Shown here: positions 1 through 64,000 of the stretch, piece by piece | How positions within the stretch are numbered: position 1 is the first letter of the stretch | Layout of the letters: every line of letters begins with the position of its first letter | Position numbers and translations under genes: made by a program | Notes under the pieces: generated by a model | Told to the model about the DNA's origin: nothing | What the model saw: the letters and a program-made list of their open reading frames with translations, nothing else | Databases searched by the model: none | Assembly (NCBI GenBank): GCA_001730065.1 | Contig: MDLE01000007.1 | Location: 4,435 to 68,434, forward strand | Length of the DNA: 64,000 nt | Source of the DNA: Rickettsiales bacterium (ex Bugula neritina AB1) | Lineage (GTDB): Bacteria > Pseudomonadota > Alphaproteobacteria > CAJXXZ01 > UBA1459 | Reading direction: 5' to 3'

Positions 1-156
1 TAAAATCTTTGATAATAAAAAATTTTTTTTTAAACCATTTATAAGATATTGACTATAGTTCTTATAAGCATAATCTACTAAATGATCAGGTAGGTATTTT
101 CTCAAACGTTGTTTTTTTTGTTTTTCTAATCGATATATATGTGTATATCTATCCAT
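1..156 (-). CDS. Hypothetical protein, N-terminal 52 codons only (runs off window start)
   Basis: ATG at 154-156 (minus) opens a frame that stays open to position 1 (MDRYTHIYRLEKQKKQRLRKYLPDHLVDYAYKNY...). No recognisable motif. Confidence 0.3.
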   Translation of the reverse strand, partial: MDRYTHIYRLEKQKKQRLRKYLPDHLVDYAYKNYSQYLINGLKKNFLLSKIL

Positions 157-371
157 TATTTTATTTTAACATATTTTATTTTACAGCTAAAAAATTTTTT
201 TAAAGAATAGCATTATAAATATAATTATTCCTAAAAAAATTACAAATCCCATGTAAGATATATTAATTTGTAAATGTATCATATTTTAATTTTATTTTAA
301 TTATTAATAAAAAAATATAAATATTTAGGCTTCTTTAAACTAAAACAATATTGTGTTATTATTAAATTAAG

Positions 372-1871
372 ATGCAAATTAAAGAATTATTTTGTAGTTT
401 TGTTTTTGAAATCATAAAAGAAATGTATCAAAAAGATGATATAGAATTAAAAGAAATCATTATTAATGATAATGAAGATATATTTATAGATTTTCTATCT
501 AATAAAAATATTTCCTCTAAAGATTTTTTACAAATAGAAACAGAAATTAATAAAAAATTACAAGAAAATTCTAATATTCAACATATAAAATTTAAGATTC
601 TGAATATATCAGAAGTAAAAAAAGATTCTGTTTTTTGTCAAAGATTAACACTATGTTGTTTTGAAAAAGAAGAAGATTTAAAAATATATTGTGATGAACT
701 TCAACAAAAAATAGCAAATGATCATAGAAATTTAAATGATAAATTAAATTTTTTTTGTCAAATACCTATTAGTAAAGGTAATGTATTGTTTTTAAAAAAT
801 GGAGCACTTTTATTTAATAGAATTATAAGATATTTAGAAAATCAATATGAAAAAAATGACTATTATATTGTCAAAACACCTATTATATTTCAATCACAAA
901 TGTGGGAAAAAACAGGTCATATGGATAAATATAAAGATAATATATTTATTACAGAAGAAGGAGAAATTATTAAACCCATGAACTGTCCTGCTCATATGGA
1001 AATATTTAATCATTTATCTTTATCCTACAAACAACTTCCTTTACGTATAGGTGAAATAGGTTATGTACATCGAAAAGAAGATGTAGGTGGATTGCAGGGA
1101 TTAAAAAGATGTAGAGGTTTTCATATTGATGATGGACATATTTTTTTAGAAATTGAAGATATTCCCAAAGAACTAAAGTTATTTTTTGAAATGTTGAATA
1201 CTATTTATGGAGATTTTGGTTTTAATTCCTATGAAGTATATTTAACAACACGCCCAGAAGAGAGTATTGGTGATGATGTTTTATGGGAAAAAGCAGAAAA
1301 TCTCCTTCAGGAATATTTAGAAAATGCAAATATTCCATATATTTTAGAAAAAGGAGATGGAGCTTTTTATGGTCCTAAATTAGAAATAAGAATTACAAAA
1401 AAATTTACACTAGGTACTATACAAATAGATTTTTTTCTTCCAAAAAAACTTGATATTACTTATATTAACCCTCAAAACACACCTACTTATCCTATTGTCT
1501 TACATAGAGCAGTATTAGGTTCTTTAGAAAGATTTATAGGATTCTTAATAGAATATTATGAAGGTAATTTACCTATTTGGTTATCACCTATCACTGTATC
1601 TATTATTTCTTTAGAGAATAGTAGCTATTCCCAAAAAGTTATAGATAAATTAAAAAAAAATAATATAAGAATAAATGTAAATAATTCTGAAGAACATATG
1701 AACAATAAGATAAAAAAAGCATTACAGGATAAAATACCTTATATAATAATAATTGGTAATAAAGAAGCAACAAATAATACGATTACTTTGAGGTTAAAGG
1801 ATAAAAATATTATTTTAACAATTGAAGATTTTATTCAAAAATATATAATTGATGAAAATTACTATAGATAG
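372..1871 (+). CDS. thrS: Threonyl-tRNA synthetase, N-terminally shortened (499 aa)
   Basis: Class II ThrRS core motifs KPMNCPAHMEIF, GLKRCRGFHIDDGHIF, HRAVLGSLERFIG and a C-terminal anticodon-binding domain. The DHR landmark sits at aa 117, against about aa 240 in E. coli. Confidence 0.9.
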   Translation: MQIKELFCSFVFEIIKEMYQKDDIELKEIIINDNEDIFIDFLSNKNISSKDFLQIETEINKKLQENSNIQHIKFKILNISEVKKDSVFCQRLTLCCFEKEEDLKIYCDELQQKIANDHRNLNDKLNFFCQIPISKGNVLFLKNGALLFNRIIRYLENQYEKNDYYIVKTPIIFQSQMWEKTGHMDKYKDNIFITEEGEIIKPMNCPAHMEIFNHLSLSYKQLPLRIGEIGYVHRKEDVGGLQGLKRCRGFHIDDGHIFLEIEDIPKELKLFFEMLNTIYGDFGFNSYEVYLTTRPEESIGDDVLWEKAENLLQEYLENANIPYILEKGDGAFYGPKLEIRITKKFTLGTIQIDFFLPKKLDITYINPQNTPTYPIVLHRAVLGSLERFIGFLIEYYEGNLPIWLSPITVSIISLENSSYSQKVIDKLKKNNIRINVNNSEEHMNNKIKKALQDKIPYIIIIGNKEATNNTITLRLKDKNIILTIEDFIQKYIIDENYYR

Positions 1872-1987
1872 CATAAAAACACAACTCTACAAGACTAATA
1901 TATGTTATTATGCCTTTTAAATATATACTTATAACATTAAAAAAGTGTTAATATACATAAAATTAAATATATTATATCGTAGATATT

Positions 1988-3322
1988 TTAATGTAAGTAT
2001 TTTGTGAGTCTTCTTATTAATTCTTCCTTACCAATATATGATAATACATCCCATAAAGGTGGAGAAATTTCTTGATTTGTTAAAGCAATACGTATTATAA
2101 GTAAACAATTATTTTGTTTATGTAATTCCATTAATTTCTCTTGTAGATTTTCTTTTTTTTCATCTATATTTTCTAAAAGATGAATTATATCTTTTAAAAT
2201 TTGAGAATTTTTATGAATAATATCAAGATTTTCTTTTTTTAAAATAGGTTCTTCAAAAATAAATTTAAGGGAATTTTTTAATGCACTTATATTACTATAT
2301 CTTTTACTAAATTCTTCAATAATTTTTATAAAAAGAGAAGGATTTTTTAGGTTTTCAAAATTATCAACTATTAAATTTATATAATCTTTATAATTATTTT
2401 TTAAGTAATAATTTCCTAAATATTGAAGTTTTTTTTCATCAAAAATTGCTGGTGATTTAGAAATTTTTTCTATATTAAATAGATTAATAGCTTCTTGTAA
2501 AGAAAAAATTTCTTTATTTTTATAACCCCATCCAAGACGAATTAAAAAATTAAACAACGCTTCCTGTAAAAATCCTTTATTTTTATATTCAAGTACACTT
2601 ACACTACCATTTCTTTTAGAGAGTTTTTTTTTATCATCACCAAAGATCATGGGGAAATGCCCAAAATTTGGTGGTTTTTTCTCTAATTCTTTATATAACA
2701 AAATTTGTTTTGGTGTGTTATATATATGCTCATTACCTCTCAAAACATCTGTAATATTTAATTCTATATCATCTACAACTACCGTTAAATTATAGGTGGG
2801 TATAGAATTAGATCTTAATAAAGCAAAATCTTCAATTGTATTTGTGTTGACAGTAATGTTTTTTTTTAATACTAAATCTTCAAAGGATATATTTATGTTT
2901 TTAGGAACTTTATAACGTAAAACACCATTTTTATATTTTTCATTTTTACAATAACAAAGTGAAAAATTATAATCTTTTTTTTCTTCTATTAAAAAATCAC
3001 ATTTACAATAATAGGCTTTATCTTTTTTATATAATTCTAAAGCAATATTTTGATAAATTTTTATTCTTTCTGATTGACGTAAAACTAAAGGTTCATAGTC
3101 TATTTTCATCCATTCTAATATGTCTTTAATTATTTTTTCATATTCTATTTTTGATCTTTCTAAGTCCGTATCTTCTATACGTAAAAAAAATTTACCACCA
3201 TTATTTTTAGCAAATAAATAATTAAACAATGCTGTTCTTAAATTTCCAATATGCATAGGACCTGTAGGTGATGGTGCAAATCGTAATATAGGTGGTTTTT
3301 TTATAGAATTTACTTCTTTCAT
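1988..3322 (-). CDS. gltX: Glutamyl-tRNA synthetase
   Basis: RFAPSPTGPMHIGNLRTALFNY (HIGH-type motif) and KLSKR (KMSKS-type motif); 444 aa. Confidence 0.92.
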   Translation of the reverse strand: MKEVNSIKKPPILRFAPSPTGPMHIGNLRTALFNYLFAKNNGGKFFLRIEDTDLERSKIEYEKIIKDILEWMKIDYEPLVLRQSERIKIYQNIALELYKKDKAYYCKCDFLIEEKKDYNFSLCYCKNEKYKNGVLRYKVPKNINISFEDLVLKKNITVNTNTIEDFALLRSNSIPTYNLTVVVDDIELNITDVLRGNEHIYNTPKQILLYKELEKKPPNFGHFPMIFGDDKKKLSKRNGSVSVLEYKNKGFLQEALFNFLIRLGWGYKNKEIFSLQEAINLFNIEKISKSPAIFDEKKLQYLGNYYLKNNYKDYINLIVDNFENLKNPSLFIKIIEEFSKRYSNISALKNSLKFIFEEPILKKENLDIIHKNSQILKDIIHLLENIDEKKENLQEKLMELHKQNNCLLIIRIALTNQEISPPLWDVLSYIGKEELIRRLTKYLH

Positions 3323-3415
3323 ATTTACATTATATATAAATATTATTATTTTTTATATAGAAATATTTTTTAGTTCTTTATTTATTTAAAGAAAAAAAGA
3401 TTATAATATATTCAT

Positions 3416-4438
3416 ATGTTAAATAAAATACAAATACCTATGTTTGAAAAACGTATACTTTTAGATCCTTTAAAATATCCATGGGCCTGGTCTTTCCATG
3501 AAGTTCAATCGTCAGTTTTTTGGCTACCAGAAGAGGTGTCATTAGATTTAGATTTAGTAGATTATAAACAACTTACGGAATATGAAAAAGGAGTGGTTAA
3601 TCGTATATTAGGTGCTTTTACAAAAATGGATGAAGAAGTGGGAGCCGTTTATGTAAATTTATATTTACCTCATTTTCAGGCAATAGAAATACGTATGATG
3701 TTATTAAGTTTTGCAAATATGGAAACAATACATGTGAAAGCTTATCGTAGCCTACCTATTGCTTTAGGTATATATGATAACCATTCTTTTGAAAAAGAAT
3801 TTATGGAATATAAGGAAATACAAGATAAATATGAGTATATGCAAAATTTTAAAGATGCATCTTATGAGGATATAGCTATTAATTTAGCGGTTGTATCAGG
3901 TTTTATAGAAGGTGTTGTATTATTCGGATCATTTGCAATTTTATTATATTTTTCTAAAAGAAGACCAGAATTAGGATTACGATCTCTTTTGAAGGGAGTT
4001 GGTCAAATTGTTGCTTTTTCTATAAGAGATGAAAGTATTCACTGTCAAGGTGTGATTACTTTATATAAACAATACTTAAAAGAATTAAAAGAATTAAAAA
4101 TTAGTATAGATTTAGAATATATTCATAAACGTATTTTAGAAGAAGGAGAATTAATTATTGAAAATGAAATGAAGTTTATAGACTTTTGTTTTCAAAATGG
4201 TGATTTACAAGGTTTAACAAAAGAAGAAATCAAGGAATATATTCGTTATATTTTTAATAGACGACTAATAGATTTGGGATTAGAACCTAAATTTTCTATA
4301 AAAGATAATCCTCTACCCTGGGTGGATGCGGCGATTGGAGTAGAAATTAGAAATTTTTTTACGGGGGTTGCTACAAACTATCAAAAAGTAACAGAAAGTT
4401 CAGTATCTAGTTGGGATGATGTATCTTATGACATTTAA
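3416..4438 (+). CDS. nrdB: Ribonucleotide reductase class I small (beta/R2) subunit
   Basis: Di-iron and radical-site pattern: FTKMDEEVG, ANMETIHVKAY (E..H...Y), FIEGVVLFGSFA, IRDESIHCQ. Confidence 0.9.
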   Translation: MLNKIQIPMFEKRILLDPLKYPWAWSFHEVQSSVFWLPEEVSLDLDLVDYKQLTEYEKGVVNRILGAFTKMDEEVGAVYVNLYLPHFQAIEIRMMLLSFANMETIHVKAYRSLPIALGIYDNHSFEKEFMEYKEIQDKYEYMQNFKDASYEDIAINLAVVSGFIEGVVLFGSFAILLYFSKRRPELGLRSLLKGVGQIVAFSIRDESIHCQGVITLYKQYLKELKELKISIDLEYIHKRILEEGELIIENEMKFIDFCFQNGDLQGLTKEEIKEYIRYIFNRRLIDLGLEPKFSIKDNPLPWVDAAIGVEIRNFFTGVATNYQKVTESSVSSWDDVSYDI

Positions 4439-4850
4439 AAAATTTGAGAAAAAAAATACTAAACTTCAAGATATTATAAAAGTAAAATTATTAGCAAATA
4501 GTAAACCTCCTAGGTATTTAAGTAAAAATACTTCATCTATATCTTTATTTTCTCGTGAAAAAGTTATCATAAATAGTAAAAGTTTATGCGTAGTGGCAAC
4601 GGGTGTTTGTATGAGTGTTAATAAAAAGTGTCGTATTGATTTAGTATCTCCAAAAAATTTTCAACTACCATTGTTAGTAGTAAATAAACCTGCTACAATT
4701 GATGTGGATTATAGGGGTGAAATTAAAATCATTTTCTTTAATTTAAGTAATAAAGATATAGTTATAGAAGAACAAAATCTAGTAGGTGAATTATTATTAA
4801 TAGAACACCAAAAAAAAATAGAATGTGAAAGGAACAAAAATGTGGTATAA
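4416..4850 (+). CDS. dUTPase-family paralogue 1, degenerate (keeps canonical motif 3 only)
   Basis: ATIDVDYRGEIKIIFFN aligns without gaps to E. coli Dut GLIDSDYQGQLMISVWN. Motif 1 (AGLDL) is replaced by SISL, motif 2 (RSG/RSS) by SPKN and motif 4 (RIAQ) by LVGE, and the motif 5 C-terminal arm is absent. FFNLSNKDIVIEE is paralogous to FFNLSKEDIVIKT in the next ORF. The start could instead be the ATG at 4428. Confidence 0.6.
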   Translation: MMYLMTFKKFEKKNTKLQDIIKVKLLANSKPPRYLSKNTSSISLFSREKVIINSKSLCVVATGVCMSVNKKCRIDLVSPKNFQLPLLVVNKPATIDVDYRGEIKIIFFNLSNKDIVIEEQNLVGELLLIEHQKKIECERNKNVV

Positions 4851-5421
4851 AAACAATGAAAATGAAAATAAAAATAACCGCTATGAAGGTGGAAATAATA
4901 GAAGAAATTTTAATAGGAATAATAGGAATTTTTCTAATGATAATAAATTTAGTAATAATAGAGATAAAAAAGGTTTTGGTACACAAAAAAGAGAACCTCT
5001 TAAAGTTAATGTAGATTTAATGGAAAATGCTATTTTACCCTCATATGCTACTGAAGGTTCTGCGGGTTTAGATCTTTTTTCTTTACAGGATATTACAATT
5101 AGTAGTAATTCTTTTGGAGAAGTTTCTACAGGTGTAAAATTATTTTTACCTCATAATAGAATTATTGCAGAGATTCGTTCTAGGTCAAGTTTAGGTAAAA
5201 AAGGATTAATTATACTTACAAATCATTTTGATTTTCAAGATAATGGTCAAGAAGTTATTGTTAAATTTTTTAACTTATCCAAAGAAGATATAGTAATTAA
5301 AACTAATGAAAGAATTGCACAAATTGTATTTAATAGTCTTTTAAGACCAGAAATAGAAATTAGAGATATGCTAGATAAAACCGTCCGTAATCAAGGTGGT
5401 TTTGGATCTACAGGTAAATAA
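4840..5421 (+). CDS. dut: dUTPase with N/R-rich N-terminal extension (motifs 1, 2, 4, 5 intact; motif 3 degenerate)
   Basis: LPSYATEGSAGLDLFS (motif 1), IRSRSSLGKKG (motif 2), ERIAQIVF (motif 4), RNQGGFGSTGK (motif 5). The motif 3 position reads HFDFQDNGQEV and lacks the IDxDY(R/Q)G signature. The ATG at 4840 is preceded by AAGGA; the track alternative is a GTG at 4825. It overlaps the upstream ORF stop within ATGTGGTATAA. Confidence 0.85.
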   Translation: MWYKNNENENKNNRYEGGNNRRNFNRNNRNFSNDNKFSNNRDKKGFGTQKREPLKVNVDLMENAILPSYATEGSAGLDLFSLQDITISSNSFGEVSTGVKLFLPHNRIIAEIRSRSSLGKKGLIILTNHFDFQDNGQEVIVKFFNLSKEDIVIKTNERIAQIVFNSLLRPEIEIRDMLDKTVRNQGGFGSTGK

Positions 5422-5424
5422 TTA

Positions 5425-7020
5425 ATGGAAGAAGACGACAAAAAACGTCTAAAAGAACTTGTATATTTTTTAAGATACTGTGATTTTATGTACTATCTTA
5501 AAAATATTTCTGTAGTAACAGATATAGAATATGATAAATTAAAAAAAGAACTCGAAGATTTAGAGATTAAATATCCTGATTTGATTATGAGTATTTCCCC
5601 TAATAATTATGTAGGTTTTTCGGATGATAATATATTGGAAGTTAAAAAACATTTATCACCTATGTTATCATTAAAAAATTCCTATAATATTATTGATATT
5701 ATTAATCATATCAATAAATATAAATTATTACCAGTATTATTAGAAGCAAAAATTGATGGTATATCTTTATCTATTGTCTATGAAAATTTTATTTTAAAAG
5801 AAGCATTATTAAGAGGTAATGGACATGAAGGTGAAGATGTTACTAATATAATAGTTGCAATGGATATTCCCTTAAAAATAAACAATAAAAATATCATAAA
5901 TATTAGAGGTGAAGTATATATTAATCAGGAAGATTTTTTAACTATTAATAATCAACGAAAAAAACTAAATTTAAAACTTTTTCAAACTTGTCGTAATTGT
6001 GTGGGGGGGATTTTAAGACAAAAAACCCATGAATATATAAAATATTTAAAATTTTTTCCCTATTATACGGATTTAAAATTTGTAAGTACACAAGAAGAAA
6101 ATCATAAAATCTTAAAAGATTATGGATTTAAAAATTTACCATATGTATATTGTGATAATATTGATAAGATTAAAGAAAAAACTAAATTATTTTTACAAAA
6201 TACTTATTCTTATCAAATAGATGGTATTGTAATTAAACCTAACAATTTAGAAGTTATTAAAAACTTAAATACAACTAACAGATATCCAAGAGCTTTAATA
6301 GCTTATAAATTTTCTCAATCTCAGTATAAAGTTAAAGTTATAGCTATAAAATGGCAGGTAACGCGTACTTATAAAATTATTCCTATTTGTAAAATTAATG
6401 AAATTATTATTGATGGAGCAAAAATAAATAGTATATATTTATATAATAAAAAATATTTACATGATAACAAAATTAATATAGGAAGTGAAATTATCATCGA
6501 GCGTGTAGGTGGGACCGCCCCTCAAATAAAAGAAGTTGTAAAGAAAAAATTTTTATTAATTTTATATAAATGTATCGTTTGTAATTTTTCCATCAAAGAA
6601 AATAATATTAATTATCTTTGTAGTAATAAATATTGTATTGGTGTTATAAAAGATCTATTATTATATTTTTCTAGAATGTTAAATTTTAAAGGTTTAGGAG
6701 AAGAAAATATTCATGCTATTATTATTAAAGAAAATATCAAATTTCCCTCAGAATTATTATATATATTAATTTTTAAGAATAATATTTCCTACATTAATGG
6801 TTATCAAAAAATTCAAAACTTTGTTAAGTCTATTTTTAAAAAAATATCATTATTTGATATTTTACGGGCATATGGATTTAGTAAAAGTGATTTGAAAAAC
6901 TTTAATGGTGAATTAAATAAAGAATTATTAGAAAAAAAATTAACAAATTGTTATGAAAATATATATAAATATCAAGAAGAAATTAATAATTCTTATAACC
7001 TAATAATTAATAATAAATAA
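5425..7020 (+). CDS. ligA: NAD-dependent DNA ligase, short form (531 aa, no BRCT region)
   Basis: Adenylation motif EAKIDGISLS (KxDG), OB-fold region, and the four-Cys cluster CIVCNFS...CSNKYC. The ORF ends about 125 aa after the Zn finger. Confidence 0.88.
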   Translation: MEEDDKKRLKELVYFLRYCDFMYYLKNISVVTDIEYDKLKKELEDLEIKYPDLIMSISPNNYVGFSDDNILEVKKHLSPMLSLKNSYNIIDIINHINKYKLLPVLLEAKIDGISLSIVYENFILKEALLRGNGHEGEDVTNIIVAMDIPLKINNKNIINIRGEVYINQEDFLTINNQRKKLNLKLFQTCRNCVGGILRQKTHEYIKYLKFFPYYTDLKFVSTQEENHKILKDYGFKNLPYVYCDNIDKIKEKTKLFLQNTYSYQIDGIVIKPNNLEVIKNLNTTNRYPRALIAYKFSQSQYKVKVIAIKWQVTRTYKIIPICKINEIIIDGAKINSIYLYNKKYLHDNKINIGSEIIIERVGGTAPQIKEVVKKKFLLILYKCIVCNFSIKENNINYLCSNKYCIGVIKDLLLYFSRMLNFKGLGEENIHAIIIKENIKFPSELLYILIFKNNISYINGYQKIQNFVKSIFKKISLFDILRAYGFSKSDLKNFNGELNKELLEKKLTNCYENIYKYQEEINNSYNLIINNK

Positions 7021-7033
7021 TTTAAAAAATATA

Positions 7034-8107
7034 TTAATAATTTTTTTTAAAAAATAATAAATTTTTATATAAAAACTCATTAATATTTCCTTCTAAAAAA
7101 TTTGTTACGTTAACATTAGATATTTCTAAATTACTCCGAAGATCTTTAATTAGTTTGTAGGGATTTAGAGTGTAAGATCTAATTTGAGAACCCCAACTAA
7201 TATTATTTTTATTTTGAAAAGTTTTTTCCTTTTCTAAATTTAATTTTTCTTCTTCTTTTTCATTTAGTCGAATTTGTAGAATTTCTAAAGCTGTATTTTT
7301 ATTTTCTAATTGTGAACGTTGATTTTGACAACTCACTACAATCCCTGAAGGAACATGAAGAATTCTTACGGCACTGTCAGTTTTATTTACATGTTGACCA
7401 CCAGCACTAGAAGATTTATAAGTATCTATCATTAAATCTTTATTTTTAATAATTACTTTATTTTTTTCCACAATACCATATACATTTACGGATACAAAAC
7501 TTGTTTGACGCTTTTCTAATGCGTTAAAAGGTGAGTAACGTACAAACCTATGAGTTCCTTTTTCTGATTTTAATAATCCCAAACTATTTTTTCCTATAAT
7601 TTTAAGAAGTGCAAATTTTAAACCACAATCCGTATAAGATATATCTAAAATTTCATACTTACGTTGTGTTTTTTCCGTCCATTTTTGATATGTTTTTAAT
7701 AAAACATGTGCTAAATCTTCCGCGTCAACACCTCCTTTACCACTTTGAATTTCTAAAAAACAATTATTTTGTTCTTCTTTCGTAAGAAGTAAATCCATAA
7801 AATATTTATCTAATTCTTCTTTATATGATTTTATTTCTTTTATTAATATTTCTAATAAATTATCATCTTTTAATTCTAATAATTCTTTTATATTATTAAA
7901 TTTATTTATAATATCCTGATACTTATCTAAATTATCTGTAATGTTTTTTATTTCTTCATGAATTTTATTAGAATTTTTCTGCCACTCTTCTTTTTCAAGA
8001 GTATTTCTTAATAGTATTAATCTTTTATTAAGATTATCTTTATTAATATATTTATCTAAATTATTTAAAATATCTTCACAATAATTAAGATCTTTATAAT
8101 AATCCAT
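7034..8107 (-). CDS. prfB: Peptide chain release factor 2, uninterrupted ORF
   Basis: SPF tripeptide (RYSPFNA) and the GGQ motif (SSAGGQHVNKTDSAVRILH); 357 aa with no internal frameshift site. Confidence 0.92.
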   Translation of the reverse strand: MDYYKDLNYCEDILNNLDKYINKDNLNKRLILLRNTLEKEEWQKNSNKIHEEIKNITDNLDKYQDIINKFNNIKELLELKDDNLLEILIKEIKSYKEELDKYFMDLLLTKEEQNNCFLEIQSGKGGVDAEDLAHVLLKTYQKWTEKTQRKYEILDISYTDCGLKFALLKIIGKNSLGLLKSEKGTHRFVRYSPFNALEKRQTSFVSVNVYGIVEKNKVIIKNKDLMIDTYKSSSAGGQHVNKTDSAVRILHVPSGIVVSCQNQRSQLENKNTALEILQIRLNEKEEEKLNLEKEKTFQNKNNISWGSQIRSYTLNPYKLIKDLRSNLEISNVNVTNFLEGNINEFLYKNLLFFKKNY

Positions 8108-8116
8108 ATTATAATT

Positions 8117-9223
8117 TTAACATATTATTTTTGTTAATATAAAATTAATCATAAAAGTTGCAATATTACAAAAACCTATTGTAGGAATGACATAATTAGG
8201 TGTGTAATTTAATATATATACAGGTAATAAAAAACCACCTACTACTTCTAACAAACCCATTAAAAAATAAATAATAAAAATAAAAAATACAGAATATAAT
8301 TTTAATTGTGATATATATATTAAAATTAAATTAAAAGATATTTTTAATAACTGATCATTGCTTTTTTTAAAATCTCCTTTAAAGCTATATAAAAACCATA
8401 TAGCACCAGCAATTTTCCCCACAAACATATAAATTAATAAATTTTTGTTATTAATATTAGATGATATTTGAATATTTCCATAACTTAAAAAAATCATAGA
8501 TATAATAAAAACAAAAATAGTATATATTAAATCTTTATTTATTTTTAAATTTTTTTCAGATATTTCCAAATACTTTGGGAAAGTTGATAATAATATTATA
8601 ATTAAATTAATAAAAGAAATTATTAAATTTATTTTGTAAAAGTTATTTATGGAAATAGTTCTTCCACAAAAAATTAGAAATATAATTGTTATAAAATGTG
8701 ACAAAATAGATGTCCAGTTTATATAAATTCCTAAATCATTATAATAACTACGTGTAAAGGATAAAAAAAAATTTAAGGGCATTGTACTTAAACCTATACA
8801 AAACAATCCTATTGTATATATGGAATTAGAACTATAATATAATCCCCTAAAACTTCCTAAAAAAATCAATAATAATGACATGCAAATATTAATTTTATCT
8901 TTAGATGTATTGGAAAAAACAAATTTCATTATATAACTTATAAAATAATATGATAAAATACATAATGTTAAAGTAATATATTTATAAAATGAGAAAAATA
9001 ACATATTAGAAATTGTAAAGATTAAAAATATAAATATATAAAAAATATAATTATTTTTAGTTTTTATTTTTTCTAGTAAATTAGAATTCATAAAATTAGT
9101 GAAGATAAAAATAGATAAAACCTCCATTAATAATTTTTTATCCTCTATAAAAGGTAAAAATATAGACATAATTTGTAGAAAAAAGAAAAAATAAAAACTA
9201 ATAGATAATTTTGTTAAACTCAT
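8117..9223 (-). CDS. Multi-pass integral membrane protein (about 10-12 predicted TM helices), function unknown; possibly a transporter
   Basis: Long ORF, hydrophobic throughout, with short polar loops. No diagnostic motif recognised. Confidence 0.5.
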   Translation of the reverse strand: MSLTKLSISFYFFFFLQIMSIFLPFIEDKKLLMEVLSIFIFTNFMNSNLLEKIKTKNNYIFYIFIFLIFTISNMLFFSFYKYITLTLCILSYYFISYIMKFVFSNTSKDKINICMSLLLIFLGSFRGLYYSSNSIYTIGLFCIGLSTMPLNFFLSFTRSYYNDLGIYINWTSILSHFITIIFLIFCGRTISINNFYKINLIISFINLIIILLSTFPKYLEISEKNLKINKDLIYTIFVFIISMIFLSYGNIQISSNINNKNLLIYMFVGKIAGAIWFLYSFKGDFKKSNDQLLKISFNLILIYISQLKLYSVFFIFIIYFLMGLLEVVGGFLLPVYILNYTPNYVIPTIGFCNIATFMINFILTKIIC

Positions 9224-9319
9224 AGAGAATATTATATCATGTATTTAATATATCTTCTAGTGGTACCTTAAAATATTAATTATTGATATAATTAACATTT
9301 ATCGATATAATATAATTAT

Positions 9320-11530
9320 ATGAAATTAACATTAAATTGGCTAAAAAGTCATTTTGTAAATGATTTTTTAAGTGCTAGTAATATTGTTAAATATTTAGAA
9401 CATTTAGGTATAGAAGTAGAATCTATAAAACAAATAGGTGGTAAAGGTTTCGTAGTTGCTAAAATTTTAACAATTACACCCCATAAAAATAGTGATCGGT
9501 TAAATATTTGTGAGGTGGAATATGAAATAGATAAAATAATAAAAAAAAAAGAAGTTATATGTGGTTCTCCTAATATTAAAGAGAATATGTATACAATACT
9601 TGCATTAGAAGAAACTATATTGCCATCAGGTATAAAAATTATTAAAAGAAATATTCGTGGTTTTATTAGTAGTGGTATGTTATGTTCTTGGGGAGAATTT
9701 GGATTAACTCATATAGATAAAAATGAAATTATTTTAGAAAAAAATTGTAATTTATTAGAATATTTAATAAAAGAAGACTATATAATAGATTTATCTATAA
9801 CTGCAAATAGAAATCATCTTCATTATATATCTGGCATAGCTAAAGAGATTTCTTACTTATCAGGAGAAAATTTAAATAATACACAAACTAATTCTAATCA
9901 TTCATTTAATTCAAATATAAATGTTAGTATTGATAAACAAGCAGTAGATAGTTTTGGTATTATAGAAATAAATAATTTTTCTATAAATGAAAATTATTAT
10001 GAAATTTTATCTTATCTTCAAAAAATTATTATTCCTAATACAATACCATTAATAAATATTTGTAATTTTATTACTTATGATGTAGGTATACCTCTACAAA
10101 TATATGATAAAAATAAAATTTCTAATAATTTATATGTAACATTTGCAAAAAATGGTGATGTTATGAAAGATTTCAAAGGAAACTCTTATGTTTTAAACAA
10201 AAAGGACATAATTGTAAAAGATGATATTAACATTTTATGTTTAGGAGGAATTGTAAGTGGTGATATTGCAAAGTGTGAAAAAAATACATCTTCTGTTATT
10301 ATTGAAATAGCTTTGTTTAACAAAAAATATTTAATTAATACCGCTAATAATTTAGAAGTTTTTACGGATAGTTATCAACGTTTTTTAAGAGATATATATC
10401 CTATAAATTATCATATAGCTCTTCAAAAATTATTAATTTTTTTAAAAGGTAATTTCAGTAATGTTAAATATTTTGGAAATAATAATTTATTAGAAGAAAA
10501 ACAAATATTTTTATCTTATGAAGTATTTTATAAAACTACTGGTATATCTATGAGTTTAAAAAAAATGAATAACTACTTAATAGATAATGGTTATGAATCT
10601 GAAATAATAAATAAAAATTTTAATGATAAAAATTTAAATAATGAAATGGGTTTAAAAATTACTACCCACAAACACCATATTAATTATGATAAAGATATAG
10701 TAGAAGAAATTCTTCGTATTTCTCAAGTAACAATAGAAAAGAATTTGTTTTCTTTTGTAAAAGATAAAGATAGTAATGAATACTTATCTAATATTCATAA
10801 TATAAAAAATATATTTGTTATGAATAATTTTTTAGAATTAATGAATTATTCTTTTGATACCCTAGGAGAATTAGAACTTAAAAATCCTATTTTTAAAGAA
10901 AAAAAATTTTTTAAAAATTCTTTAATTAATAATGTAGAAGAAAATATTAAAAATATTTTACAAAATCGTTTTGATATTTATAAAATTTTTGAGGTTGCTT
11001 ATGTAATTAAAGATAATAAAGAAATTATGAATTTATGTTTTTGTGTAAGAAAAAATCATAGTCACTGGTATTATAAAAATACTCCTATTTTAATAGATAT
11101 ATATAATATTTTGAATATATTAAAGGAAAAATTACAGATTAATATTACAATTAAAGATAATTATATATGTAACAGTGATAATATAATAGGTTATATAAAA
11201 GAAGAAGAAGAATATACTATTGTAGAGATTAATGATATATTAACACACAAAGAAAAAGAATTTTATCCACAAATGAGTTATAGAAATTTACATATTGTAG
11301 AAAGAGATATATCATTTATAACAGATTTATCTTATGAGATTATTGAGAATAATCTTAATCAAATTAATAATATAATTGTTACTCTAAAAGATATATATGA
11401 AAATAAAAATTCTTTATTAATAAATATAAAATATCTTATACCATCCAATAATCAATTAGAAAAAAATATAGAAAATATTACTAAAAAAATTTATAAAATT
11501 TTAAAAAATTTAGATGTAAAACTAAGATAA
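9320..11530 (+). CDS. pheT: Phenylalanyl-tRNA synthetase beta subunit
   Basis: Typical N-terminus MKLTLNWLKSHF, a tRNA-binding domain (VVAKILTITPHKNSDRLNICEV), and B3/4 and B5 regions; 736 aa. Confidence 0.9.
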   Translation: MKLTLNWLKSHFVNDFLSASNIVKYLEHLGIEVESIKQIGGKGFVVAKILTITPHKNSDRLNICEVEYEIDKIIKKKEVICGSPNIKENMYTILALEETILPSGIKIIKRNIRGFISSGMLCSWGEFGLTHIDKNEIILEKNCNLLEYLIKEDYIIDLSITANRNHLHYISGIAKEISYLSGENLNNTQTNSNHSFNSNINVSIDKQAVDSFGIIEINNFSINENYYEILSYLQKIIIPNTIPLINICNFITYDVGIPLQIYDKNKISNNLYVTFAKNGDVMKDFKGNSYVLNKKDIIVKDDINILCLGGIVSGDIAKCEKNTSSVIIEIALFNKKYLINTANNLEVFTDSYQRFLRDIYPINYHIALQKLLIFLKGNFSNVKYFGNNNLLEEKQIFLSYEVFYKTTGISMSLKKMNNYLIDNGYESEIINKNFNDKNLNNEMGLKITTHKHHINYDKDIVEEILRISQVTIEKNLFSFVKDKDSNEYLSNIHNIKNIFVMNNFLELMNYSFDTLGELELKNPIFKEKKFFKNSLINNVEENIKNILQNRFDIYKIFEVAYVIKDNKEIMNLCFCVRKNHSHWYYKNTPILIDIYNILNILKEKLQINITIKDNYICNSDNIIGYIKEEEEYTIVEINDILTHKEKEFYPQMSYRNLHIVERDISFITDLSYEIIENNLNQINNIIVTLKDIYENKNSLLINIKYLIPSNNQLEKNIENITKKIYKILKNLDVKLR

Positions 11531-11587
11531 TACACAACATACTTATATGTAACTTTTTTTTAACTTTTAATATATATATATTTAATT

Positions 11588-12688
11588 ATGATAAAAGATA
11601 TAAAAAATTTTAAGTATTTATTTTTACTATTTTTATTACTTAATAATCCCTCTGAAACTATGTTCAAAAATTTATTCCAAGGAGGAAGTGATATAAGACA
11701 CAACAATGGTGTTACAAGTTTACCTAAAGAAACAAAAAAAAACCAAAATAACACTCCCCCTAAAAATCCAAAAAAACTATCACAAAAAGTACCTGAAACA
11801 AAAGAATCTAAAAAAGAAGTTGAAATGGAAAAACCTCAATCTAGAATAAAAAAATATATTTATAGTTTAAAAAAATCAAGTGTGATTGACACAATTGCCG
11901 ATCGTATTCATAAAAAAAACCCCCAAACCTTAGAAATAACAGTAAATAATTTAGGAATTCCAGAAATAAAAAATTGTAGAACATTTTATGATGATAATAG
12001 TGTATTGAATATAATAATAGATAATAATAAATTTAAAATTCAAGGAGTTGAATTTTACAATAATTTGTGTAATAGTTTGGAAAAATATTTTAATTCTATA
12101 AAACAAGAATATAATTTTTGTAATATTATTGTTACAGGTGAACATACAGAATTAATAATTGAAAAAGTTAAACAAGTAGTATCAAAATCTTGTCCAAATT
12201 TTAAAACTTTTATTTTTAGAGAAAATAATCTTTATCCTTATTCTGATTCTGGTTCTGATTCTGAGAATGATCCTGATCCTATTAATTTTGCAAATGTAAA
12301 TAATCGTGTACCTAACAACGTATCATCGATGATGAAGAAGGAATATAATATTTATTTACAAAAGAAAAAAACAACACTACCTTTTTCTAAAGATGTAAGT
12401 TATGTTTTGAGTAATTTGTGTTTTAGTGTATTCCCATATAAATTGAATAACACTAACTTATCATTTGTTGTATTCACCAATAATAACACAAAAAAAGAAA
12501 AAAATAATGAAAGATTTAAAATAGAAAATATTTCACCGTTTGTAAGTACACAAAGAAATTATAATAAAATCGTATACACAGAAAATCAAGATAAGCCTCA
12601 AGATAAGCCTCAAGATAATCCTAAAGATAATAATAAATTATTATCTACTACACCAAATGATTGTGTAGATGTTGTAAATTATAATTAA
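11588..12688 (+). CDS. Hypothetical protein with signal-like N-terminus and acidic/proline short repeats
   Basis: Hydrophobic N-terminus (YLFLLFLLLNNPS), SDSGSDSENDPDP, and a C-terminal QDKPQDKPQDNPKDN repeat. No known domain recognised. Confidence 0.4.
   Translation: MIKDIKNFKYLFLLFLLLNNPSETMFKNLFQGGSDIRHNNGVTSLPKETKKNQNNTPPKNPKKLSQKVPETKESKKEVEMEKPQSRIKKYIYSLKKSSVIDTIADRIHKKNPQTLEITVNNLGIPEIKNCRTFYDDNSVLNIIIDNNKFKIQGVEFYNNLCNSLEKYFNSIKQEYNFCNIIVTGEHTELIIEKVKQVVSKSCPNFKTFIFRENNLYPYSDSGSDSENDPDPINFANVNNRVPNNVSSMMKKEYNIYLQKKKTTLPFSKDVSYVLSNLCFSVFPYKLNNTNLSFVVFTNNNTKKEKNNERFKIENISPFVSTQRNYNKIVYTENQDKPQDKPQDNPKDNNKLLSTTPNDCVDVVNYN
12587..12634 (+). repeat. In-frame 12-nt tandem repeat (caagataagcct x2, then degenerate copies) encoding QDKP units
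   Basis: Read directly: caagataagcct caagataagcct caagataatcct aaagataat. Confidence 0.8.
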
Positions 12689-12753
12689 ATATCAATAAGT
12701 AAATATTAAAATAAATGATAAATTAATATATTTGTGATAAAATCAAACAGATA

Positions 12754-14505
12754 ATGTTAAAAGTTGTAGAAAAAAAAACAGAAATACCACATCACAAAAA
12801 TTTTGTAGTATTTATTTTGCATTTTGTAAATAAATATTTATTAATAATAATATTTGTTTTAATAGCTAATTTATTAATTTATACACAAAATGTTATAAGT
12901 AATATAGTTTTTGATAATATTTTAAAAAACTTAAAAGATTTTTATAATTTAAAAATACAATTCAGTATATTAAAAGAAAGTTTAAATCAATTAGTAATTG
13001 TATGGGTTATATACGCTATCGCATATCGTATTATTTTTTTTGTATCTAGTTATTTATATGCTAATATGGAAAGAGAAATACGTTTATATATATTTAAAAC
13101 TATACAAAAATTTCACAGTATATATAATTTTTCTAGTACTCCAATTGAAGGACAAATAACAAATAGTATTGGTGAAATGGCGGATGGTGCAACAGAAATT
13201 ATTGAAAAAATTTTAAATAATTTCATACCTACTATTGGTTTATTAATTTTTACATCTATTGTAATCATTAAGCGTGTGTTCACAATAGGTTTATTGATTA
13301 CTATTTGGTACATTATACATATTATTTTTAATTTTTTTTTAATAAAAAAATCCTTATATTATTCTTCTAAATTACAAAAATACCAAAATATTTTAAATGG
13401 AGAATTAATGGATAGCTTATTACATATTAATACTACAAAGATTTTTGATCGTCTAAAGGAAGAGTATAGTTATATTTTAACACATCATAATAATGAGTAT
13501 AATGCTCATAAAAATATGTTGTATTTTACAGGTTTAATAAAAACATTATTAGATATTAATTTATTTGTATTTATGGGATTAATATTTTCTGTTTATATAC
13601 CAAAAATGTGTTTTTCAAAATTAATAAATGAATTTGATATAGTTTTTATTTTATTAAACATATACAATATTCTTACAAATACGTATCGTATGACAAATGA
13701 ATTAAAAAGTATTATTGAAGGATTTGGTCAGTGTTCTCAAAGTATGTTTTTATTACCTAAATATTATATAAACGATAGCGAAGATAAAAAAGATCAAGAA
13801 GTCTATATAGATAGTATAGAGTTTGTGAATGTTAATTTAAAAATGAACGGAAAAAAAATCCTAGATAATATTTCTTTTAAAATAGAAAAAAATGAAAAAC
13901 TTATATTTATTGGTAGTACAGGAAGTGGTAAAACTACTATTTTAAAATGTTTAATGGGTATTATTAATGATTATGAAGGAAATATTTTTATTAATAATAA
14001 TAATATTAAAAAAATTAAAAATCTTAAAGATTTTTTTGTATTTATAGATCAAAAAACAAGTATATTTTCTCGTACTATTCGTGAAAATATTTTATATGGA
14101 AAACCTAATGCTACGAACCAAGATATTATAGAAGCTTCCGCAAATGCAAATATTCATAATTTTATTAAATTATTACCTAAACAATATGAAACTATTATTA
14201 CTAATAAAAATTTATCAGGTGGACAAGTACAACGTATATGTTTAGCAAGAGGATTTATAAAAAATTCTCCTTGTATGTTAATGGATGAACCTACAAATGG
14301 TTTAGATGTAGAAAACCAAAAAATTCTTATTGATTATATTACTCATCAATCTGATAAATGTTGTATTTTTATTGAACATAATTTAAATTATTTACATATT
14401 TTTGATAAAATATTTGTTTTAAGAGAAGGAAAAATTGTTAATAAGGGTAATTATCAAGAAATTATTAATAATCCAGAATTAAAATATTTCTTTTCCTCTT
14501 TTTAA
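12754..14505 (+). CDS. ABC exporter, fused permease/ATPase half-transporter (MsbA-like architecture)
   Basis: N-terminal 6-TM region plus Walker A GSTGSGKTT, signature LSGGQVQRICLARG and Walker B MLMDEPTNGLD. Confidence 0.85.
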   Translation: MLKVVEKKTEIPHHKNFVVFILHFVNKYLLIIIFVLIANLLIYTQNVISNIVFDNILKNLKDFYNLKIQFSILKESLNQLVIVWVIYAIAYRIIFFVSSYLYANMEREIRLYIFKTIQKFHSIYNFSSTPIEGQITNSIGEMADGATEIIEKILNNFIPTIGLLIFTSIVIIKRVFTIGLLITIWYIIHIIFNFFLIKKSLYYSSKLQKYQNILNGELMDSLLHINTTKIFDRLKEEYSYILTHHNNEYNAHKNMLYFTGLIKTLLDINLFVFMGLIFSVYIPKMCFSKLINEFDIVFILLNIYNILTNTYRMTNELKSIIEGFGQCSQSMFLLPKYYINDSEDKKDQEVYIDSIEFVNVNLKMNGKKILDNISFKIEKNEKLIFIGSTGSGKTTILKCLMGIINDYEGNIFINNNNIKKIKNLKDFFVFIDQKTSIFSRTIRENILYGKPNATNQDIIEASANANIHNFIKLLPKQYETIITNKNLSGGQVQRICLARGFIKNSPCMLMDEPTNGLDVENQKILIDYITHQSDKCCIFIEHNLNYLHIFDKIFVLREGKIVNKGNYQEIINNPELKYFFSSF

Positions 14506-14518
14506 AATTTAAAATTAC

Positions 14519-14601
14519 TGCGAATAAGAGGACTTGAACCTCCACGATTTTAAAGTCACAGAACCCTAAATCCTGCGCGTCTACCATTCCGCCATATTCG
14601 C
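14519..14601 (-). tRNA. tRNA-Leu (anticodon UAG), type II with long variable arm
   Basis: The minus-strand sequence GCGAATATGGCGGAATGGTAGACGCGCAGGATTTAGGGTTCTGTGACTTTAAAATCGTGGAGGTTCAAGTCCTCTTATTCGCA folds into a cloverleaf. The acceptor stem is 7 bp (GCGAATA/TATTCGC), the anticodon loop is TTTAGGG and the T-loop is TTCAAGT. It is a local GC-rich island. Confidence 0.9.
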
Positions 14602-14627
14602 TGTTTAAAAAATTATAACACACCTAT

Positions 14628-15422
14628 TTAAATAAAAAAATATAAACAAGATAAAAAAATATACATCATATTTTCTTTATTCCATATCATCATAAAAATA
14701 AAATATAAATATATAATTTTAGAGGTGTTTTTTAATGACATATTACTATAACTGAAGAAAAAAATTATTTCTATTAATATAGAATTAATTCCAAAAATTA
14801 TCCAATAACAATTAAAACTTACTTCATGAAAATTACAAAAATAACCACAAAAAAAAAAGGAAGGTAGTAAATATAAACAAGAATGAAAAATTTTACTTCT
14901 TTTCATTAAAATATTATTAAAGGAAAACAATAAAATACTTGTGAATCCTAAAAAATAATTTGTAGGAAGAAATTTTATAAAAATATATAGGGTAATTAAT
15001 GAAGATTTTATAAATATTTTATGTTTTAAAGACTCTTGGAAGAATATTTTACCGAATAACATATCAAAAAATGGAATTGTATAGTAAAGAAAATTCATAA
15101 TTGTTACTCCATTTTTACGAATTTCAAAATGATTAAATACAAAACCACAGATTAATACTATACTTCTTAGAAGTTCAAAAAATATTTCTTTATAATTATT
15201 TTTATAAATAGATAATTCTTGATTTAAATTTTTTGGTTTTATTATAAGATAACTATATCTAAAAATTATCATAGATAAATACTTAATACCTACAATAGTA
15301 TATACATCTGTTTTTAAAGTTGTTACTATACTATCATTTATTAATCCAAGTAAAAAAGCAAAAAATAATAAATAATTCCATTTATTCTGTTGTATCCAAA
15401 TAGTTAAAGATTTTTTCCACAT
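14628..15422 (-). CDS. Multi-pass membrane protein, function unknown (possibly a DMT/EamA-type carrier)
   Basis: 264 aa and hydrophobic throughout (about 8-10 TM helices). It overlaps the murF 3' end by 41 nt, so the true start may lie downstream. Confidence 0.45.
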   Translation of the reverse strand: MWKKSLTIWIQQNKWNYLLFFAFLLGLINDSIVTTLKTDVYTIVGIKYLSMIIFRYSYLIIKPKNLNQELSIYKNNYKEIFFELLRSIVLICGFVFNHFEIRKNGVTIMNFLYYTIPFFDMLFGKIFFQESLKHKIFIKSSLITLYIFIKFLPTNYFLGFTSILLFSFNNILMKRSKIFHSCLYLLPSFFFCGYFCNFHEVSFNCYWIIFGINSILIEIIFFFSYSNMSLKNTSKIIYLYFIFMMIWNKENMMYIFLSCLYFFI

Positions 15423-16719
15423 ATCTTTCTAATTTTATAATACGATTACCTTGTACAAAAATATGTTGAATATTATTTTCTTTCAAAATATTTATTAAAT
15501 TAGGAATATTTTCGTGATCAATAAGTTTTTTAGTAGATATAAATTTATAAGAAGTATCTTTGAGAATTTGTATTATGTATAATAAATTTTCATTTTTTTC
15601 CACTAAAAATTTAAATAATTTTTGGTTTTCTATTTTTTTATCTTTGTTTAATTCTAATAAATCTGTTTTTATACATAAATATTTTACATTTAATGTATTC
15701 ATATATTTTATATTATTTATGAATGAAATAGGATTTGCATTATGTGTATACATATGAAAAATAAAATCATAATTTTTATTTTTATAATGAATAATATTAC
15801 CACGATTAATAAACACACATATATTTTCTATAGTAATTAAGGTTTTTTGAATATCTATATTCATATTTTTTAAAAGATTTAAAATTAATATAATATTTTC
15901 AATATTATAATTGCTTTTGTTAATTATTATTTTTTCATTACTAATATACAATATATACTTATCTTTTTGTTTTTGATAATTAATATCTATATATTTAATA
16001 TTTTTATATAGATTGTTTAGTTTATATTCATTTATATTTTTTTCATATTTTTTATTTATAAATAGATAGTTTTTTGTAAAAGATCCAATAGATAATTTTT
16101 CTTTATACACACCTTTTTCATTCTTCATGCCATCTAAATGAGATTTTCCAAGGCTTACAATAATACTCATATATAGATCTACTAAGGTACCTAAATATTT
16201 AATATGTCCTAATCCATCTGAAGATAACTCTAAAATACAATAATCACTATCACTGGAAGCTATTGAAAATAATAAGTGTCTTAAATAATGAGTAGTATTA
16301 TATTTAAAAGTATATGTAACCTTATAACCATAATCTTGTAAAATATTTGCAAGTAAATAAGTGGTAGATGTTTTCCCTGCTACCCCTGTAATTCCTATAA
16401 ATTTTCCTTTAAATTTTTGACTACCCCATCTAGCTAATAAATCAAAAGCTATAGAAGTATCTTCACATAATAGGATTTTTGCCTCTTTCGGTAGTACAAT
16501 TATTTTATGTAATAAAAATAACCTATAACCATTTTTATAAGCATCTTCTACAAATAAATGACCATCTGTATTTTTACCTTTTAAAGCTATAAATAAACCT
16601 TTTTTGATTTTTTTATTTGATATCCAACTTATATCTTTAAAACGGTCATTATTTTTAATATTAATAGTTTTTTTAATTTGAAATTTTAATATTTCTATAA
16701 TATCTAATACTTTATACAC
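15382..16719 (-). CDS. murF: UDP-MurNAc-tripeptide--D-Ala-D-Ala ligase
   Basis: Mur ligase P-loop GITGVAGKTSTTYLLANIL and a MurF-type N-terminal motif FIALKGKNTDGHLFVEDAYKNG. Confidence 0.85.
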   Translation of the reverse strand: MYKVLDIIEILKFQIKKTINIKNNDRFKDISWISNKKIKKGLFIALKGKNTDGHLFVEDAYKNGYRLFLLHKIIVLPKEAKILLCEDTSIAFDLLARWGSQKFKGKFIGITGVAGKTSTTYLLANILQDYGYKVTYTFKYNTTHYLRHLLFSIASSDSDYCILELSSDGLGHIKYLGTLVDLYMSIIVSLGKSHLDGMKNEKGVYKEKLSIGSFTKNYLFINKKYEKNINEYKLNNLYKNIKYIDINYQKQKDKYILYISNEKIIINKSNYNIENIILILNLLKNMNIDIQKTLITIENICVFINRGNIIHYKNKNYDFIFHMYTHNANPISFINNIKYMNTLNVKYLCIKTDLLELNKDKKIENQKLFKFLVEKNENLLYIIQILKDTSYKFISTKKLIDHENIPNLINILKENNIQHIFVQGNRIIKLERYVEKIFNYLDTTE

Positions 16720-16828
16720 TAATATTAATTTAAACTAAAAAAATCAAAATTACTATCGATGATTACAATATAGAGAATCATTATTTGATTTTAACAAAAT
16801 TTTAATACTTTAAAAATATATATGAAAT

Positions 16829-17821
16829 ATGAAATATTTTTTATTATTAATAATTTTTCATTTTGAATCCAAATCTATCACACCTCATGTGATTATAACT
16901 AATTTTTTCATCTATACACTCTTTAGTCCTATATTCTTCTTTAAAAAATGTTGTGGTAAAAAATATTCTATTAGTACCATCGAAAAAACAACACATGAAG
17001 AATATAATAATTTTTTTTATATGCCTTTAGAAAATATAACAAATATTAATCAAATTGTGAATAACAACTTAAATGAAGAAGACAAAACAGCATTTTTGAT
17101 GGAAGGTTTCTTATTAATTTTTACAAACTTATGTCTTTTAAAGAATTTATTAGTAATTGAAATCAATAAAAAATTAAAAAATAATGAAGATATAAATAAT
17201 CAGAATCATTTTAATGATCCGAATCATTTTAATAATCAGAATCATTTTAATAATCAGAATCATTTTAATAATCAGAATCATTTTAATAAAAGTGATATTT
17301 ATTATTCTAATAGAGAAGTACTAAATTTATGTAAAATTAATTCATATATTAAAGAACTTGCAAAAAAATGGAATGTTTTATTAGAAGAAGAAAATATAAT
17401 TAGTTCCACCAAAATGATAAAAAAAATAGATATATTAATTCAACATATATATGAATCTTACATAAAATATTTTAATACAGCTATTTTATTAACATTTATA
17501 ATTTTCGTGGCTATTTTTATTAGTTTTGAAATAAGTTTGATATACAATCAATATAATATAGATAAAACTATTTTAGTAATTGGAATTTTTATAATATTAT
17601 GGATAATATTAAATTGCTTTTTATGGCTTAACAATTTAAAAAAGAATGAATTAATTAATTATGTAAAAATAACAAAAAAATATGAAACCTATAAAGTTAA
17701 TGGAAGTAATGTAGATTTTACGAATGAGTATGTAATGAAAGATCCAGAAAGAAACGAAACCGACAACAAAACAGAAATGTTACCAAGTATTAACCCTTAT
17801 CCTTATGAGGATGATAGCTAA
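16829..17821 (+). CDS. Hypothetical membrane protein with NQNHFN hexapeptide repeats
   Basis: Signal-like N-terminus, a repeat block and two C-terminal TM helices (AILLTFIIFVAIFISF, ILVIGIFIILWIILNCFLW). No known domain. Confidence 0.4.
   Translation: MKYFLLLIIFHFESKSITPHVIITNFFIYTLFSPIFFFKKCCGKKYSISTIEKTTHEEYNNFFYMPLENITNINQIVNNNLNEEDKTAFLMEGFLLIFTNLCLLKNLLVIEINKKLKNNEDINNQNHFNDPNHFNNQNHFNNQNHFNNQNHFNKSDIYYSNREVLNLCKINSYIKELAKKWNVLLEEENIISSTKMIKKIDILIQHIYESYIKYFNTAILLTFIIFVAIFISFEISLIYNQYNIDKTILVIGIFIILWIILNCFLWLNNLKKNELINYVKITKKYETYKVNGSNVDFTNEYVMKDPERNETDNKTEMLPSINPYPYEDDS
17198..17287 (+). repeat. Five in-frame 18-nt tandem repeats (aatcagaatcattttaat), encoding NQNHFN / DPNHFN
   Basis: Read directly; copies 3-5 are identical and copy 2 differs (gatccg for aatcag). 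Confidence 0.9.
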
Positions 17822-17872
17822 TAATATTTTTTCAAATTTAAATAATTAAATAATATAATTATCTAAAATTTT

Positions 17873-18577
17873 ATGTATAATTTTAATATAAATTTTATGA
17901 ATAATAATAATAAAGAAAAAGGTCATCGTCAAAGAATATTTAATAAATTTTTTCATGGAGATGGAAAAAATCTTGATAAAGTAGACATAATAGAAATATT
18001 TTTATTTTTTTCTATACCAAGAAAAGATGTGAGAAAAATAGCTTATGAATTAATAAATAAATATGAATATATTTATAAAATTATTTCTTTACCAAAAGAA
18101 GAATTATTACAAATAATTGGTATTAATAATAATACATATATATTTTTTCGTATTATTTTAATAATAATTCAATATATGCATAAAGAACAAATAAATACAA
18201 GAGAAAAATTTTTTTCTATGGAACATGTAATTGAATATTGTAAATGGAAAATGTGTTTTTTAAATTATGAAGAAGTACGTATTTTATATTTTGATAATAA
18301 AAATAAACTTATAAAAGATGAAGTTATTCATAAAGGAACCACAAATTTTGTATATATTCATACAAAAGAAATCATCAAGAGAACTTTACAATTAGGTGCC
18401 TGTAGTTTAATTGTTTGTCATAACCATCCTAGTGGAGATTCCTCTCCTTCGCAAGAAGATATTAATAGTACTTTAGATTTAAAAAAAATTTGTGAATATT
18501 TACAAATTAATCTCATAGATCATATTATAATTGGTGGAAAATGTTTTTATTCTATGAAACAAAATAATTTATTATAA
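17873..18577 (+). CDS. radC: RadC-like JAB/MPN domain protein
   Basis: C-terminal motif LIVCHNHPSGDSSPSQEDI, typical of the RadC family. Confidence 0.85.
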   Translation: MYNFNINFMNNNNKEKGHRQRIFNKFFHGDGKNLDKVDIIEIFLFFSIPRKDVRKIAYELINKYEYIYKIISLPKEELLQIIGINNNTYIFFRIILIIIQYMHKEQINTREKFFSMEHVIEYCKWKMCFLNYEEVRILYFDNKNKLIKDEVIHKGTTNFVYIHTKEIIKRTLQLGACSLIVCHNHPSGDSSPSQEDINSTLDLKKICEYLQINLIDHIIIGGKCFYSMKQNNLL

Positions 18578-18606
18578 TAATGTTTAATGATATAATCAAA
18601 TAATAT

Positions 18607-19245
18607 ATGATCAATGGTGTATTTAAAAATAATCAATACGGATTTTTTACTAGTAATAGAGAAGATTTTATTAACCATTTACAAAATAAACATTTTATAT
18701 ATCAAAAACAAATACATAGTAATATTGTTAATTTTATACATAAATATAATAAAAATGATTTACCTATTATAGGAGATGGTTTACTAACAAATTGTAAAAA
18801 TCTACAATTATTAGTAAGTTTTGCGGATTGTTTACCATTAATAATTAATGGTAATAATATATGTGGAGTATTACATTTAGGGTGGAAATCTTTGTATCTT
18901 GGTTTATTAGAAAAAACTATTGATATATTAAAATCCTATAAAGAATATGATTGTCAGTTCATAATAGGACCTACTATTTTAGTGGATAACTTTCAAGTGT
19001 CTCAAGAATTTTTTGATTTATTTAAATCTCATGAAAATTTTGATATTTTCTATAAAAATGCCTTTAAAACAGAAATAGTATATAAATTTTCTCTTACAAA
19101 AGCTGTAAAAAATATTTTAAATTATTTTCAATATAAAAACATCATTGATACAAAAATTGATACATATACAAGTAATACTTGGTGTTCTTATCGACGTGAA
19201 AAAAATTCTTTCGATTTAAACTTTTGTTATGTCTTTAAAGAATAA
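18607..19245 (+). CDS. pgeF: YfiH/PgeF family (DUF152) purine nucleoside/peptidoglycan-editing enzyme
   Basis: Family pattern FADCLPL ... HLGWKS ... C-terminal TYTSNTWCSYRRE. Confidence 0.75.
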   Translation: MINGVFKNNQYGFFTSNREDFINHLQNKHFIYQKQIHSNIVNFIHKYNKNDLPIIGDGLLTNCKNLQLLVSFADCLPLIINGNNICGVLHLGWKSLYLGLLEKTIDILKSYKEYDCQFIIGPTILVDNFQVSQEFFDLFKSHENFDIFYKNAFKTEIVYKFSLTKAVKNILNYFQYKNIIDTKIDTYTSNTWCSYRREKNSFDLNFCYVFKE

Positions 19246-19285
19246 TATTGTAATTTTTATTTAATTAATATACAATTACTATAAA

Positions 19286-20413
19286 TTGAATTTTGATCTG
19301 TTAAAAAATTCTTCTAATATAGCAGTAGCTTTTTCAGGTGGAAAAGATAGTACTTTTTTATTATTACATACTTTTGATTGGTGTAAAAAAAATAATAAAA
19401 AATTTTTTGGTGCTATTATTATTAATCATAATTTAAGAGAAAACATTCGAGAAGAAATAAATAATTTAAAAAAATATTGGTGTTCTTCTATTAAAATAGA
19501 AGTTATTGAATGGACTAATCCTATTAAATCCCAAAAACATGCCCGTAATTTCCGTTTAAATTCTTTAAGTTTCTTTGCTATTAAAAATAATATTGATACA
19601 ATTCTTTTAGGTCATAATTTAGAAGATAAAATATATACTTTTTTTTTACGAAAAGAACGTAATTCTAGCGAATGGGGATTAGCATCTATTAGTTCTATTA
19701 CAATTATTAATACAATTAAATTTATTAGACCAATTCTTTCAGTTAGTGAAGATTATATATATGATTTTTTAAAAAAAAAACAAATTTTTTATGTAAAAGA
19801 TCCTTCAAATGATATTTGTATATACCGTCGTAATTATCTTCGTAAAAATTTATCCTTTAATTATAATAATACCTTAAAAAATATTAATTATTATGGGAAA
19901 GAACGACAAATAATAAATAATTATATTCAAGATTGGATAAAAAAATATTTTCATCAAAATAATTTATTTTCTGGCGGTTTTTTTTTACATAACTTACCGA
20001 AAGAATTAGAAATTTATAGTAAAATTTTAGGATATATTATAAATATAATCACAGGAAATATTGTTAGTAATTTTGAGATATTTCAAAATTTTTTTCATAA
20101 AAATACAGAAGTAATTCATGGATGTGTTTTTCATAAATCATATAATTTATTTACAACTGTTATTACCGTATATAAAAGTTATAAATATCAAATTTTAGAT
20201 GGGGAGGGTATATGGCAAAAAACATTCCTATTATTAAGTTGTTCATCTTCTATATATGTAGAAAATAACAAAGACTTGTATTTGTACAAATCTTACATAA
20301 ATCCAAATATACCATTATTAAATAAAACAAAACCTTTAATACTTAAAAAAGAAAAATGGAATAATATTATTATAAATCATATTCTACCTAATTATATATG
20401 TACTTTTGTATAA
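19286..20413 (+). CDS. tilS: tRNA(Ile)-lysidine synthase
   Basis: N-terminal PP-loop AVAFSGGKDSTFLL and the conserved GHNLEDK motif. TTG start. Confidence 0.85.
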   Translation: MNFDLLKNSSNIAVAFSGGKDSTFLLLHTFDWCKKNNKKFFGAIIINHNLRENIREEINNLKKYWCSSIKIEVIEWTNPIKSQKHARNFRLNSLSFFAIKNNIDTILLGHNLEDKIYTFFLRKERNSSEWGLASISSITIINTIKFIRPILSVSEDYIYDFLKKKQIFYVKDPSNDICIYRRNYLRKNLSFNYNNTLKNINYYGKERQIINNYIQDWIKKYFHQNNLFSGGFFLHNLPKELEIYSKILGYIINIITGNIVSNFEIFQNFFHKNTEVIHGCVFHKSYNLFTTVITVYKSYKYQILDGEGIWQKTFLLLSCSSSIYVENNKDLYLYKSYINPNIPLLNKTKPLILKKEKWNNIIINHILPNYICTFV

Positions 20414-20417
20414 ATCG

Positions 20418-20489
20418 TGGGCGATACAAGATTCGAACTTGTGACCTAACCGTTATGAGCGGTGTGCTCTGCCGCTGAGCTAATCGCCC
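20418..20489 (-). tRNA. tRNA with CAU anticodon (elongator Met or lysidine-modified Ile2; not an initiator)
   Basis: The minus-strand sequence GGGCGATTAGCTCAGCGGCAGAGCACACCGCTCATAACGGTTAGGTCACAAGTTCGAATCTTGTATCGCCCA has a 7-bp acceptor with a G1-C72 pair, the loop CTCATAA and the T-loop TTCGAAT. There is no GGG/CCC in the anticodon stem. Confidence 0.9.
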
Positions 20490-20556
20490 TTTTATTTATT
20501 TAATTATAGAAGAATTTTTATATAATTACAATGTATCTAGAAAATATTTTTATAAT

Positions 20557-23052
20557 TTATGCTAATAAATATTTTTTTTCGGTATTACTATATTTTGTTT
20601 TAAATTCTTTATATGCATCTTCACAAATAGACGGAAAATATAATTTTTTTCTATTTTTCTTTAAATATTGTTCATTACAAACATTCTTACAACATTTATA
20701 CAAATTATTCATTGATTTTTCATATCTTTCTAGATAATTATTTTTAGATTCATGAGAATGATAAATATGATCTTTTTCAAAATTTTTTATTAAATTATTT
20801 ATATAATCTATAGCTTTTTTTTTTTCCTTTTCTGTTAGAATATTATAATATCCTTCTAAATTCAAAAAAACAATTATATTCCAGGAATTATACTCTTTTG
20901 TAAATATTTTTTGTATATCATCTAATTGATGGTGAATAAGAGTATATTTAATTACTTTTTTTAATACATCTATATCATCATTAAAATTTTTATCAAAATT
21001 TTTATGTATAAAATTTATAATATTTTTTAATATAGTTAATTTTTCTATGTATGAGATATTTTTTATCTCATAATCGTATTGCAAATGATTAGGAGTATTT
21101 AGTAATTTCAAATTTTTATTAACACATAGCATATTAAACATGTTATTACCTTTTATATATTCTAAATATAAAATAAAATCATTTTTTACAATATTATTAA
21201 TAAATTCAAATATTATTTGTAAATTATTTTCTAAATCATCATAAGATGTAATGTTGAATTGATCTACAAGATTATATAATTCATTTAACATATTGTGTAT
21301 AGTAGGATTAACTACATTAGTATATTTTAAATGTAAATTTTTGATGTTATTATAAAAATTTTCATTAATTAACTTAGTATAGTTATTAAAATTTTTTATT
21401 AATTCTTTTATATTTGTATTATAAATACTTAATTTATTATTAATACATATTACAATATTAAGATATTCTATTAGGAGTAAAATTTTTTCTTTTATGGAGT
21501 AGTCTATGAATAATTGTGAATCTCTAACACATGAATATTGTATAATATTATTTTTATTTACAAAATCTATAATTTCTTGTAAATCTTCTAATATTAAATC
21601 TAAATTAACATCTTCTTCACCTATTATATTATATATATTTAAGATATTTGCAAATAAATTTTCTATAAAACTAATATCTATATCGTTATCTACACTAGTA
21701 ATATCTATATCGTTATCTACACTAGTAATATCTATATCGTTATTTATACAAAATTTAAAAAATATTTTAAATTTATATAAATAATCTTCTAAATTCTTTA
21801 TAGAATTTATATCCCCGTAAGGATATATTTTAGTACTTTGTCCTTCTATTAAATTACATAAATAATATAGTTGTTGTATTTTTTTTTCTTGAAGTTTATC
21901 ATATATATAAAAAACTTCTGGATTAATTTTATTCAATAAATAAAAATTTTCTTCTATAAATTCATTTAATGAGTAAAAAACTCTCAAAACCTCTTCAAAA
22001 CTATCTATTTTTAAATTTAAATTCTTACATGTCTCAATAATTAATGAAAAGTATTTATGTAAATCACTATTATATTCCTTATCTTTAATTATTTTAAAAT
22101 TTTTTTTATCATCATATAAGACTAATATATTAGGTTCTTGTATTTCAGTGATATTAATTAATTCCTCTAAAGAATTCTTAGTTATTGGAATATTGTTTTT
22201 TGGTATTATTTGATATATATTTTTTAGTTGATTTAAAGATACTGCATTTTCAATTTCCAATCCTGATTGTAAATTTTTTTTTACGTATATTTTTTCAATT
22301 TTATAGTAAGTATTAATTGTATTGTTGATATTATTATCTATACCTAACATTTTATTTATTTTACTGATAATAGAAAAAACATTACATACTAATTCAAATT
22401 TTTCATCATCACTCATAGTTTTGATATTTTTTTTACCGTTGATTACTATATCATTATTATGATATAAATTTGGTTCTTTCTCTATAAATATCAAAATTTG
22501 TCGTAAATCTTTTATTAATGATTGAAAGTGATTTTCTAACATTAAATTATTTTTAGAATATTTTTTATTATGTAATCGAAACAAAATTTTATTAAAAAAT
22601 TTTAATATGGTAATAATATTTGATTTTATAGGTTGATGGCCAATGTTATTATTGAACATTATAATCTCATCATGCTGCAAGTATAATATTAATATATTAC
22701 TATAAATATCATCAAATCTTTTAAATAACTTTTGTAATGTTATTTCTTCACGCGATAACATATAAGTTTTTTTTATTTCTTCTAAAATCATTAATATTTG
22801 TTTAATTTTTTCAGGTTCTTCCAAGTCTTTTAAGTGTGTTGTTTTTCTTATATTATTACTATTATAATGATTATAATAATTATAAATAAGTTTTTCCCCA
22901 TATTTTTCTACAAATTCTTCTATAAACCTCTTTGTTACTTGTATTGAATATTTTTGTAATTTTAATTTTTCTAAAAAATTTATATAGTAATTATTAATTG
23001 TATTACTATTTATACAAGAAAAGTAACAAAAAAATATGAGATTTAATAACAT
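20557..23052 (-). CDS. Large orphan protein (831 aa), signal-like N-terminus, N/K/I-rich, with DIDITSVDN repeat and Cys-containing C-terminus
   Basis: An uninterrupted 2.5-kb ORF in a stop-codon-rich AT background. N-terminus MLLNLIFFCYFSCINS. No recognisable catalytic motif. Confidence 0.45.
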   Translation of the reverse strand: MLLNLIFFCYFSCINSNTINNYYINFLEKLKLQKYSIQVTKRFIEEFVEKYGEKLIYNYYNHYNSNNIRKTTHLKDLEEPEKIKQILMILEEIKKTYMLSREEITLQKLFKRFDDIYSNILILYLQHDEIIMFNNNIGHQPIKSNIITILKFFNKILFRLHNKKYSKNNLMLENHFQSLIKDLRQILIFIEKEPNLYHNNDIVINGKKNIKTMSDDEKFELVCNVFSIISKINKMLGIDNNINNTINTYYKIEKIYVKKNLQSGLEIENAVSLNQLKNIYQIIPKNNIPITKNSLEELINITEIQEPNILVLYDDKKNFKIIKDKEYNSDLHKYFSLIIETCKNLNLKIDSFEEVLRVFYSLNEFIEENFYLLNKINPEVFYIYDKLQEKKIQQLYYLCNLIEGQSTKIYPYGDINSIKNLEDYLYKFKIFFKFCINNDIDITSVDNDIDITSVDNDIDISFIENLFANILNIYNIIGEEDVNLDLILEDLQEIIDFVNKNNIIQYSCVRDSQLFIDYSIKEKILLLIEYLNIVICINNKLSIYNTNIKELIKNFNNYTKLINENFYNNIKNLHLKYTNVVNPTIHNMLNELYNLVDQFNITSYDDLENNLQIIFEFINNIVKNDFILYLEYIKGNNMFNMLCVNKNLKLLNTPNHLQYDYEIKNISYIEKLTILKNIINFIHKNFDKNFNDDIDVLKKVIKYTLIHHQLDDIQKIFTKEYNSWNIIVFLNLEGYYNILTEKEKKKAIDYINNLIKNFEKDHIYHSHESKNNYLERYEKSMNNLYKCCKNVCNEQYLKKNRKKLYFPSICEDAYKEFKTKYSNTEKKYLLA
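21674..21743 (-). repeat. In-frame 27-nt tandem repeat, about 2.6 copies (plus-strand unit atatctatatcgttatctacactagta)
   Basis: Two identical 27-nt units at 21674-21700 and 21701-21727, then a 16-nt partial copy. They encode (N)DIDITSVD units in the 831-aa protein. Confidence 0.9.
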
Positions 23053-23135
23053 TTTGTTAATGATATTATATATTTATTAATAATAAAAAATAAATTTTTT
23101 TATTTGAATATTTACTTATATGTTATTATTTAATA

Positions 23136-23418
23136 GCACTAAGTGCTATGGTAATAGATCTTAGTTTTGTAAAATTAAAAAGACCCGGGGGCGGTACCCG
23201 GCTTCTCCACTTATGGGGAAGAATAGTTATCGATTTTTAATGGAATAAACTAAGTTACCAGGTAGTAATTCTCCCTTAAAAAGAATTAAGAAAAACGTGC
23301 AAATAAAACAGAAAAATCTGTGTTTGAATTGTCAAATTTGTTACTAATAAATAGTAGTCCAATGACAGTTTGTATTTAATACAGGACAGTAGAATTAAAA
23401 ATTTTCTACTGTTTTTTT
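23136..23418 (+). ncRNA. ssrA: Circularly permuted (two-piece, alphaproteobacterial type) tmRNA gene: acceptor piece, 5-nt spacer, coding piece
   Basis: This is the most GC-rich patch in the window. The acceptor stem pairs 5' GGGGAAG (23215-23221) with CTTCTCC (23202-23208), giving G3:U70 and A73 (23209). The T-arm is CCGGG (23185-23189) / CCCGG (23197-23201). The 3' strand lies upstream of the 5' strand, which makes the gene permuted. A long-range helix joins CTTAGTTT (23160-23167) to AAACTAAG (23247-23254) and GGTAA (23150-23154) to TTACC (23255-23259). A candidate tag ORF runs from GCA at 23299 to TAA at 23377-23379. The outer boundaries are approximate. Confidence 0.7.
23386..23418 (+). 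terminator. Rho-independent-type hairpin plus T-run at the 3' end of the tmRNA coding piece
   Basis: ACAGTAGAA (23386-23394) pairs with TTCTACTGT (23404-23412), followed by a T tract. Confidence 0.55.
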
Positions 23419-23506
23419 AAAAAATTTATTTTTTATGGGAATAATTTATTTTAATAAATATAACCACACTGATAAAAAAATATAATAATTTCAGTTAATA
23501 TATATT

Positions 23507-24316
23507 TTAATTTACAATATCAATATATAAATGACACTTTTTTCCCGTAAAACTTTTTATGTTTTTTGCGGCAAGCATAGAAATTTCTTTGATTTTTCCT
23601 AAAATAATATGATGTGCAGATTTTTTTATAAGAATATTTTGATATACAATTAATTCATTTTTTTGATTAGATTTAATAGAAGTAGTATTAATAATTACTT
23701 CATAGGGAATTTCTTCATAAAAGTTTTGAAAAATAATTTCTCTTGTAGCTTCTGTAATTTTTTCCTGTAAACACATATTTGAGGAAATATTTTTATTATA
23801 TAACCACTTTCCTGGTACAGTTTTTTTTATTAAAAAATCCACTAATTCTTTTATACCATTTTTAGGTATATCTTTTACAGAAATATATAAAATTTCTTTA
23901 AAGCCATTTTCCTTTAAAAAAGCTGTAATAGGTAATAATTTCATTTTTTTTATTAAATCTATTTTTGTAATTAATGCTATTTTATTTTTTACTACTAAAC
24001 TCATCATGAGAATCTTACTATTAATAGGTTTGTTTGCAGGAAATGTAAATATATTTAAAGTATTATTTTCATTTAAAATAGATGAATTTACAAGCCTATT
24101 TAAATTACTACCAGAGTTTTTATTAACACCCGGTGTATCCGTAAAAACAATTTGATTATTATCAATTGTTAAAACACCACTAAAATGATTATGAATGGTG
24201 GTTTGTGGTTTGTTAGATACAGCGACAATTTTCCTGTTTAATATTGTATTAATAATACTTGATTTACCACTATTAGGTATACCAATTATACTTACAAATA
24301 AATGATTTTTTTCCAT
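23507..24316 (-). CDS. era: GTPase Era
   Basis: G1 GIPNSGKSSIIN, G3 DTPG, G4 TKID, and a C-terminal KH-like region. Confidence 0.88.
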   Translation of the reverse strand: MEKNHLFVSIIGIPNSGKSSIINTILNRKIVAVSNKPQTTIHNHFSGVLTIDNNQIVFTDTPGVNKNSGSNLNRLVNSSILNENNTLNIFTFPANKPINSKILMMSLVVKNKIALITKIDLIKKMKLLPITAFLKENGFKEILYISVKDIPKNGIKELVDFLIKKTVPGKWLYNKNISSNMCLQEKITEATREIIFQNFYEEIPYEVIINTTSIKSNQKNELIVYQNILIKKSAHHIILGKIKEISMLAAKNIKSFTGKKCHLYIDIVN

Positions 24317-24444
24317 TATTGTTTTGCTTTAAATTTTGGTTGATCTTTATTTATAAGATATAGATGCTTACCTCTTTTTACGATTTGTGATTTTGATTTA
24401 CCACCTCTTTTTTTTAAATTTTTTAAGGAACTAGTTCTTCTCAT
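24316..24444 (-). CDS. rpmJ: Ribosomal protein bL36, cysteine-free alphaproteobacterial/mitochondrial type (42 aa; below the ORF-track cutoff)
   Basis: My own translation gives MRRTSSLKNLKKRGGKSKSQIVKRGKHLYLINKDQPKFKAKQ, which fits the pattern M+xRxSLKxLK...(V)+R+G+xYxINKxxP+FKA+Q. Its stop overlaps the era ATG by 1 nt. Confidence 0.8.
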   Translation of the reverse strand: MRRTSSLKNLKKRGGKSKSQIVKRGKHLYLINKDQPKFKAKQ

Positions 24445-24496
24445 ACTAATTAATATGATATCATAACCACTAAGGATAAAAAAGAATTTTAAAGAT

Positions 24497-25513
24497 ATGA
24501 AAAATAATATTTTAATTGTTACAGGTGGTACAGGTGGTCATATTTTACCTGCTATTAATATATTCAATGAGTTATCTAAAGACAGATCTGTAATATTAAT
24601 AATAAATAAAAATGCAAAAAATAAATTTTTCAACTTTTTAAACTATAACCCTAATAAGGGGAGGGTAATATTCTCAGAAAATATAAGTTATAGTTGGAAA
24701 TTTCTTTATATTTTTTTAAAAACAATATTATTAAATTTTAAATATGTATATAATTCTAAATATATTTTAAGTTTTTCATCTTTACACACATTACCTATAT
24801 TATTTTTATCAGTTTTATTAAGAAAAAAAATATATTTACAGGAGTTAGATTCAGTTATTAATCGCACAAATAGAGTATTTTTGTTTTTTGTAGATAAAAT
24901 ATTAACAAATTTTTTTCATACAAATGATATTCCTAAAAAGTATAATAAAAAAATTTATAATATTGGTGTTGTAATTAATAAATTATCAATTGTAGACTCT
25001 AAAAACGTAATATTTGTGATGGGAGCTACAAATGGTTGGGAAATATTTGATAAAAAAATTAGTAATATTTTAGGAAATATAAAAAATTATATAATCTATC
25101 ATAATTGTCGTAAAGAAAATCTAAAATATTTAGAAAATTTTTATAAAAATATGGGTGTAAAAGCTATAGTAAGTGAATATTTTAAAAATTATGAATATAT
25201 TATTTCTATTAGTAGAATAATAATTACTCGTGGTGGTGCTTATTCACTAGCTTATATATGTGCTTATAATAAAAATGCTATTATAATCCCTTGGGAAAAA
25301 GCCGTGAATAATCATCAATTTATTAATAGTAAAAAAGTATTAGATGTCAATGGTGGGATAGTAGTAGAAGAAAAAAACATAAATAATATTTCTAAATATA
25401 TTAATTATTTTTTGAAAAATACATCTTCTATTGGAGGAAATATGAACAAAGTATTTAAAGTTGTTGATGCAAATAAGTATGTATATGAATTTTTAAAACT
25501 TATAGAAAGATAA
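24497..25513 (+). CDS. murG: Lipid II synthase (UDP-GlcNAc:MurNAc-pentapeptide-undecaprenol GlcNAc transferase)
   Basis: N-terminal ILIVTGGTGGHILPA and a C-terminal GT28 region (TRGGAYSLAYI). Confidence 0.88.
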   Translation: MKNNILIVTGGTGGHILPAINIFNELSKDRSVILIINKNAKNKFFNFLNYNPNKGRVIFSENISYSWKFLYIFLKTILLNFKYVYNSKYILSFSSLHTLPILFLSVLLRKKIYLQELDSVINRTNRVFLFFVDKILTNFFHTNDIPKKYNKKIYNIGVVINKLSIVDSKNVIFVMGATNGWEIFDKKISNILGNIKNYIIYHNCRKENLKYLENFYKNMGVKAIVSEYFKNYEYIISISRIIITRGGAYSLAYICAYNKNAIIIPWEKAVNNHQFINSKKVLDVNGGIVVEEKNINNISKYINYFLKNTSSIGGNMNKVFKVVDANKYVYEFLKLIER

Positions 25514-25516
25514 AAT

Positions 25517-26920
25517 TTAATTTATATTTAGTAAACAAAATTTTACGGATTCTTTATCAGAAATATAGGAGGTATAGTTTTTATAAATTATAGATTTTTC
25601 TGCTCCTTTACCTATAATTAGTATTACATGGTTTTTTGCCGCCATATTTATAGCCGTTTGTATTCCTAAAATACGTGAGCTAATATCAAAAATCATAGAA
25701 TTTTTACCAATAATTTGTTTTCGAATTTTTTTTGGATCTTCTTCTCGTGGATTTTCATCCGTTACAATAGTAATGTATGTTTTTTTAGAAAAATTACCAA
25801 TATCTCTCCTATAAGTATTACCTCTATTTCTATTACCACCTGCACCTGTTACTAAAATAATTCTTTTTTTTTTTTTAAAAATATTAATTATTTTTTCAAT
25901 TACATTTAATCTATAAGCATTATCAATATAAATTTCTGCACCTGTTTTAGTCACACCTACTTTTTCTATAATACCCGGTAAAGGTATAGAAATATTCATA
26001 TGATTAAAGACATCTTTATAGCCAAGTTCGTACAATAAAATCATAGAAGCGATTAAATTATTTTTAATATAATAAGGTAAATTAAAGGATTTTTTATACA
26101 TTACATTTTTATAGGTAAAACTACTATCTGTAATATTATTAATACTTTCTCCATAAACTATATGAGGTATTTTATCTAAATTATGTAAATTTTTTGAAAA
26201 TTTATTAGTAAAAATTTCTTCATTTACGACCTTAATAGGTAATGTTTTTATAAAACTTTCTTTACAGTCATAATAATCTTTTAAATTTTTAAAATACTCT
26301 ACATGATCTTTTGTAAATCCTGTAAAAATTCCTCCATCAAATTTAATATCTTTAATACGATTTTGATGAATTCCCGCATGTGTTACTTCTAATATAGCTA
26401 CCTCAATATCATTATTTACACTCTCATGTAAAATTCTTTTTAAATCTAGATTAGAAGGGGTTCCTGTTACAGTAACTTTAAGAAAATTTTTCTCTATTCC
26501 AGTAAATCCACGAGAATTATTCATAAATGTTTTAATGTTCATTTTTTTAAGTAAATTAAATAAAATTTGTGTTGTAGTAGTTTTACCATAACTACCTGTA
26601 ATTCCAATAATTTTTTTTGGTCTTTTATAGTAATATTCATCAATAATTTTTTGAATAATTTCAGGAGTAGTAGTAATAATAGGTATATTGATATTATTTG
26701 GTAAATATTTTTTTGATATTTCTGTACATAAAAAACCTTTAATATCTATTTTATTTATCATATCTCTTATAAGAGAAGAAAATAATTCTAAAGAAATATT
26801 TCTAATATTTTCTACTATAAAAATAGAATTATCTATTACTAACTCTGTGTGATTAAATAAATGTTTTGCATCAATAGAAAATTTTGTATACTTTTCAATG
26901 ATTTTTTTTAGTATTTGCAT
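25517..26920 (-). CDS. murE: UDP-MurNAc-L-Ala-D-Glu--meso-DAP ligase
   Basis: P-loop GITGSYGKTTTTQIL and the MurE-specific DNPR-type motif VTDENPREEDP. Confidence 0.9.
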   Translation of the reverse strand: MQILKKIIEKYTKFSIDAKHLFNHTELVIDNSIFIVENIRNISLELFSSLIRDMINKIDIKGFLCTEISKKYLPNNINIPIITTTPEIIQKIIDEYYYKRPKKIIGITGSYGKTTTTQILFNLLKKMNIKTFMNNSRGFTGIEKNFLKVTVTGTPSNLDLKRILHESVNNDIEVAILEVTHAGIHQNRIKDIKFDGGIFTGFTKDHVEYFKNLKDYYDCKESFIKTLPIKVVNEEIFTNKFSKNLHNLDKIPHIVYGESINNITDSSFTYKNVMYKKSFNLPYYIKNNLIASMILLYELGYKDVFNHMNISIPLPGIIEKVGVTKTGAEIYIDNAYRLNVIEKIINIFKKKKRIILVTGAGGNRNRGNTYRRDIGNFSKKTYITIVTDENPREEDPKKIRKQIIGKNSMIFDISSRILGIQTAINMAAKNHVILIIGKGAEKSIIYKNYTSYISDKESVKFCLLNIN

Positions 26921-27804
26921 ATTTCATCCAAAAAGTTCAATAAATATTTTTCTATATTAAAATCTATAAATGCATCTTTATTTTCCCCTGACACCTCTCC
27001 TAGTATATTAATATTTTTATTTTCCTCTAATAAACGAATTATCCAACCCATTAAAGGATTTGTATCGGTTTTTGTAATGATTATATTTTTTATATCTATT
27101 CCATTAGAAAAATATTCTAGAGATGTAAATACAGAATTACCAAAATTTCCATCCACTACTAATAGTATCTCTTTGTTGATATTAAACTTTTCAAAAGTTT
27201 TATTTATATGAATAATTTCTTCAAGTAAATTATTATTAGTATGAATTCTTCCTGCCATATCTAATAATAGATAATCATAGTTTTTTTCCTTTAAAATATT
27301 TTCACATAAATAAAAAGTATGTGCATTACTTTTTTTATGAATACTACTAATATATTCTACATTATATTTATTTGCTATTTTTTGTAATTGATCTATAGCT
27401 CCTGAACGAAAAAAATCTAAAGAACTCGTTGCAATTTTAAGGTCATTATTTTGTTGTTTTAAACGATTTATGATTTTACCTATTAAACTTGTTTTACCTA
27501 CACCATTATTTCCAATTAAAATAATAACTTTTGTGGTATTATTATCTAAAGAATTAATAAAATTATCCCAATTATTAACTCTATCCTTCCTTAATATTTT
27601 TAAAATTTCTTCCTTTAAAGTAATTTCAATATCTTTATAATTATTTTGACTTTTTATTTTTTTCATTAAATTATCTACTATAGAAAAGCTAAGGTTATTA
27701 TTTATTAATTTTTCTTCTAAACCCTTTATATAATTATTTAAACTAATATCTTTTTTATTTTTTCTAAATAAACTACAAAAAAATTTTTTTATTTTACTAA
27801 ACAT
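26908..27804 (-). CDS. ftsY: Signal recognition particle receptor FtsY (NG domain only)
   Basis: GNNGVGKTSLIGK (G1), DMAGR (G3), TKTD (G4). The start of murE overlaps its 3' end by 13 nt. Confidence 0.9.
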   Translation of the reverse strand: MFSKIKKFFCSLFRKNKKDISLNNYIKGLEEKLINNNLSFSIVDNLMKKIKSQNNYKDIEITLKEEILKILRKDRVNNWDNFINSLDNNTTKVIILIGNNGVGKTSLIGKIINRLKQQNNDLKIATSSLDFFRSGAIDQLQKIANKYNVEYISSIHKKSNAHTFYLCENILKEKNYDYLLLDMAGRIHTNNNLLEEIIHINKTFEKFNINKEILLVVDGNFGNSVFTSLEYFSNGIDIKNIIITKTDTNPLMGWIIRLLEENKNINILGEVSGENKDAFIDFNIEKYLLNFLDEICKY

Positions 27805-27849
27805 TTTAAAATAATATTACTACTTTTTTTATAATATTAAAATCATTTC

Positions 27850-28104
27850 TTAAAAAGAATAAAGAAGTATTTTGGGGTGTGTGATATTTTCATGAATAGA
27901 TTTTACATTAATTAAAACTTCTTTTTTATTTATAATTTTTGTATCAAAAGATAAATTTTTATTATAATGTTCTAAATCTTTTTTTATATCTTCTAGAGTT
28001 TTAGTGGAAAATCCATCAATAAATACTCTTAAATCATTATTTAATATTGTAGAAGGAGATGCATTTTCATCATTAAAAAAACCTATTATTTCATCTTTTA
28101 ACAT
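27850..28104 (-). CDS. Hypothetical protein (84 aa)
   Basis: ORF only; no motif recognised. Confidence 0.3.
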   Translation of the reverse strand: MLKDEIIGFFNDENASPSTILNNDLRVFIDGFSTKTLEDIKKDLEHYNKNLSFDTKIINKKEVLINVKSIHENITHPKILLYSF

Positions 28105-28165
28105 AATAAAAAATTCTAAAAAATATTAATTAAAATTTTATAACATTTTTATTTAATATAATTAT

Positions 28166-28726
28166 CTATGTATTTTGTAAAATACCTAAAAAATATATAA
28201 AATTTTTTTTTTCTAGTATTGATAATACATAAAAATTTTTAATATTATGTAAATTATTCATAATTTTTTCCTTTAAAAAACAAATTTTATTACCTATAAA
28301 AGAAAATTCATCTCTATATATATTTTGTTTTTTATTAAAAAATATTTTTGTAATATTTTCTATTGAATTATTACTACCAAATCCATAATAAACAAATTCA
28401 TCCTTATATTCTTTATGAATATTTATATTTTCTTTATAGAAGTATTTTGTATCTAAATCTTCATATTTTATATAATTTTTTTTTAATAAAATATCATTAA
28501 TATCATTTACATCTTCTATTATTTCATAAGCATTTTTAATAAATAATATTATTTCACTTACGGCATAATTATCAAAAATATTAAATATATTATAATAATT
28601 TCTCTCAAATTTTTCATATTCTAAAGCACATTCTAATAACAGAGTTCTATTACTCTTAGAAGAAAAAGGAATTATCATAAAATTATTACGAATTTGTTGT
28701 AAAAATATTTTATATAAAGTATTCAC
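28166..28726 (-). CDS. Hypothetical protein (186 aa)
   Basis: ORF only; no motif recognised. Confidence 0.3.
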   Translation of the reverse strand: MNTLYKIFLQQIRNNFMIIPFSSKSNRTLLLECALEYEKFERNYYNIFNIFDNYAVSEIILFIKNAYEIIEDVNDINDILLKKNYIKYEDLDTKYFYKENINIHKEYKDEFVYYGFGSNNSIENITKIFFNKKQNIYRDEFSFIGNKICFLKEKIMNNLHNIKNFYVLSILEKKNFIYFLGILQNT

Positions 28727-28817
28727 AAGATAATTTTAAATAATAATAAGATATAATTAAAATAAATAGAAGCCTAACTAATAAAAATAATTAATAAAAA
28801 TAATTTTATAAATTTAT

Positions 28818-29951
28818 GTGTGGCAACAAATTCGTAGAAAATCACAAATTCCTCCAAAAAGAAAATGGAGAGTATGGTGTATTTTAGCTGGTAGAGGTTT
28901 TGGAAAAACTCGTACAGGTGCAGAAACACTACAGGAGTTTATGACAAATGGTAAATATAAAAAAGCAGCAATTATTGGTGCATCTATTTTAGAAGTAATG
29001 AATATTATGTTATATGGTAATAGTGGTTTAATGACCATCAATCCAAAATTAAAATATATATCGAAAAATCACACTGTTGTATGGCCAAACAATAGTATTG
29101 GTATATGTTTTGGAGGTGAGTATTTTGATAAAATTCGTGGTTATGAATTTGATATTGTGTGGATTGATGAATTTGCAAAAATTAAAAATGCTAATTTATT
29201 ATGGGAACAAATTCAGTTTTCTCTTAGAATAGGTAATAATAATAAAATTATTATTACAACTACTCCTAGAAATATACAAATACTAAAAGATATTATTAGT
29301 TTACCGGATACATATCTAACAAATGGTAGTTCTTATGAAAATAAAAAAAATTTATCAAAAGATTTTTATAAAGCTATCAAACAATATGAAAATACAACAA
29401 TTGGTGATCAAGAAATTTACGGAAAAATTACTAATGATCATGTTTTATGGAATAAATCACATATTATTTATGATAACTCTAAAATTATAAAATATGTAAT
29501 TGGTGTAGATCCTGGTTTTCAAGGTAAAAGTGAAACAGGTATTATTTTAGCGGGTATGAGTATAGATAACAATTATTATATTTTAGAAGATTATTCAGGT
29601 TATTATAAACCTGATGAATGGACTTCTTTAATTGCTAAAATTGCTAATGAATATAAAGCAGAAATTATTTTAGAAGTAAATCAGGGTGGTAATTTTTTAT
29701 CTAATATACTTACAAGAGATATTAAAAATATAAAAATCCATGAAGTAAGAGCAACACAGAGTAAATATGAAAGAGCAATGCCTATATTCCTTTTATATAA
29801 TAAAAAACGTGTTTATCATAAAAAATTATTTCCATTATTAGAGGAACAAATGTTATATTTTACTCATAAAAAAGATAGATTAGATGCTTTAGTTTGGAGT
29901 GTTTATGGATTATATAAAAAAAAAACTTTAACAACTACTTTACTTTTTTAG
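28818..29951 (+). CDS. Phage/GTA-type terminase large subunit (RcGTA g2-like)
   Basis: [35 protein letters not shown] matches the conserved GTA TerL N-terminus (GRGxGKTRxGAE Walker A). It also has Walker [11 protein letters not shown] and nuclease-domain acidic residues ([14 protein letters not shown]). GTG start. Confidence 0.85.
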
Positions 29952-30417
29952 GATTCTTCTTATTAGAAATAATCAAATTACAATTTTCTTTTTCTAAAGC
30001 TATTTTAAGATTTTTAGATATATACTCACAAATTATTGTAAATGAATTAGTAATTTTCTCTTTTATATTACCAATAATTTTTACTTTGTTAAAAGCAAAA
30101 GGTTTTTTTATCATTTTTAAATTTAAAATTTTACTTGTAGTAATAATTTTATCTTTTCTAGCAAGTCTAATAATACGATTAATATCTATAGATAATATCT
30201 TGTGTTTTAAACGATTACTATTTGTAAAACCACGAATAGGCAGTGTTCTATAAAAGGGTGTTTGACCTCCTTCAAAACCAGGTCTTACACTTCCTTTTTG
30301 TTTTTGCCCTTTAGAACCTCTTGTAGATAAATCTCCACATCCACTACCTGTGCCTCTACCTTTACGACAAGAAGTTTTTTTATTTTTTGATCTTGTTAAA
30401 TTAGCGAGAAGTTGCAT
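29935..30417 (-). CDS. rplO: Ribosomal protein uL15
   Basis: GRGTGSGCG...[31 protein letters not shown]. Confidence 0.9.
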
Positions 30418-31000
30418 TTTTTAATTCCTTTCTACGTTCTATTAAATACTCTATTGTTTTACCAGTTCTTTGAGAAATTCTTCTAATAGATTCTAAATTT
30501 TTAAATAACTTAATCATACCACATATTACATTTCTTTTATTAGAAGAACCATGTATTTTTAATACCACATCCTTTAAATTAGCTAATTCAAAAATTTTTT
30601 TTGCTACATCACAACATAATAAACCTGTACCTGCTTTTGCGGATTTTAAATTTAAAATTGTAGCATTATATTTTACAGAAATATCATTTGTAACAGTAAT
30701 ATTTTTACGATTAGGAATATATATCATGTTTTTTGCAGCTTTTCTCGATGCTTTTCTTATAGCTTCTGATACTTCTGAAGCTTTACCTAAACCTACACCG
30801 ATACTACATTCACCATTACCTACTGCCACATAAGCGGTACAGCTGAAAACACGACCTCCTGTGACTACTTTTGAGACTCTTTTAATATACAAAACAGATT
30901 CCGCAAAATCATGTCCAGTGTGATAAATTTTTAAGTTTTTTTTAAAATCTCTTTCTTTTGAAAATTTTTCTTTATTTACTTCTGTCATATTGTTATTCAT
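30401..31000 (-). CDS. rpsE: Ribosomal protein uS5
   Basis: [23 protein letters not shown]...[15 protein letters not shown]; position in the spc operon. Confidence 0.9.
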
Positions 31001-31364
31001 TTCCTTCTAATGTTTCAAAAAACTTTTCCAATAATGCTTTAATTAAACCGTGATAACTTTTACCACCTTTGTCAATTACTACTTTTGTAATATTATTTTT
31101 TATTGCCATTTTAGCAAATTCCTCACCGATTATTTTACTGCCATTGATATTATATCCTTTTACACCCTTATTTATCATGTTAGAATTTAAAGATGAAAGA
31201 GCTAATAAAGTTATTGATTTCAGATCATCTACAATAGTTACATATATATGTTTTGATGTTTTTCTAATACACATTCTTGGTAATTGTTGATTACGATGAT
31301 TAACACTTTTAATACGACGTGTTTCACGATTATGTTTTCTAATTCTTTTTAATATAGTCTTCAT
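30993..31364 (-). CDS. rplR: Ribosomal protein uL18
   Basis: PRMCIRKTSKHIYVTIVDD and operon position. Confidence 0.88.
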   Translation of the reverse strand: MKTILKRIRKHNRETRRIKSVNHRNQQLPRMCIRKTSKHIYVTIVDDLKSITLLALSSLNSNMINKGVKGYNINGSKIIGEEFAKMAIKNNITKVVIDKGGKSYHGLIKALLEKFFETLEGNE

Positions 31365-31373
31365 ATAAACCCT

Positions 31374-31952
31374 TTATCTTTTTGCCTTTTTAGTAGTTTT
31401 TTTCTTTGGTTTTATTTTACTGTTATCCCAAATACCTGCACCATTATATTTATTATATTTTCTAATATTACAAATTGCATAACAAAAATCTCCTAATTGA
31501 CAATTATCGGAAGAAAAAACCTCTATTGTTGTAGGATTTTTTAAATTAATCTTAATACCTTCTGGGATTATTTGCACTTTAGGATTACTATAACCAAGAT
31601 TAAATCTTAATAATTTATTATTTTCTTCATGTGTACATTTGTAACCAATACCTGTAATTGACAAAGTTTTTGTAAAACCTACCGTTAAACCTTTAACAAT
31701 GTTTTTTAATAATCTTACGACAGTACCATGAATAGCATAAGATTTTTTAGATAAGTTATTACTATAATTCTCATTTTTTATAATACTTATCTTATCACTA
31801 TCAATAACTGCTTTTAAAAACTCTGGAATTTTAAACATTTTCTTACCTAACTTACCTTCAAAAAACAATTCATTAGAATTATTATCGTATTTAACTTTTA
31901 TATCTTGATGTAAAATTATTTTTTCTCTTGATACTTTACTCATAAAAAACAC
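31374..31952 (-). CDS. rplF: Ribosomal protein uL6
   Basis: Operon position and the two-domain L6 pattern. The true start may be the MSKVSR Met at 31943. Confidence 0.85.
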   Translation of the reverse strand: MFFMSKVSREKIILHQDIKVKYDNNSNELFFEGKLGKKMFKIPEFLKAVIDSDKISIIKNENYSNNLSKKSYAIHGTVVRLLKNIVKGLTVGFTKTLSITGIGYKCTHEENNKLLRFNLGYSNPKVQIIPEGIKINLKNPTTIEVFSSDNCQLGDFCYAICNIRKYNKYNGAGIWDNSKIKPKKKTTKKAKR

Positions 31953-31954
31953 TC

Positions 31955-32371
31955 CTAAAATACTTTAAGTATTAGTTCTCCACCAACTCTTAATTGAGAA
32001 GCTTTAAAAGAACTTAATAAACCTTTATTGGTGGAAATAATAGAAATACCAAAACCATTATAAACCCATGGTATTTTACGACGATTTATATAAATTCTTT
32101 GTCCTGGCTTAGAAACAATAGATATTTTTTTTATAGCAGGAAGATTTTTACTAAAATAACGTAACTTTACTAAAATAAAAAATTTTTTATTATCTAAATT
32201 TTCTTCATAAAAATCTTCTATATAACCTTCTTCTTTTAAAATCTTTACAATACCTAATATTAATTTAGAATAAGGTAAGTATACTGTTTTTAATTTTCTT
32301 GTATAACCATTACGAATAGACGTAATTGCATTCGCCGTTAAACTTGTTATCATAATTCTACCCTTTACCAA
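31955..32371 (-). CDS. rpsH: Ribosomal protein uS8
   Basis: LTANAITSIRNG...VKILKEEGYIEDF. The start is possibly the internal Met at 32353. Confidence 0.88.
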   Translation of the reverse strand: MVKGRIMITSLTANAITSIRNGYTRKLKTVYLPYSKLILGIVKILKEEGYIEDFYEENLDNKKFFILVKLRYFSKNLPAIKKISIVSKPGQRIYINRRKIPWVYNGFGISIISTNKGLLSSFKASQLRVGGELILKVF

Positions 32372-32703
32372 CTAAACTTACTTAAACCAGGAATTTCTGT
32401 CATATTAAGACGCATATAATTTCTACCCAAACCAAATAATCTATAATAAGAACGAGGATCGCCTGTTACTAAACAACGATTTCTATATCTATCCTTTATA
32501 GACCAAGGAGAAAAATTATCTAATTTTCCCTGTAATTTAAACACTTCATATATCTTTTCTTTTCTTTGCTTACTATCTTGAATTTGCAAAGCTTCCTTAT
32601 AAAGGATCTTTATCTTTTTTTTTAATTCCTGTTTTTTAGAATAATGAATTTTGGAAAATTTTTTAATCTTTTTATTTCTTTCTATCGCACCTAAAGAAGC
32701 CAT
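32365..32703 (-). CDS. rpsN: Ribosomal protein uS14 (long, non-zinc form)
   Basis: RNRCLVTGDPRSYYRLFGLGRNYMRL...IPGLSKFSW. Confidence 0.9.
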   Translation of the reverse strand: MASLGAIERNKKIKKFSKIHYSKKQELKKKIKILYKEALQIQDSKQRKEKIYEVFKLQGKLDNFSPWSIKDRYRNRCLVTGDPRSYYRLFGLGRNYMRLNMTEIPGLSKFSW

Positions 32704-33299
32704 TATTTACCACCTTTTTTTATAAAAGGAAATCTAAATTTATTTAACAATAATTCTAAACTTTCTTTGTTTTTACAATTTGTATGTATACTTATTCCCA
32801 TACCAACATAATCCGTTAAAGAAATTTTTTTTATTTCTGGAAAAATACTAATATCCTTTAAACCATAACAATAAGAAAAACCTTTATTATTATTTTTATT
32901 TATAGAATCAATATTAAAACCATTAAATTCATTATTTTGAACACAAGCTATATTAATAAAACGATCCAAAAATAAATACATTTTCTTACCTCTTAAAGTC
33001 ACTTTTAAAGAAATATCCATACCACGACGTAAACTAAAAGCAGCAATGGACTTTTTAGCTTTTATCGTCAAAGGCTTCTGAAAAGATATTCGATGTAAAT
33101 CTTCTTTGTTACGCTCTAATTTAAAATCTTTATTACTCTTCAAAGCTTTTCCACAACACATATCAAGAATAATAGATGTAATTTTTGGTACTTCATGTAT
33201 ATTACTACATCCTAATTCATCCTGCAATTCTTTTGCAATACGTGTATCGTATTCTTCTTTTAATCTTGCTACTAATGTTGTTCTATTTGTCATTACCAT
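32703..33299 (-). CDS. rplE: Ribosomal protein uL5
   Basis: L5-family similarity (LKEEYDTRIAKELQDELGCSNIHEVPKITSIIL) and operon position. Confidence 0.88.
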   Translation of the reverse strand: MVMTNRTTLVARLKEEYDTRIAKELQDELGCSNIHEVPKITSIILDMCCGKALKSNKDFKLERNKEDLHRISFQKPLTIKAKKSIAAFSLRRGMDISLKVTLRGKKMYLFLDRFINIACVQNNEFNGFNIDSINKNNNKGFSYCYGLKDISIFPEIKKISLTDYVGMGISIHTNCKNKESLELLLNKFRFPFIKKGGK

Positions 33300-33687
33300 T
33301 ATCCTTTTGGAGTTTTATTTTTTTTCCTTCAACAAGTTTCTTATCTTGTTTATTTCCTACCTTAAAAACTTCACTATTATCTTTCTTACTAATAAAAACT
33401 CTATAACCTTCTTCATTTTTTATAGATCTTACTTTTGTAATATGACCATCTTTTGTAATATTAGACACATTGGATATATGTATCCATCCTTCCGATTCTA
33501 TAATACCACCTTCTTGATCTTTATTTTTTTTTACAAAATGTTTCATCATACATAATTTTTCAACTTTGACTTTATCTCCATTTTTATTAATCTCAATTAC
33601 CTTGCCAATTTTTCTTTTTTCTTTTCCAGTAATTACAACAACTGTAGCACCCAATGCTACATGTGGTTTAAATTTTTTTTTCATCAT
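33283..33687 (-). CDS. rplX: Ribosomal protein uL24 with K-rich C-terminal extension
   Basis: KOW motif GATVVVITGKEKRKIGKVIEI; 134 aa. Confidence 0.85.
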   Translation of the reverse strand: MMKKKFKPHVALGATVVVITGKEKRKIGKVIEINKNGDKVKVEKLCMMKHFVKKNKDQEGGIIESEGWIHISNVSNITKDGHITKVRSIKNEEGYRVFISKKDNSEVFKVGNKQDKKLVEGKKIKLQKDNGNDK

Positions 33688-34067
33688 AAAATACCACCTT
33701 CAACACTTGATAATAATTTATTTACCTTTAAATGACTTGTTTTCTCTACAAATTCTTTAGGTACATATCCATGAATGGTATTACCTATCATTTCTTTTCC
33801 GTTATTTAATAAAATAACATTGTTAGAATCAAAAAAAATATAAGTACCATTTTTTCTACGTAAAGGATATTTTGTAGTTACAATAAGTGCTAAATATGTT
33901 TCACCTGTTTTTACTTTTGTATTAAACTTAGCTTTTTTAATAGCTACTCTTACAACATCACCAATAATATATTTTTTTTTTTTTGAAAATCCAGGTCCGC
34001 CAATAATACATCCTACATTGCCACCTGAATTATCTATAATTTTTACATAACTTTCACGTTTTAACAT
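33684..34067 (-). CDS. rplN: Ribosomal protein uL14
   Basis: VKIIDNSGGNVGCII...AIKKA...; operon position. Confidence 0.9.
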   Translation of the reverse strand: MLKRESYVKIIDNSGGNVGCIIGGPGFSKKKKYIIGDVVRVAIKKAKFNTKVKTGETYLALIVTTKYPLRRKNGTYIFFDSNNVILLNNGKEMIGNTIHGYVPKEFVEKTSHLKVNKLLSSVEGGIL

Positions 34068-34076
34068 TATTTACCT

Positions 34077-34331
34077 TTATTCAATTATTGTTTCAATTCT
34101 TAAAAATTTATTTTTAGATACTTTAGGAATTTGATACAACAAAACTCTCGTACCTATAGCAATATTTTCTTTTTTAGGATAATCCACTAAATAAACTCTT
34201 GTTTTTTTAACAATTTTTTTATATTTTTTATGAGGAAACTCACGAGACACTGATACATTAATGGTACCTTCTTTACTACGTTTATTACCTACTACAATTC
34301 CTTTGATTTTACCTCTTTGTTTAACGTTCAT
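34077..34331 (-). CDS. rpsQ: Ribosomal protein uS17
   Basis: GIVVGNKRSKEGTINVSVSREFPHKKYKKIVKKTRVYLV pattern; operon position. Confidence 0.88.
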   Translation of the reverse strand: MNVKQRGKIKGIVVGNKRSKEGTINVSVSREFPHKKYKKIVKKTRVYLVDYPKKENIAIGTRVLLYQIPKVSKNKFLRIETIIE

Positions 34332-34378
34332 AATACTATCCTTATATATATTTTCACTATTAATTACTCCTATAGGAA

Positions 34379-34546
34379 TTATACATTATTTTTAGAAGTT
34401 TTTAAACTTCTTATTTCTTTTTTTAAAATACGTTTTGCTTTAATACTTGCTCTTGTATTTTCCTTATTAAAAGTATTATTCAAATTAAGATTGTTTTTAA
34501 GTAAATTTTTTTTTTTTTCAAACAACTCAATATTCAATTCTTTCAT
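34379..34546 (-). CDS. rpmC: Ribosomal protein uL29 (55 aa; below the ORF-track cutoff)
   Basis: My own translation gives MKELNIELFEKKKNLLKNNLNLNNTFNKENTRASIKAKRILKKEIRSLKTSKNNV. It sits exactly between rplP and rpsQ. Its ATG overlaps the rplP TGA stop (ATGA). Confidence 0.75.
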   Translation of the reverse strand: MKELNIELFEKKKNLLKNNLNLNNTFNKENTRASIKAKRILKKEIRSLKTSKNNV

Positions 34547-34968
34547 ATAATTGCCTCCACAAATTTTGTTTTAAAAGGTAATTTATTACCAGAAGCTTCT
34601 AAAATACATTTTACTTCTAATGAACTAATCTTTTCACTAATCACTACTTCTAAAATAACTTTACCAGGTTCTACTTTACAACCCCACAATTCTATAGGAC
34701 CTTTACCACTACCCATACGTGTTTCTGCAGGTTTTTTACTTATAGAAATGTGAGGAAAAACTTTCAAATAAACTTTCACAGTTTTATCTAATTTCTTTAA
34801 TTTTCTTAATACGTTAGCTTTTAAAGTTTCCATTTGTTTATTAGTAAACACACTTCCCTCTAATACCTTTAATCCGTATTCACCAATATCTAAGAGACCT
34901 GAGTCTTTTGTTTGTTTACGAAAACTACGCATTTTAAAACTTTTTCTATTATTATTACGAGGTTGCAT
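34543..34968 (-). CDS. rplP: Ribosomal protein uL16
   Basis: KPAETRMGSGKGPIELWGCKVEPGKVILE; TGA stop. Confidence 0.92.
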   Translation of the reverse strand: MQPRNNNRKSFKMRSFRKQTKDSGLLDIGEYGLKVLEGSVFTNKQMETLKANVLRKLKKLDKTVKVYLKVFPHISISKKPAETRMGSGKGPIELWGCKVEPGKVILEVVISEKISSLEVKCILEASGNKLPFKTKFVEAII

Positions 34969-35737
34969 TATCTACTTCTCCTTTTTTCGTTTGATCTTGT
35001 GAAGAACTTTCTACAGAAGATTTATTACCTTCTTTATTTTCAGTTTTGATTTTTCTTGGAGACAAATTCCTTTCAAGAACTGTATTTTTTGGAATATTAA
35101 TAATAACTGTTACACCAACAATACCATAAACAGTATTTGCTTCTACACTAGTTTTACGAATATCTAACCGAAAGGTATGTTGTGGTAAATTACCTTTTAT
35201 TATTTTTTCTGTCCTTGCTATAGATGCACCTTCTACACGACCTGAACATTGTATTTTAATACCTAAAGCACCATTACGCATTGCATGACTTAATTCTTTA
35301 CGCATTGCTATTTTACAAGGTACACGATTTTCAATTTGACGAGCAATATTATTAGCTATAATATTAGGATCTAATTCAGGTTTAGTAACAAGAACTATAG
35401 AAGTTAAAAATATTTTATTTTCATATTTTTTTTTCTCATATTGACTTTTATCTACATTAAACACTTTACTAAGAATTTTTTTTTTTAAATTTCCTAATAA
35501 ATTAACAACAGCAGCAGGTCTATGAGTATGTATATTTATATTTATTTTAGTATTAACACGTGTTATAGATATATAAGAATATAAATCTCTACTTAAATTT
35601 TTTTTTATTATATCACGTATATGGATATCTTGTTGGAGATTGTCACAATACTTTTTTTTACTATAAGAAAACCACCTACACTTTTTCCAACTATTTAATT
35701 CCACACGCATTACATCTGGATTAACTTTATTACCCAT
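34955..35737 (-). CDS. rpsC: Ribosomal protein uS3 with polar C-terminal tail
   Basis: MGNKVNPDVMRV start, KH domain, GALGIKIQCSGRVEGASIARTE. Confidence 0.92.
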   Translation of the reverse strand: MGNKVNPDVMRVELNSWKKCRWFSYSKKKYCDNLQQDIHIRDIIKKNLSRDLYSYISITRVNTKININIHTHRPAAVVNLLGNLKKKILSKVFNVDKSQYEKKKYENKIFLTSIVLVTKPELDPNIIANNIARQIENRVPCKIAMRKELSHAMRNGALGIKIQCSGRVEGASIARTEKIIKGNLPQHTFRLDIRKTSVEANTVYGIVGVTVIINIPKNTVLERNLSPRKIKTENKEGNKSSVESSSQDQTKKGEVDNATS

Positions 35738-36095
35738 TTTTTACTCCTTCTAAATATAACCAGATATTACTATATCTTTTTAGTAAACGATTAGCACTAC
35801 CCCTTGATCTTGGTTCAGTTCTTTTTAGAAATCTTCCATTACCAACCCATATTTTAGAAATAATCAATGATTTATATTCACATTTAAAATTATTTATACC
35901 ATTACTTATAGCAGATTTTAATAATTTTAATAATATAAAACTTGCTTTTTTTTTGGAAATTTCTAAAATTCTCTTTGCATCTTCTACTTTTTTACCACGA
36001 ATTAAATCTACCACTAAAACTGCTTTACGAGGTGATATTTTACCATTTTTTAAAAATGCTTTTACAGGTATAGTATTACATATTGTTTTATTCAT
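35730..36095 (-). CDS. rplV: Ribosomal protein uL22
   Basis: AFLKNGKISPRKAVLVVDLIRGKKVEDA. I place the start at the internal Met (ATG at 36093-36095), directly after the rpsS stop. The track ORF extends to 36173. Confidence 0.85.
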   Translation of the reverse strand: MNKTICNTIPVKAFLKNGKISPRKAVLVVDLIRGKKVEDAKRILEISKKKASFILLKLLKSAISNGINNFKCEYKSLIISKIWVGNGRFLKRTEPRSRGSANRLLKRYSNIWLYLEGVKNG

Positions 36096-36096
36096 A

Positions 36097-36396
36097 CTAT
36101 TTTTTTCCTTTTTGCTTCTCTTGACGAATTTTCTTTGTATCAGGATGGACGGGAATTTTTCTTGTAGGAGCAAACTCTCCTAATTTGTAACCTACCATTC
36201 CTTCTAATATTCTTACTTCCACAAAATTTTTACCATTATGTATCTGAAATACTAAACCCACAAAATTTGATAAAATAGTGGAACCTCTTGACCATGTTTT
36301 AATAGGTACATTTATTTTTTTTTCTTCTATAGCTCTTTCAACTTTTTTAAGTAATTTATAACATATATAAGGAGGTTTATTACTAGATCTAGTCAT
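36097..36396 (-). CDS. rpsS: Ribosomal protein uS19
   Basis: [48 protein letters not shown]. Confidence 0.92.
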
Positions 36397-36403
36397 TCTT
36401 TAA

Positions 36404-37291
36404 TTATCCTTTCTTCTTACTTTTTCTTTTAGATGAAATATATCTATCAGAAAGTTTATTCTTTTTTCTAGTTTTCTTACCTTTTACAACACGTCCTGTG
36501 AAATTTGTAAACTTCTTACCACCAGAAGTATCACCACCATTAGGATGATCAACAGGGTTTTTCGCAACACCTCTCACTCTAGGTACTTTACCTAAACGAC
36601 GTTTGTCTCCAGCTTTTGATAGTCTAATTTTTGATCTAATAGCATTAGAAATAGTACCAATTGTAGCTTTACACTTACCACTAAATTTTCTTAACTCTTT
36701 GGAGGGTAATTCTACAACAGAATATCCATCTTCACGTCCCACTAACTTAGCAGTAACACCTGCACTTCTTACAATTTGGGCACCTTTACCAGGTGTAAGT
36801 TCTATATTATATATATTTGAACCTAATGGAATATTTTCCAAATAAGTACAATTACCTACTAAAATATCAACGTTATTATCACCCGCATGAATTTTTTGTC
36901 CTTCAGATATACCTTCAGGTGCTACAATATAAGAGTAATTATTATTACCATCTTGTAGTAATGCAATATTTGCAGTTCTATTAGGATCATACTCAATTCT
37001 TTTTACATAAGCTTCTACACTATTATCTTTAAATCTATGAAAATCTATTTTTCTATAAATTTTTTTATAACCACCACCTCTACCAGTAATAGTTTTTCTT
37101 CCTACATTATTACGTCCACCAGTATTTTTAACACGAACACATAAACTTTTCTCAGGATTACCTTTCCATAAATGTTTTTTTTTTAATCTTATTAAACCTC
37201 TAGTACCAGGTGTTACAGGTCTGTATTTATTAAGTAACGGATGTTTTTGTATTGTTTTTTTACTTTTTATTTGCTTTTTCTTTTTAAGCAT
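36404..37291 (-). CDS. rplB: Ribosomal protein uL2 with K-rich N- and C-terminal extensions
   Basis: PVTPGTRG..., GRNNVGRKTITGRGGGYKKIYRKIDF, GVAKNPVDHPNGGDTSGGK. Confidence 0.93.
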   Translation of the reverse strand: MLKKKKQIKSKKTIQKHPLLNKYRPVTPGTRGLIRLKKKHLWKGNPEKSLCVRVKNTGGRNNVGRKTITGRGGGYKKIYRKIDFHRFKDNSVEAYVKRIEYDPNRTANIALLQDGNNNYSYIVAPEGISEGQKIHAGDNNVDILVGNCTYLENIPLGSNIYNIELTPGKGAQIVRSAGVTAKLVGREDGYSVVELPSKELRKFSGKCKATIGTISNAIRSKIRLSKAGDKRRLGKVPRVRGVAKNPVDHPNGGDTSGGKKFTNFTGRVVKGKKTRKKNKLSDRYISSKRKSKKKG

Positions 37292-37301
37292 ACTTTTTCC
37301 T

Positions 37302-37631
37302 TTATAACTTATTTACATCAATAACTTGATTTTTTTCTAAAGTAATCATAGCTATTTTTTTTGAAGATGTTACTTTATATTTGTTATTTTTAAATTTTCC
37401 TTTACCAGGTTGATTTTTAATATTTACTTTTTTTACATTTACAGAAAATAAATATTCTATGGATTTTTTTATAATAGGTTTATGCGCCCATTTTGCCACT
37501 TCAAATGTATACACATTCAACCCTTCTAGAACTTTTGTAGACAATTCAGTTACTACAACTGACTTCAAAACATCACAAAAAGTAGCATTTTGTGGATTCT
37601 TATAAATAATTTTTCTTTGATTTAATTTCAT
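37302..37631 (-). CDS. rplW: Ribosomal protein uL23
   Basis: Operon position and the L23 pattern (YTFEVAKWAHKPIIKKSIEYLFSVNVKKVN). Confidence 0.85.
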   Translation of the reverse strand: MKLNQRKIIYKNPQNATFCDVLKSVVVTELSTKVLEGLNVYTFEVAKWAHKPIIKKSIEYLFSVNVKKVNIKNQPGKGKFKNNKYKVTSSKKIAMITLEKNQVIDVNKL

Positions 37632-38257
37632 AACACACCTCTCTCAATTAATCTATCAAAGGCATTTTTTGATATTAGTATTAAATCCCTACCTACTAAA
37701 CTCAATACATTAATACCAATTTGGGGAATAAAATCTACTTTATAAACATTACTTAAAGATTTAAGTAAATTAATATTTTTTTCCATATCAACAAATAAAA
37801 TAGAATTACTATTAAAATTTTTTTTTACATCTAAAATAGTTTTAGTAGAAGGTTTTTCTATGTTTAAATTATCAATAACTAATAATTTATTTTCCATTAT
37901 TTTCATACGAAAAGATTCCATTAAAGCCTTTTTTCGTAGTTTTTTATTTAATTTATATTCATAAACACGTCCATCAGGACCGAAAATAGTAGCACCACCT
38001 CTAAATTGTACCGCATATTTACTTCTATGACGAGCTCTACCTTGGCCTTTTTGTTTATACATTTTTCTTCTACTTCTATCTATATCACTAACATTTTTAG
38101 TGGAATGAGTCCCAGATCTTTTTTTACTTAACTGCCATTTAATAACCTCATCAATAATCGTTCTATTAATTTTATCTTTAGAGATATAGTAACTATTATC
38201 TATTTGTAAATTATTAATTTCTTCATTTTTTAAATTACATAGTTTTAAACTAAGCAC
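37628..38257 (-). CDS. rplD: Ribosomal protein uL4
   Basis: RKMYKQKGQGRARHRSKYAVQFRGGATIFGP. Confidence 0.9.
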   Translation of the reverse strand: MLSLKLCNLKNEEINNLQIDNSYYISKDKINRTIIDEVIKWQLSKKRSGTHSTKNVSDIDRSRRKMYKQKGQGRARHRSKYAVQFRGGATIFGPDGRVYEYKLNKKLRKKALMESFRMKIMENKLLVIDNLNIEKPSTKTILDVKKNFNSNSILFVDMEKNINLLKSLSNVYKVDFIPQIGINVLSLVGRDLILISKNAFDRLIERGVL

Positions 38258-38906
38258 TGATATGTCCTTTCACTTTTTTTCTAGGAATTGTTACAATTAC
38301 ATAACCTTTGTTTACACCTGGAACAGAACCCTTTAATAATAAATAATTATCTATTTTTTTGTGAACTTTTAAATTACGCATAGTTACGTTACGACCACCA
38401 TCACGACCCGCCATTTTTTTATTAAGCATAGTTCTACCTGGCTCCGTACGACCACCAGTTGAACCAGGGCTTCTATGACAAGGACCAGTACCGTGACTAG
38501 CTGGTAAACCACTAAAATTATGTCTTTTCATGACACCAGAAAATCCTTTACCTTTTTCTTTACCTTGCACATTTACAATTTCTAGATTAAACTTTCCTAA
38601 ATCTACGGATTCACCTACAGAAATCTCAGGAACAACAGGTGTTTCATACAACTTACCAATATTTGATAAATTATTTTTCTTTATAAAACCTTCAATACTT
38701 TTATGATATCTTTTAGAATTATTCTTTTTATCTATGTAAGTTTTTTTTTTATATCCTGTTGATAATATATAACTTTCATATCCATTCTTTTCTTTATCTT
38801 TTTTAAGTATACATATAGTAGGTTCTAATTGTAATACTGTTACAGGTACTGATTTTTGTTTTTCAAATAAACTTGTCATACCAATTTTTTTAAAAATTAA
38901 CTTCAT
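38250..38906 (-). CDS. rplC: Ribosomal protein uL3
   Basis: GKGFSGVMKRHNFSGLPASHGTGPCHRSPGSTGGRTEPGR. Confidence 0.92.
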   Translation of the reverse strand: MKLIFKKIGMTSLFEKQKSVPVTVLQLEPTICILKKDKEKNGYESYILSTGYKKKTYIDKKNNSKRYHKSIEGFIKKNNLSNIGKLYETPVVPEISVGESVDLGKFNLEIVNVQGKEKGKGFSGVMKRHNFSGLPASHGTGPCHRSPGSTGGRTEPGRTMLNKKMAGRDGGRNVTMRNLKVHKKIDNYLLLKGSVPGVNKGYVIVTIPRKKVKGHISA

Positions 38907-38916
38907 TATTATCCAC

Positions 38917-39372
38917 CTATTTTACCTTGCTACTACTAACTTTTTTTTTATTAGAAGATTGATTTTTTAACTTATTAGAATTTTTTAAAATATTATCTTG
39001 ATTATATTCTTTTAAATTATTTTTTTTTTTATTATTAATGGATATCATACGAATTTCTATACCATGACTAATATTCATATCAGATATAAACTGAATATTT
39101 TTTATATTTTCTCCTAAAGAATAAATATCTATAATACGACGATGTACTTTAATACAAAAATGTTCCATACTTGTTTTATAAACATGAGGAGATCTCAAAG
39201 CTAAAAACATTCTAGTACTATTCACTAAAGGTATAGGTCCTGCGTATTTCACCCCTAATTCGTCCATGTTTTTTGTAAGTTCCTTCAAAAATTTATCTAA
39301 TATCTTATAATCAAAAGAAGAAGCTACAAGACGTGTTTTTTTTTCTGTATTATTTTTTTTTTCTGTACTCAT
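38917..39372 (-). CDS. rpsJ: Ribosomal protein uS10 with about 40-aa N/K-rich C-terminal extension
   Basis: LRSPHVYKTSMEHFCIKVHRRIIDIY core; 151 aa against about 105 typical. Confidence 0.88.
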   Translation of the reverse strand: MSTEKKNNTEKKTRLVASSFDYKILDKFLKELTKNMDELGVKYAGPIPLVNSTRMFLALRSPHVYKTSMEHFCIKVHRRIIDIYSLGENIKNIQFISDMNISHGIEIRMISINNKKKNNLKEYNQDNILKNSNKLKNQSSNKKKVSSSKVK

Positions 39373-39383
39373 ATAAATACCAT

Positions 39384-40622
39384 TTAATTATTATCTTCAT
39401 TTGGCTTAAACACACCAATTGTTTGTTTACCATCTCTTAAAATAATTGGATTTACTGGTATCAATTTATCGGATTCCAACTCAATTACTGCAATATCACC
39501 AGGATAAATAAGTTTTTCTTCTAAACGAGGGCATTCTATAATATTTTTAATTGTGACAGCTGAAGCGGTAACACCTGAGTAACCATGGGGTCTATATCCA
39601 ACACCCACAGGATTTTTTCTCACATCTTCATAAAGATAAAAAGTACCTTTAAATTTATTGCTCAATTTTATTTCACCAAGTACTACACCTCTTGATAAAT
39701 CTTCCGGTTTTACACCCTTTAAAACAATACCGATGTTATCATCAGGATCAGCTTCTGAGACCTTGACTCTAAACTTTTCTATACTAAATACTGTTGCTTT
39801 TTTTTTTACACCTTTACGATCTATAAAAGGTATAACATCACCTACCTTTAATGTACCATTTTTTACTCTTGTAGTTACTACATAAAATTGAACTTTTTTA
39901 TTTTCACCAGAACCTACAAATATTGGAATTACTTCTTCAACAGTTGCGCAAAAAGGAAGTAATTTTCTTTCTTCTATGTTTTTTATAGGTAAAGTATCAA
40001 TTATTTCTAATAGAGAAATAATTGCTTTTCCTCCTAAATCCGTGTAATTTCCTGTAGAAGATTCCTTCAAAGCTTCTGTTGCAGAACAAAACACATATGG
40101 ACAATCATTATAACCATACTTTTCTAATACTTCATCTACTTCCATTTTTGCTACTTCAGCATTATCTAAACCATATAAATCACATTTATTTATAACAATA
40201 ATGACTTGACTAACACCAAGATTATTTAATAATTTAATATGTTCAAGAGTTTGAGGTTGTACACCATCTCCTGCACTTACTAATAAAATTGCTATTTGAA
40301 TGTTTGCAGCACCTGTAATCATATTTTTTACATAATCTGCGTGACCTGGACAATCTACATGTCCCAAAACACGGTGTTTTGTATGATACTCTATACAGGT
40401 TGAATTAATAGTAATACCTCTTTCTTTTTCTTCACGTGTTTTATCAATGTTATCTAGACCAATGAGAGTTTTTTTTTCTTGATCTTTATTTTTATAAATT
40501 GCGTCTGATATATTTTTTATGGCAGCTGTAAGAGTACTTTTACCATGATCTACATGACCTACAGTACCAACATTCACAAATACTTTTTTATTTTCTTCAA
40601 TATCTACATCTGTTTTTGACAT
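39384..40622 (-). CDS. tuf: Elongation factor Tu (divergent domains II/III)
   Basis: G domain VGTVGHVDHGKSTLTAAI, DCPGHADYVKNMITGAA, NKCD; positioned immediately upstream of rpsJ. Domain II/III hallmarks (GRGTVVTGRVERG, GGRHTPF, REGGRTVGAG) are not conserved. Confidence 0.85.
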   Translation of the reverse strand: MSKTDVDIEENKKVFVNVGTVGHVDHGKSTLTAAIKNISDAIYKNKDQEKKTLIGLDNIDKTREEKERGITINSTCIEYHTKHRVLGHVDCPGHADYVKNMITGAANIQIAILLVSAGDGVQPQTLEHIKLLNNLGVSQVIIVINKCDLYGLDNAEVAKMEVDEVLEKYGYNDCPYVFCSATEALKESSTGNYTDLGGKAIISLLEIIDTLPIKNIEERKLLPFCATVEEVIPIFVGSGENKKVQFYVVTTRVKNGTLKVGDVIPFIDRKGVKKKATVFSIEKFRVKVSEADPDDNIGIVLKGVKPEDLSRGVVLGEIKLSNKFKGTFYLYEDVRKNPVGVGYRPHGYSGVTASAVTIKNIIECPRLEEKLIYPGDIAVIELESDKLIPVNPIILRDGKQTIGVFKPNEDNN

Positions 40623-40745
40623 TTATTTATGATCCTTTCTTAATAATTTATACATTATATCTATATATATTTTTATCATAAAAGCTCATTAATTTCAAAT
40701 ATATTGTTGAAAGATTATTAATTATATAATAAAATTTTTTCATAT

Positions 40746-41789
40746 ATGCAAATATGTTATAAAAAATTGTTATTAGAATTCATAGTTGATATAGTTTTCT
40801 CTTTAATAAATTTGTACTTTTGGATTAATAAAAAAATTTCAAAAGAAAAAATAAAAAAATTTCTTTTTCATCATCATAAAAAAAATTTTACACCTAACAT
40901 GGGAGGTGTACCTATTCTAATAAGTCTAATACCTTCTTTATTGATATATAATAGTTGGTATGTTAACTTACTTTTAATTGGGAATTTCACTATCGGTTTA
41001 ATAGATGATCTTCTAAAAAATAAAAAAAATCTTAGTAATAATTACAAAATGATAATGTGGTGTTTATTTAATATCTTTGTTATGTATATCTATAAGATAT
41101 TTAATAATAGCATTATATGTTTACCATTCGGGTATTATGGAGATTTAGGATATATGTATATATTATTCACAAGTGTTTTTATTTTACTTACTATAAACGC
41201 TATTAATATTACTGATGGCCTTGATGGTTTAGCTACTTTTCCTGTAATTACAAACTGTATGTTTTTTATTTTGATTTCTTATTTACAAAATGATTATAAT
41301 ATACTTTATGTGACATTATCATTTTTAGGAGTTTTAATAAGTTTTTTATTTTTTAATATTTTTCCTGCAAAAATTTTTATGTCTGATTCTGGATCACTAT
41401 TATTAGGAAGTTTTATTGCGATATCATATATTCAAACAAAATCAGAATTTTTTATTTTTATTGTAGGTAGTGTATTTATTATAAATATTTTAACATCGTT
41501 TTTACAGGTAACTTCTTTACAATTTTTTAAATATAAGTTATTTAAAATTGCACCTTTACATCATTATTTAGAATTCCTTAAGTTTCAAGAATCAACTATT
41601 GTATTTTATGGTTGGTTATTAAGTTTATTTTCACTTTTAATAGGTGTTATGGGGTATCTATCCTATAAATCTTTTTTATATGAATCTTTATGGATAATTA
41701 ATTTTTTAAATTATATTACCATTGCTTTTATAATTTTTCTAGTTGTTTTATTTATTCTTTTAAAAATAAAAAAAAATAAAAAAAAATAA
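40746..41789 (+). CDS. mraY: Phospho-MurNAc-pentapeptide translocase
   Basis: TPNMGGV, LIDDL, INAINITDGLDGLA, multi-TM. Confidence 0.9.
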   Translation: MQICYKKLLLEFIVDIVFSLINLYFWINKKISKEKIKKFLFHHHKKNFTPNMGGVPILISLIPSLLIYNSWYVNLLLIGNFTIGLIDDLLKNKKNLSNNYKMIMWCLFNIFVMYIYKIFNNSIICLPFGYYGDLGYMYILFTSVFILLTINAINITDGLDGLATFPVITNCMFFILISYLQNDYNILYVTLSFLGVLISFLFFNIFPAKIFMSDSGSLLLGSFIAISYIQTKSEFFIFIVGSVFIINILTSFLQVTSLQFFKYKLFKIAPLHHYLEFLKFQESTIVFYGWLLSLFSLLIGVMGYLSYKSFLYESLWIINFLNYITIAFIIFLVVLFILLKIKKNKKK

Positions 41790-41849
41790 ATAAGAATCAT
41801 AGTCTAAATTTTTATATTTTATTTCTATATTTTATTTTAAAATAATTTT

Positions 41850-42851
41850 ATGTTTAATATATTCAATAAAAATTTTAAAAAAGAAGAAAAATCTAGTTTG
41901 TTTAAAACAAATATTAATTGGATTAATCCATCTATTGTTAGTTTAGAGGAAGCTTATTATAATAATCCAATAGTTTTTAGGTGTATTAATCTATTTATAG
42001 AATATTTACATCCTATTAATTTCATTTCTGAAAATAATATAATATCTAATTATTTAAAAAAAAATATAAAATACATTGCTCATAATTTATTAGTATATGG
42101 TAATTGTTTTATTCATAAAGATTTATTTTTTTTATCTCTATATGACCTTAAAATACTCACACACGAGAAAACAAATGAATTAATGGGGTATCGTTTAAAA
42201 GATAAAATTTACGATAAATCAGAAGTAATACATATTAAATATGATTTTAATTCTTATCGACTATATGGTGTTAGTCCTATACAAGTTGCTATGAAGTCTA
42301 TTAATTTGTATAATAATATTTTTGAATATTTAGTAACATTGGTACAAAGTGGTGGACGTCCTTCAGGTATATTATCTCATGAAGAAGTACTAACGGAACA
42401 AGAAAAAAATAAATTAAAACAAGATTTTAAAGATATTCATACAAATTTTGGACATAATGTTAGTCTTCTTATGACAGGTGGAAGTTTTAAATGGCAATCC
42501 ATTGGATGTGAGCCAGAAAAATTAGAATTACATCGTCGCCTAGATGAAACAATGCGAGATATTTCTACTGTATTTGGAATACCTACTATGTTATTGGGAG
42601 CAATTAGAGATAATCTTACATTTTCTAATTTTCAAATTGCTCGTGAATATATGTTAGAGGATATAGTTGCACCTTTTGTTCATAAAATAACCAATATTTT
42701 TGAAAGTTTTTTTTCAACAAATATAGATTTTTCTTGTGAGAATTTACAACAAATTGATAAACATAGTTGTAATTTAGAAAAAATCTTAACTATTAATGAA
42801 AGAAGAAGCTTATTTGGTTTTGCGTCAATATCTAATGGAGATAAAATGTGA
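41850..42851 (+). CDS. HK97-family phage/GTA portal protein (RcGTA g3-like), shortened (333 aa)
   Basis: Portal-family region GVSPIQVAMKSINLYNNIFEYLVTLVQSGGRPSGILS and ...FGIPTMLLG.... TGA stop overlaps the next start (GTGA). Confidence 0.8.
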   Translation: MFNIFNKNFKKEEKSSLFKTNINWINPSIVSLEEAYYNNPIVFRCINLFIEYLHPINFISENNIISNYLKKNIKYIAHNLLVYGNCFIHKDLFFLSLYDLKILTHEKTNELMGYRLKDKIYDKSEVIHIKYDFNSYRLYGVSPIQVAMKSINLYNNIFEYLVTLVQSGGRPSGILSHEEVLTEQEKNKLKQDFKDIHTNFGHNVSLLMTGGSFKWQSIGCEPEKLELHRRLDETMRDISTVFGIPTMLLGAIRDNLTFSNFQIAREYMLEDIVAPFVHKITNIFESFFSTNIDFSCENLQQIDKHSCNLEKILTINERRSLFGFASISNGDKM

Positions 42852-43207
42852 AGTATCAAGGTTATTGTATATATAATAATATAATAGATAAAGAAAACGA
42901 TACATTTTTACCAAATAGTCTTATTAGTAAACAAAATGTATCTATATTTTTAGAACATAATAAAAGTATTGGTGTTACTACTTCTATCAATGAAGATAAA
43001 AAAGGTATATTCATAAAATTTAACATTTTAAAAAAATATGAAATTTATGTAAAAAATCATCCATATCTTTCTATTGGTTTTGTTACTAATAAATTTCATA
43101 GAATTAATAATAATAGGTATATTATTGAGTTTAAATTAATAGAAATATCAATTGTAAAATTTCCTGTACAGGAAAATACAAAGTTTTTTTTTGAAAAAAA
43201 TTTATGA
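42848..43207 (+). CDS. HK97-family prohead protease (RcGTA g4-like), miniaturised (119 aa)
   Basis: YQGYCIYNNIIDKENDTFLPNSL (GYAS-type N-terminus), FLEHNKSIGV (candidate catalytic His), YLSIGFV (candidate catalytic Ser), EISIVKFPVQENT. GTG start coupled to the portal stop. Confidence 0.7.
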   Translation: MKYQGYCIYNNIIDKENDTFLPNSLISKQNVSIFLEHNKSIGVTTSINEDKKGIFIKFNILKKYEIYVKNHPYLSIGFVTNKFHRINNNRYIIEFKLIEISIVKFPVQENTKFFFEKNL

Positions 43208-43288
43208 TTTAATAAAATTGTTATTTTTTTATTTATATTACTTGATTTTTTTTTTTATAAATGTAATAATAATAATTATTAATATTCA

Positions 43289-43345
43289 ATTGTCATTTTT
43301 AAATATAATAGTAATGAATTAAAAATTCATAAATATTCAGACAAT
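43289..43345 (+). promoter_or_regulatory. Nested stem-loop in the rplJ leader (candidate L10 autoregulatory leader)
   Basis: ATTGTC (43289-43294) pairs with GACAAT (43340-43345) and encloses the hairpin ATGAATT (43314-43320) / AATTCAT (43324-43330). It lies about 27 nt upstream of the rplJ GTG, with GGAG at 43359-43362. Confidence 0.3.
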
Positions 43346-43371
43346 AGAATTTATAAATGGAGTGGTAATAA

Positions 43372-43914
43372 GTGACATTAAGATGTAAAAAAATTAACGA
43401 AAGAAAAGTACATTCTATTGACAAGTTACATTCCGCCTATGCATCAATACAAAAATCTCAAAAAAAAGATTCAGGAGTTATTATTCTTCAATATTTATCA
43501 CTACCAAACTCTTTAATGAACATATTAAGAAAGAGTTTATGGGATTATGGTAAATTAGTTTTTTTAAAAAATACTTTATTTAAGGTTTTTTTAAAAAATT
43601 ATGAATTACCAATAACAAAAGAATTTTTAGATGATATGTATGGATATAATATGGTATTTTTTGGAAACAATTTTTTACAATCAAATCATGAAATTCATAA
43701 AATTATGAAAAATAATCAAAATATTTCTGAGAGATTAGTGATATCTTGTGGTACATTAAATAATGAATTTTTTTCTTCTTCAAAAATGAACGAAATAAGG
43801 AAATATTCTAATGTGGCGGATGTTGTATCTGTATTAGTAGGATTGTTAAGAGTACAACAAATTCAAATTATTAAAATACTAATGGAAATAGAAAAGATAA
43901 AGACCAATAAATAG
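43372..43914 (+). CDS. rplJ: Ribosomal protein uL10
   Basis: GTG start after GGAG; L10 pattern (VIILQYLSLPNSLMNILRKSL...VFLKNTL); sits immediately upstream of rplL. Confidence 0.85.
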   Translation: MTLRCKKINERKVHSIDKLHSAYASIQKSQKKDSGVIILQYLSLPNSLMNILRKSLWDYGKLVFLKNTLFKVFLKNYELPITKEFLDDMYGYNMVFFGNNFLQSNHEIHKIMKNNQNISERLVISCGTLNNEFFSSSKMNEIRKYSNVADVVSVLVGLLRVQQIQIIKILMEIEKIKTNK

Positions 43915-43923
43915 GAGAAATAT

Positions 43924-44340
43924 ATGAGTAAAAAAATAGAAGATATTATTGCAGCAATTATGTCTGCTAGTACAGAAGAAATGTTAAAAATTATTGAGAG
44001 TTTAAAGGAAAAATTTGGTATTTCTAGCGAAGCTCTTATGGCTACAAATAATAGTAATAGTAGTAATGATAATAAACAATCAGCAGAAGAGGAAGAATCT
44101 GCTGTTTATTCTATAACATGTAATGGATTAGTTGGTGATATTGATCAATTAAAAGTACTAAAAGTTATTAAAGAATTTAATGGTATGGGATATGTAGATA
44201 TAAAAACCAATATTATAGAAAAAGTAAAAAAAGGTGATTCAGTAGTTATTAAAGAAGGTTTAGATCTAAATGAATCAAAAAAAATCTCTGAAACTTTAAC
44301 GGGATTAAATTTAAAAGTAGAATTTAAAAAACAATCTTAA
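43924..44340 (+). CDS. rplL: Ribosomal protein bL12 (L7/L12)
   Basis: N-terminal dimerisation helix, an acidic/Asn hinge, and a C-terminal domain (KVLKVIKEFNGMGYVDIKTNIIE...KEGL...). Confidence 0.9.
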   Translation: MSKKIEDIIAAIMSASTEEMLKIIESLKEKFGISSEALMATNNSNSSNDNKQSAEEEESAVYSITCNGLVGDIDQLKVLKVIKEFNGMGYVDIKTNIIEKVKKGDSVVIKEGLDLNESKKISETLTGLNLKVEFKKQS

Positions 44341-44400
44341 AAAATATAATATAAAAAAATTATGTTTTTTATTTATTATGTTTGGTGGTAGTAAAACAAT

Positions 44401-47400
44401 ATGCAAAATAAAAATAAACTTAAAAGTATGTCTCGTACTTTAAAAAGAGAAATAGTAAGAAGAGTTTTTGCAAGAAAAGAGTGGTCATTACAGGAACTTC
44501 CTGGGGTTTTAGACTTTCAGTTGGATAGTTTTAAAAAATTTATTGATAAAGAATTAAACAATAAAATTAGTCTTCACAATCTTTTTAAAGAATCTTTTCC
44601 GATTGTAGATTTAAATAATCGTATAAAAATAGAGTATATTGATTATAAATTACAGGATTCTATTTTTTCACCTCAAGAATGTAGAAACAGGGGTGCTACT
44701 TATGTAAAGAAAATTTTTCTGAAATTACGTATCATTGGTGAGGTTTCTAGTAGTCCTATGAAAAATAATAATGAAGAATTAGATGAGGAAGAAAATAATA
44801 TTACTTCTGAAAAGAATTCATCTACAAAACAGGTTTTTAAAGAAGATTGGTTTTATACAGGTAATTTACCATTAATGACAGACACTTGTAATTTTATTAT
44901 TAATGGTAATGAAAAATATGTAGTATCTCAGTTAAAAAGATGCCCTGGTCCTTTTTTTTGTAAAGGAATTGATGTAACTTCTAATACCCATGATTATTTT
45001 ATTAAATTAATTCCACTAATAGGTTCTTGGATTGAATTTATTATTGATAAAAATGATACTATAGTTGTTAAAATTGATAAGAAAAAAAAAATATTATTTT
45101 CAACATTTTTAATGTGTTTTGAAAATCCTGAAGATACTAATGCATCTTTATTTGATAAAGAAAGTATTTTATCTAATTTTTATAAAAATTGTTCCTTAAA
45201 GTTTACGGATGACTATGAATATCTTAAATTACCTAATAAATTAGAATTTTTTTTAGGAAAAAGTTTTAATTGTGATATATGGAATTCTACAAAAAAAAAA
45301 ATTTTATTTCCTGCGAAAGTTATTATTTCTGAAGAAGAGTTTTATAAAAATGAAAAAGATTCTTTTGTGGCACCTATATCTATATTAAAAGATTGTATAT
45401 CTGCTAGTTATATTGTGAATAATACTACTGGTGAAATATACACGGAAGCGGGAGATAGTTTTTCTGAAAAAGTTATAATTGATAAAGTCTTTAAGACAGA
45501 AAAAATAAAAGAAGTATCTATTTTATTAATAGGAAATCAAAGAGAGGATATGTTTGTTTTAAACACTATCCAAAAAGATAATCATTGTAATAGACCTGAG
45601 GCTTTAAACAACTGGGGAAGGGTTTTTAAATATAGTGAATATCTAAATTTTGATGGATTAGTAAAATACTTTAAAGACAACTATGAAAGTAATAAGTTTT
45701 ATGATTTATCTAAAATAGGTAGATATCGTCTAAATCAAAAAATCCTTAGTATTAAAAAATATAAAAATATTTTTGGAGATTTTGATGATTGCGAAGAATC
45801 TTCTTCTACTTTTCTTAGAACGCAAGATATTATTAGAATGGTACAGTCTTTAATTTTATTATACAAAGGCTATTTTAAAGAAGATGATATGGATGATTAT
45901 ACAAACAGAAGAGTAAGACCTGTAGGTGAATTATTTAATTATTGTATTAAAATAGGAATAGATAAATTAAAGAAAAAATTTAATAGTAAATATATTATTC
46001 TTACGGAAGAAAATCTTAAAAATCTTGATTTTTTTAATATTCGTAGTATCCTATATACATTATTAGATTTTTTAAATACTTCTCAATTATGTCAATTTGC
46101 GGATCAAAATAATCCTTTGTCAAAAATTTCTCATAGTAGAAAATTATCTAATTTTGGACCTGGTGGTATTTTAAAAGATCGAGTACCTGATTCTTTAAGA
46201 TCTATTAGTCATACACAAATTGGTCGTGTATGTGCTATAGAAACACCGGAGGGACAAAAAATAGGTTTAGTGACTTTTTTATCATCTCATGCAAAGATTG
46301 ATGATAATGGTTTTTTAATGGCACCTTATTATTCCGTAAAAAATGGTATTGCAGATACTTCAAAAGTTGTATACTTAACGGCTTTTGAAGAAGAAGAAAA
46401 AGTAATTGCAGAAAAAATTTTTTTTCATTACGATAAAAACCACCAATTAGTGATTAAGGATAATGACATTTATGCTAGAAAAGGTAATGTATATACATAT
46501 TTTTCTAAAGATCAAATTAATTTTGTAGAAGTATCACCTTTACAATTTGTTTCTTTATCTGTTGCGCTTATAGTTTTTTTGTCTCATAATGACTCTTATC
46601 GTATATTAATGTCAGGAAATATGGCTAAACAAGCACTTCCACTATTAGTAGGTAAAGCACCTAATATTGCTACAGGTTTTGAAAAAAAAATCGCTGAATC
46701 ATCTAAAGAGATTATTACTGCTCACACCGCCGGAGTTGTAAGGATGGTAGATAGTCGTCGTATTGTTGTAGAATCTTTAGATCCTATTAGTCAGCTACCA
46801 AAAATTGACATTTATGAATTAAGTAAGTATACACGTACTAATCAAGATACTTGTAGTAATCAAAAACCTATTGTACAAATTGGAGATAATATATCTGTTG
46901 GAAGTATTTTAGCGGATGGTTATGGTACCTATAAAGGTGAATTAGCGTTAGGTAATGATTTTACAGTATTATATAGATCTTGTGCGGATTGTTTTGAAGA
47001 TGCTATTTTAGTAAATAGTAGTACTATTGAAAATGACTCTTTTACATCTATTAATGTTATTGAATTAGAGTGTATTGCAAAAGATACAAGATTTGGTGTA
47101 GAAGAAATTTCTCGTGATTTACAATATTTTGGTAATACAGATTTATCACATCTTGATGAATTTGGTATTGTTACGGTAGGAACTAATGTACGTCCTGGTA
47201 TGATATTAGTTGGTAAAATAACTCCTAGAAGTGAAGGTAACACAGATCTGCAACATAAATTATTACAGGTAATTTTTGCGGATAAAAGTAGTAATTACAA
47301 GGATACATCTTTAAGGGTTCCTCCTGCTATTTATGGTACCGTAACACGTGTTGAGATTTTTACTAGATCAGGAGTAGAATTTGATGGAAGTGCTTTAACG

Positions 47401-50400
47401 GTTTTAAAAAATAAAATAGATTTTGAGGTAAAAAAGCTTAATAATACTATTTATATTTTAATGGATTTTTTAAGAGAAAAGGTATTTAGTCTTTTAAAAA
47501 ACAATGAGATACAAGAGAGTATTGGTGGTATAGAAAAAAAACAAAAAATAACTGATAACCATTTTAGTAAATTTAAACTTTTACAGCTAGAACAATTATT
47601 TCGTATTAAAATACTTGATAAGTCTTTACAAAGTAGAATTATTAAGATTATAGAAGAAATAGAAAAACAAATTAAAGAACAAAAAACTGAACATAAAAAA
47701 ACATTAGAGGCAATAAAAACTGAGTATAAATTTCCTGATGAAAGTACTACAAAGATTATAAAAGTTTATATTTCTCATAAAAACACAATAGAATCTGGTA
47801 ATAAATTATGTTCTCGTTATGGTAATAAAGGTGTTGTTTCTCGTGTTTTAAATAAAGTAGATATGCCTTATTTAGAAGATGGTACAATTATAGATATTGT
47901 ATTTAATCCTTTAGGTATATTAGCTCGTATGAACTTAGGGCAAATTTTTGAAACTACTATGAATTTATGTTTAGAAAAAATACGTAAAAATATTTCTAAT
48001 AAATTAAAGAAGTTTTTAAAAAACAATAGTGATGAAAATTTACAACAATTACAGGATGCTATGATAGATGGTATTGGTGAAGAAGATGTAAATAAGTTTT
48101 TTATGAATACAAATGAATACATTAGTATTTTTCAACTAAACATTAATGAAATAATTGCATTAGCAACAAAACTATCGGAAGGTATTTTTTGTTTAATGCC
48201 TCCTTTTGAAAGTATTTCTTTTGAGGAAATAAAAAATTTATTAAAGAAATATGAACTACCAGAAGATGGTAAGTTACCTGTATATGATGGACAAACAGGG
48301 GAATTAATTAAAAATACACTGTTAGTAGGTCGTCAATTTGTTTTAAAACTTACTCATGTAGTTGTATCAAAAATGCACGCTCGTTCTATAGGACCTTATT
48401 TAGAACAAACACAACAACCTTCTTGTGGTAAAAAGAAAACAGGTGGGCAAAAAATAGGTGAAATGGAGAATTGGAGTATTGCCGCTCATGGTGCTGCTCA
48501 TATCTTATATGAAAACAATGTTAAATCTGATAATATAAAAAAACGTCAAGAATATTTTCGAAAACTATCTTCTCAAGGTATAGTATTAACTACTTCTGAG
48601 TATATAAAAAAAGAAATCAAAAATTACTTTATTAATAGTGATACAGAAGAATATAAATATACGGAACCATGTTTTGATGTCGTAAAAGAAATGTTTTATG
48701 CTTGTGGTTTTAAAGTTGTCAATTCATGGGTACGTGAAAGTAATATTATTGGTGAAAAACCTTTAGATTTTACAAGTCTAGTTGATATTTTAGATAATCA
48801 AGAAGAAGTAGATGAATTAGTGGTGGAAGAAATAGATGCAAAAAATAAAATGTTATATTATGTGAATAATAAAATTCCTTCTTATCGTAGATCTATTAAA
48901 TTTGTATTATTGAATCCAAATGATATATTAAAAAGTTGTCATGGGGAAGTAAAAAAAACGGAAACTATAAATTATAGATCTAACAATCCAGAAATAGGAG
49001 GTTTATTTTGTCCTCAAATCTTTGGTCCACATGTTAGTTATCAGTGTTTATGTGGTCGTTATAATCAAAGCAGGTATGTTAATTTAAAGTGTGAAAAATG
49101 TGGTGTAACAGTATTACATGAAACGGAACGTAGAAAAAGACGTGGATATGTTAAATTAAACCATGAAATTTTTCACCCCTTTTATTTAAAACCTAATAAT
49201 AATAAAATTTGTATATTATTAGATATTAACTTTACGGAATTAAAACAACTAAAGAATCTTGAGTCTTATATTGTTTTTGATGGAAAAGATACAAAATATA
49301 AATATCTTGATATAATATCTCGTGATGAATATCTTGAATTAAAAAAAAGTCATAATATTACTGCTAAAACAGGTGCAAAAGCCGTAAAAGAAATTTTTGA
49401 AAGTATGAATTTAGAAATAGAACAAGAAAAAATTCAAGAACAAATTAATAATATATCTTCACAGACTTCAAAAGATACTTTATATAAAAAACTATCATTA
49501 ATAAAAACTATGATACATAATAAAATACGTCCTGAATGGATGATTTTAGAATATCTTGTTATATTACCTTGTGGATTAAGAAAGTTTGTAGAAATTGCTC
49601 CAAATGAATATGCTTGTCCAGATATTAATACTTTATATAAAGAAATTATTGGTAAAAATAATCGTTTAAAAATTTTTCAAGAAATTGAAGCTACTATTGC
49701 TATACATGATAACGAAGTACGTATGTTACAAACGGCTATAGAAGAATTATTTAATAAGCATGAAAAATATAAATCTTTATTGGATTTTTTACAGGGTAAA
49801 TATGGTTTATTACGTCAAAACCTTTTAGGTAAACGTGTAGATTATTCAGGTCGTTCTGTTATAGTAGTAGCACCTAATGCAGGAATTGATGAATGTTATA
49901 TTCCTCGTGAAATGTTAATTGTTTTGTTAAAGCCACATATGCATTTTATGTTACAAAAACGTGGTATTACAAGTAATTGGAATGAAGCGCAAAAAATACT
50001 TGAAGATATACAAAATCCAAAAATTTGGGATATATTGATAGATTTAGTGGAAGAGTATGTACCTTATTATATATTAAATCGCGCACCAAGTTTGCATAAA
50101 TTAAGTATGTTAGCCTTTAAAATAAAAGTATGGGACAAAAGAACTATAGGTTTAAACCCTTTAGTTTGTAAAGGTTTTAACGCGGATTTTGATGGTGATC
50201 AAATGGCTATACACGTACCTTTATCTATAGAAGCGCAATTAGAAGCTAAAGAATTAATGATTGCTTCTAAAAATATTTATTCAAACACAAATGGTGATTT
50301 AATGATATTACCTTCTCAAGATATTTCTTTTGGTTTGTATTTATTAACAAAAAATAATGAAAAAATTAAAAGTAACTTTGTTAAATTCTTTAACATTTGG

Positions 50401-52830
50401 GAAATACATCATGCTTTAAATAAAAAAATAATAGATATACAAGATACAATTTTATTTTATTATGAACAAAAATTTATAGAAACTACTGCAGGACGTGTTA
50501 TATTATGGCAGTATATTCCAAAACACCCTAAGATTAAATTTTCATTTATAAATAAAAATATAACAAATAAATTTGTACAAGAAATCCTTAAATTAGTACG
50601 TAGATATGTTAGCGATAAAGCAACTTTACAATTAGCATGTGATATAAAAGATTTAGGTTTTAAATATGTAGAGTATTTTGGTGTATCTTTTAGTATTGAA
50701 GATTTTGTAGAATTAGAAGAAATAAATACTATAAAAAATGAAGGTGATCATAAACAAAAAGAATATGATGATTATTATAAAGCTGGTTTGATGGATGAAA
50801 AAACTCGTGAAAAAAAGATTACAGAACATTGGTTGCAGTTGTCGCAAACTAGTAAAGAACATTTATTAAAAATAGTTAATAATAATTCTAACAACCCTGT
50901 GTTTGCTTCTATTAATTCAGGAGCAAGAGGTTCTATAATTCAATTATTGCAAATAGTAGCTTTTAAAGGTTTTGTTACAAAATTAGATGGTAGTTTATCA
51001 AGTTTCCCTATTACAAGAAATTATAAAGAAGGATTATTTGGATATCAAGTCTTTGCTTCCTCAACGGGAGCTATTGTTTCTGGATCTACAATTTCTATTA
51101 AAACATCCACTGCAGGATATTTTACAAGAAAATTAATTGAAATTTCTCATGCAGTTACGGTTACAAATCATGATTGTAATACAAAAGAATCCTTAGAAGT
51201 AAAAAATAAAATAAGTAGTGGTGGTATTATATCTACTATTTACGAACAAATTCTTGGTAGAGTAATTGCAGAAGATTTAATAAATCCTAATAATAATGAG
51301 TTATTAATAAAACGTAATCACTTAGTAACGGATGATGATATTGATTTACTACAATCTATTGGTATTGTTTCCTGTAAAATAAGATCACCAACATTATGTA
51401 AGTCTCGTACGGGTGTATGTAGATTATGTTATGGAACTGATTTATCCACAAATAATTTAGTAAATGAAGGAACAGCTGTAGGTATTATAGCTAGTCAATC
51501 TATTGGTGAACCAGGTACACAGTTAACAATGCATGCTAAACACTTTGGTGGAGTATCCCAAAAAGAGTTAATGACAACAAAAATTTATGCATCTTTTAAC
51601 GGAGTATTAGAATTTGTACGTATTAAAACCGTAAAAATTGATAAAGAAAATGTTGTATTTAGTCGTGGTGGAAAAATACGTATTTTAAATAATTTAAATG
51701 TACAAGTAGCAGAATATTCTATACCTTATGGTACTACATTAAAACATAAGAATAATAATAAAATTACAAAAGGTGAATTAATAGCAGAATGGGATATATT
51801 TCAACCTATTTTTGCGGAAGTGGAAGGTATTTGTAGATATCAAAATCTTATAGATAAAATTACCTATGATGTGATATATGATGAAGTATCAGGAATAACG
51901 GAAAAAATTGTAAGATTAGGGGAAAATAGAAAATATACAATTATTCCTGCATTAGTTATTTATGATAAGAGTGGTAAAGAAGTAAATAAATACATATTAG
52001 AAGAAAATACAGTAATAGAAGTAGAAGACGGAGAAGAAGTTTCAGAAACAACAAGAATTGCTAAAGTACAAAATAAAATTTATGATAATGTTAGTATAAC
52101 GGAAGGTTTACCAAAAGTTATCTGTTTGTTTGAAAATAGATCACCATCTATTAATGCATTAATTGCTTCACACTCAGGTACTGTAGATATTATAAAAAAT
52201 AATAAAAATAGAACTATTATAAAAATTACGAATAATAAAACTGATGAAGTATCAGAATATACATTAGGTAAACATAATCGTACAATTGTTCAAAATCGTG
52301 AAGAGGTAGATAAAGGGGATATATTAACTACTGGTACGCCATTATTAAATGACATGTTAAATGTTAAAGGTTTAAAAGGATTTATTGAATATTTTATTAA
52401 TGAAGTAAATGGTATTTATAATGCACATGGAATAAAAATTAATTATAAACATTTTGAAATTATTTTATCAAAACTTATATCTAAAGTAGAAATTATTGAC
52501 ACAGGTGATTCTAATATATTTACTAAAGGTGACATAGCAGATATAGGAGATGTAGAAGAAATGAATTTATCTTTAAATAATCCTATAAAATACAAACACG
52601 TATTTATGGGGCTTACAAATATGGCTTTAAAAAATAAATCATTATTAGCAAGTGTGTCTTTCCAAGAAACAACTCGTGTGATGGCAAATAGCTTATCCAC
52701 ATATGTTATGGGATCTACTGTTGGTTTTAAGGAAGATTTAATGTTAGGAAAAATACCTAATTTAGGTACTGGTGCAGTTGTAAAAAAAATTTTTGATATA
52801 GTTGTAGAAAATCTAAATAAATTAAAATAG
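44401..52830 (+). CDS. rpoBC: Fused RNA polymerase beta-beta' subunit (single 2809-aa ORF)
   Basis: Beta motifs (SQLCQFADQNNPLS, NMAKQALP, GNKGVVSRV, GGQKIGEMENW) run without a stop into beta' motifs (Zn CLCGRYN...CEKCG, YSGRSVIVV, NRAPSLHKLSM, catalytic NADFDGDQMAIH, GEPGTQLTM). The linker is at about 48715-48900. Confidence 0.95.
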   Translation: MQNKNKLKSMSRTLKREIVRRVFARKEWSLQELPGVLDFQLDSFKKFIDKELNNKISLHNLFKESFPIVDLNNRIKIEYIDYKLQDSIFSPQECRNRGATYVKKIFLKLRIIGEVSSSPMKNNNEELDEEENNITSEKNSSTKQVFKEDWFYTGNLPLMTDTCNFIINGNEKYVVSQLKRCPGPFFCKGIDVTSNTHDYFIKLIPLIGSWIEFIIDKNDTIVVKIDKKKKILFSTFLMCFENPEDTNASLFDKESILSNFYKNCSLKFTDDYEYLKLPNKLEFFLGKSFNCDIWNSTKKKILFPAKVIISEEEFYKNEKDSFVAPISILKDCISASYIVNNTTGEIYTEAGDSFSEKVIIDKVFKTEKIKEVSILLIGNQREDMFVLNTIQKDNHCNRPEALNNWGRVFKYSEYLNFDGLVKYFKDNYESNKFYDLSKIGRYRLNQKILSIKKYKNIFGDFDDCEESSSTFLRTQDIIRMVQSLILLYKGYFKEDDMDDYTNRRVRPVGELFNYCIKIGIDKLKKKFNSKYIILTEENLKNLDFFNIRSILYTLLDFLNTSQLCQFADQNNPLSKISHSRKLSNFGPGGILKDRVPDSLRSISHTQIGRVCAIETPEGQKIGLVTFLSSHAKIDDNGFLMAPYYSVKNGIADTSKVVYLTAFEEEEKVIAEKIFFHYDKNHQLVIKDNDIYARKGNVYTYFSKDQINFVEVSPLQFVSLSVALIVFLSHNDSYRILMSGNMAKQALPLLVGKAPNIATGFEKKIAESSKEIITAHTAGVVRMVDSRRIVVESLDPISQLPKIDIYELSKYTRTNQDTCSNQKPIVQIGDNISVGSILADGYGTYKGELALGNDFTVLYRSCADCFEDAILVNSSTIENDSFTSINVIELECIAKDTRFGVEEISRDLQYFGNTDLSHLDEFGIVTVGTNVRPGMILVGKITPRSEGNTDLQHKLLQVIFADKSSNYKDTSLRVPPAIYGTVTRVEIFTRSGVEFDGSALTVLKNKIDFEVKKLNNTIYILMDFLREKVFSLLKNNEIQESIGGIEKKQKITDNHFSKFKLLQLEQLFRIKILDKSLQSRIIKIIEEIEKQIKEQKTEHKKTLEAIKTEYKFPDESTTKIIKVYISHKNTIESGNKLCSRYGNKGVVSRVLNKVDMPYLEDGTIIDIVFNPLGILARMNLGQIFETTMNLCLEKIRKNISNKLKKFLKNNSDENLQQLQDAMIDGIGEEDVNKFFMNTNEYISIFQLNINEIIALATKLSEGIFCLMPPFESISFEEIKNLLKKYELPEDGKLPVYDGQTGELIKNTLLVGRQFVLKLTHVVVSKMHARSIGPYLEQTQQPSCGKKKTGGQKIGEMENWSIAAHGAAHILYENNVKSDNIKKRQEYFRKLSSQGIVLTTSEYIKKEIKNYFINSDTEEYKYTEPCFDVVKEMFYACGFKVVNSWVRESNIIGEKPLDFTSLVDILDNQEEVDELVVEEIDAKNKMLYYVNNKIPSYRRSIKFVLLNPNDILKSCHGEVKKTETINYRSNNPEIGGLFCPQIFGPHVSYQCLCGRYNQSRYVNLKCEKCGVTVLHETERRKRRGYVKLNHEIFHPFYLKPNNNKICILLDINFTELKQLKNLESYIVFDGKDTKYKYLDIISRDEYLELKKSHNITAKTGAKAVKEIFESMNLEIEQEKIQEQINNISSQTSKDTLYKKLSLIKTMIHNKIRPEWMILEYLVILPCGLRKFVEIAPNEYACPDINTLYKEIIGKNNRLKIFQEIEATIAIHDNEVRMLQTAIEELFNKHEKYKSLLDFLQGKYGLLRQNLLGKRVDYSGRSVIVVAPNAGIDECYIPREMLIVLLKPHMHFMLQKRGITSNWNEAQKILEDIQNPKIWDILIDLVEEYVPYYILNRAPSLHKLSMLAFKIKVWDKRTIGLNPLVCKGFNADFDGDQMAIHVPLSIEAQLEAKELMIASKNIYSNTNGDLMILPSQDISFGLYLLTKNNEKIKSNFVKFFNIWEIHHALNKKIIDIQDTILFYYEQKFIETTAGRVILWQYIPKHPKIKFSFINKNITNKFVQEILKLVRRYVSDKATLQLACDIKDLGFKYVEYFGVSFSIEDFVELEEINTIKNEGDHKQKEYDDYYKAGLMDEKTREKKITEHWLQLSQTSKEHLLKIVNNNSNNPVFASINSGARGSIIQLLQIVAFKGFVTKLDGSLSSFPITRNYKEGLFGYQVFASSTGAIVSGSTISIKTSTAGYFTRKLIEISHAVTVTNHDCNTKESLEVKNKISSGGIISTIYEQILGRVIAEDLINPNNNELLIKRNHLVTDDDIDLLQSIGIVSCKIRSPTLCKSRTGVCRLCYGTDLSTNNLVNEGTAVGIIASQSIGEPGTQLTMHAKHFGGVSQKELMTTKIYASFNGVLEFVRIKTVKIDKENVVFSRGGKIRILNNLNVQVAEYSIPYGTTLKHKNNNKITKGELIAEWDIFQPIFAEVEGICRYQNLIDKITYDVIYDEVSGITEKIVRLGENRKYTIIPALVIYDKSGKEVNKYILEENTVIEVEDGEEVSETTRIAKVQNKIYDNVSITEGLPKVICLFENRSPSINALIASHSGTVDIIKNNKNRTIIKITNNKTDEVSEYTLGKHNRTIVQNREEVDKGDILTTGTPLLNDMLNVKGLKGFIEYFINEVNGIYNAHGIKINYKHFEIILSKLISKVEIIDTGDSNIFTKGDIADIGDVEEMNLSLNNPIKYKHVFMGLTNMALKNKSLLASVSFQETTRVMANSLSTYVMGSTVGFKEDLMLGKIPNLGTGAVVKKIFDIVVENLNKLK

Positions 52831-52832
52831 TT

Positions 52833-55220
52833 TTAGATTTTAGTAATATTAGAAAATTTGTTATATTTCCTTAAATTTATTTTTTTCTTTATTTTTTTTA
52901 TAAAACTAATAACATAAAGAATAATCTTTTTAAGATTGATACCAATTGTTATCATAATAATAATAATTAAAATTCTCAAAATGGATCTTTTAATTTTTGT
53001 TATTTTATAGATATCATTTACTTGGTTTTGAAGATTTGTGATTTCCTGTAAATCTTTTTCATATACTTCGTTAAATATATCTTGTTGTTTTTTTGCATTT
53101 TGAAATTTTTTTTCTAATTGTTCTTGTTTTTTTTCATTTGTAAAAACATCTTTTTCAATATACAAGTTGTCTAAAAATTCATCCATACTTTGATGTTCAT
53201 CACTATCTATAAATCCATTAATATTTTTCATCATATCTGAGGATGAATACTGTGTAAGTGCATTAAATATAAACTCCTGTAATTTTTTATTTTCTTCATT
53301 TTTTAAAATATTTAAAAACTCCAACTTTGCTTGATCGTTAGATAACATGATATATGTTCTTGTAAAAAAAATACTTATTATTAAAGAATTTGAAAATATA
53401 TACTTTTCTTCTTTTCGTATATAATTAATAAATTCTTTGAAAATATTAATTATAAATTTATCATAATTACAAAAAAGTATTTTATCATTCTTTTTAGTAT
53501 TATCAATATATTGAGAAAAATTATTAGATTCTTCAAAAAAAATTATGTTTATAATATCAAATAAAACATTATGATAACTATGATACAGTGTATTTTTTTC
53601 ATCATTTTTTTTTTTTAAATCATTTAAAAAATTTTTTAAATATTCATTTTCGGATTTTTCTATCAAATGTCTAATAAAATGAGAAAAAACTATTTCAAAG
53701 TAATAATTATAATATTTTTTATTATTATCAAGTTTAAATTCTGAAATCAAAGCATACAAAATATTTATTCCATTATTATTATTAATATTGATATTATTCG
53801 TTCTAATTATAAGAAAAAGATTTTTAAATTTATTATTATAATAATTATTTATACAGTTTTTCATTTTAGTTATAAATTTCATTATAGGTTTCTTTAAAAA
53901 CCATCGAAATATAAAAATCCAATTAATAATAAAATTAATAAAATTCAAAAATTTAATCACAGCTTTGGGAAGTATATAGTATATAATTTTATTAAATAAA
54001 TTACCAATATGAAAAAATAATTCATAAAACATTTTACCAATCCCGTTATAAAATGCTGTTATTCTTTTGTCATTATATAGACAAAAGAATTTAATTATAT
54101 TTTCTATTAATACTGGTAATACTTTTTTTGTTATTTTGAATATACTAATTAATATACTGTATATAAAGATTCTTATAAAGATCATTATAGTAATTGGAAT
54201 CATATAATCAAGAATATAATCAGGAATATAATCAGAAATAGAATTATAATACATAGAAAAATAATCAATATAAATATTATTTATAATATTACTCATATCA
54301 TATTTATTAACTATATTAACTATATTATTTATATTATTAATTAGTGTAAGAGTTAGTGTAAGAAATAATATCAAAGATAATAAAAGATAAAATACTTCCA
54401 ATGATTCATAAAATCTAATTTTTAGAATTGTATTATTGACTTCGTCTTCTAGATTATCCATATATATACAAATACAATTGAATAAAAATAGATTAAAAAT
54501 ATTTATATTATCCACATCATTATCTTCTTCATTATCCAAATCATTATCTTGTTTTTTTTTTGTTTCTTTTTGTTTCATATTTTCTTTATTAAAATAAAAC
54601 AAAAATAAATTTTTTAATATTTTTATATTTTTCCATATTTCATAATAATTTTCTGAATGTTGTATCTCACTTAGAAAAGATAAAAAAATGAATTTTATTT
54701 TATTAACATCTATATCATTATAAAAATAATATATATAATCATCTCTACAATCATAATTTATCAAATCTTTAGTAAAGATATTCATTAAGGGATTATTAAT
54801 TAAATAAAAAAGCATAATATTTCTATTATAATTTTGTGTTTTATTAAATATTTTCTCACATAAAGATATAATATATATCATATCATCTTGATTTATAAAA
54901 TTCATATCAATGATATTTTGAGTTGTATAAATAATATTATTCTCTGTAGTCCCATCTTCTTTATAAGGTTCTTTATATTTAAAAGTAATATTGTCAATAA
55001 AAATCTCTATATTTTCTTTGTTTATAATAAAATTTTCTATTAATTGAAAAATATCATCTTTCTTACCATAAAAATTTTTTAAATTATAAAGAAATTCTTG
55101 TAGGAATAATAGTTTCTTTTCTTCTGGTATTTTTGTTGTATAAAGTTCTTCAATATTTTTTTTTAATAAATTTCCATTAACATTGATAAAAAAAATGAAT
55201 AAATAAAATGATAATACCAT
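52833..55220 (-). CDS. Large orphan membrane protein (795 aa), signal-like N-terminus, central cluster of TM helices, C-terminal TM helix
   Basis: Uninterrupted 2.4-kb ORF. N-terminus MVLSFYLFIFFINVNG, hydrophobic block at about aa 270-460, coiled-coil-like K/E/Q region, C-terminal ILRILIIIIMITIGI. No known domain recognised. Confidence 0.45.
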   Translation of the reverse strand: MVLSFYLFIFFINVNGNLLKKNIEELYTTKIPEEKKLLFLQEFLYNLKNFYGKKDDIFQLIENFIINKENIEIFIDNITFKYKEPYKEDGTTENNIIYTTQNIIDMNFINQDDMIYIISLCEKIFNKTQNYNRNIMLFYLINNPLMNIFTKDLINYDCRDDYIYYFYNDIDVNKIKFIFLSFLSEIQHSENYYEIWKNIKILKNLFLFYFNKENMKQKETKKKQDNDLDNEEDNDVDNINIFNLFLFNCICIYMDNLEDEVNNTILKIRFYESLEVFYLLLSLILFLTLTLTLINNINNIVNIVNKYDMSNIINNIYIDYFSMYYNSISDYIPDYILDYMIPITIMIFIRIFIYSILISIFKITKKVLPVLIENIIKFFCLYNDKRITAFYNGIGKMFYELFFHIGNLFNKIIYYILPKAVIKFLNFINFIINWIFIFRWFLKKPIMKFITKMKNCINNYYNNKFKNLFLIIRTNNININNNNGINILYALISEFKLDNNKKYYNYYFEIVFSHFIRHLIEKSENEYLKNFLNDLKKKNDEKNTLYHSYHNVLFDIINIIFFEESNNFSQYIDNTKKNDKILFCNYDKFIINIFKEFINYIRKEEKYIFSNSLIISIFFTRTYIMLSNDQAKLEFLNILKNEENKKLQEFIFNALTQYSSSDMMKNINGFIDSDEHQSMDEFLDNLYIEKDVFTNEKKQEQLEKKFQNAKKQQDIFNEVYEKDLQEITNLQNQVNDIYKITKIKRSILRILIIIIMITIGINLKKIILYVISFIKKIKKKINLRKYNKFSNITKI

Positions 55221-55264
55221 ACGAATAATATTATCATAATAATTTTTTTAAAATATAAAATGAA

Positions 55265-55777
55265 TTAATTTTTTTTTTTAGGAGAAAGAATTGCATATAT
55301 TTCTCTATCTACATGTGTAGGAGGTTTTTCTAAATTACATTCTAAAATTACAAATTGTATAAGTTTGTTTAGAGTTTCTATACCATTTTCAGGTTTAATA
55401 TTTTCACGACCTTTTAAACGTATGGATACTTGTACTTTAGAACCTTCTTCTATAAATTGTAAAATTTTTTTTGATTTTACTTTTAAATCCGCTTCACCAA
55501 TATTCAAAGTAATTTTGATAAATTTTAAAATATTTGTTTTGTTATTTTTACTTTTATTTTTATTTTTTTTGTCTAGATCATATTTATATTGACCAAAATG
55601 ACATATTTTACAGGTAGGTATATCCTCATAAGATAATTGTACTAAATCTAAATCTTTATCATAAGCTAAATTTAAAGCTTCCCTTAAACTCATAACACCT
55701 AACATTTGTCCTAAATCATCAATTACACGTACATTAGCATGTTGAATACTATTATTATGCCTTATGTTATTTTTCAC
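55265..55777 (-). CDS. infC: Translation initiation factor IF-3
   Basis: ANVRVIDDLGQMLGVMSLREALNLAYDKDLDLVQLS, then the C-domain. The start codon is GTG (55775-55777), overlapping the upstream ORF's TGA (GTGA). Confidence 0.9.
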   Translation of the reverse strand: MKNNIRHNNSIQHANVRVIDDLGQMLGVMSLREALNLAYDKDLDLVQLSYEDIPTCKICHFGQYKYDLDKKNKNKSKNNKTNILKFIKITLNIGEADLKVKSKKILQFIEEGSKVQVSIRLKGRENIKPENGIETLNKLIQFVILECNLEKPPTHVDREIYAILSPKKKN

Positions 55778-56475
55778 TTTTTTCCCTTGTTTTTTACAAC
55801 ATTATTAATTTTTTTAGAATTATAAGAAAAAACTTCCACACCCGACAAAAACTTTCTATTGAAAATATGAGGGTAATGGTGAAAATTTTTGTACAATACA
55901 TCTAACATTTGTATATTTTTTTCTGCTGTTATCATTATTAAATATATTATTAATCCAAAAGGAGAACTTTGTAGTTTTCTTTCCATATAAAATTTTTTCA
56001 TTAAATCGAATTCTTTTTTTTTCCCTAAAAGAAAAATTACCTTTAAAAAAAATATTTCTATACTATAATTCATATTATCTATATAATCTGTATTATTCAT
56101 ATACTGAGATTTATAAGATATTTTTTTATCTATATATGATAATAATTCTTTTACATCTTTTATGTTTTTCATCATTAATAACAAAGCAATTTGTGATTCA
56201 TCATTTGTGTTTTCAAGAGTACTTTCAATTAATTCATTAATTTTTTCATAAGATACATTTTTGTTTTTTTTGGCATTATGGATTTTAATAATTTCTGATG
56301 TTATTTTTATTTTTTGTTGTTTATTCAAATATATTCTAATAAAAATAAATGTAAAAATTGATGTAAATAATGTTAAAAAAAATAATATAATTTTCCAATA
56401 TTTATTTAAAATTTCAAGAAAATTTTCATCAGCAGTTTTGATAAAACCTAAATCTTTATCCTTAAATTCTTTCAT
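55774..56475 (-). CDS. Hypothetical N-terminally anchored membrane protein (single TM, helical ectodomain)
   Basis: A TM helix (IILFFLTLFTSIFTFIFI) follows about 25 polar residues. The architecture recalls YfgM-like proteins, but no motif support was found. Confidence 0.35.
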   Translation of the reverse strand: MKEFKDKDLGFIKTADENFLEILNKYWKIILFFLTLFTSIFTFIFIRIYLNKQQKIKITSEIIKIHNAKKNKNVSYEKINELIESTLENTNDESQIALLLMMKNIKDVKELLSYIDKKISYKSQYMNNTDYIDNMNYSIEIFFLKVIFLLGKKKEFDLMKKFYMERKLQSSPFGLIIYLIMITAEKNIQMLDVLYKNFHHYPHIFNRKFLSGVEVFSYNSKKINNVVKNKGKK

Positions 56476-56542
56476 TCTATAAATTAATTATACATCTTTT
56501 TTTATAATTCCAATAGGAAACATAGAAAATTTCATATATATT

Positions 56543-57106
56543 ATGTTATTATTTACATTAAATATGAATTACAATAATCAAGAATTAATAGCTTTTCAAA
56601 AACATGATAAATATGATAAAAATATTTATGTTCCTGGTATTTTATATGGTTCAAATATAAAAAATAATCTTCAAATTTTAATTAATAAAAAAGAAATAAA
56701 TAAATTTTTAATCTTAAATAAGAAGAAGTTTATGTCATTTTTAGTATTCCTAAATGTAGGTGAAAAAAAATACAAAACTATTATCAAAGAAGTACAGTGG
56801 AATAAAGTTACAATGGATCCAATACATATTGATTTTTTTTCCCTTGATAATAATGATGTTAAAGTAAAAGTAGAAATAGTTTTTAATAATATTTTACAAA
56901 ACATTGGTGTTAAAAAAGGTGGAAAAATTAAAATTATAAAAAAATGGATTATGATAAAATGTAATTGTAATAATATTCCTGAAAAAATTGAAATAGATGT
57001 ATTAAATATGGATATAGGTACAAAAATTGATACAGATTATTTATCAAAAATGTATCCAAATATTCAATTTCCATCAAACACTCCTTTATTACAAATAAAA
57101 AATTAA
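56543..57106 (+). CDS. rplY: Ribosomal protein bL25 (Ctc form)
   Basis: YVPGILYGSN motif in the N-terminal domain plus a C-terminal Ctc-type domain. Confidence 0.7.
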   Translation: MLLFTLNMNYNNQELIAFQKHDKYDKNIYVPGILYGSNIKNNLQILINKKEINKFLILNKKKFMSFLVFLNVGEKKYKTIIKEVQWNKVTMDPIHIDFFSLDNNDVKVKVEIVFNNILQNIGVKKGGKIKIIKKWIMIKCNCNNIPEKIEIDVLNMDIGTKIDTDYLSKMYPNIQFPSNTPLLQIKN

Positions 57107-57165
57107 ATATATATTTTAAAAAAAACATTAAAATTTAAATATTGTTTTGTGCTACAATTTAAAAG

Positions 57166-57789
57166 ATGACCAGAACAATAACTTCAAAAACTAAATATGA
57201 AAGAACAATTGGTGAGTCTATTTATGGTAAAGGAAACAGTAGTGTTCATAAAAGACCTACAAAACCAGGGCAACATGGAAAAAAAAATGTAAGAAGGAAA
57301 TCAAATTTTTGTTTACAATTAAGAGAAACAAAAAAATTACGTTTATTCTATGGATATTTAACTCATAAATATTTAATAAAAATCTATAAATTAGCTTCTA
57401 AAGAAAGAGGTAATAAAATAGATAACTTGGTTAGCTATCTTGAAGGACGTTTGTCTACATTTGTTTATAGGGCTAAATGGGCAAAAACTATTTATCAAGC
57501 AAAACAATTAGTTTCTCACGGTTGGATAAAAGTAAATGGAAAAAAAGTAGATATTAATTCTTATCTATTAAAACCAAATGATATTATAGAAATAAGTGAT
57601 AAAATTTTAGGTAATCCTCATTTTCAAGAATCAATGAAATATGAACATAGAGGTCTCCCAAATTTTTATGAATATGTCAATGATAATAAAACTGCTTGTA
57701 AATTTTTAGGGATTAAAGCAGCAACATCAGAATTATTTCCTACAGAAATGCGTATGAAACTTATTATTGAATATTTATCAAAATTTTAA
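57166..57789 (+). CDS. rpsD: Ribosomal protein uS4
   Basis: PGQHGKK..., LRETKKLRLFYG, and an S4 RNA-binding domain (LEGRLSTFVYRAKWAKTIYQAKQLVSHGWIKVNGKKV). Confidence 0.92.
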   Translation: MTRTITSKTKYERTIGESIYGKGNSSVHKRPTKPGQHGKKNVRRKSNFCLQLRETKKLRLFYGYLTHKYLIKIYKLASKERGNKIDNLVSYLEGRLSTFVYRAKWAKTIYQAKQLVSHGWIKVNGKKVDINSYLLKPNDIIEISDKILGNPHFQESMKYEHRGLPNFYEYVNDNKTACKFLGIKAATSELFPTEMRMKLIIEYLSKF

Positions 57790-57847
57790 ACAATAGTAAT
57801 AAAATTATAATAGAATTATAATTTTAATTATGATAAAGTATATATAA

Positions 57848-58834
57848 ATGATTGTTAGTAAAAAAAATAAAAACAAAAAATTTATTATCATATGTAGTAA
57901 TAATCAAATAATAAATCGTATACAATATTATCTTAATTATTATTATAAAAATACAATTAATCTATATATCTTAAAAGATAAACAAGATATTTTAAAAAAT
58001 ATTAAAAGCATCAATCCACATATTATTTTACTAGATGGTGAGTTTAATAGTATAAGTTCTTTTGAATTAGTTATTAGAATTAAAAAATTAAAATTAAAAA
58101 ATTATATTATACTATTTTCTTCTTCTCAAGATTTAAAATCTTCTTTTTTAAAAATGGGTATTGCATCTTTTATACCTAAACCTTTTGATTACAAATTAAT
58201 AATAAATAATTGTGAAAAAATTTTAAATTATTCTTTTAAAACTTTAAAAAATATCATTGACCCTGTAAAGTGTTTTTTCTTTTTTGAATACCTACCATTA
58301 TTAAAAAATTTAATAGAATCATTAAAAGTTAAATTAGAAGAAATAGATATTACTAATGTTGATATAAGTATTTTAAATGAAAATAATGAATATGTATTTT
58401 GGAAAAAAAATAATCCTATATGGCATCATACATTTACAAAATTATTTTTTAATGATTTAATATTATCTAATCATTATAATAATAATTATATTAATATGAA
58501 ATCTTCTAAAGATAATTTTTATTTAAATTTTAAAGATACAAAACATAAAGATATTAGACAAGAAACTACTAAAGAAGAAAATGGATATTATTTTTTCTTA
58601 TATGATGATAAATTTAAATGTAAAATAGAATATACAATTATTACTAAATTTAAAGAAAATGCAGATATAAAATGGTGTAAAGATCTTATTCGTATTTTAA
58701 ATATTTATAATCATAGATTAATTGCAATTTTTTCTTTTTTAATTTTAAAGGATAAATTATCCTTTAAGGAAGAAAATATAAAAAATAAATTATATGATAA
58801 TCCTGTAGATTTTTTAATTAAATTTATGAATTAA
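57848..58834 (+). CDS. Atypical receiver (REC)-like domain protein with unknown C-terminal domain
   Basis: REC landmarks are PHIILLDGEF (phospho-Asp position), YIILFSSS (Thr/Ser position) and FIPKPFD (Lys-Pro). The N-terminal acidic pair is replaced (FIIICSNNQ). The 200-aa C-terminal region is not recognised. Confidence 0.5.
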   Translation: MIVSKKNKNKKFIIICSNNQIINRIQYYLNYYYKNTINLYILKDKQDILKNIKSINPHIILLDGEFNSISSFELVIRIKKLKLKNYIILFSSSQDLKSSFLKMGIASFIPKPFDYKLIINNCEKILNYSFKTLKNIIDPVKCFFFFEYLPLLKNLIESLKVKLEEIDITNVDISILNENNEYVFWKKNNPIWHHTFTKLFFNDLILSNHYNNNYINMKSSKDNFYLNFKDTKHKDIRQETTKEENGYYFFLYDDKFKCKIEYTIITKFKENADIKWCKDLIRILNIYNHRLIAIFSFLILKDKLSFKEENIKNKLYDNPVDFLIKFMN

Positions 58835-58840
58835 TTTTTT

Positions 58841-59251
58841 TTATTTATTTGATTCATAAAAAAAATCTTTAAAAGGTTTTGGTAATGTTGTAAATAAATC
58901 TTTATATTTTATTTTGTATTTTTTATAAATATCTTTATAAAAATTTTCCATTAAAAAATTATCTTTTATAAATAAAACTTCTAAATTCTTTAAAGAAAAT
59001 TCATTTATAGATGGAATACCAGAAGGTATTTGAATAGACATTTTATGATTCTTAAGATTTTTTAATAATAATTTACGTTTACTTATAATTTTTCCATTTA
59101 ATAAAATAATTTCTATTATAGAATTATCTTTTGTTTTAAAAAAAAATATATATTTATCATCTATTTTTTCTTCATAAAACATATATCCATATTTTTCTTC
59201 TAAGATACACGTATTAACAAATATCATATAAAAAAAAAATAAAAATACCAA
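58841..59251 (-). CDS. Hypothetical exported protein (136 aa)
   Basis: Hydrophobic N-terminus MVFLFFFYMIFVNTC. It lies immediately downstream of tldD on the same strand. Confidence 0.35.
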   Translation of the reverse strand: MVFLFFFYMIFVNTCILEEKYGYMFYEEKIDDKYIFFFKTKDNSIIEIILLNGKIISKRKLLLKNLKNHKMSIQIPSGIPSINEFSLKNLEVLFIKDNFLMENFYKDIYKKYKIKYKDLFTTLPKPFKDFFYESNK

Positions 59252-59253
59252 GA

Positions 59254-60678
59254 TTATTCTCCACCTACAGTAATACTACTTAATTTAAAATGAGGGCATC
59301 CTACACAAACAGGTACCATCTGATTACTTTTACCACAATTACCACTTCCACCACAAAATTCTAAATCATTTCCAACCGCTTCAATATTATTCATAACATT
59401 CGTGGCAGATCCTAATAACATTGTTTCTTTTAAGGGACTAGTAATTTCTCCATTTTCAATTAAATATGCTTCTCTACACTTAAAAACAAATTTTCCACTT
59501 GTTGTTTCCACTTGTCCACCAGAAAAATCTTTTGCATATATACCATATTTTATACTTTTAAACATATTATTAACACTATCATTTCCATTATCTAAGTAGG
59601 TATTAGTCATACGAGGTATTGGTGAATAATTAAAAGCTTGACGACGACCGTTAGAGGAAGATTCTAGATTAAATTTATTTTTATAGTATTCACTTGTCAT
59701 TTGTTGAGTAAAAATACCTTTTTTTACAAGATGGTTTTTTTTAGATTTATTACCTTCATCATCTACTTGAATAGATCCTCTAAATCCATTAATTGTACCA
59801 TCATCTATTACATTTACTTTACTATTTGCAATAGATTTATGGAACATTTTAGGTGTAAAACAAGAATTATGAGTATTAACTAAATCACTTTCTAGTCCAT
59901 GTCCAACTGCTTCATGAATTAAAACCCCTGGTTCTCCTGGGCCTAAAATAATAGGAAAATTACCACTCGGAGGTGTGATAGCAAAAAATTGTGTATAACA
60001 TTTTTTCCATAATTTATCCACAAATTCTTTCCAATTATTTTTAATATCCTCCCAACCATTTTCATTGCTCATAGATTGATAATAATTTTCTATTTTATTA
60101 TCTTTTTTTAAAGTTAAATTAATTCTTAGTGCATATAATCTTTTATGATTATTTATAAAATCATTTTTATAATTAAATATTTCTCTTTCCGTATCACTAT
60201 AAGATATAACAATATTAACATTTTCTACACAATCTTTAATTTGTATATATTCATTAATTATTTTTAAAAAAGATACATACTCTTTGAGATGTAAATTCTC
60301 TTCATGATTATTTATATATGTTTTACCGTTTATAGGTAAACTATTATAATTATTATTAGAGATATTGAGTTTTTTTGTAAAATCAATAATTTTAGAAAGA
60401 TTTAAGTCTGTAGAAGAAAAAAATTTAAAATAATCCTCTTTTTTTTCTAAACGTCTTATACTAAATCCACCACTATTATTATAATAAGTATTAGTTATAA
60501 TGCCATTTTGAATTTCCATTAAGAATTTTTGAGTTTTTTCTAAAAATAAATCACCAATTGTTCCATAAAAAACAGGAGAAACAAAGTTTTTTAATATATT
60601 TTCATTAAGTTCATGACAGATATTACTATATTTCATTATATTATTAATTTTACAATATACATTAAAAGTTCCAAACAA
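59254..60678 (-). CDS. tldD: TldD-family metalloprotease
   Basis: HEAVGHGLE zinc motif and the conserved C-terminus (GSGNCGKSNQMVPVCVGCPHFKL). Confidence 0.88.
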   Translation of the reverse strand: MFGTFNVYCKINNIMKYSNICHELNENILKNFVSPVFYGTIGDLFLEKTQKFLMEIQNGIITNTYYNNSGGFSIRRLEKKEDYFKFFSSTDLNLSKIIDFTKKLNISNNNYNSLPINGKTYINNHEENLHLKEYVSFLKIINEYIQIKDCVENVNIVISYSDTEREIFNYKNDFINNHKRLYALRINLTLKKDNKIENYYQSMSNENGWEDIKNNWKEFVDKLWKKCYTQFFAITPPSGNFPIILGPGEPGVLIHEAVGHGLESDLVNTHNSCFTPKMFHKSIANSKVNVIDDGTINGFRGSIQVDDEGNKSKKNHLVKKGIFTQQMTSEYYKNKFNLESSSNGRRQAFNYSPIPRMTNTYLDNGNDSVNNMFKSIKYGIYAKDFSGGQVETTSGKFVFKCREAYLIENGEITSPLKETMLLGSATNVMNNIEAVGNDLEFCGGSGNCGKSNQMVPVCVGCPHFKLSSITVGGE

Positions 60679-61399
60679 ATTTCATAAGATTTTTATTATC
60701 TTTCTTAGAAATACTCAACATGTCTGTTACATCCTGTAACATAACTAATAAGTGTTTATCATTAACTTCCTCTTCCATTTCTAAATTAATATGAAAGGAA
60801 TGGTTTTTTTTTATAAATGTAGTATTTATAATATCTTCTTTGTTAGAAAATAAATGAGATTCTTTTAAGAATTGAAATATTTCCTCAAAAATTATTTTCA
60901 CTTGTGTCATAATAGTTTTATTAAGTTTTTGATTATTATGACATTCTTCTAAAATTTTTTGTAATTTATTTTTTTCACTATTTTTTATTGTAGTAATGAT
61001 TGTTTCTTGTATCTCATCACTCCCATTAGGAATGTATTTATTTTCATTATTTTTATTTTTAGAAGAATATTTAAAATTATCTTTTTCCATAAAATTATTA
61101 GAACTATAATGAATATTAACAATTTTTTCATATAATTTTTTATAATCAATAGGTAATAAAATATAATCTATATTTTTTACGGGTTTTGAACTAATCATAA
61201 TAATATGTTTTTTTATATTATTCATATTTTGAATATAATCATCAATTAGAATAATGTCATAATTTTTTAAATTGATATTATCAATATTAGAAGAAAAAAA
61301 TAATTGAACAGCACCATTAATAATTTGTAAAGAAAAACCATCTTCTAAAAGATATATTAATTCTTTATTTTTAATAATACATAGAATTTTTATTGACAT
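60662..61399 (-). CDS. Degenerate receiver (REC)-like domain protein with unknown C-terminal region
   Basis: The KILCIIKNKE / YDIILIDDYI / HIIMISSKP / ILLPIDY layout matches REC beta-strands 1, 3, 4 and 5. The acidic pocket (KN) and the conserved Lys (L) are substituted. The gene is divergent from ctrA. Confidence 0.4.
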   Translation of the reverse strand: MSIKILCIIKNKELIYLLEDGFSLQIINGAVQLFFSSNIDNINLKNYDIILIDDYIQNMNNIKKHIIMISSKPVKNIDYILLPIDYKKLYEKIVNIHYSSNNFMEKDNFKYSSKNKNNENKYIPNGSDEIQETIITTIKNSEKNKLQKILEECHNNQKLNKTIMTQVKIIFEEIFQFLKESHLFSNKEDIINTTFIKKNHSFHINLEMEEEVNDKHLLVMLQDVTDMLSISKKDNKNLMKFVWNF

Positions 61400-61600
61400 A
61401 TTTATTCAATAATAAATAAATTTTCTTAAGAATTTATCAATTTATTATTTAAAAACTATTTATATAATAAAATTATAGTTCTTATTTATGTATATATACG
61501 ATTTTATATAAATAAAATTTTAATTTATCTTTAGTATATGTTAAATATTTAATTCTTAACATTTGTTATGTAATTATTAAAAAAAGTTAGATAATAAGTA

Positions 61601-61628
61601 TTGGAATTACAGGAAAATGTAATTCCAA
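61601..61628 (+). promoter_or_regulatory. Perfect 11-bp inverted repeat in the ctrA leader (candidate operator or 5'-UTR hairpin)
   Basis: TTGGAATTACA (61601-61611), spacer ggaaaa, TGTAATTCCAA (61618-61628). It ends 9 nt before the AAAGGAG Shine-Dalgarno sequence. An extra ATGTAATT half-site lies at 61568-61575. Confidence 0.35.
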
Positions 61629-61652
61629 ATATTGAAAAAAGGAGAAATAAAA

Positions 61653-62384
61653 ATGCTTGTATTACTAATTGAAGATGATGCTAAAATAGCACAAGATATT
61701 GCAGCATTTCTTAGTGCAGAAGGTATTAAATGTAATATTACTAGTCGTGGAGAAGAAGCTTTACAGGTTCTGCGTTTACAAAATCATGATATTATTTTGT
61801 TGGACTTATCTCTTCCTGGTATGACAGGTTTTGCATTGATTGACACTTTAAGAAAATCTAAAGTACGCATTCCTATTATTGTTACTTCTGGTATTACAGA
61901 TACGGATGATAAAATACGTGCTTTAAATCTTGGTGCAGATGATTATGTTACTAAACCTCTTGTTCCTCAAGAATTACTAGCACGTATTAAACGTAATGTA
62001 TTACGTAGTCAAAACCAAACAAATATTGAAATTAATTCAGGTGATTTAAAGATTAATTTAGACACACAACTTGTGACGGTAGGTGGTAATATTATTTGTC
62101 TAACCAACAAAGAATATGCATTACTAGCGGTATTAGCAAGGAAACAAGGTATACTACGTTTAAAAGAACAAATACAATTCGAACTATACTCTAGTCAAGG
62201 TATAAATATTATTGATAAAAAAATTGTAGATGTTTTTGTTTGTAGGGTAAGAAAAAAATTAAAATTATATTCAAAACAAAAATTTATAAAAACTTTTTGG
62301 GGTAGAGGATATGGTCTTTCTACTGACGAAGAAGTAAAATCGAATATAAATAAGGAAAAAATAGCAATTTCTGCTTCCGCATAA
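61653..62384 (+). CDS. ctrA: CtrA-type OmpR-family response regulator
   Basis: MLVLLIEDDAKIAQ...HDIILLDLSLPGMTG...GADDYVTKP aligns closely with Caulobacter CtrA (MRVLLIEDD...DLILLDLNLPDMSG...GADDYMTKP) and is followed by a winged-helix C-terminus. The ATG at 61653 follows AAAGGAG; the track ORF starts at a TTG at 61632. Confidence 0.88.
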   Translation: MLVLLIEDDAKIAQDIAAFLSAEGIKCNITSRGEEALQVLRLQNHDIILLDLSLPGMTGFALIDTLRKSKVRIPIIVTSGITDTDDKIRALNLGADDYVTKPLVPQELLARIKRNVLRSQNQTNIEINSGDLKINLDTQLVTVGGNIICLTNKEYALLAVLARKQGILRLKEQIQFELYSSQGINIIDKKIVDVFVCRVRKKLKLYSKQKFIKTFWGRGYGLSTDEEVKSNINKEKIAISASA

Positions 62385-62444
62385 AAAAATTAACTACTAC
62401 ATACTTACTTTTAATTATTGGGTAGCTATGGTAAAATATTTCTC

Positions 62445-63884
62445 ATGAAATATTTTACTACTCCTATATTTTACGTTAATTCTTTTCCTCATATAGGCAC
62501 TGCCCATAATATGTGTTTAACGGATTTTTTATTTAAAGCCTTTAATTATTTTGGCGATCAAAAATCTTATTTGTTAACGGGTACGGACGAACACGGTCAA
62601 AAAATTTATAATAGTGCAAAAAAAAATAATATACAAGTAATAGATTTTGTAGATAAAAATGTCATATTATTCAAAGACTTGGCAAATATTCTTAATATAA
62701 AATATAACAGATTTATACGTACTACAGATGAAGATCATAAATATAATGTATTAAAAGTATGGAATTTACTTTTAGAAAAAAATTTTCTTTATAAAGATAT
62801 ATATAAAGGTTGGTATTCGGAAAGAGATGAGTGTTATTTTCAAGAAAAGGAAATTTATACAAAAGATAATAAAAAATATTCTATTAGTACTAATGCACCT
62901 TTAGAATTTATAGAAGAAGAATGTTATTTTTTTAAATTATCTTTTTTTAAAGAAAAACTTTTGAATTTCTATAAAGAACATCCTAAATTTGTAATACCTA
63001 ATAACCTTGTCAATGAATTAATTCAATTTACTAATAATATTAAAGATCTTTGTGTTAGTAGAAAAATTGATTGGGGTATTGATATTCCAGGAGAAAATTC
63101 AAAAATATATGTTTGGTTAGATGCTTTATTTAATTATATCACTGCCATTGGTGGTGTTGAGAATTATAATAAAAATTTATGGAACAATGTAGTACATGTA
63201 ATAGGTAAAGATATTATAATCTTTCATGGTGTTTATTGGCCAGCATTATTAATGGCATTAGATATTGAACCTCCTAAAAATTTATTAGTACATGGTTGGT
63301 GGTTAATAGATGAAAATAAAATATCTAAATCTTTAGGAAATATGATTACTCCTAAAGATATTTTATGGGATAATAGCGACTATATGCGTTATTATTTTTG
63401 TAGAGAAGGACTTATTGGTCGTGATAGTAATTTTAGTATGGATAAATTTGTAAATATCATTAATAATGAAGTAATGGACAAATTTTGTAATCTTTTTTAT
63501 CGTGTTTTTTCTATTTTAAAAAAAAATTTTCCTCAACAAAATATCCTTATCCATAAAAACTTACAGGCTCAGAAAGATATTAGTGATTTAAAAGATATTT
63601 TATACGATAACTTAAAAAATTTTTATGTTCATAAATTTATAGAAAAAATAGTAGAATTTGTGGATAGAATAAATAGATTAATCGAAAAAGAAAAAATATG
63701 GGAGAATTTTAATGATCATCTACAAATGTATCTAATTAATGTAATTATAGAAATAATAGATATTTATGAAATAATAATACCCAATCTTGTAGGTGAAATA
63801 AAAAATATGTATAAATTAAATGATAATATATTAATTATTGGTGTTTTGAAACCATTTTTTAAAAAAATTACTGTACAAAAATAA
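62445..63884 (+). CDS. metG: Methionyl-tRNA synthetase, minimal form
   Basis: TTPIFYVNSFPHIGTAHN (HIGH-type motif) and KISKSLGN (KMSKS). The start is probably the ATG at 62445; the track uses a TTG at 62418. Confidence 0.9.
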   Translation: MKYFTTPIFYVNSFPHIGTAHNMCLTDFLFKAFNYFGDQKSYLLTGTDEHGQKIYNSAKKNNIQVIDFVDKNVILFKDLANILNIKYNRFIRTTDEDHKYNVLKVWNLLLEKNFLYKDIYKGWYSERDECYFQEKEIYTKDNKKYSISTNAPLEFIEEECYFFKLSFFKEKLLNFYKEHPKFVIPNNLVNELIQFTNNIKDLCVSRKIDWGIDIPGENSKIYVWLDALFNYITAIGGVENYNKNLWNNVVHVIGKDIIIFHGVYWPALLMALDIEPPKNLLVHGWWLIDENKISKSLGNMITPKDILWDNSDYMRYYFCREGLIGRDSNFSMDKFVNIINNEVMDKFCNLFYRVFSILKKNFPQQNILIHKNLQAQKDISDLKDILYDNLKNFYVHKFIEKIVEFVDRINRLIEKEKIWENFNDHLQMYLINVIIEIIDIYEIIIPNLVGEIKNMYKLNDNILIIGVLKPFFKKITVQK

Positions 63885-63933
63885 TAAAATGATATATTAT
63901 TATATTTATAATATCAAATAAGGAGGGTACTTT

Positions 63934-64000
63934 ATGAATAAAAATTACACCGTATACAGCGCTAATAGAAAAGAGTCTTTAAATAAATATTTAATGGAAG
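63934..64000 (+). CDS. Unidentified CDS, 5' end only (runs off window)
   Basis: A strong Shine-Dalgarno sequence AAGGAGGG lies 6 nt upstream of the ATG. MNKNYTVYSANRKESLNKYLME... remains open to the window end. Confidence 0.4.
   Translation, partial: MNKNYTVYSANRKESLNKYLME

What the first reader, a model, noticed from the sequence alone, without database searches (positions are those of the whole stretch)
23136..23418. Circularly permuted tmRNA gene with only a 5-nt spacer between pieces, a non-canonical T-loop and a long tag lacking the usual ...LAA end
The only strongly GC-rich intergenic island folds as the tRNA-like domain of tmRNA, but in permuted order. The T-arm and acceptor 3' strand (CCGGG-GGCGGTA-CCCGG-CTTCTCC-A) lie upstream of the acceptor 5' strand GGGGAAG. 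The resulting 7-bp stem has G3:U70 (the alanine identity pair) and A73. An 8+5-bp long-range helix (23150-23167 with 23247-23259) ties the two pieces together. Three details stand out. First, only CTTAT separates the discriminator base from G1, and CCA is not encoded, so processing must cut a tight hairpin loop. Second, the 7-nt T-loop GGCGGTA lacks the usual TTCRANT. Third, the best candidate tag ORF begins with the typical Ala-Asn (GCA AAT at 23299) but encodes 26 aa, ANKTEKSVFELSNLLLINSSPMTVCI, without the canonical hydrophobic ...LAA C-terminus.
Basis: partly seen in the sequence, partly recalled or inferred. Interest (0 to 1): 0.6.

Follow-up and report, generated by a model that had tools for sequence, protein, structure and literature searches.

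The report
Two-piece tmRNA gene, odd tag
This is a genuine ribosome-rescue RNA (tmRNA) gene of the split, permuted type that all alphaproteobacteria carry, found in a tiny AT-rich symbiont genome; most of its flagged oddities are normal for the family, and only its rescue tag, which does not end in the usual alanines, stands out.

Summary
Positions 23134-23418 (+) encode a circularly permuted, alpha-type tmRNA (ssrA). Rfam alpha_tmRNA scores 72.3 bits (gathering 50) and tmRNA_permuted scores 71.3 bits (gathering 47).

The window comes from 'Rickettsiales bacterium (ex Bugula neritina AB1)', a 436-kb genome of about 21% GC. Locus-tag arithmetic shows that one non-protein feature is already annotated at this exact spot.

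The three flagged oddities, one by one:
- **T-loop.** GGCGGUA is the alphaproteobacterial consensus, so it is not unusual.
- **Spacer and CCA.** The 5-nt spacer is the shortest among 137 comparator genes, but others have 6, 7 and 8 nt. CCA is missing in about 5% of comparators and in both tRNA genes of this window, so this follows the genome's own rule.
- **Tag.** The frame ANKTEKSVFELSNLLLINSSPMTVCI is supported by both models and by the conserved position of the resume codon. It is the only one of 126 comparator tags that does not end in alanine, although its end is still hydrophobic.

The 3' domain is also reduced to a terminator hairpin.

Verdict: an ordinary member of a known family with a reduced-genome flavour. 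Interest is low. No close relative's ssrA could be retrieved, so the tag frame has no comparative test, and smpB and the proteases could not be checked.

The parts
23134..23418 (+). Whole ssrA gene: precursor of the two-piece tmRNA, from the 5' hairpin to the end of the terminator U-run
   Evidence: Rfam RF01849 at 72.3 bits covers 23136-23304 and RF04321 at 71.3 bits covers 23150-23327. The fold has z = -4.6. The gene is 31% GC against about 20% for the surrounding genome.
23134..23148 (+). 5' hairpin of the acceptor piece (UAGCAC-UAA-GUGCUA), followed by the conserved UAUGG
   Evidence: Aligned to the first hairpin of alpha_tmRNA, model positions 40-53. Also present in the minimum-free-energy fold.
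23150..23181 (+). P2 strands carried by the acceptor piece: GGUAA 23150-54, CUUAGUU 23160-66, UUA 23175-77, AAA 23179-81
   Evidence: Paired in the Rfam alignment with no non-canonical pair flagged. The sequence differs from the consensus but every pair is kept.
23185..23201 (+). T-arm CCGGG-GGCGGUA-CCCGG
   Evidence: Identical to the alpha_tmRNA consensus. It lies in the most GC-rich 40-nt stretch of the window.
23202..23209 (+). Acceptor 3' strand CUUCUCC plus discriminator A73; CCA is not encoded
   Evidence: Read directly from the sequence. U70 is at 23206 and pairs with G3 at 23217.
23210..23214 (+). Intervening sequence CUUAU, to be removed; U at -1 relative to the RNase P site
   Evidence: Comparator spacers have a median of 26 nt and a minimum of 6 nt. 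The -1 base is U in 93 of 137 comparators.
23215..23221 (+). Acceptor 5' strand GGGGAAG, the 5' end of the coding piece
   Evidence: Seven Watson-Crick or G:U pairs with 23202-23208.
23222..23233 (+). D-loop analogue AAUAGUUAUCGA
   Evidence: Aligned to the consensus AAAuAGGAUCGA with a 1-nt difference in length. Comparators vary here too.
23234..23259 (+). P2 strands carried by the coding piece: UUU 23234-36, UAA 23238-40, AACUAAG 23248-54, UUACC 23255-59
23260..23288 (+). Candidate pseudoknot PK1: AGG 23260-62 with CCU 23274-76, and UAAUUCU 23266-72 with AGAAUUA 23282-88
   Evidence: Inference from reading the sequence and from the position equivalent to PK1 in the consensus. The small hairpin of RF04321 here has 2 non-canonical pairs. 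Not confirmed.
23299..23379 (+). Tag reading frame: resume codon GCA, 26 codons (ANKTEKSVFELSNLLLINSSPMTVCI), stop UAA at 23377-79
   Evidence: Both models align the resume codon at high posterior probability. It lies 84 nt from G1; 119 of 126 comparators lie at 82-88 nt. A is kept at position -4. The frame is open for 25 further codons (P about 0.09 by shuffling).
23371..23383 (+). Small hairpin UGUAU-UUA-AUACA that presents the stop codon
   Evidence: Minimum-free-energy fold. Weak evidence, because the sequence is very AT-rich.
23384..23418 (+). 3' hairpin (core ACAGUAGAA / UUCUACUGU, 9-nt loop) plus U-run: an intrinsic terminator that replaces the usual 3' pseudoknot domain
   Evidence: Fold. 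It contains ACAG-U-AGAA, a diverged copy of the CA[AG]CAGAA motif found in 121 of 128 comparators. Model positions 238-355 of alpha_tmRNA are not matched.

Best explanation
This is the functional ssrA gene of a reduced-genome, Rickettsiales-like alphaproteobacterium. It encodes a two-piece (circularly permuted) tmRNA.

**Proposed mechanism (inferred from the family, not shown here)**
1. One precursor of about 285 nt is transcribed from just upstream of 23134 to the terminator at 23418.
2. The precursor folds so that the acceptor stem is closed by the short loop A-CUUAU.
3. RNase P cuts 5' of G23215.
4. The CUUAU trailer left on the upstream piece is removed, by RNase Z or by 3' exonucleases.
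5. CCA is added by the CCA-adding enzyme. This organism needs that enzyme anyway, because its tRNA genes do not encode CCA.
6. The result is an acceptor piece of about 79 nt and a coding piece of about 200 nt, held together by the 7-bp acceptor stem and about 18 bp of helix P2.
7. AlaRS charges the RNA through G3:U70 and A73, and SmpB delivers it to stalled ribosomes.
8. Translation resumes at GCA 23299 and stops at UAA 23377. This appends (A)ANKTEKSVFELSNLLLINSSPMTVCI to the stalled protein.

**What the tag probably means (inferred)**
The tag has drifted under extreme AT pressure. Alanine makes up only 2.3% of this proteome. The tag has lost the Ala-Ala end that ClpXP recognises but keeps a hydrophobic end. 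It probably either serves another protease, as the long Lon-recognised tag of Mycoplasma does, or is under relaxed selection.

**Shown versus inferred**
Shown: family membership, the anatomy, the position of the frame, and the comparative rarity of each feature. Inferred: the processing steps, aminoacylation, and the fate of tagged proteins.
For: - **Family models.** Both score above gathering, and every modelled pair is canonical despite a divergent helix sequence.
- **Selection on the core.** The T-arm is identical to the alpha consensus and the tRNA-like core is 66% GC in a 20% GC genome. That argues for strong purifying selection.
- **Fold.** The fold is independently recovered at z = -4.6.
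- **Lineage.** The window is alphaproteobacterial: ctrA, a fused rpoBC, and GenBank names it Rickettsiales. prfB is present, so UGA is a stop codon.
- **Resume codon.** It lies 84 nt from G1 against the family's 82-88 nt, and the tag starts Ala-Asn like most comparators.
- **Short spacers exist elsewhere.** Comparators with 6-8 nt spacers include genes that ARAGORN recognises.
- **RNase P context.** U at -1 is the family's preferred base.
- **CCA.** Both tRNA genes in the window lack it, and a close relative (70-75% protein identity) encodes a protein resembling CCA tRNA nucleotidyltransferase.
- **Existing annotation.** Locus tags and protein accessions show one non-protein feature, AB836_01780, annotated exactly here.
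- **Precedents.** The Mycoplasma tag is 27 aa long and recognised by Lon in a bacterium without ClpXP (PMC8403727). Carsonella has an atypical terminal tag residue in an AT-rich reduced genome (PMC4131195). RNase P plus tRNase Z plus CCA addition is the accepted route for short acceptor-loop intervening sequences, which go down to 1 nt (PMC3978253).
Against: - No expression or processing data were examined.
- smpB, clpXP, lon, cca and rnpB are not in the window. The rest of the genome could not be searched.
- No close relative's ssrA was found, so the tag frame has no comparative support.
- A 26-codon open frame is not by itself significant in this sequence (P about 0.09).
- The assembly had low coverage (2.3x k-mer coverage), so an indel inside the tag cannot be excluded.
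- The 3' third of the alpha model is unmatched, and PK1 is only a plausible reading.
- ARAGORN does not call the gene.
Confidence: 0.85

Rival explanations
1. The tRNA-like part still works in ribosome rescue, but the tag no longer works as a specific degradation signal. It is drifting under AT pressure. On this view the gene is part-way along the reductive path that ended in the tag-less permuted tmRNAs of mitochondria.
For: - It is the only one of 126 tags without a C-terminal Ala, and there is no Ala codon in any frame downstream of the resume codon.
- The tag composition mirrors the genome's AT-driven amino-acid bias.
- The 3' domain is reduced and the conserved CA[AG]CAGAA motif is degraded.
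- The open frame is not significantly longer than chance.
- tmRNAs without a tag frame are known in mitochondria, and Nasuia may also lack one (PMC11915505).
Against: - The resume-codon context is conserved and the offset is exact.
- The frame is the longest of the three.
- The tag still ends in a hydrophobic residue, which is the general rule for tags (PMC4131195).
- Other very AT-rich symbionts keep Ala-Ala, so AT pressure alone does not force its loss (my own knowledge of Buchnera and Wigglesworthia tags, not tested here).
Confidence: 0.25
2. The tag frame is mis-read downstream because of a 1-nt indel, either an assembly error at low coverage or a real change. The true tag would be about 16 aa and would end at the in-phase double stop UAAUAA at 23345-23350. 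That double stop lies in the +1 frame of the assembled sequence.
For: - The +1 frame ends in a UAA UAA double stop, a common tmRNA feature seen in several comparators.
- The k-mer coverage of this bin was only 2.3x.
- Homopolymer runs (A5, A4) lie early in the tag.
Against: - Illumina/SPAdes assemblies rarely carry indels.
- The +1 peptide (…NLCLNCQICY) has three Cys and also lacks Ala, so it looks no more canonical.
- UAAUAA is expected fairly often by chance in DNA this AT-rich.
Confidence: 0.1
3. It is a dead or unprocessable ssrA relic. The 5-nt loop cannot be opened, so no chargeable 3' end is made.
For: It has the shortest A73-to-G1 distance in the sample. CCA is not encoded. ARAGORN does not recognise it.
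Against: - The T-arm matches the consensus perfectly and the acceptor stem is intact with G3:U70. A 66% GC core of that kind would decay quickly in a 20% GC genome if it were unselected.
- Comparators leave only 3-5 nt after CCA.
- Permuted tRNAs with 1-nt intervening sequences exist (PMC3978253).
- The ARAGORN miss persists after the spacer, CCA and tag are 'repaired'.
Confidence: 0.03
4. It is not a tmRNA at all: a chance GC-rich hairpin, or the intrinsic terminator of the convergent era gene read on the minus strand.
For: The terminator scan flags the T-arm plus a T-run on the minus strand, 23201-23176, downstream of era.
Against: Covariance-model E-values are 1e-17 to 1e-19 over about 170-180 nt and include long-range helices. 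A terminator explains 27 nt at most. The two roles are also not mutually exclusive.
Confidence: 0.01

Closest known systems
Alphaproteobacterial two-piece tmRNA (Rfam RF01849 alpha_tmRNA; prototype Caulobacter crescentus ssrA, Keiler, Shapiro & Williams 2000, as cited in PMC11915505)
   Same: - Permuted gene order.
- T-arm with the GGCGGUA loop.
- G3:U70 and A73.
- Three-part P2 helix joining the two pieces.
- 5' hairpin followed by UAUGG.
- Resume codon GCA about 84 nt from G1, and a tag that starts Ala-Asn.
- Piece sizes of about 79 and 200 nt, similar to the roughly 82 and 210 nt I recall for Caulobacter (from memory).
   Different: - Spacer of 5 nt, against a comparator mode of 25-30 nt.
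- CCA not encoded.
- Acceptor positions 5-6 are A-U pairs; all 120 GTDB comparators have G/C-containing CGN or CAN at that position.
- Tag of 26 aa ending VCI instead of about 12 aa ending AA.
- The 3' pseudoknot domain is replaced by a plain terminator hairpin, and model positions 238-355 are unmatched.
Mitochondrial permuted tmRNA of jakobids and oomycetes (Rfam RF02544; PMC3590771, PMC11915505)
   Same: Alphaproteobacterial ancestry, a permuted two-piece form, G:U and A73 identity elements, a strongly reduced structure, and an AT-rich reduced genome.
   Different: Mitochondrial forms have no tag reading frame at all. This gene keeps a resume codon in the conserved context, an open frame and a full-length coding piece. 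I could not retrieve the mitochondrial spacer lengths or CCA status, because those papers are not held.
Mycoplasma tmRNA with a long, Lon-directed tag (PMC8403727; Gur & Sauer 2008 as cited there)
   Same: A reduced genome and an unusually long tag (27 aa there, 26 aa here) that is rich in hydrophobic residues and differs from the ClpXP-type ...LAA degron.
   Different: Mycoplasma tmRNA is one-piece and comes from an unrelated phylum. Its protease switch was tested experimentally. Here the protease repertoire is unknown.
Carsonella ruddii tmRNA (PMC4131195)
   Same: An extremely AT-rich, tiny genome. The tag is hard to recognise because its terminal residue is atypical, and comparative data were needed to fix the frame.
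   Different: Carsonella is a gammaproteobacterium with a one-piece tmRNA. Its odd terminal residue is charged (Lys), whereas here it is hydrophobic (Ile).
Circularly permuted tRNA genes of Cyanidioschyzon merolae and Thermofilum pendens (PMC3978253)
   Same: The 3' half lies upstream of the 5' half. The acceptor loop carries a very short intervening sequence (1-74 nt). In the algal genes CCA is added after RNase P and tRNase Z processing.
   Different: Those RNAs are re-ligated through a circular intermediate into one-piece tRNAs. tmRNA pieces stay separate.

Membership tests
Alpha-type two-piece tmRNA (RF01849 / RF04321) | Covariance-model score at or above the curated gathering score | tested here: met
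   RF01849 scores 72.3 bits against 50. RF04321 scores 71.3 bits against 47 and matches the full model, positions 1-213.
Alpha-type two-piece tmRNA (RF01849 / RF04321) | Circular permutation: the T-arm and acceptor 3' strand lie upstream of the acceptor 5' strand and the tag | tested here: met
   The T-arm and 3' strand are at 23185-23209, the 5' strand at 23215-23221 and the tag at 23299-23379.
Alpha-type two-piece tmRNA (RF01849 / RF04321) | tRNA-Ala identity: a 7-bp acceptor stem with G3:U70 and discriminator A73 | tested here: met
   GGGGAAG pairs with CUUCUCC. G23217 pairs with U23206, and A73 is at 23209.
Alpha-type two-piece tmRNA (RF01849 / RF04321) | T-arm with the alpha-specific loop GGCgGUA | tested here: met
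   Identical to the model consensus. 99 of 128 comparators have GGCGGUA and 29 have GGCAGUA; my search pattern had fixed GGCNGUA.
Alpha-type two-piece tmRNA (RF01849 / RF04321) | Long-range helix P2 that holds the two pieces together | tested here: met
   5+7+3+3 pairs, all canonical and kept through base changes relative to the consensus. Also recovered by the minimum-free-energy fold.
Alpha-type two-piece tmRNA (RF01849 / RF04321) | Resume codon and open tag frame at the conserved distance from G1 | tested here: met
   The offset is 84 nt, and 119 of 126 comparators lie at 82-88 nt. The codon is GCA and the tag starts Ala-Asn.
Alpha-type two-piece tmRNA (RF01849 / RF04321) | Tag ending in Ala-Ala (typical of the family, not strictly defining) | tested here: not met
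   The tag ends ...VCI. 122 of 126 comparators end AA and 3 more end in a single A. No Ala codon exists in any frame from 23302 to 23420.
Alpha-type two-piece tmRNA (RF01849 / RF04321) | Encoded CCA, then an intervening sequence of tens of nt (typical, not defining) | tested here: not met
   A73 is followed by CUUAU and then G1. 121 of 128 comparators encode CCA. The comparator spacer median is 26 nt and the minimum 6 nt.
Alpha-type two-piece tmRNA (RF01849 / RF04321) | Pseudoknot PK1 between P2 and the resume codon | tested here: inconclusive
   A plausible H-type arrangement can be drawn over 23260-23288. It was not modelled, and no relatives were available to test covariation.
Alpha-type two-piece tmRNA (RF01849 / RF04321) | Alpha-type 3' pseudoknot domain with the CA[AG]CAGAA motif | tested here: not met
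   Model positions 238-355 are unmatched. The motif is present in 121 of 128 comparators; here there is only ACAG-U-AGAA inside the terminator stem.
Alpha-type two-piece tmRNA (RF01849 / RF04321) | Processing into two stable RNAs, with a CCA 3' end on the acceptor piece | not testable with these tools
   This needs RNA-seq or RACE.
Alpha-type two-piece tmRNA (RF01849 / RF04321) | Partner protein SmpB encoded in the genome | not testable with these tools
   It is not among the ORFs of the window that I scanned. The other contigs of the 436-kb assembly could not be searched.
Mitochondrial-type tmRNA (RF02544) | Loss of the mRNA-like domain and tag frame | tested here: not met
   A resume codon, an open 26-codon frame and a coding piece of about 200 nt are all present.

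The most novel reading that the evidence does not exclude
The gene may capture an intermediate stage in the reductive evolution of alpha-type two-piece tmRNA within an obligate intracellular lineage. The intervening sequence is minimal, CCA is no longer encoded, the 3' pseudoknot domain has collapsed to a terminator hairpin, and the tag has left the ClpXP-type ...AA class. The tag would then either have been re-targeted to another protease (a Mycoplasma-like switch, independently, in an alphaproteobacterium) or be on the way to the tag-less state seen in mitochondrial tmRNAs.
Probability: 0.2. Interest if true: 0.45.

Novelty: new member of a known kind. Interest (0 to 1): 0.2.

Why it matters
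Mostly it does not. The finding shows that a reader working from raw sequence correctly recognised a permuted tmRNA, and that public family models recover it without difficulty.

The modest points of interest are these:
- It extends the lower bound of the A73-to-G1 spacer seen in alpha-type ssrA genes to 5 nt. That is a useful test case for how RNase P and the 3'-end enzymes open a very tight acceptor loop.
- It is a rare alpha-type tag without a terminal alanine. If relatives conserve it, that would point to a change in which protease clears rescued proteins in a highly reduced symbiont.
- It is a case that ARAGORN misses, which matters for annotating tiny AT-rich genomes.

Tried and rejected
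1. **ARAGORN.** It finds no tmRNA, either on the whole window or on the excised region at a relaxed threshold. I tested whether the short spacer, the missing CCA or the odd tag explain this. I inserted CCA, lengthened the spacer to 20-30 nt, changed the last two codons to Ala-Ala and swapped in a canonical tag. None of these edits rescued detection, while ARAGORN does find comparators with 7-8 nt spacers and one without CCA. The miss is therefore not diagnostic, and its cause remains unexplained.

2. **A close relative's ssrA through synteny.**
   - Era homologs at 73% and 45-49% identity gave contigs L001-L008, with no tmRNA on them.
   - The 831-aa neighbour has no homolog at all.
   - TilS homologs at 70% and 36-43% identity gave contigs L155-L159, again with no tmRNA.
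   - Gene order is rearranged and the relatives' contigs are short.

3. **Relatives by DNA pattern.** The metagenome scan required A/U at acceptor positions 5-6. It returned 26 contigs, all from organisms of 31-60% GC, and none is a close relative.

4. **An unbiased spacer distribution.** The distribution I report therefore describes the short end only.

5. **Older literature.** The jakobid, oomycete and Caulobacter tmRNA papers (PMC1370551, PMC3849159, PMC16621) are not held. Mitochondrial spacer lengths could not be cited.

6. **Source paper.** The main text never mentions tmRNA, and the one supplement file held as text has no hit for tmRNA, ssrA, SmpB, ClpX or ClpP (the single 'Lon' hit is the word 'Longest').

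7. **Chance GC-rich hairpin or era terminator.** Considered and rejected on the covariance-model evidence.
Full report
**What is there.**
- T-arm CCGGG-GGCGGUA-CCCGG at 23185-23201.
- Acceptor 3' strand CUUCUCC at 23202-23208, with discriminator A at 23209.
- Five bases, CUUAU, at 23210-23214.
- Acceptor 5' strand GGGGAAG at 23215-23221. This gives a 7-bp stem with G3:U70.

Scanning the whole 64-kb window against Rfam at curated thresholds gives four hits. Two are tRNAs. The other two lie on this locus: RF01849 alpha_tmRNA (72.3 bits, gathering 50, E = 9e-18, 23136-23304) and RF04321 tmRNA_permuted (71.3 bits, gathering 47, full model, 23150-23327). No modelled base pair of the alpha model is non-canonical, although the P2 helix sequences differ from the consensus. 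An unconstrained minimum-free-energy fold of 23130-23420 recovers the T-arm, the acceptor stem, the three-part long-range helix and a 3' hairpin followed by a U-run. Its z-score is -4.6, and none of 200 shuffles folds as well.

**Where it comes from.** Exact protein look-ups identify the window as a contig of 'Rickettsiales bacterium (ex Bugula neritina AB1)'. This is the AB1_rickettsiales bin of Miller et al. 2016: 436 kb, 8 contigs, 21.6% GC, 2.3x k-mer coverage (PMC5041132). That paper never mentions tmRNA.

The window is a dense, standard-code bacterial genome of about 20% GC. It carries ctrA, a fused rpoBC, prfB, mur genes, a ribosomal-protein operon and scattered portal and terminase genes. 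An alphaproteobacterium is expected to have exactly this permuted form of ssrA (PMC11915505; PMC3590771).

The locus tags run _01760 (PgeF-like), TilS, _01775 (831-aa ORF), _01785 (Era), _01790 (MurG), while the protein accessions OED45316-OED45320 are consecutive. Tags step by five, so _01770 is the tRNA-Met gene. One further feature without a protein product, _01780, sits exactly between the 831-aa ORF and era. By inference, the public record already annotates this gene.

**Testing the three 'stand-out' details against the family.** I scanned one genome per GTDB species for the alpha T-arm and acceptor 3' strand followed within 30 nt by GGGG. I also scanned JGI metagenomes for the same pattern with A/U at acceptor positions 5-6, which gave 26 loci. 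For each locus I located G1 by requiring complementarity to the acceptor 3' strand.

- *T-loop.* GGCGGUA is the Rfam consensus. It occurs in 99 of 128 unique genes, and the rest have GGCAGUA; my pattern had fixed GGCNGUA. It is not non-canonical for this family.
- *Spacer.* The A73-to-G1 distance has its mode at 25-30 nt (median 26) and a continuous short tail of 6, 7, 8, 8, 8, 8, 9, 10... nt. Seven of 137 genes have 8 nt or fewer, and 23 have 13 nt or fewer. The 5 nt here is the shortest seen, by one base. Because nearly all comparators encode CCA, the stretch actually excised is only 3 nt in L033 and 4-5 nt in several others. This gene is therefore not unique in presenting a tight loop. The sample is biased towards short spacers, so these fractions are upper bounds.
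- *CCA.* 121 of 128 genes encode CCA. Three have CCU, two have CCC, one has UAA and this one has CUU. Both tRNA genes of the window also lack CCA (…CGCCCA|CGA and …UUCGCA|GUA). The ssrA gene therefore follows the genome's own rule, and a CCA-adding enzyme is required in any case. A close relative (Era 73%, TilS 70% and terminase 75% identical) encodes a protein whose best NCBIfam match is CCA tRNA nucleotidyltransferase, at E = 7e-44 but below the curated cut-off.
- *Tag.* Both covariance models align GCA 23299 to the consensus resume codon with high posterior probability. It lies 84 nt from G1, and 119 of 126 comparators lie at 82-88 nt. The A at position -4 is kept, and the peptide starts Ala-Asn like most comparators. 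The frame runs for 26 codons to UAA 23377-79. Comparator tags span 9-33 aa with a mode of 12, and 5 of 126 are 25 aa or longer. So the length is in the upper tail but has precedents. The C-terminus is the real outlier: 122 of 126 tags end AA, three end in a single A, and only this one (…VCI) does not end in alanine. No GC dinucleotide occurs anywhere from 23302 to 23420, so no frame could supply a terminal Ala. The terminal residue is still hydrophobic, which Hudson et al. give as the general rule, with Carsonella as the exception (PMC4131195).

**Further anatomy.** The alpha model is matched only over positions 40-237 of 355. The 3' third of the family structure is not recognisable. The motif CA[AG]CAGAA is present in 121 of 128 comparators, at a median of 192 nt from G1. 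Here it survives only as ACAG-U-AGAA, forming the 5' arm of a 9-11 bp hairpin followed by a U-run at 23384-23418. In other words, the usual 3' pseudoknot domain appears to have been reduced to a terminator. A pseudoknot PK1 can be drawn at 23260-23288, but that is only a reading of the sequence. The acceptor positions 66-68, CUU, are unique in the sample, where all GTDB comparators have CGN or CAN. They pair with A5, A6 and G7, a compensated and AT-shifted stem.

**How it most likely works.** By homology with characterised two-piece tmRNAs, a single precursor is cut by RNase P 5' of G23215. The -1 base is U, as in 93 of 137 comparators. The CUUAU trailer is trimmed and CCA is added. This yields an acceptor piece and a coding piece joined by the acceptor stem and helix P2. 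Alanyl-tmRNA with SmpB then rescues stalled ribosomes and appends the tag. RNase P, tRNase Z and CCA addition are the accepted route for even shorter acceptor-loop intervening sequences in permuted tRNAs (PMC3978253).

That the core is under selection follows from its composition: 66% GC, with a T-arm identical to the consensus, in a genome of 20% GC whose proteome is only 2.3% alanine.

The tag has either drifted under relaxed selection or co-evolved with a protease other than ClpXP. The precedent for the second option is Mycoplasma, which lacks ClpXP and uses a 27-aa hydrophobic tag recognised by Lon (PMC8403727). Which of these applies cannot be decided here. smpB, clpXP and lon are not in the window, and I could not search the rest of the genome.

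**Caveats.**
- No close relative's ssrA could be retrieved, despite using all three protein searches and nine contig look-ups. The tag frame therefore rests on position and context, not on conservation.
- A 26-codon open frame has P of about 0.09 in dinucleotide shuffles.
- Coverage of the bin was low. The +1 frame ends in a UAAUAA double stop, so a 1-nt indel that would give a tag of about 16 aa remains a minor rival.
- ARAGORN misses the gene. Repairing the spacer, CCA or tag in silico does not rescue detection, whereas ARAGORN does find comparators with 7-8 nt spacers and one without CCA. The miss therefore says nothing about the flagged features.

**Verdict.** This is a true, almost certainly functional and almost certainly already annotated alpha-type two-piece tmRNA gene. 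Permutation and the T-loop are family norms. The short spacer and the missing CCA are extremes of known variation that fit this genome. The tag without a terminal alanine and the collapsed 3' domain are the only uncommon traits, and they are what one might expect in a very reduced, very AT-rich symbiont. Interest is low. It would rise modestly if relatives show that the unusual tag is conserved and that ClpXP has been lost.

Noticed in passing
window 44401-52830 (+): rpoB and rpoC are fused into one 2809-aa ORF. It matches the NCBIfam models for the fused beta/beta' subunit, NF011417 and NF007172.
   Followed up: partly
window 41850-42851 (+) and 28818-29951 (+); L155 110-1240: An HK97-type portal gene and a terminase large-subunit gene lie isolated among housekeeping genes. 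The terminase is 75% identical in a related symbiont contig. It is therefore conserved in the lineage, more like a gene-transfer-agent remnant than a recent prophage.
   Followed up: partly
window 20557-23052 (-), 52833-55220 (-), 8117-9223 (-), 11588-12688 (+), 16829-17821 (+), 14628-15422 (-), 28166-28726 (-), 55774-56475 (-), 60662-61399 (-): Nine sizeable ORFs, up to 831 and 795 aa, have no Pfam or NCBIfam hit. The 831-aa ORF next to ssrA has no detectable homolog in 5.8 billion proteins.
   Followed up: partly
window 4416-4850 (+) and 4825-5421 (+): Two adjacent, slightly overlapping ORFs both match dUTP diphosphatase. This could be a tandem duplicate or a split or fused dut.
   Followed up: no
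window 20417-20489 (-) and 14519-14601 (-): Neither tRNA-Met(CAU) nor tRNA-Leu(UAG) encodes the 3' CCA. The discriminator is followed by CGA and GUA respectively.
   Followed up: yes
window 23201-23176 (-): Read on the minus strand, the tmRNA T-arm followed by a T-run scores as the only intrinsic-terminator-like site in the region. It lies about 300 nt downstream of the convergent era gene. It may be coincidental, or it may serve a second role.
   Followed up: no
window 23053-23506; GenBank locus tags AB836_01760 to _01790: Locus tags step by 5 and protein accessions are consecutive. So one non-protein feature, AB836_01780, is annotated between the 831-aa ORF and era, exactly where the tmRNA gene lies.
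   Followed up: partly
L123 (Acetobacteraceae MAG CBDDMJ010000004.1) and L033 (alphaproteobacterial MAG CAVUIK010000008.1): L123 has an alpha-type ssrA with UAA in place of CCA and an 8-nt spacer. L033 has only CUU between its encoded CCA and G1, the tightest excised loop in the sample.
   Followed up: partly
L135, L142, L153, L136 (JGI and other metagenome contigs): These alpha-type tmRNAs have very long tags of 29-33 aa, rich in Arg, Asn and Ala. An example is ANNKNGRRAANVNLNVANRNGRGARRQARNAA. All of them still end in AA.
   Followed up: no
window 23000-23520; L132, L135: ARAGORN 1.2.41 fails on this gene and on two comparator permuted tmRNAs that the pattern and Rfam-style anatomy identify clearly. 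The cause was not found.
   Followed up: partly

What the first reader, a model, noticed from the sequence alone, without database searches (positions are those of the whole stretch)
41850..43207. Translationally coupled portal plus miniaturised prohead protease inserted where rplK-rplA normally precede rplJ; no capsid gene follows
An HK97/GTA-type portal (333 aa) and a 119-aa prohead protease are coupled through a GTGA overlap. The protease still has the candidate catalytic His (LEHNKS) and Ser (LSIGF). The pair sits directly upstream of rplJ-rplL-rpoBC. In canonical GTA and HK97 modules the protease is followed by its substrate, the major capsid protein, but here the next gene is rplJ. Both proteins are shorter than typical homologues. 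The terminase lies 12 kb away, so the head-assembly module is dispersed yet retained.
Basis: partly seen in the sequence, partly recalled or inferred. Interest (0 to 1): 0.55.

Follow-up and report, generated by a model that had tools for sequence, protein, structure and literature searches.

The report
GTA portal–protease remnant beside rplJ
A tiny bacterial endosymbiont genome (from the bryozoan Bugula neritina) still carries intact, selection-maintained copies of a virus-derived portal and a stripped-down head-maturation protease, a known pattern of "gene transfer agent" head genes scattered through reduced alphaproteobacterial symbiont genomes, here split from the capsid gene they normally precede.

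Summary
Window 41850-42851 encodes a 333-aa HK97/RcGTA-type portal (PF04860, E=1.6e-32; best PDB match is the RcGTA portal). Window 42848-43207 encodes a 119-aa Peptidase_S78 prohead protease (E=4.4e-7, above Pfam's cutoff). They are joined by a GTGA overlap that is an ATGA overlap in the closest relative. The protease's His37 and Ser75 align with HK97 gp4 His65 and Ser114 and are invariant in 54 homologues. An AF2 model (pLDDT 97) has the assemblin / T4 gp21 fold. A complete TerL lies at 28818-29951. No capsid gene or relic exists anywhere in the 64-kb window.

The interpretation needs correction. This is not an insertion: GC3 matches host genes, and the genes sit among rearranged ribosomal operons. 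The organism is the AB1_rickettsiales MAG (436 kb). Dispersed GTA head genes under purifying selection are already described in Rickettsiales and Holosporaceae (Shakya 2017; George 2022). More distant relatives keep a portal–protease–capsid trio; another lineage has the capsid detached. The 117-126-aa protease is a clade trait, not unique. Whether this genome has a capsid gene elsewhere is unresolved: none was found, but the MAG is a low-coverage draft. Verdict: a new member of a known kind, of modest interest.

The parts
41850..42851 (+). RcGTA/HK97-type portal protein gene (333 aa; AB836_01925, OED45345.1, deposited as 'hypothetical protein')
   Evidence: PF04860 E=1.6e-32. phrog_12 portal 1.3e-30. 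Best PDB sequence hit is the RcGTA portal Rcc01684 (6TE8/6TBA), E=6e-12. The AF2 model (pLDDT 64.6) has its top Foldseek hit on 6TBA, with 350 alignment columns (gaps included) against the 360-residue chain. TIGR01537 scores 76 bits, below its 112-bit cutoff. NG86 dN/dS against L008 is 0.20.
42848..43207 (+). Minimal Peptidase_S78 prohead (head-maturation) serine protease gene (119 aa, GTG start; AB836_01930, OED45346.1)
   Evidence: PF04586 E=4.4e-7, 30.6 bits against a cutoff of 21, covering profile positions 34-151 of 165. phrog_80 6.6e-7. His37 and Ser75 align with HK97 gp4 His65 and Ser114 and are invariant in 54 homologues. AF2 pLDDT is 97.1. Foldseek hits herpesvirus assemblins (1AT3, E=1.4e-4) and T4 gp21 (5JBL), TM about 0.6 normalised to the query. 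dN/dS against L008 is 0.32.
42848..42851 (+). GTGA start/stop overlap (translational coupling junction)
   Evidence: Read directly from the sequence. The homologous junction in L008 is ATGA. L007 also overlaps by 4 nt, 9026-9029.
42837..42840 (+). GGAG Shine-Dalgarno-like motif inside the portal 3' end, 7 nt upstream of the protease GTG
   Evidence: Read directly from the sequence. The same GGAG lies at the same distance in L008. Its function as a ribosome-binding site is inferred.
28818..29951 (+). Detached GTA-type large terminase (TerL, 377 aa), convergent with rplO and overlapping its 3' end by 17 nt
   Evidence: Terminase_6N 4e-19 plus Terminase_6C 1.8e-5. phrog_2 2.3e-21. 34% identical over the full length to the TerL of a canonical terminase-portal-protease-capsid cluster in MAG L014. 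Walker A (GRGFGKT) and Walker B (VWIDEF) are readable in the translation.
43208..43371 (.). 164-bp AT-rich spacer (GC 11.6%) between the protease and rplJ, at the position where relatives have the capsid gene
   Evidence: No capsid similarity. No terminator-like site on the + strand. GC.
43372..44340 (+). rplJ-rplL (context; followed by the fused rpoBC at 44401-52830)
   Evidence: PF00466 1.3e-8 for rplJ; weak L12 N- and C-terminal domain hits for rplL. ORF list.
40746..41789 (+). mraY (context; co-oriented upstream neighbour, 60-bp spacer)
   Evidence: PF00953 1.2e-29.

Best explanation
These are two chromosomal, long-resident genes of an RcGTA-like gene-transfer-agent head module: g3 portal and g4 prohead protease. 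They sit in the extremely reduced, roughly 21% GC genome of the AB1_rickettsiales symbiont of Bugula neritina. Together with the detached large terminase (g2 homologue) they are kept intact by purifying selection, as in other Rickettsiales and Holosporaceae endosymbionts. Inferred mechanism: portal and protease are translated as a coupled pair (GTGA overlap plus an internal GGAG). The protease is a minimal assemblin-fold Ser/His enzyme. It has lost the first N-terminal strand and the long C-terminal tail of HK97 gp4, and it processes an HK97-fold capsid protein during prohead assembly. TerL then packages DNA through the portal. The capsid gene, adjacent in more distant relatives, has been separated by the rearrangements that scrambled this genome. 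It most probably lies outside the window, on another contig or in an assembly gap. The position upstream of rplJ is a by-product of rearrangement, not a targeted insertion. It may nevertheless place the pair in the same transcription unit as rplJL-rpoBC.
For: Identity: for the portal and for the protease. Organism: locus tags AB836_01925/01930, Rickettsiales bacterium ex Bugula neritina AB1; alpha-type tmRNA; MAG of 8 contigs, 436 kb, 21.6% GC (PMC5041132). Long residence: GC3 0.08-0.11, the same as host genes. Selection: dN/dS 0.20 (portal) and 0.32 (protease) against the 68%/57%-identical pair in L008. The coupling junction and GGAG are conserved in L008. Relatives at 38-41% portal identity carry portal (342-343 aa), protease (134-145 aa) and capsid (318-324 aa) embedded among housekeeping genes. 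A further lineage has the capsid alone, next to UDG/FtsJ/nrdB, so detachment of the capsid occurs in this group. Ehrlichia also has a solitary capsid next to a dapA-like ORF (my reading of the translation). TerL is intact, with both domains. Published pattern: only small clusters or singletons of RcGTA genes in Rickettsiales, with unconserved flanks (PMC5721377); head genes retained, TerL often a singleton, dN/dS below 1, transcripts detected (PMC9254644). The short protease is a family trait: the closest full-length phmmer hits are all 117-126 aa.
Against: No capsid gene was found for this organism. There is none in the 64-kb window. No AB836-named protein appeared among the hits of a capsid-profile search of 5.8 billion proteins, although AB836 proteins are in that database. 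The pattern-based genome scan did not return this genome. The HK97 C-terminal tail is, from my own knowledge of Duda et al. 2013, the part that targets the protease into proheads; it is absent here, so how this mini-protease would be encapsidated is unknown. No expression or particle data exist for this organism, and TEM failed to show particles even in the better-studied diplonemid symbionts (PMC9254644). dS is about 1.0, near saturation, and the dN/dS is a pairwise average, so relaxed selection specifically on the AB836 branch cannot be excluded. Portal and protease both score below NCBIfam's equivalog cutoffs.
Confidence: 0.78

Rival explanations
1. Decaying relic. The capsid gene has been lost from this genome. 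Portal, protease and TerL are still-intact but functionless leftovers, on their way to pseudogenisation in a genome under strong reductive drift.
For: No capsid was detected for this organism. All three proteins are shorter than their RcGTA and HK97 homologues. Protease dN/dS (0.32) is higher than the portal's. Both score below NCBIfam cutoffs.
Against: In a 436-kb genome, useless ORFs are deleted quickly. All three ORFs are uninterrupted. The catalytic His/Ser and 10 other core residues are invariant. The AF2 model is extremely confident. The coupling junction is conserved with L008. dN/dS is well below 1. The short lengths are shared with relatives that do have a capsid gene.
Confidence: 0.1
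2. Capsid-independent repurposing. The portal (a dodecameric channel) and the mini-protease, possibly with the TerL ATPase, have been co-opted for a cellular role such as a host-interaction or secretion/processing device, and are co-expressed with rplJL-rpoBC.
For: No capsid was found. The pair is co-oriented with mraY and rplJ-rplL-rpoBC, with no terminator-like site between them. George et al. raise repurposing as a possibility for symbiont GTAs (PMC9254644). The protease lacks the region that in HK97 tethers it to the capsid (plus own knowledge).
Against: There is no precedent for a portal or S78 protease working without an HK97-fold shell. The same mini-protease and portal forms occur with an adjacent capsid gene in relatives. 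Absence of the capsid is only absence from a 2.3x-coverage draft. The promoter and terminator scans are uninformative at 20% GC.
Confidence: 0.08
3. Fragment of a recently integrated HK97-like prophage (a true insertion between rplA and rplJ).
For: The genes are phage hallmark genes.
Against: There is no integrase, tail, lysis or other phage gene in the window. Base composition and GC3 are identical to host genes. No flanking tRNA or repeat was noted. The best structural and sequence relatives are the RcGTA portal and symbiont chromosomal genes, not phages. The same genes occur in different chromosomal contexts in related symbionts.
Confidence: 0.02

Closest known systems
GTA 'small clusters' / head-only GTA gene sets of Rickettsiales and Holosporaceae endosymbionts (Lang & Beatty 2007; Shakya et al. 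2017, PMC5721377; Christensen & Serbus 2020; George et al. 2022, PMC9254644)
   Same: Chromosomal, host-like composition. The genes are TerL, portal, S78 protease (and capsid), with no tail genes nearby. TerL is a detached singleton. Flanking genes are not conserved. dN/dS is below 1. The host is an obligate symbiont with a highly reduced genome.
   Different: The portal-protease pair is separated from the capsid gene, which is not found in the available data. The genome is among the smallest (436 kb) and most AT-rich. The proteins are at the short extreme: portal 333 aa, protease 119 aa, TerL 377 aa. The pair lies directly upstream of rplJ-rplL-rpoBC.
Rhodobacter capsulatus GTA (RcGTA) head module g2-g5 (structures 6TBA/6TE8)
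   Same: The portal is the best PDB match by both sequence (E=6e-12) and fold. The gene order portal then protease is kept. TerL is 34% identical to the TerL of an RcGTA-like large cluster (L014).
   Different: RcGTA-like large clusters have about 15-17 contiguous genes including the capsid and tail; here there are only 2 plus 1 dispersed genes. The portal is 333 aa against 396. Relatives' capsids are 318-324 aa against 389 aa in L014, and match only from position 129-147 onward of the 385-position TIGR01554 profile, so most of the N-terminal scaffold region has no counterpart.
Phage HK97 gp3 portal / gp4 maturation protease (Peptidase S78; assemblin fold shared with herpesvirus proteases and T4 gp21)
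   Same: The catalytic His and Ser align (His37=His65, Ser75=Ser114). The conserved GY...D...D, EH..IG, LSxGF and ExS motifs are present. The predicted fold matches.
   Different: 119 aa against 225 aa. About 23 N-terminal residues (first strand) and about 80 C-terminal residues of gp4 are missing. No adjacent gp5-type capsid gene. Chromosomal, not viral.

Membership tests
Phage_portal (Pfam PF04860, HK97-type portal) | Score above Pfam's gathering threshold across the portal core | tested here: met
   113.4 bits against a cutoff of 39.1; residues 73-306 match profile positions 55-297 of 321.
Phage_portal (Pfam PF04860, HK97-type portal) | Portal fold comparable with a solved HK97/GTA portal | tested here: met
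   AF2 model (moderate, pLDDT 64.6). Top Foldseek hits are RcGTA 6TBA (E=1e-11, 350 alignment columns against a 360-residue chain) and HK97 8CEZ.
NCBIfam TIGR01537 portal_HK97 (equivalog) | Score at or above the curated cutoff (112.05 bits) | tested here: not met
   76.3 bits. It is a divergent member, which fits the deposited name 'hypothetical protein'.
Peptidase_S78 (Pfam PF04586, caudovirus prohead serine protease) | Score above the gathering threshold | tested here: met
   30.6 bits against a cutoff of 21; profile positions 34-151 of 165.
Peptidase_S78 (Pfam PF04586, caudovirus prohead serine protease) | Catalytic His and Ser (HK97 gp4 His65/Ser114; the residue assignment is from my own knowledge of Duda et al. 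2013, and that paper could not be opened) | tested here: met
   Window His37 and Ser75 fall in the same alignment columns as HK97 His65 and Ser114. Both are invariant in 54 homologues.
Peptidase_S78 (Pfam PF04586, caudovirus prohead serine protease) | Assemblin / prohead-protease fold | tested here: met
   AF2 pLDDT 97.1. Foldseek hits herpesvirus proteases (E=1.4e-4 to 1e-2, prob 1.00) and T4 gp21 5JBL (TMq 0.63).
Peptidase_S78 (Pfam PF04586, caudovirus prohead serine protease) | Proteolytic activity on a capsid precursor | not testable with these tools
   Needs biochemistry, and the substrate gene has not been identified in this genome.
NCBIfam TIGR01543 proheadase_HK97 (equivalog) | Score at or above the curated cutoff (59 bits) | tested here: not met
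   24.7 bits. The relative L005, which has an adjacent capsid gene, also fails at 28.4 bits.
RcGTA-like GTA head module (symbiont 'small cluster' type) | TerL, portal and prohead protease homologues that are chromosomal, with host-like composition and not within a prophage | tested here: met
   No other phage gene was found among the ORFs of 90 aa or more that were profiled.
RcGTA-like GTA head module (symbiont 'small cluster' type) | HK97-fold major capsid gene (g5 homologue) present | tested here: not met
   Absent from the window. Not recovered for this organism in the protein-database or genome scans. This is inconclusive for the whole genome, because the MAG is an 8-contig, 2.3x-coverage draft.
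RcGTA-like GTA head module (symbiont 'small cluster' type) | Purifying selection on the head genes | tested here: met
   NG86 dN/dS of 0.20 (portal) and 0.32 (protease) against L008, with dS about 1.0, near saturation. This is within the published 0.04-0.60 range for head domains (PMC9254644).
RcGTA-like GTA head module (symbiont 'small cluster' type) | Production of particles that package DNA | not testable with these tools
   No data for this organism. Particles were also not seen in the diplonemid symbionts (PMC9254644).

The most novel reading that the evidence does not exclude
The 436-kb AB1_rickettsiales genome truly lacks any HK97-fold capsid gene, yet keeps a translationally coupled portal and minimal S78 protease (plus TerL) under purifying selection, embedded in the rplJL-rpoBC transcription unit. 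That would make it a capsid-independent, domesticated use of phage portal and protease proteins. Its 117-119-aa enzyme would be the smallest assemblin-fold protease I am aware of, now acting on a cellular or host substrate.
Probability: 0.08. Interest if true: 0.7.

Novelty: new member of a known kind. Interest (0 to 1): 0.3.

Why it matters
It adds one more very small genome (436 kb, about 21% GC) to the list of obligate symbionts that keep GTA head genes. This strengthens the puzzle raised by George et al. 2022: why do organisms that discard almost everything keep a phage head-assembly and packaging kit? Two details could be useful to specialists. First, the whole module is miniaturised in this clade. 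The protease is reduced to a 117-126-aa catalytic core without the HK97-type C-terminal tail, and relatives' capsids lack most of the scaffold domain. That gives a natural minimal system for studying assemblin-fold proteases and prohead assembly. Second, the portal-protease pair can be uncoupled from the capsid gene. If a closed genome showed no capsid at all, the case for a non-capsid function would become testable. As it stands, nothing here overturns current understanding.

Tried and rejected
1. Capsid gene or relic in the window. tblastn with three relatives' capsids and hmmsearch --max with two capsid profiles against all stop-to-stop six-frame pieces found nothing better than E=0.35 (tblastn) or 0.6 (profile).

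2. Capsid elsewhere in this genome. A profile search of 5.8 billion proteins returned 10 capsids, none named AB836. The three unnamed NCBI-source hits were checked: P0014 and P0016 trace to other assemblies (GCA_041443045.1, GCA_040384225.1), and P0017 was not traced to an assembly. The genome-contig scan returned only Ehrlichia mineirensis and one MAG. That method depends on two exact peptide patterns, so the negative is weak.

3. The NCBI contig (83.8 kb) could not be reached beyond the window. Only a 1-kb Logan contig holds the exact protease.

4. The metagenome scan with the portal profile gave one further relative (L016, a truncated contig). The other 79 loci are marine phage-like loci with 650-800-aa portal-containing ORFs, which are not informative here.

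5. The PDB sequence search with the protease found nothing. Only the fold search worked.

6. The promoter and terminator scan is uninformative at 20% GC, with fewer promoter-like hits than in shuffles.

7. Literature confirmation of HK97 His65/Ser114 failed: the Duda 2013 paper is not held. The residue numbers therefore rest on my own knowledge plus the alignment.

8. The prophage/insertion reading was rejected on composition and context.

9. An L11/L1/NusG motif search of the window was negative, and Pfam on the remaining mid-size ORFs found no L11 or L1. So rplK and rplA are simply elsewhere, and no footprint of a displacement is visible.

Full report
**Observation**

ORF 41850-42851 (+) starts at ATG and encodes 333 aa. 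ORF 42848-43207 (+) starts at GTG and encodes 119 aa.

The junction reads ...GAT AAA ATG TGA. The GTG at 42848-42850 uses the last base of the portal's final codon and the first two bases of its stop, giving a 4-nt GTGA overlap. A GGAG lies 7 nt upstream of the GTG.

Pfam assigns the first protein to Phage_portal (E=1.6e-32, 113 bits against a 39-bit cutoff). It assigns the second to Peptidase_S78 (E=4.4e-7, 30.6 bits against a 21-bit cutoff, profile positions 34-151 of 165). PHROGs gives portal and head-maturation protease. Both fall below NCBIfam's stricter equivalog cutoffs (TIGR01537 76 against 112 bits; TIGR01543 25 against 59 bits). That fits their deposition as 'hypothetical protein' AB836_01925 and AB836_01930.

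**Source organism**

The window comes from 'Rickettsiales bacterium (ex Bugula neritina AB1)'. This is the AB1_rickettsiales bin of Miller et al. 2016: 8 contigs, 436 kb, 21.6% GC, 2.3x coverage and 48.9% of generic markers (PMC5041132). The window agrees with that description. It has about 22% GC, an alpha-type permuted tmRNA and a fused rpoBC ORF of 2809 aa.

**The portal**

The best sequence match among solved structures is the RcGTA portal Rcc01684 (6TE8/6TBA, E=6e-12), followed by the HK97 portal. An AF2 model from a shallow alignment (pLDDT 64.6) has its best Foldseek hit on the same GTA portal. That alignment spans 350 columns against the 360-residue modelled chain. The 333-aa protein is therefore a compact but complete portal core.

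**The protease**

I aligned it with 15 homologues and HK97 gp4, taken from NC_002167. Window His37 (in FLEHNKS) and Ser75 (in LSIGF) fall in the same columns as HK97 His65 and Ser114. By my own knowledge of Duda et al. 2013 these are the catalytic residues; the paper itself could not be opened.

Twelve positions are invariant in that alignment: G5, Y6, D14, D18, H37, G42, G53, S75, G77, R90, E99 and S101. The His and Ser remain invariant across 54 sequences.

Compared with gp4 (225 aa), the protein starts about 23 residues later and ends about 80 residues earlier. AF2 with the 54-sequence alignment gives pLDDT 97.1. Foldseek retrieves herpesvirus assemblins (1AT3, E=1.4e-4) and T4 gp21 (5JBL), with query-normalised TM of about 0.6. 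It is a minimal but well-formed assemblin-fold Ser/His protease.

An exhaustive phmmer search of 1.84 billion representatives found 65 homologues. Apart from one 706-aa repetitive protein, the closest seven are all 117-126 aa. The small size is therefore a trait of a clade, not an oddity of this locus.

**Context**

Upstream on the + strand is mraY (PF00953). Further left, tuf, rpsJ and the S10/spc operon run on the minus strand. Downstream are rplJ, rplL and the fused rpoBC.

No ORF in the window has the L11, L1 or NusG hallmark motifs or Pfam hits, so rplK and rplA lie elsewhere.

A 377-aa large terminase with both ATPase and nuclease domains lies at 28818-29951. It sits where secY would normally follow rplO, and it is convergent with rplO, overlapping it by 17 nt. 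It is 34% identical over its full length to the TerL of a canonical terminase-portal-protease-capsid-tail cluster in a Pseudomonadota MAG (L014).

No other phage-like gene was found among the ORFs that were profiled.

GC3 of the portal (0.108), protease (0.083) and TerL (0.103) cannot be told apart from housekeeping genes at 0.08-0.16. These are old residents of a thoroughly rearranged genome, not an insertion.

**Relatives**

The closest relative is a 1.9-kb contig, L008. Its portal is 68% identical and its protease (117 aa) 57% identical. It keeps the same junction as ATGA and the same GGAG, but it is flanked upstream by apparent tRNA-like sequence (by eye; not scanned) rather than mraY. Downstream, after 69 nt, a new ORF begins (MQDIIENTTNLTYE...) that is not rplJ and might be the capsid.

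Three more distant lineages have portals 38-41% identical (L001-4, L005/6, L007). All carry portal (342-343 aa), protease (134-145 aa) and capsid (318-324 aa, PF05065) in a row, embedded among different housekeeping genes.

Those capsids match the HK97 capsid model only from profile position 129-147 onward. They therefore lack most of the N-terminal scaffold (delta) region, so the whole module is miniaturised.

In another lineage (P0014/P0015/P0016) the capsid gene stands alone next to UDG, FtsJ and nrdB. In Ehrlichia mineirensis a solitary capsid follows a dapA-like ORF, as I read the translation. Separation of the capsid gene from portal and protease therefore does occur in this group.

**Selection**

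Nei-Gojobori estimates against L008 give dN/dS of 0.20 for the portal and 0.32 for the protease, with dS about 1.0, near saturation. These values fall within the 0.04-0.60 published for symbiont GTA head domains (PMC9254644).

**The missing capsid**

There is no capsid or relic in the window. A capsid-profile search of 5.8 billion proteins includes this MAG's deposited proteins. It returned ten capsids, with identity to the query down to 31%, and none was named AB836.

The pattern-based scan of GTDB representative genomes did not return this genome, but that method is insensitive.

The MAG is a low-coverage 8-contig draft, and I could not read beyond the window. Absence from the genome is therefore not established.

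An intact TerL, portal and protease under purifying selection make biological sense only with a shell. I therefore judge that the capsid gene lies elsewhere or was not assembled (probability about 0.8). The alternatives are a decaying remnant (about 0.1) or a capsid-independent co-option (about 0.08).

**Comparison with what is known**

Shakya et al. 2017 showed that Rickettsiales and Rhodospirillales carry only small clusters of RcGTA homologues, mostly singletons, with unconserved flanks (PMC5721377).

George et al. 2022 showed that TerL, portal, protease, capsid and adaptor are widely retained in the most reduced Rickettsiales and Holosporaceae symbionts. TerL is often detached, selection is purifying, and transcripts are present, but no particles were seen (PMC9254644).

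The present locus is another instance. Its particular features are an unusually small genome, very short proteins, a capsid gene separated from the pair, and a position immediately upstream of rplJL-rpoBC.

**Verdict**

The 'insertion' reading and the implied uniqueness are not. The locus is a new member of a known kind, with interest of about 0.3. The residual novel reading, a truly capsid-less domesticated portal/protease, has low probability and can be tested directly by completing the genome.

Noticed in passing
window 44401-52830 (+): rpoB and rpoC are fused into one uninterrupted 2809-aa ORF. From my own knowledge such fusions occur in Wolbachia and Helicobacter. It may be phylogenetically informative for this 'basal Rickettsiales' MAG.
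   Followed up: no
window 28818-29951 (+) / 29935-30417 (-): The spc operon ends at what I read as rplO (no Pfam hit at E<=0.001). Instead of secY-adk, the next gene is the GTA-type terminase on the opposite strand. The two genes converge and overlap by 17 nt.
   Followed up: partly
window 4416-4850 and 4825-5421 (+): Two consecutive, overlapping dUTPase-like ORFs. The first hits PF00692 at 5e-10. The second has an N/R-rich N-terminal extension and reads as a dUTPase by eye, but was not profiled. This could be a duplication or a split/degenerate copy next to nrdB.
   Followed up: partly
window 38917-39372 (-): rpsJ (S10) is 151 aa. It has a C-terminal tail of about 45 aa rich in K, N and S beyond the Pfam S10 domain (residues 15-108).
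   Followed up: partly
window 20557-23052 (-) and 52833-55220 (-): Two large ORFs (831 and 795 aa) rich in N, K and I. Neither had a PHROGs hit at E<=0.001 (they were not run against Pfam). The 795-aa one appears, by eye, to have hydrophobic segments. They may be lineage-specific surface or effector proteins of the symbiont.
   Followed up: partly
window 23136-23327 (+): Alpha-proteobacterial permuted (two-piece) tmRNA (RF01849 at 72 bits; RF04321 at 71 bits).
   Followed up: no
window 39384-41789: tuf directly precedes rpsJ on the minus strand, but rpsL-rpsG-fusA are not upstream of it. mraY on the + strand takes that place. This is part of the general scrambling of the ribosomal-protein superoperons.
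   Followed up: partly
L001/L005/L007 capsid genes; P0014-P0016: Capsid proteins of the related symbiont lineages are only 312-324 aa. Two of them (P0014 and the L005 capsid) were scored against the HK97 capsid profile and align only from position 129-147 of 385, so most of the delta/scaffold domain is missing. This parallels the loss of the protease's C-terminal tail and suggests co-miniaturisation of protease and substrate.
   Followed up: partly
L017-L095 (marine metagenome contigs): The portal profile pulled about 79 marine contigs (TARA and others) with 650-800-aa ORFs containing a portal domain. Many also have an S78 protease ORF of about 290 aa and a capsid gene, usually several kb downstream. 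This is a different, apparently phage-like group.
   Followed up: no
L014 2790-7500: Pseudomonadota MAG J06632_8 carries a canonical RcGTA-like large cluster: TerL, a 379-aa portal, a small ORF, a protease of about 200 aa, a 389-aa capsid, then a run of downstream co-oriented ORFs (not profiled). It served as a size reference.
   Followed up: partly
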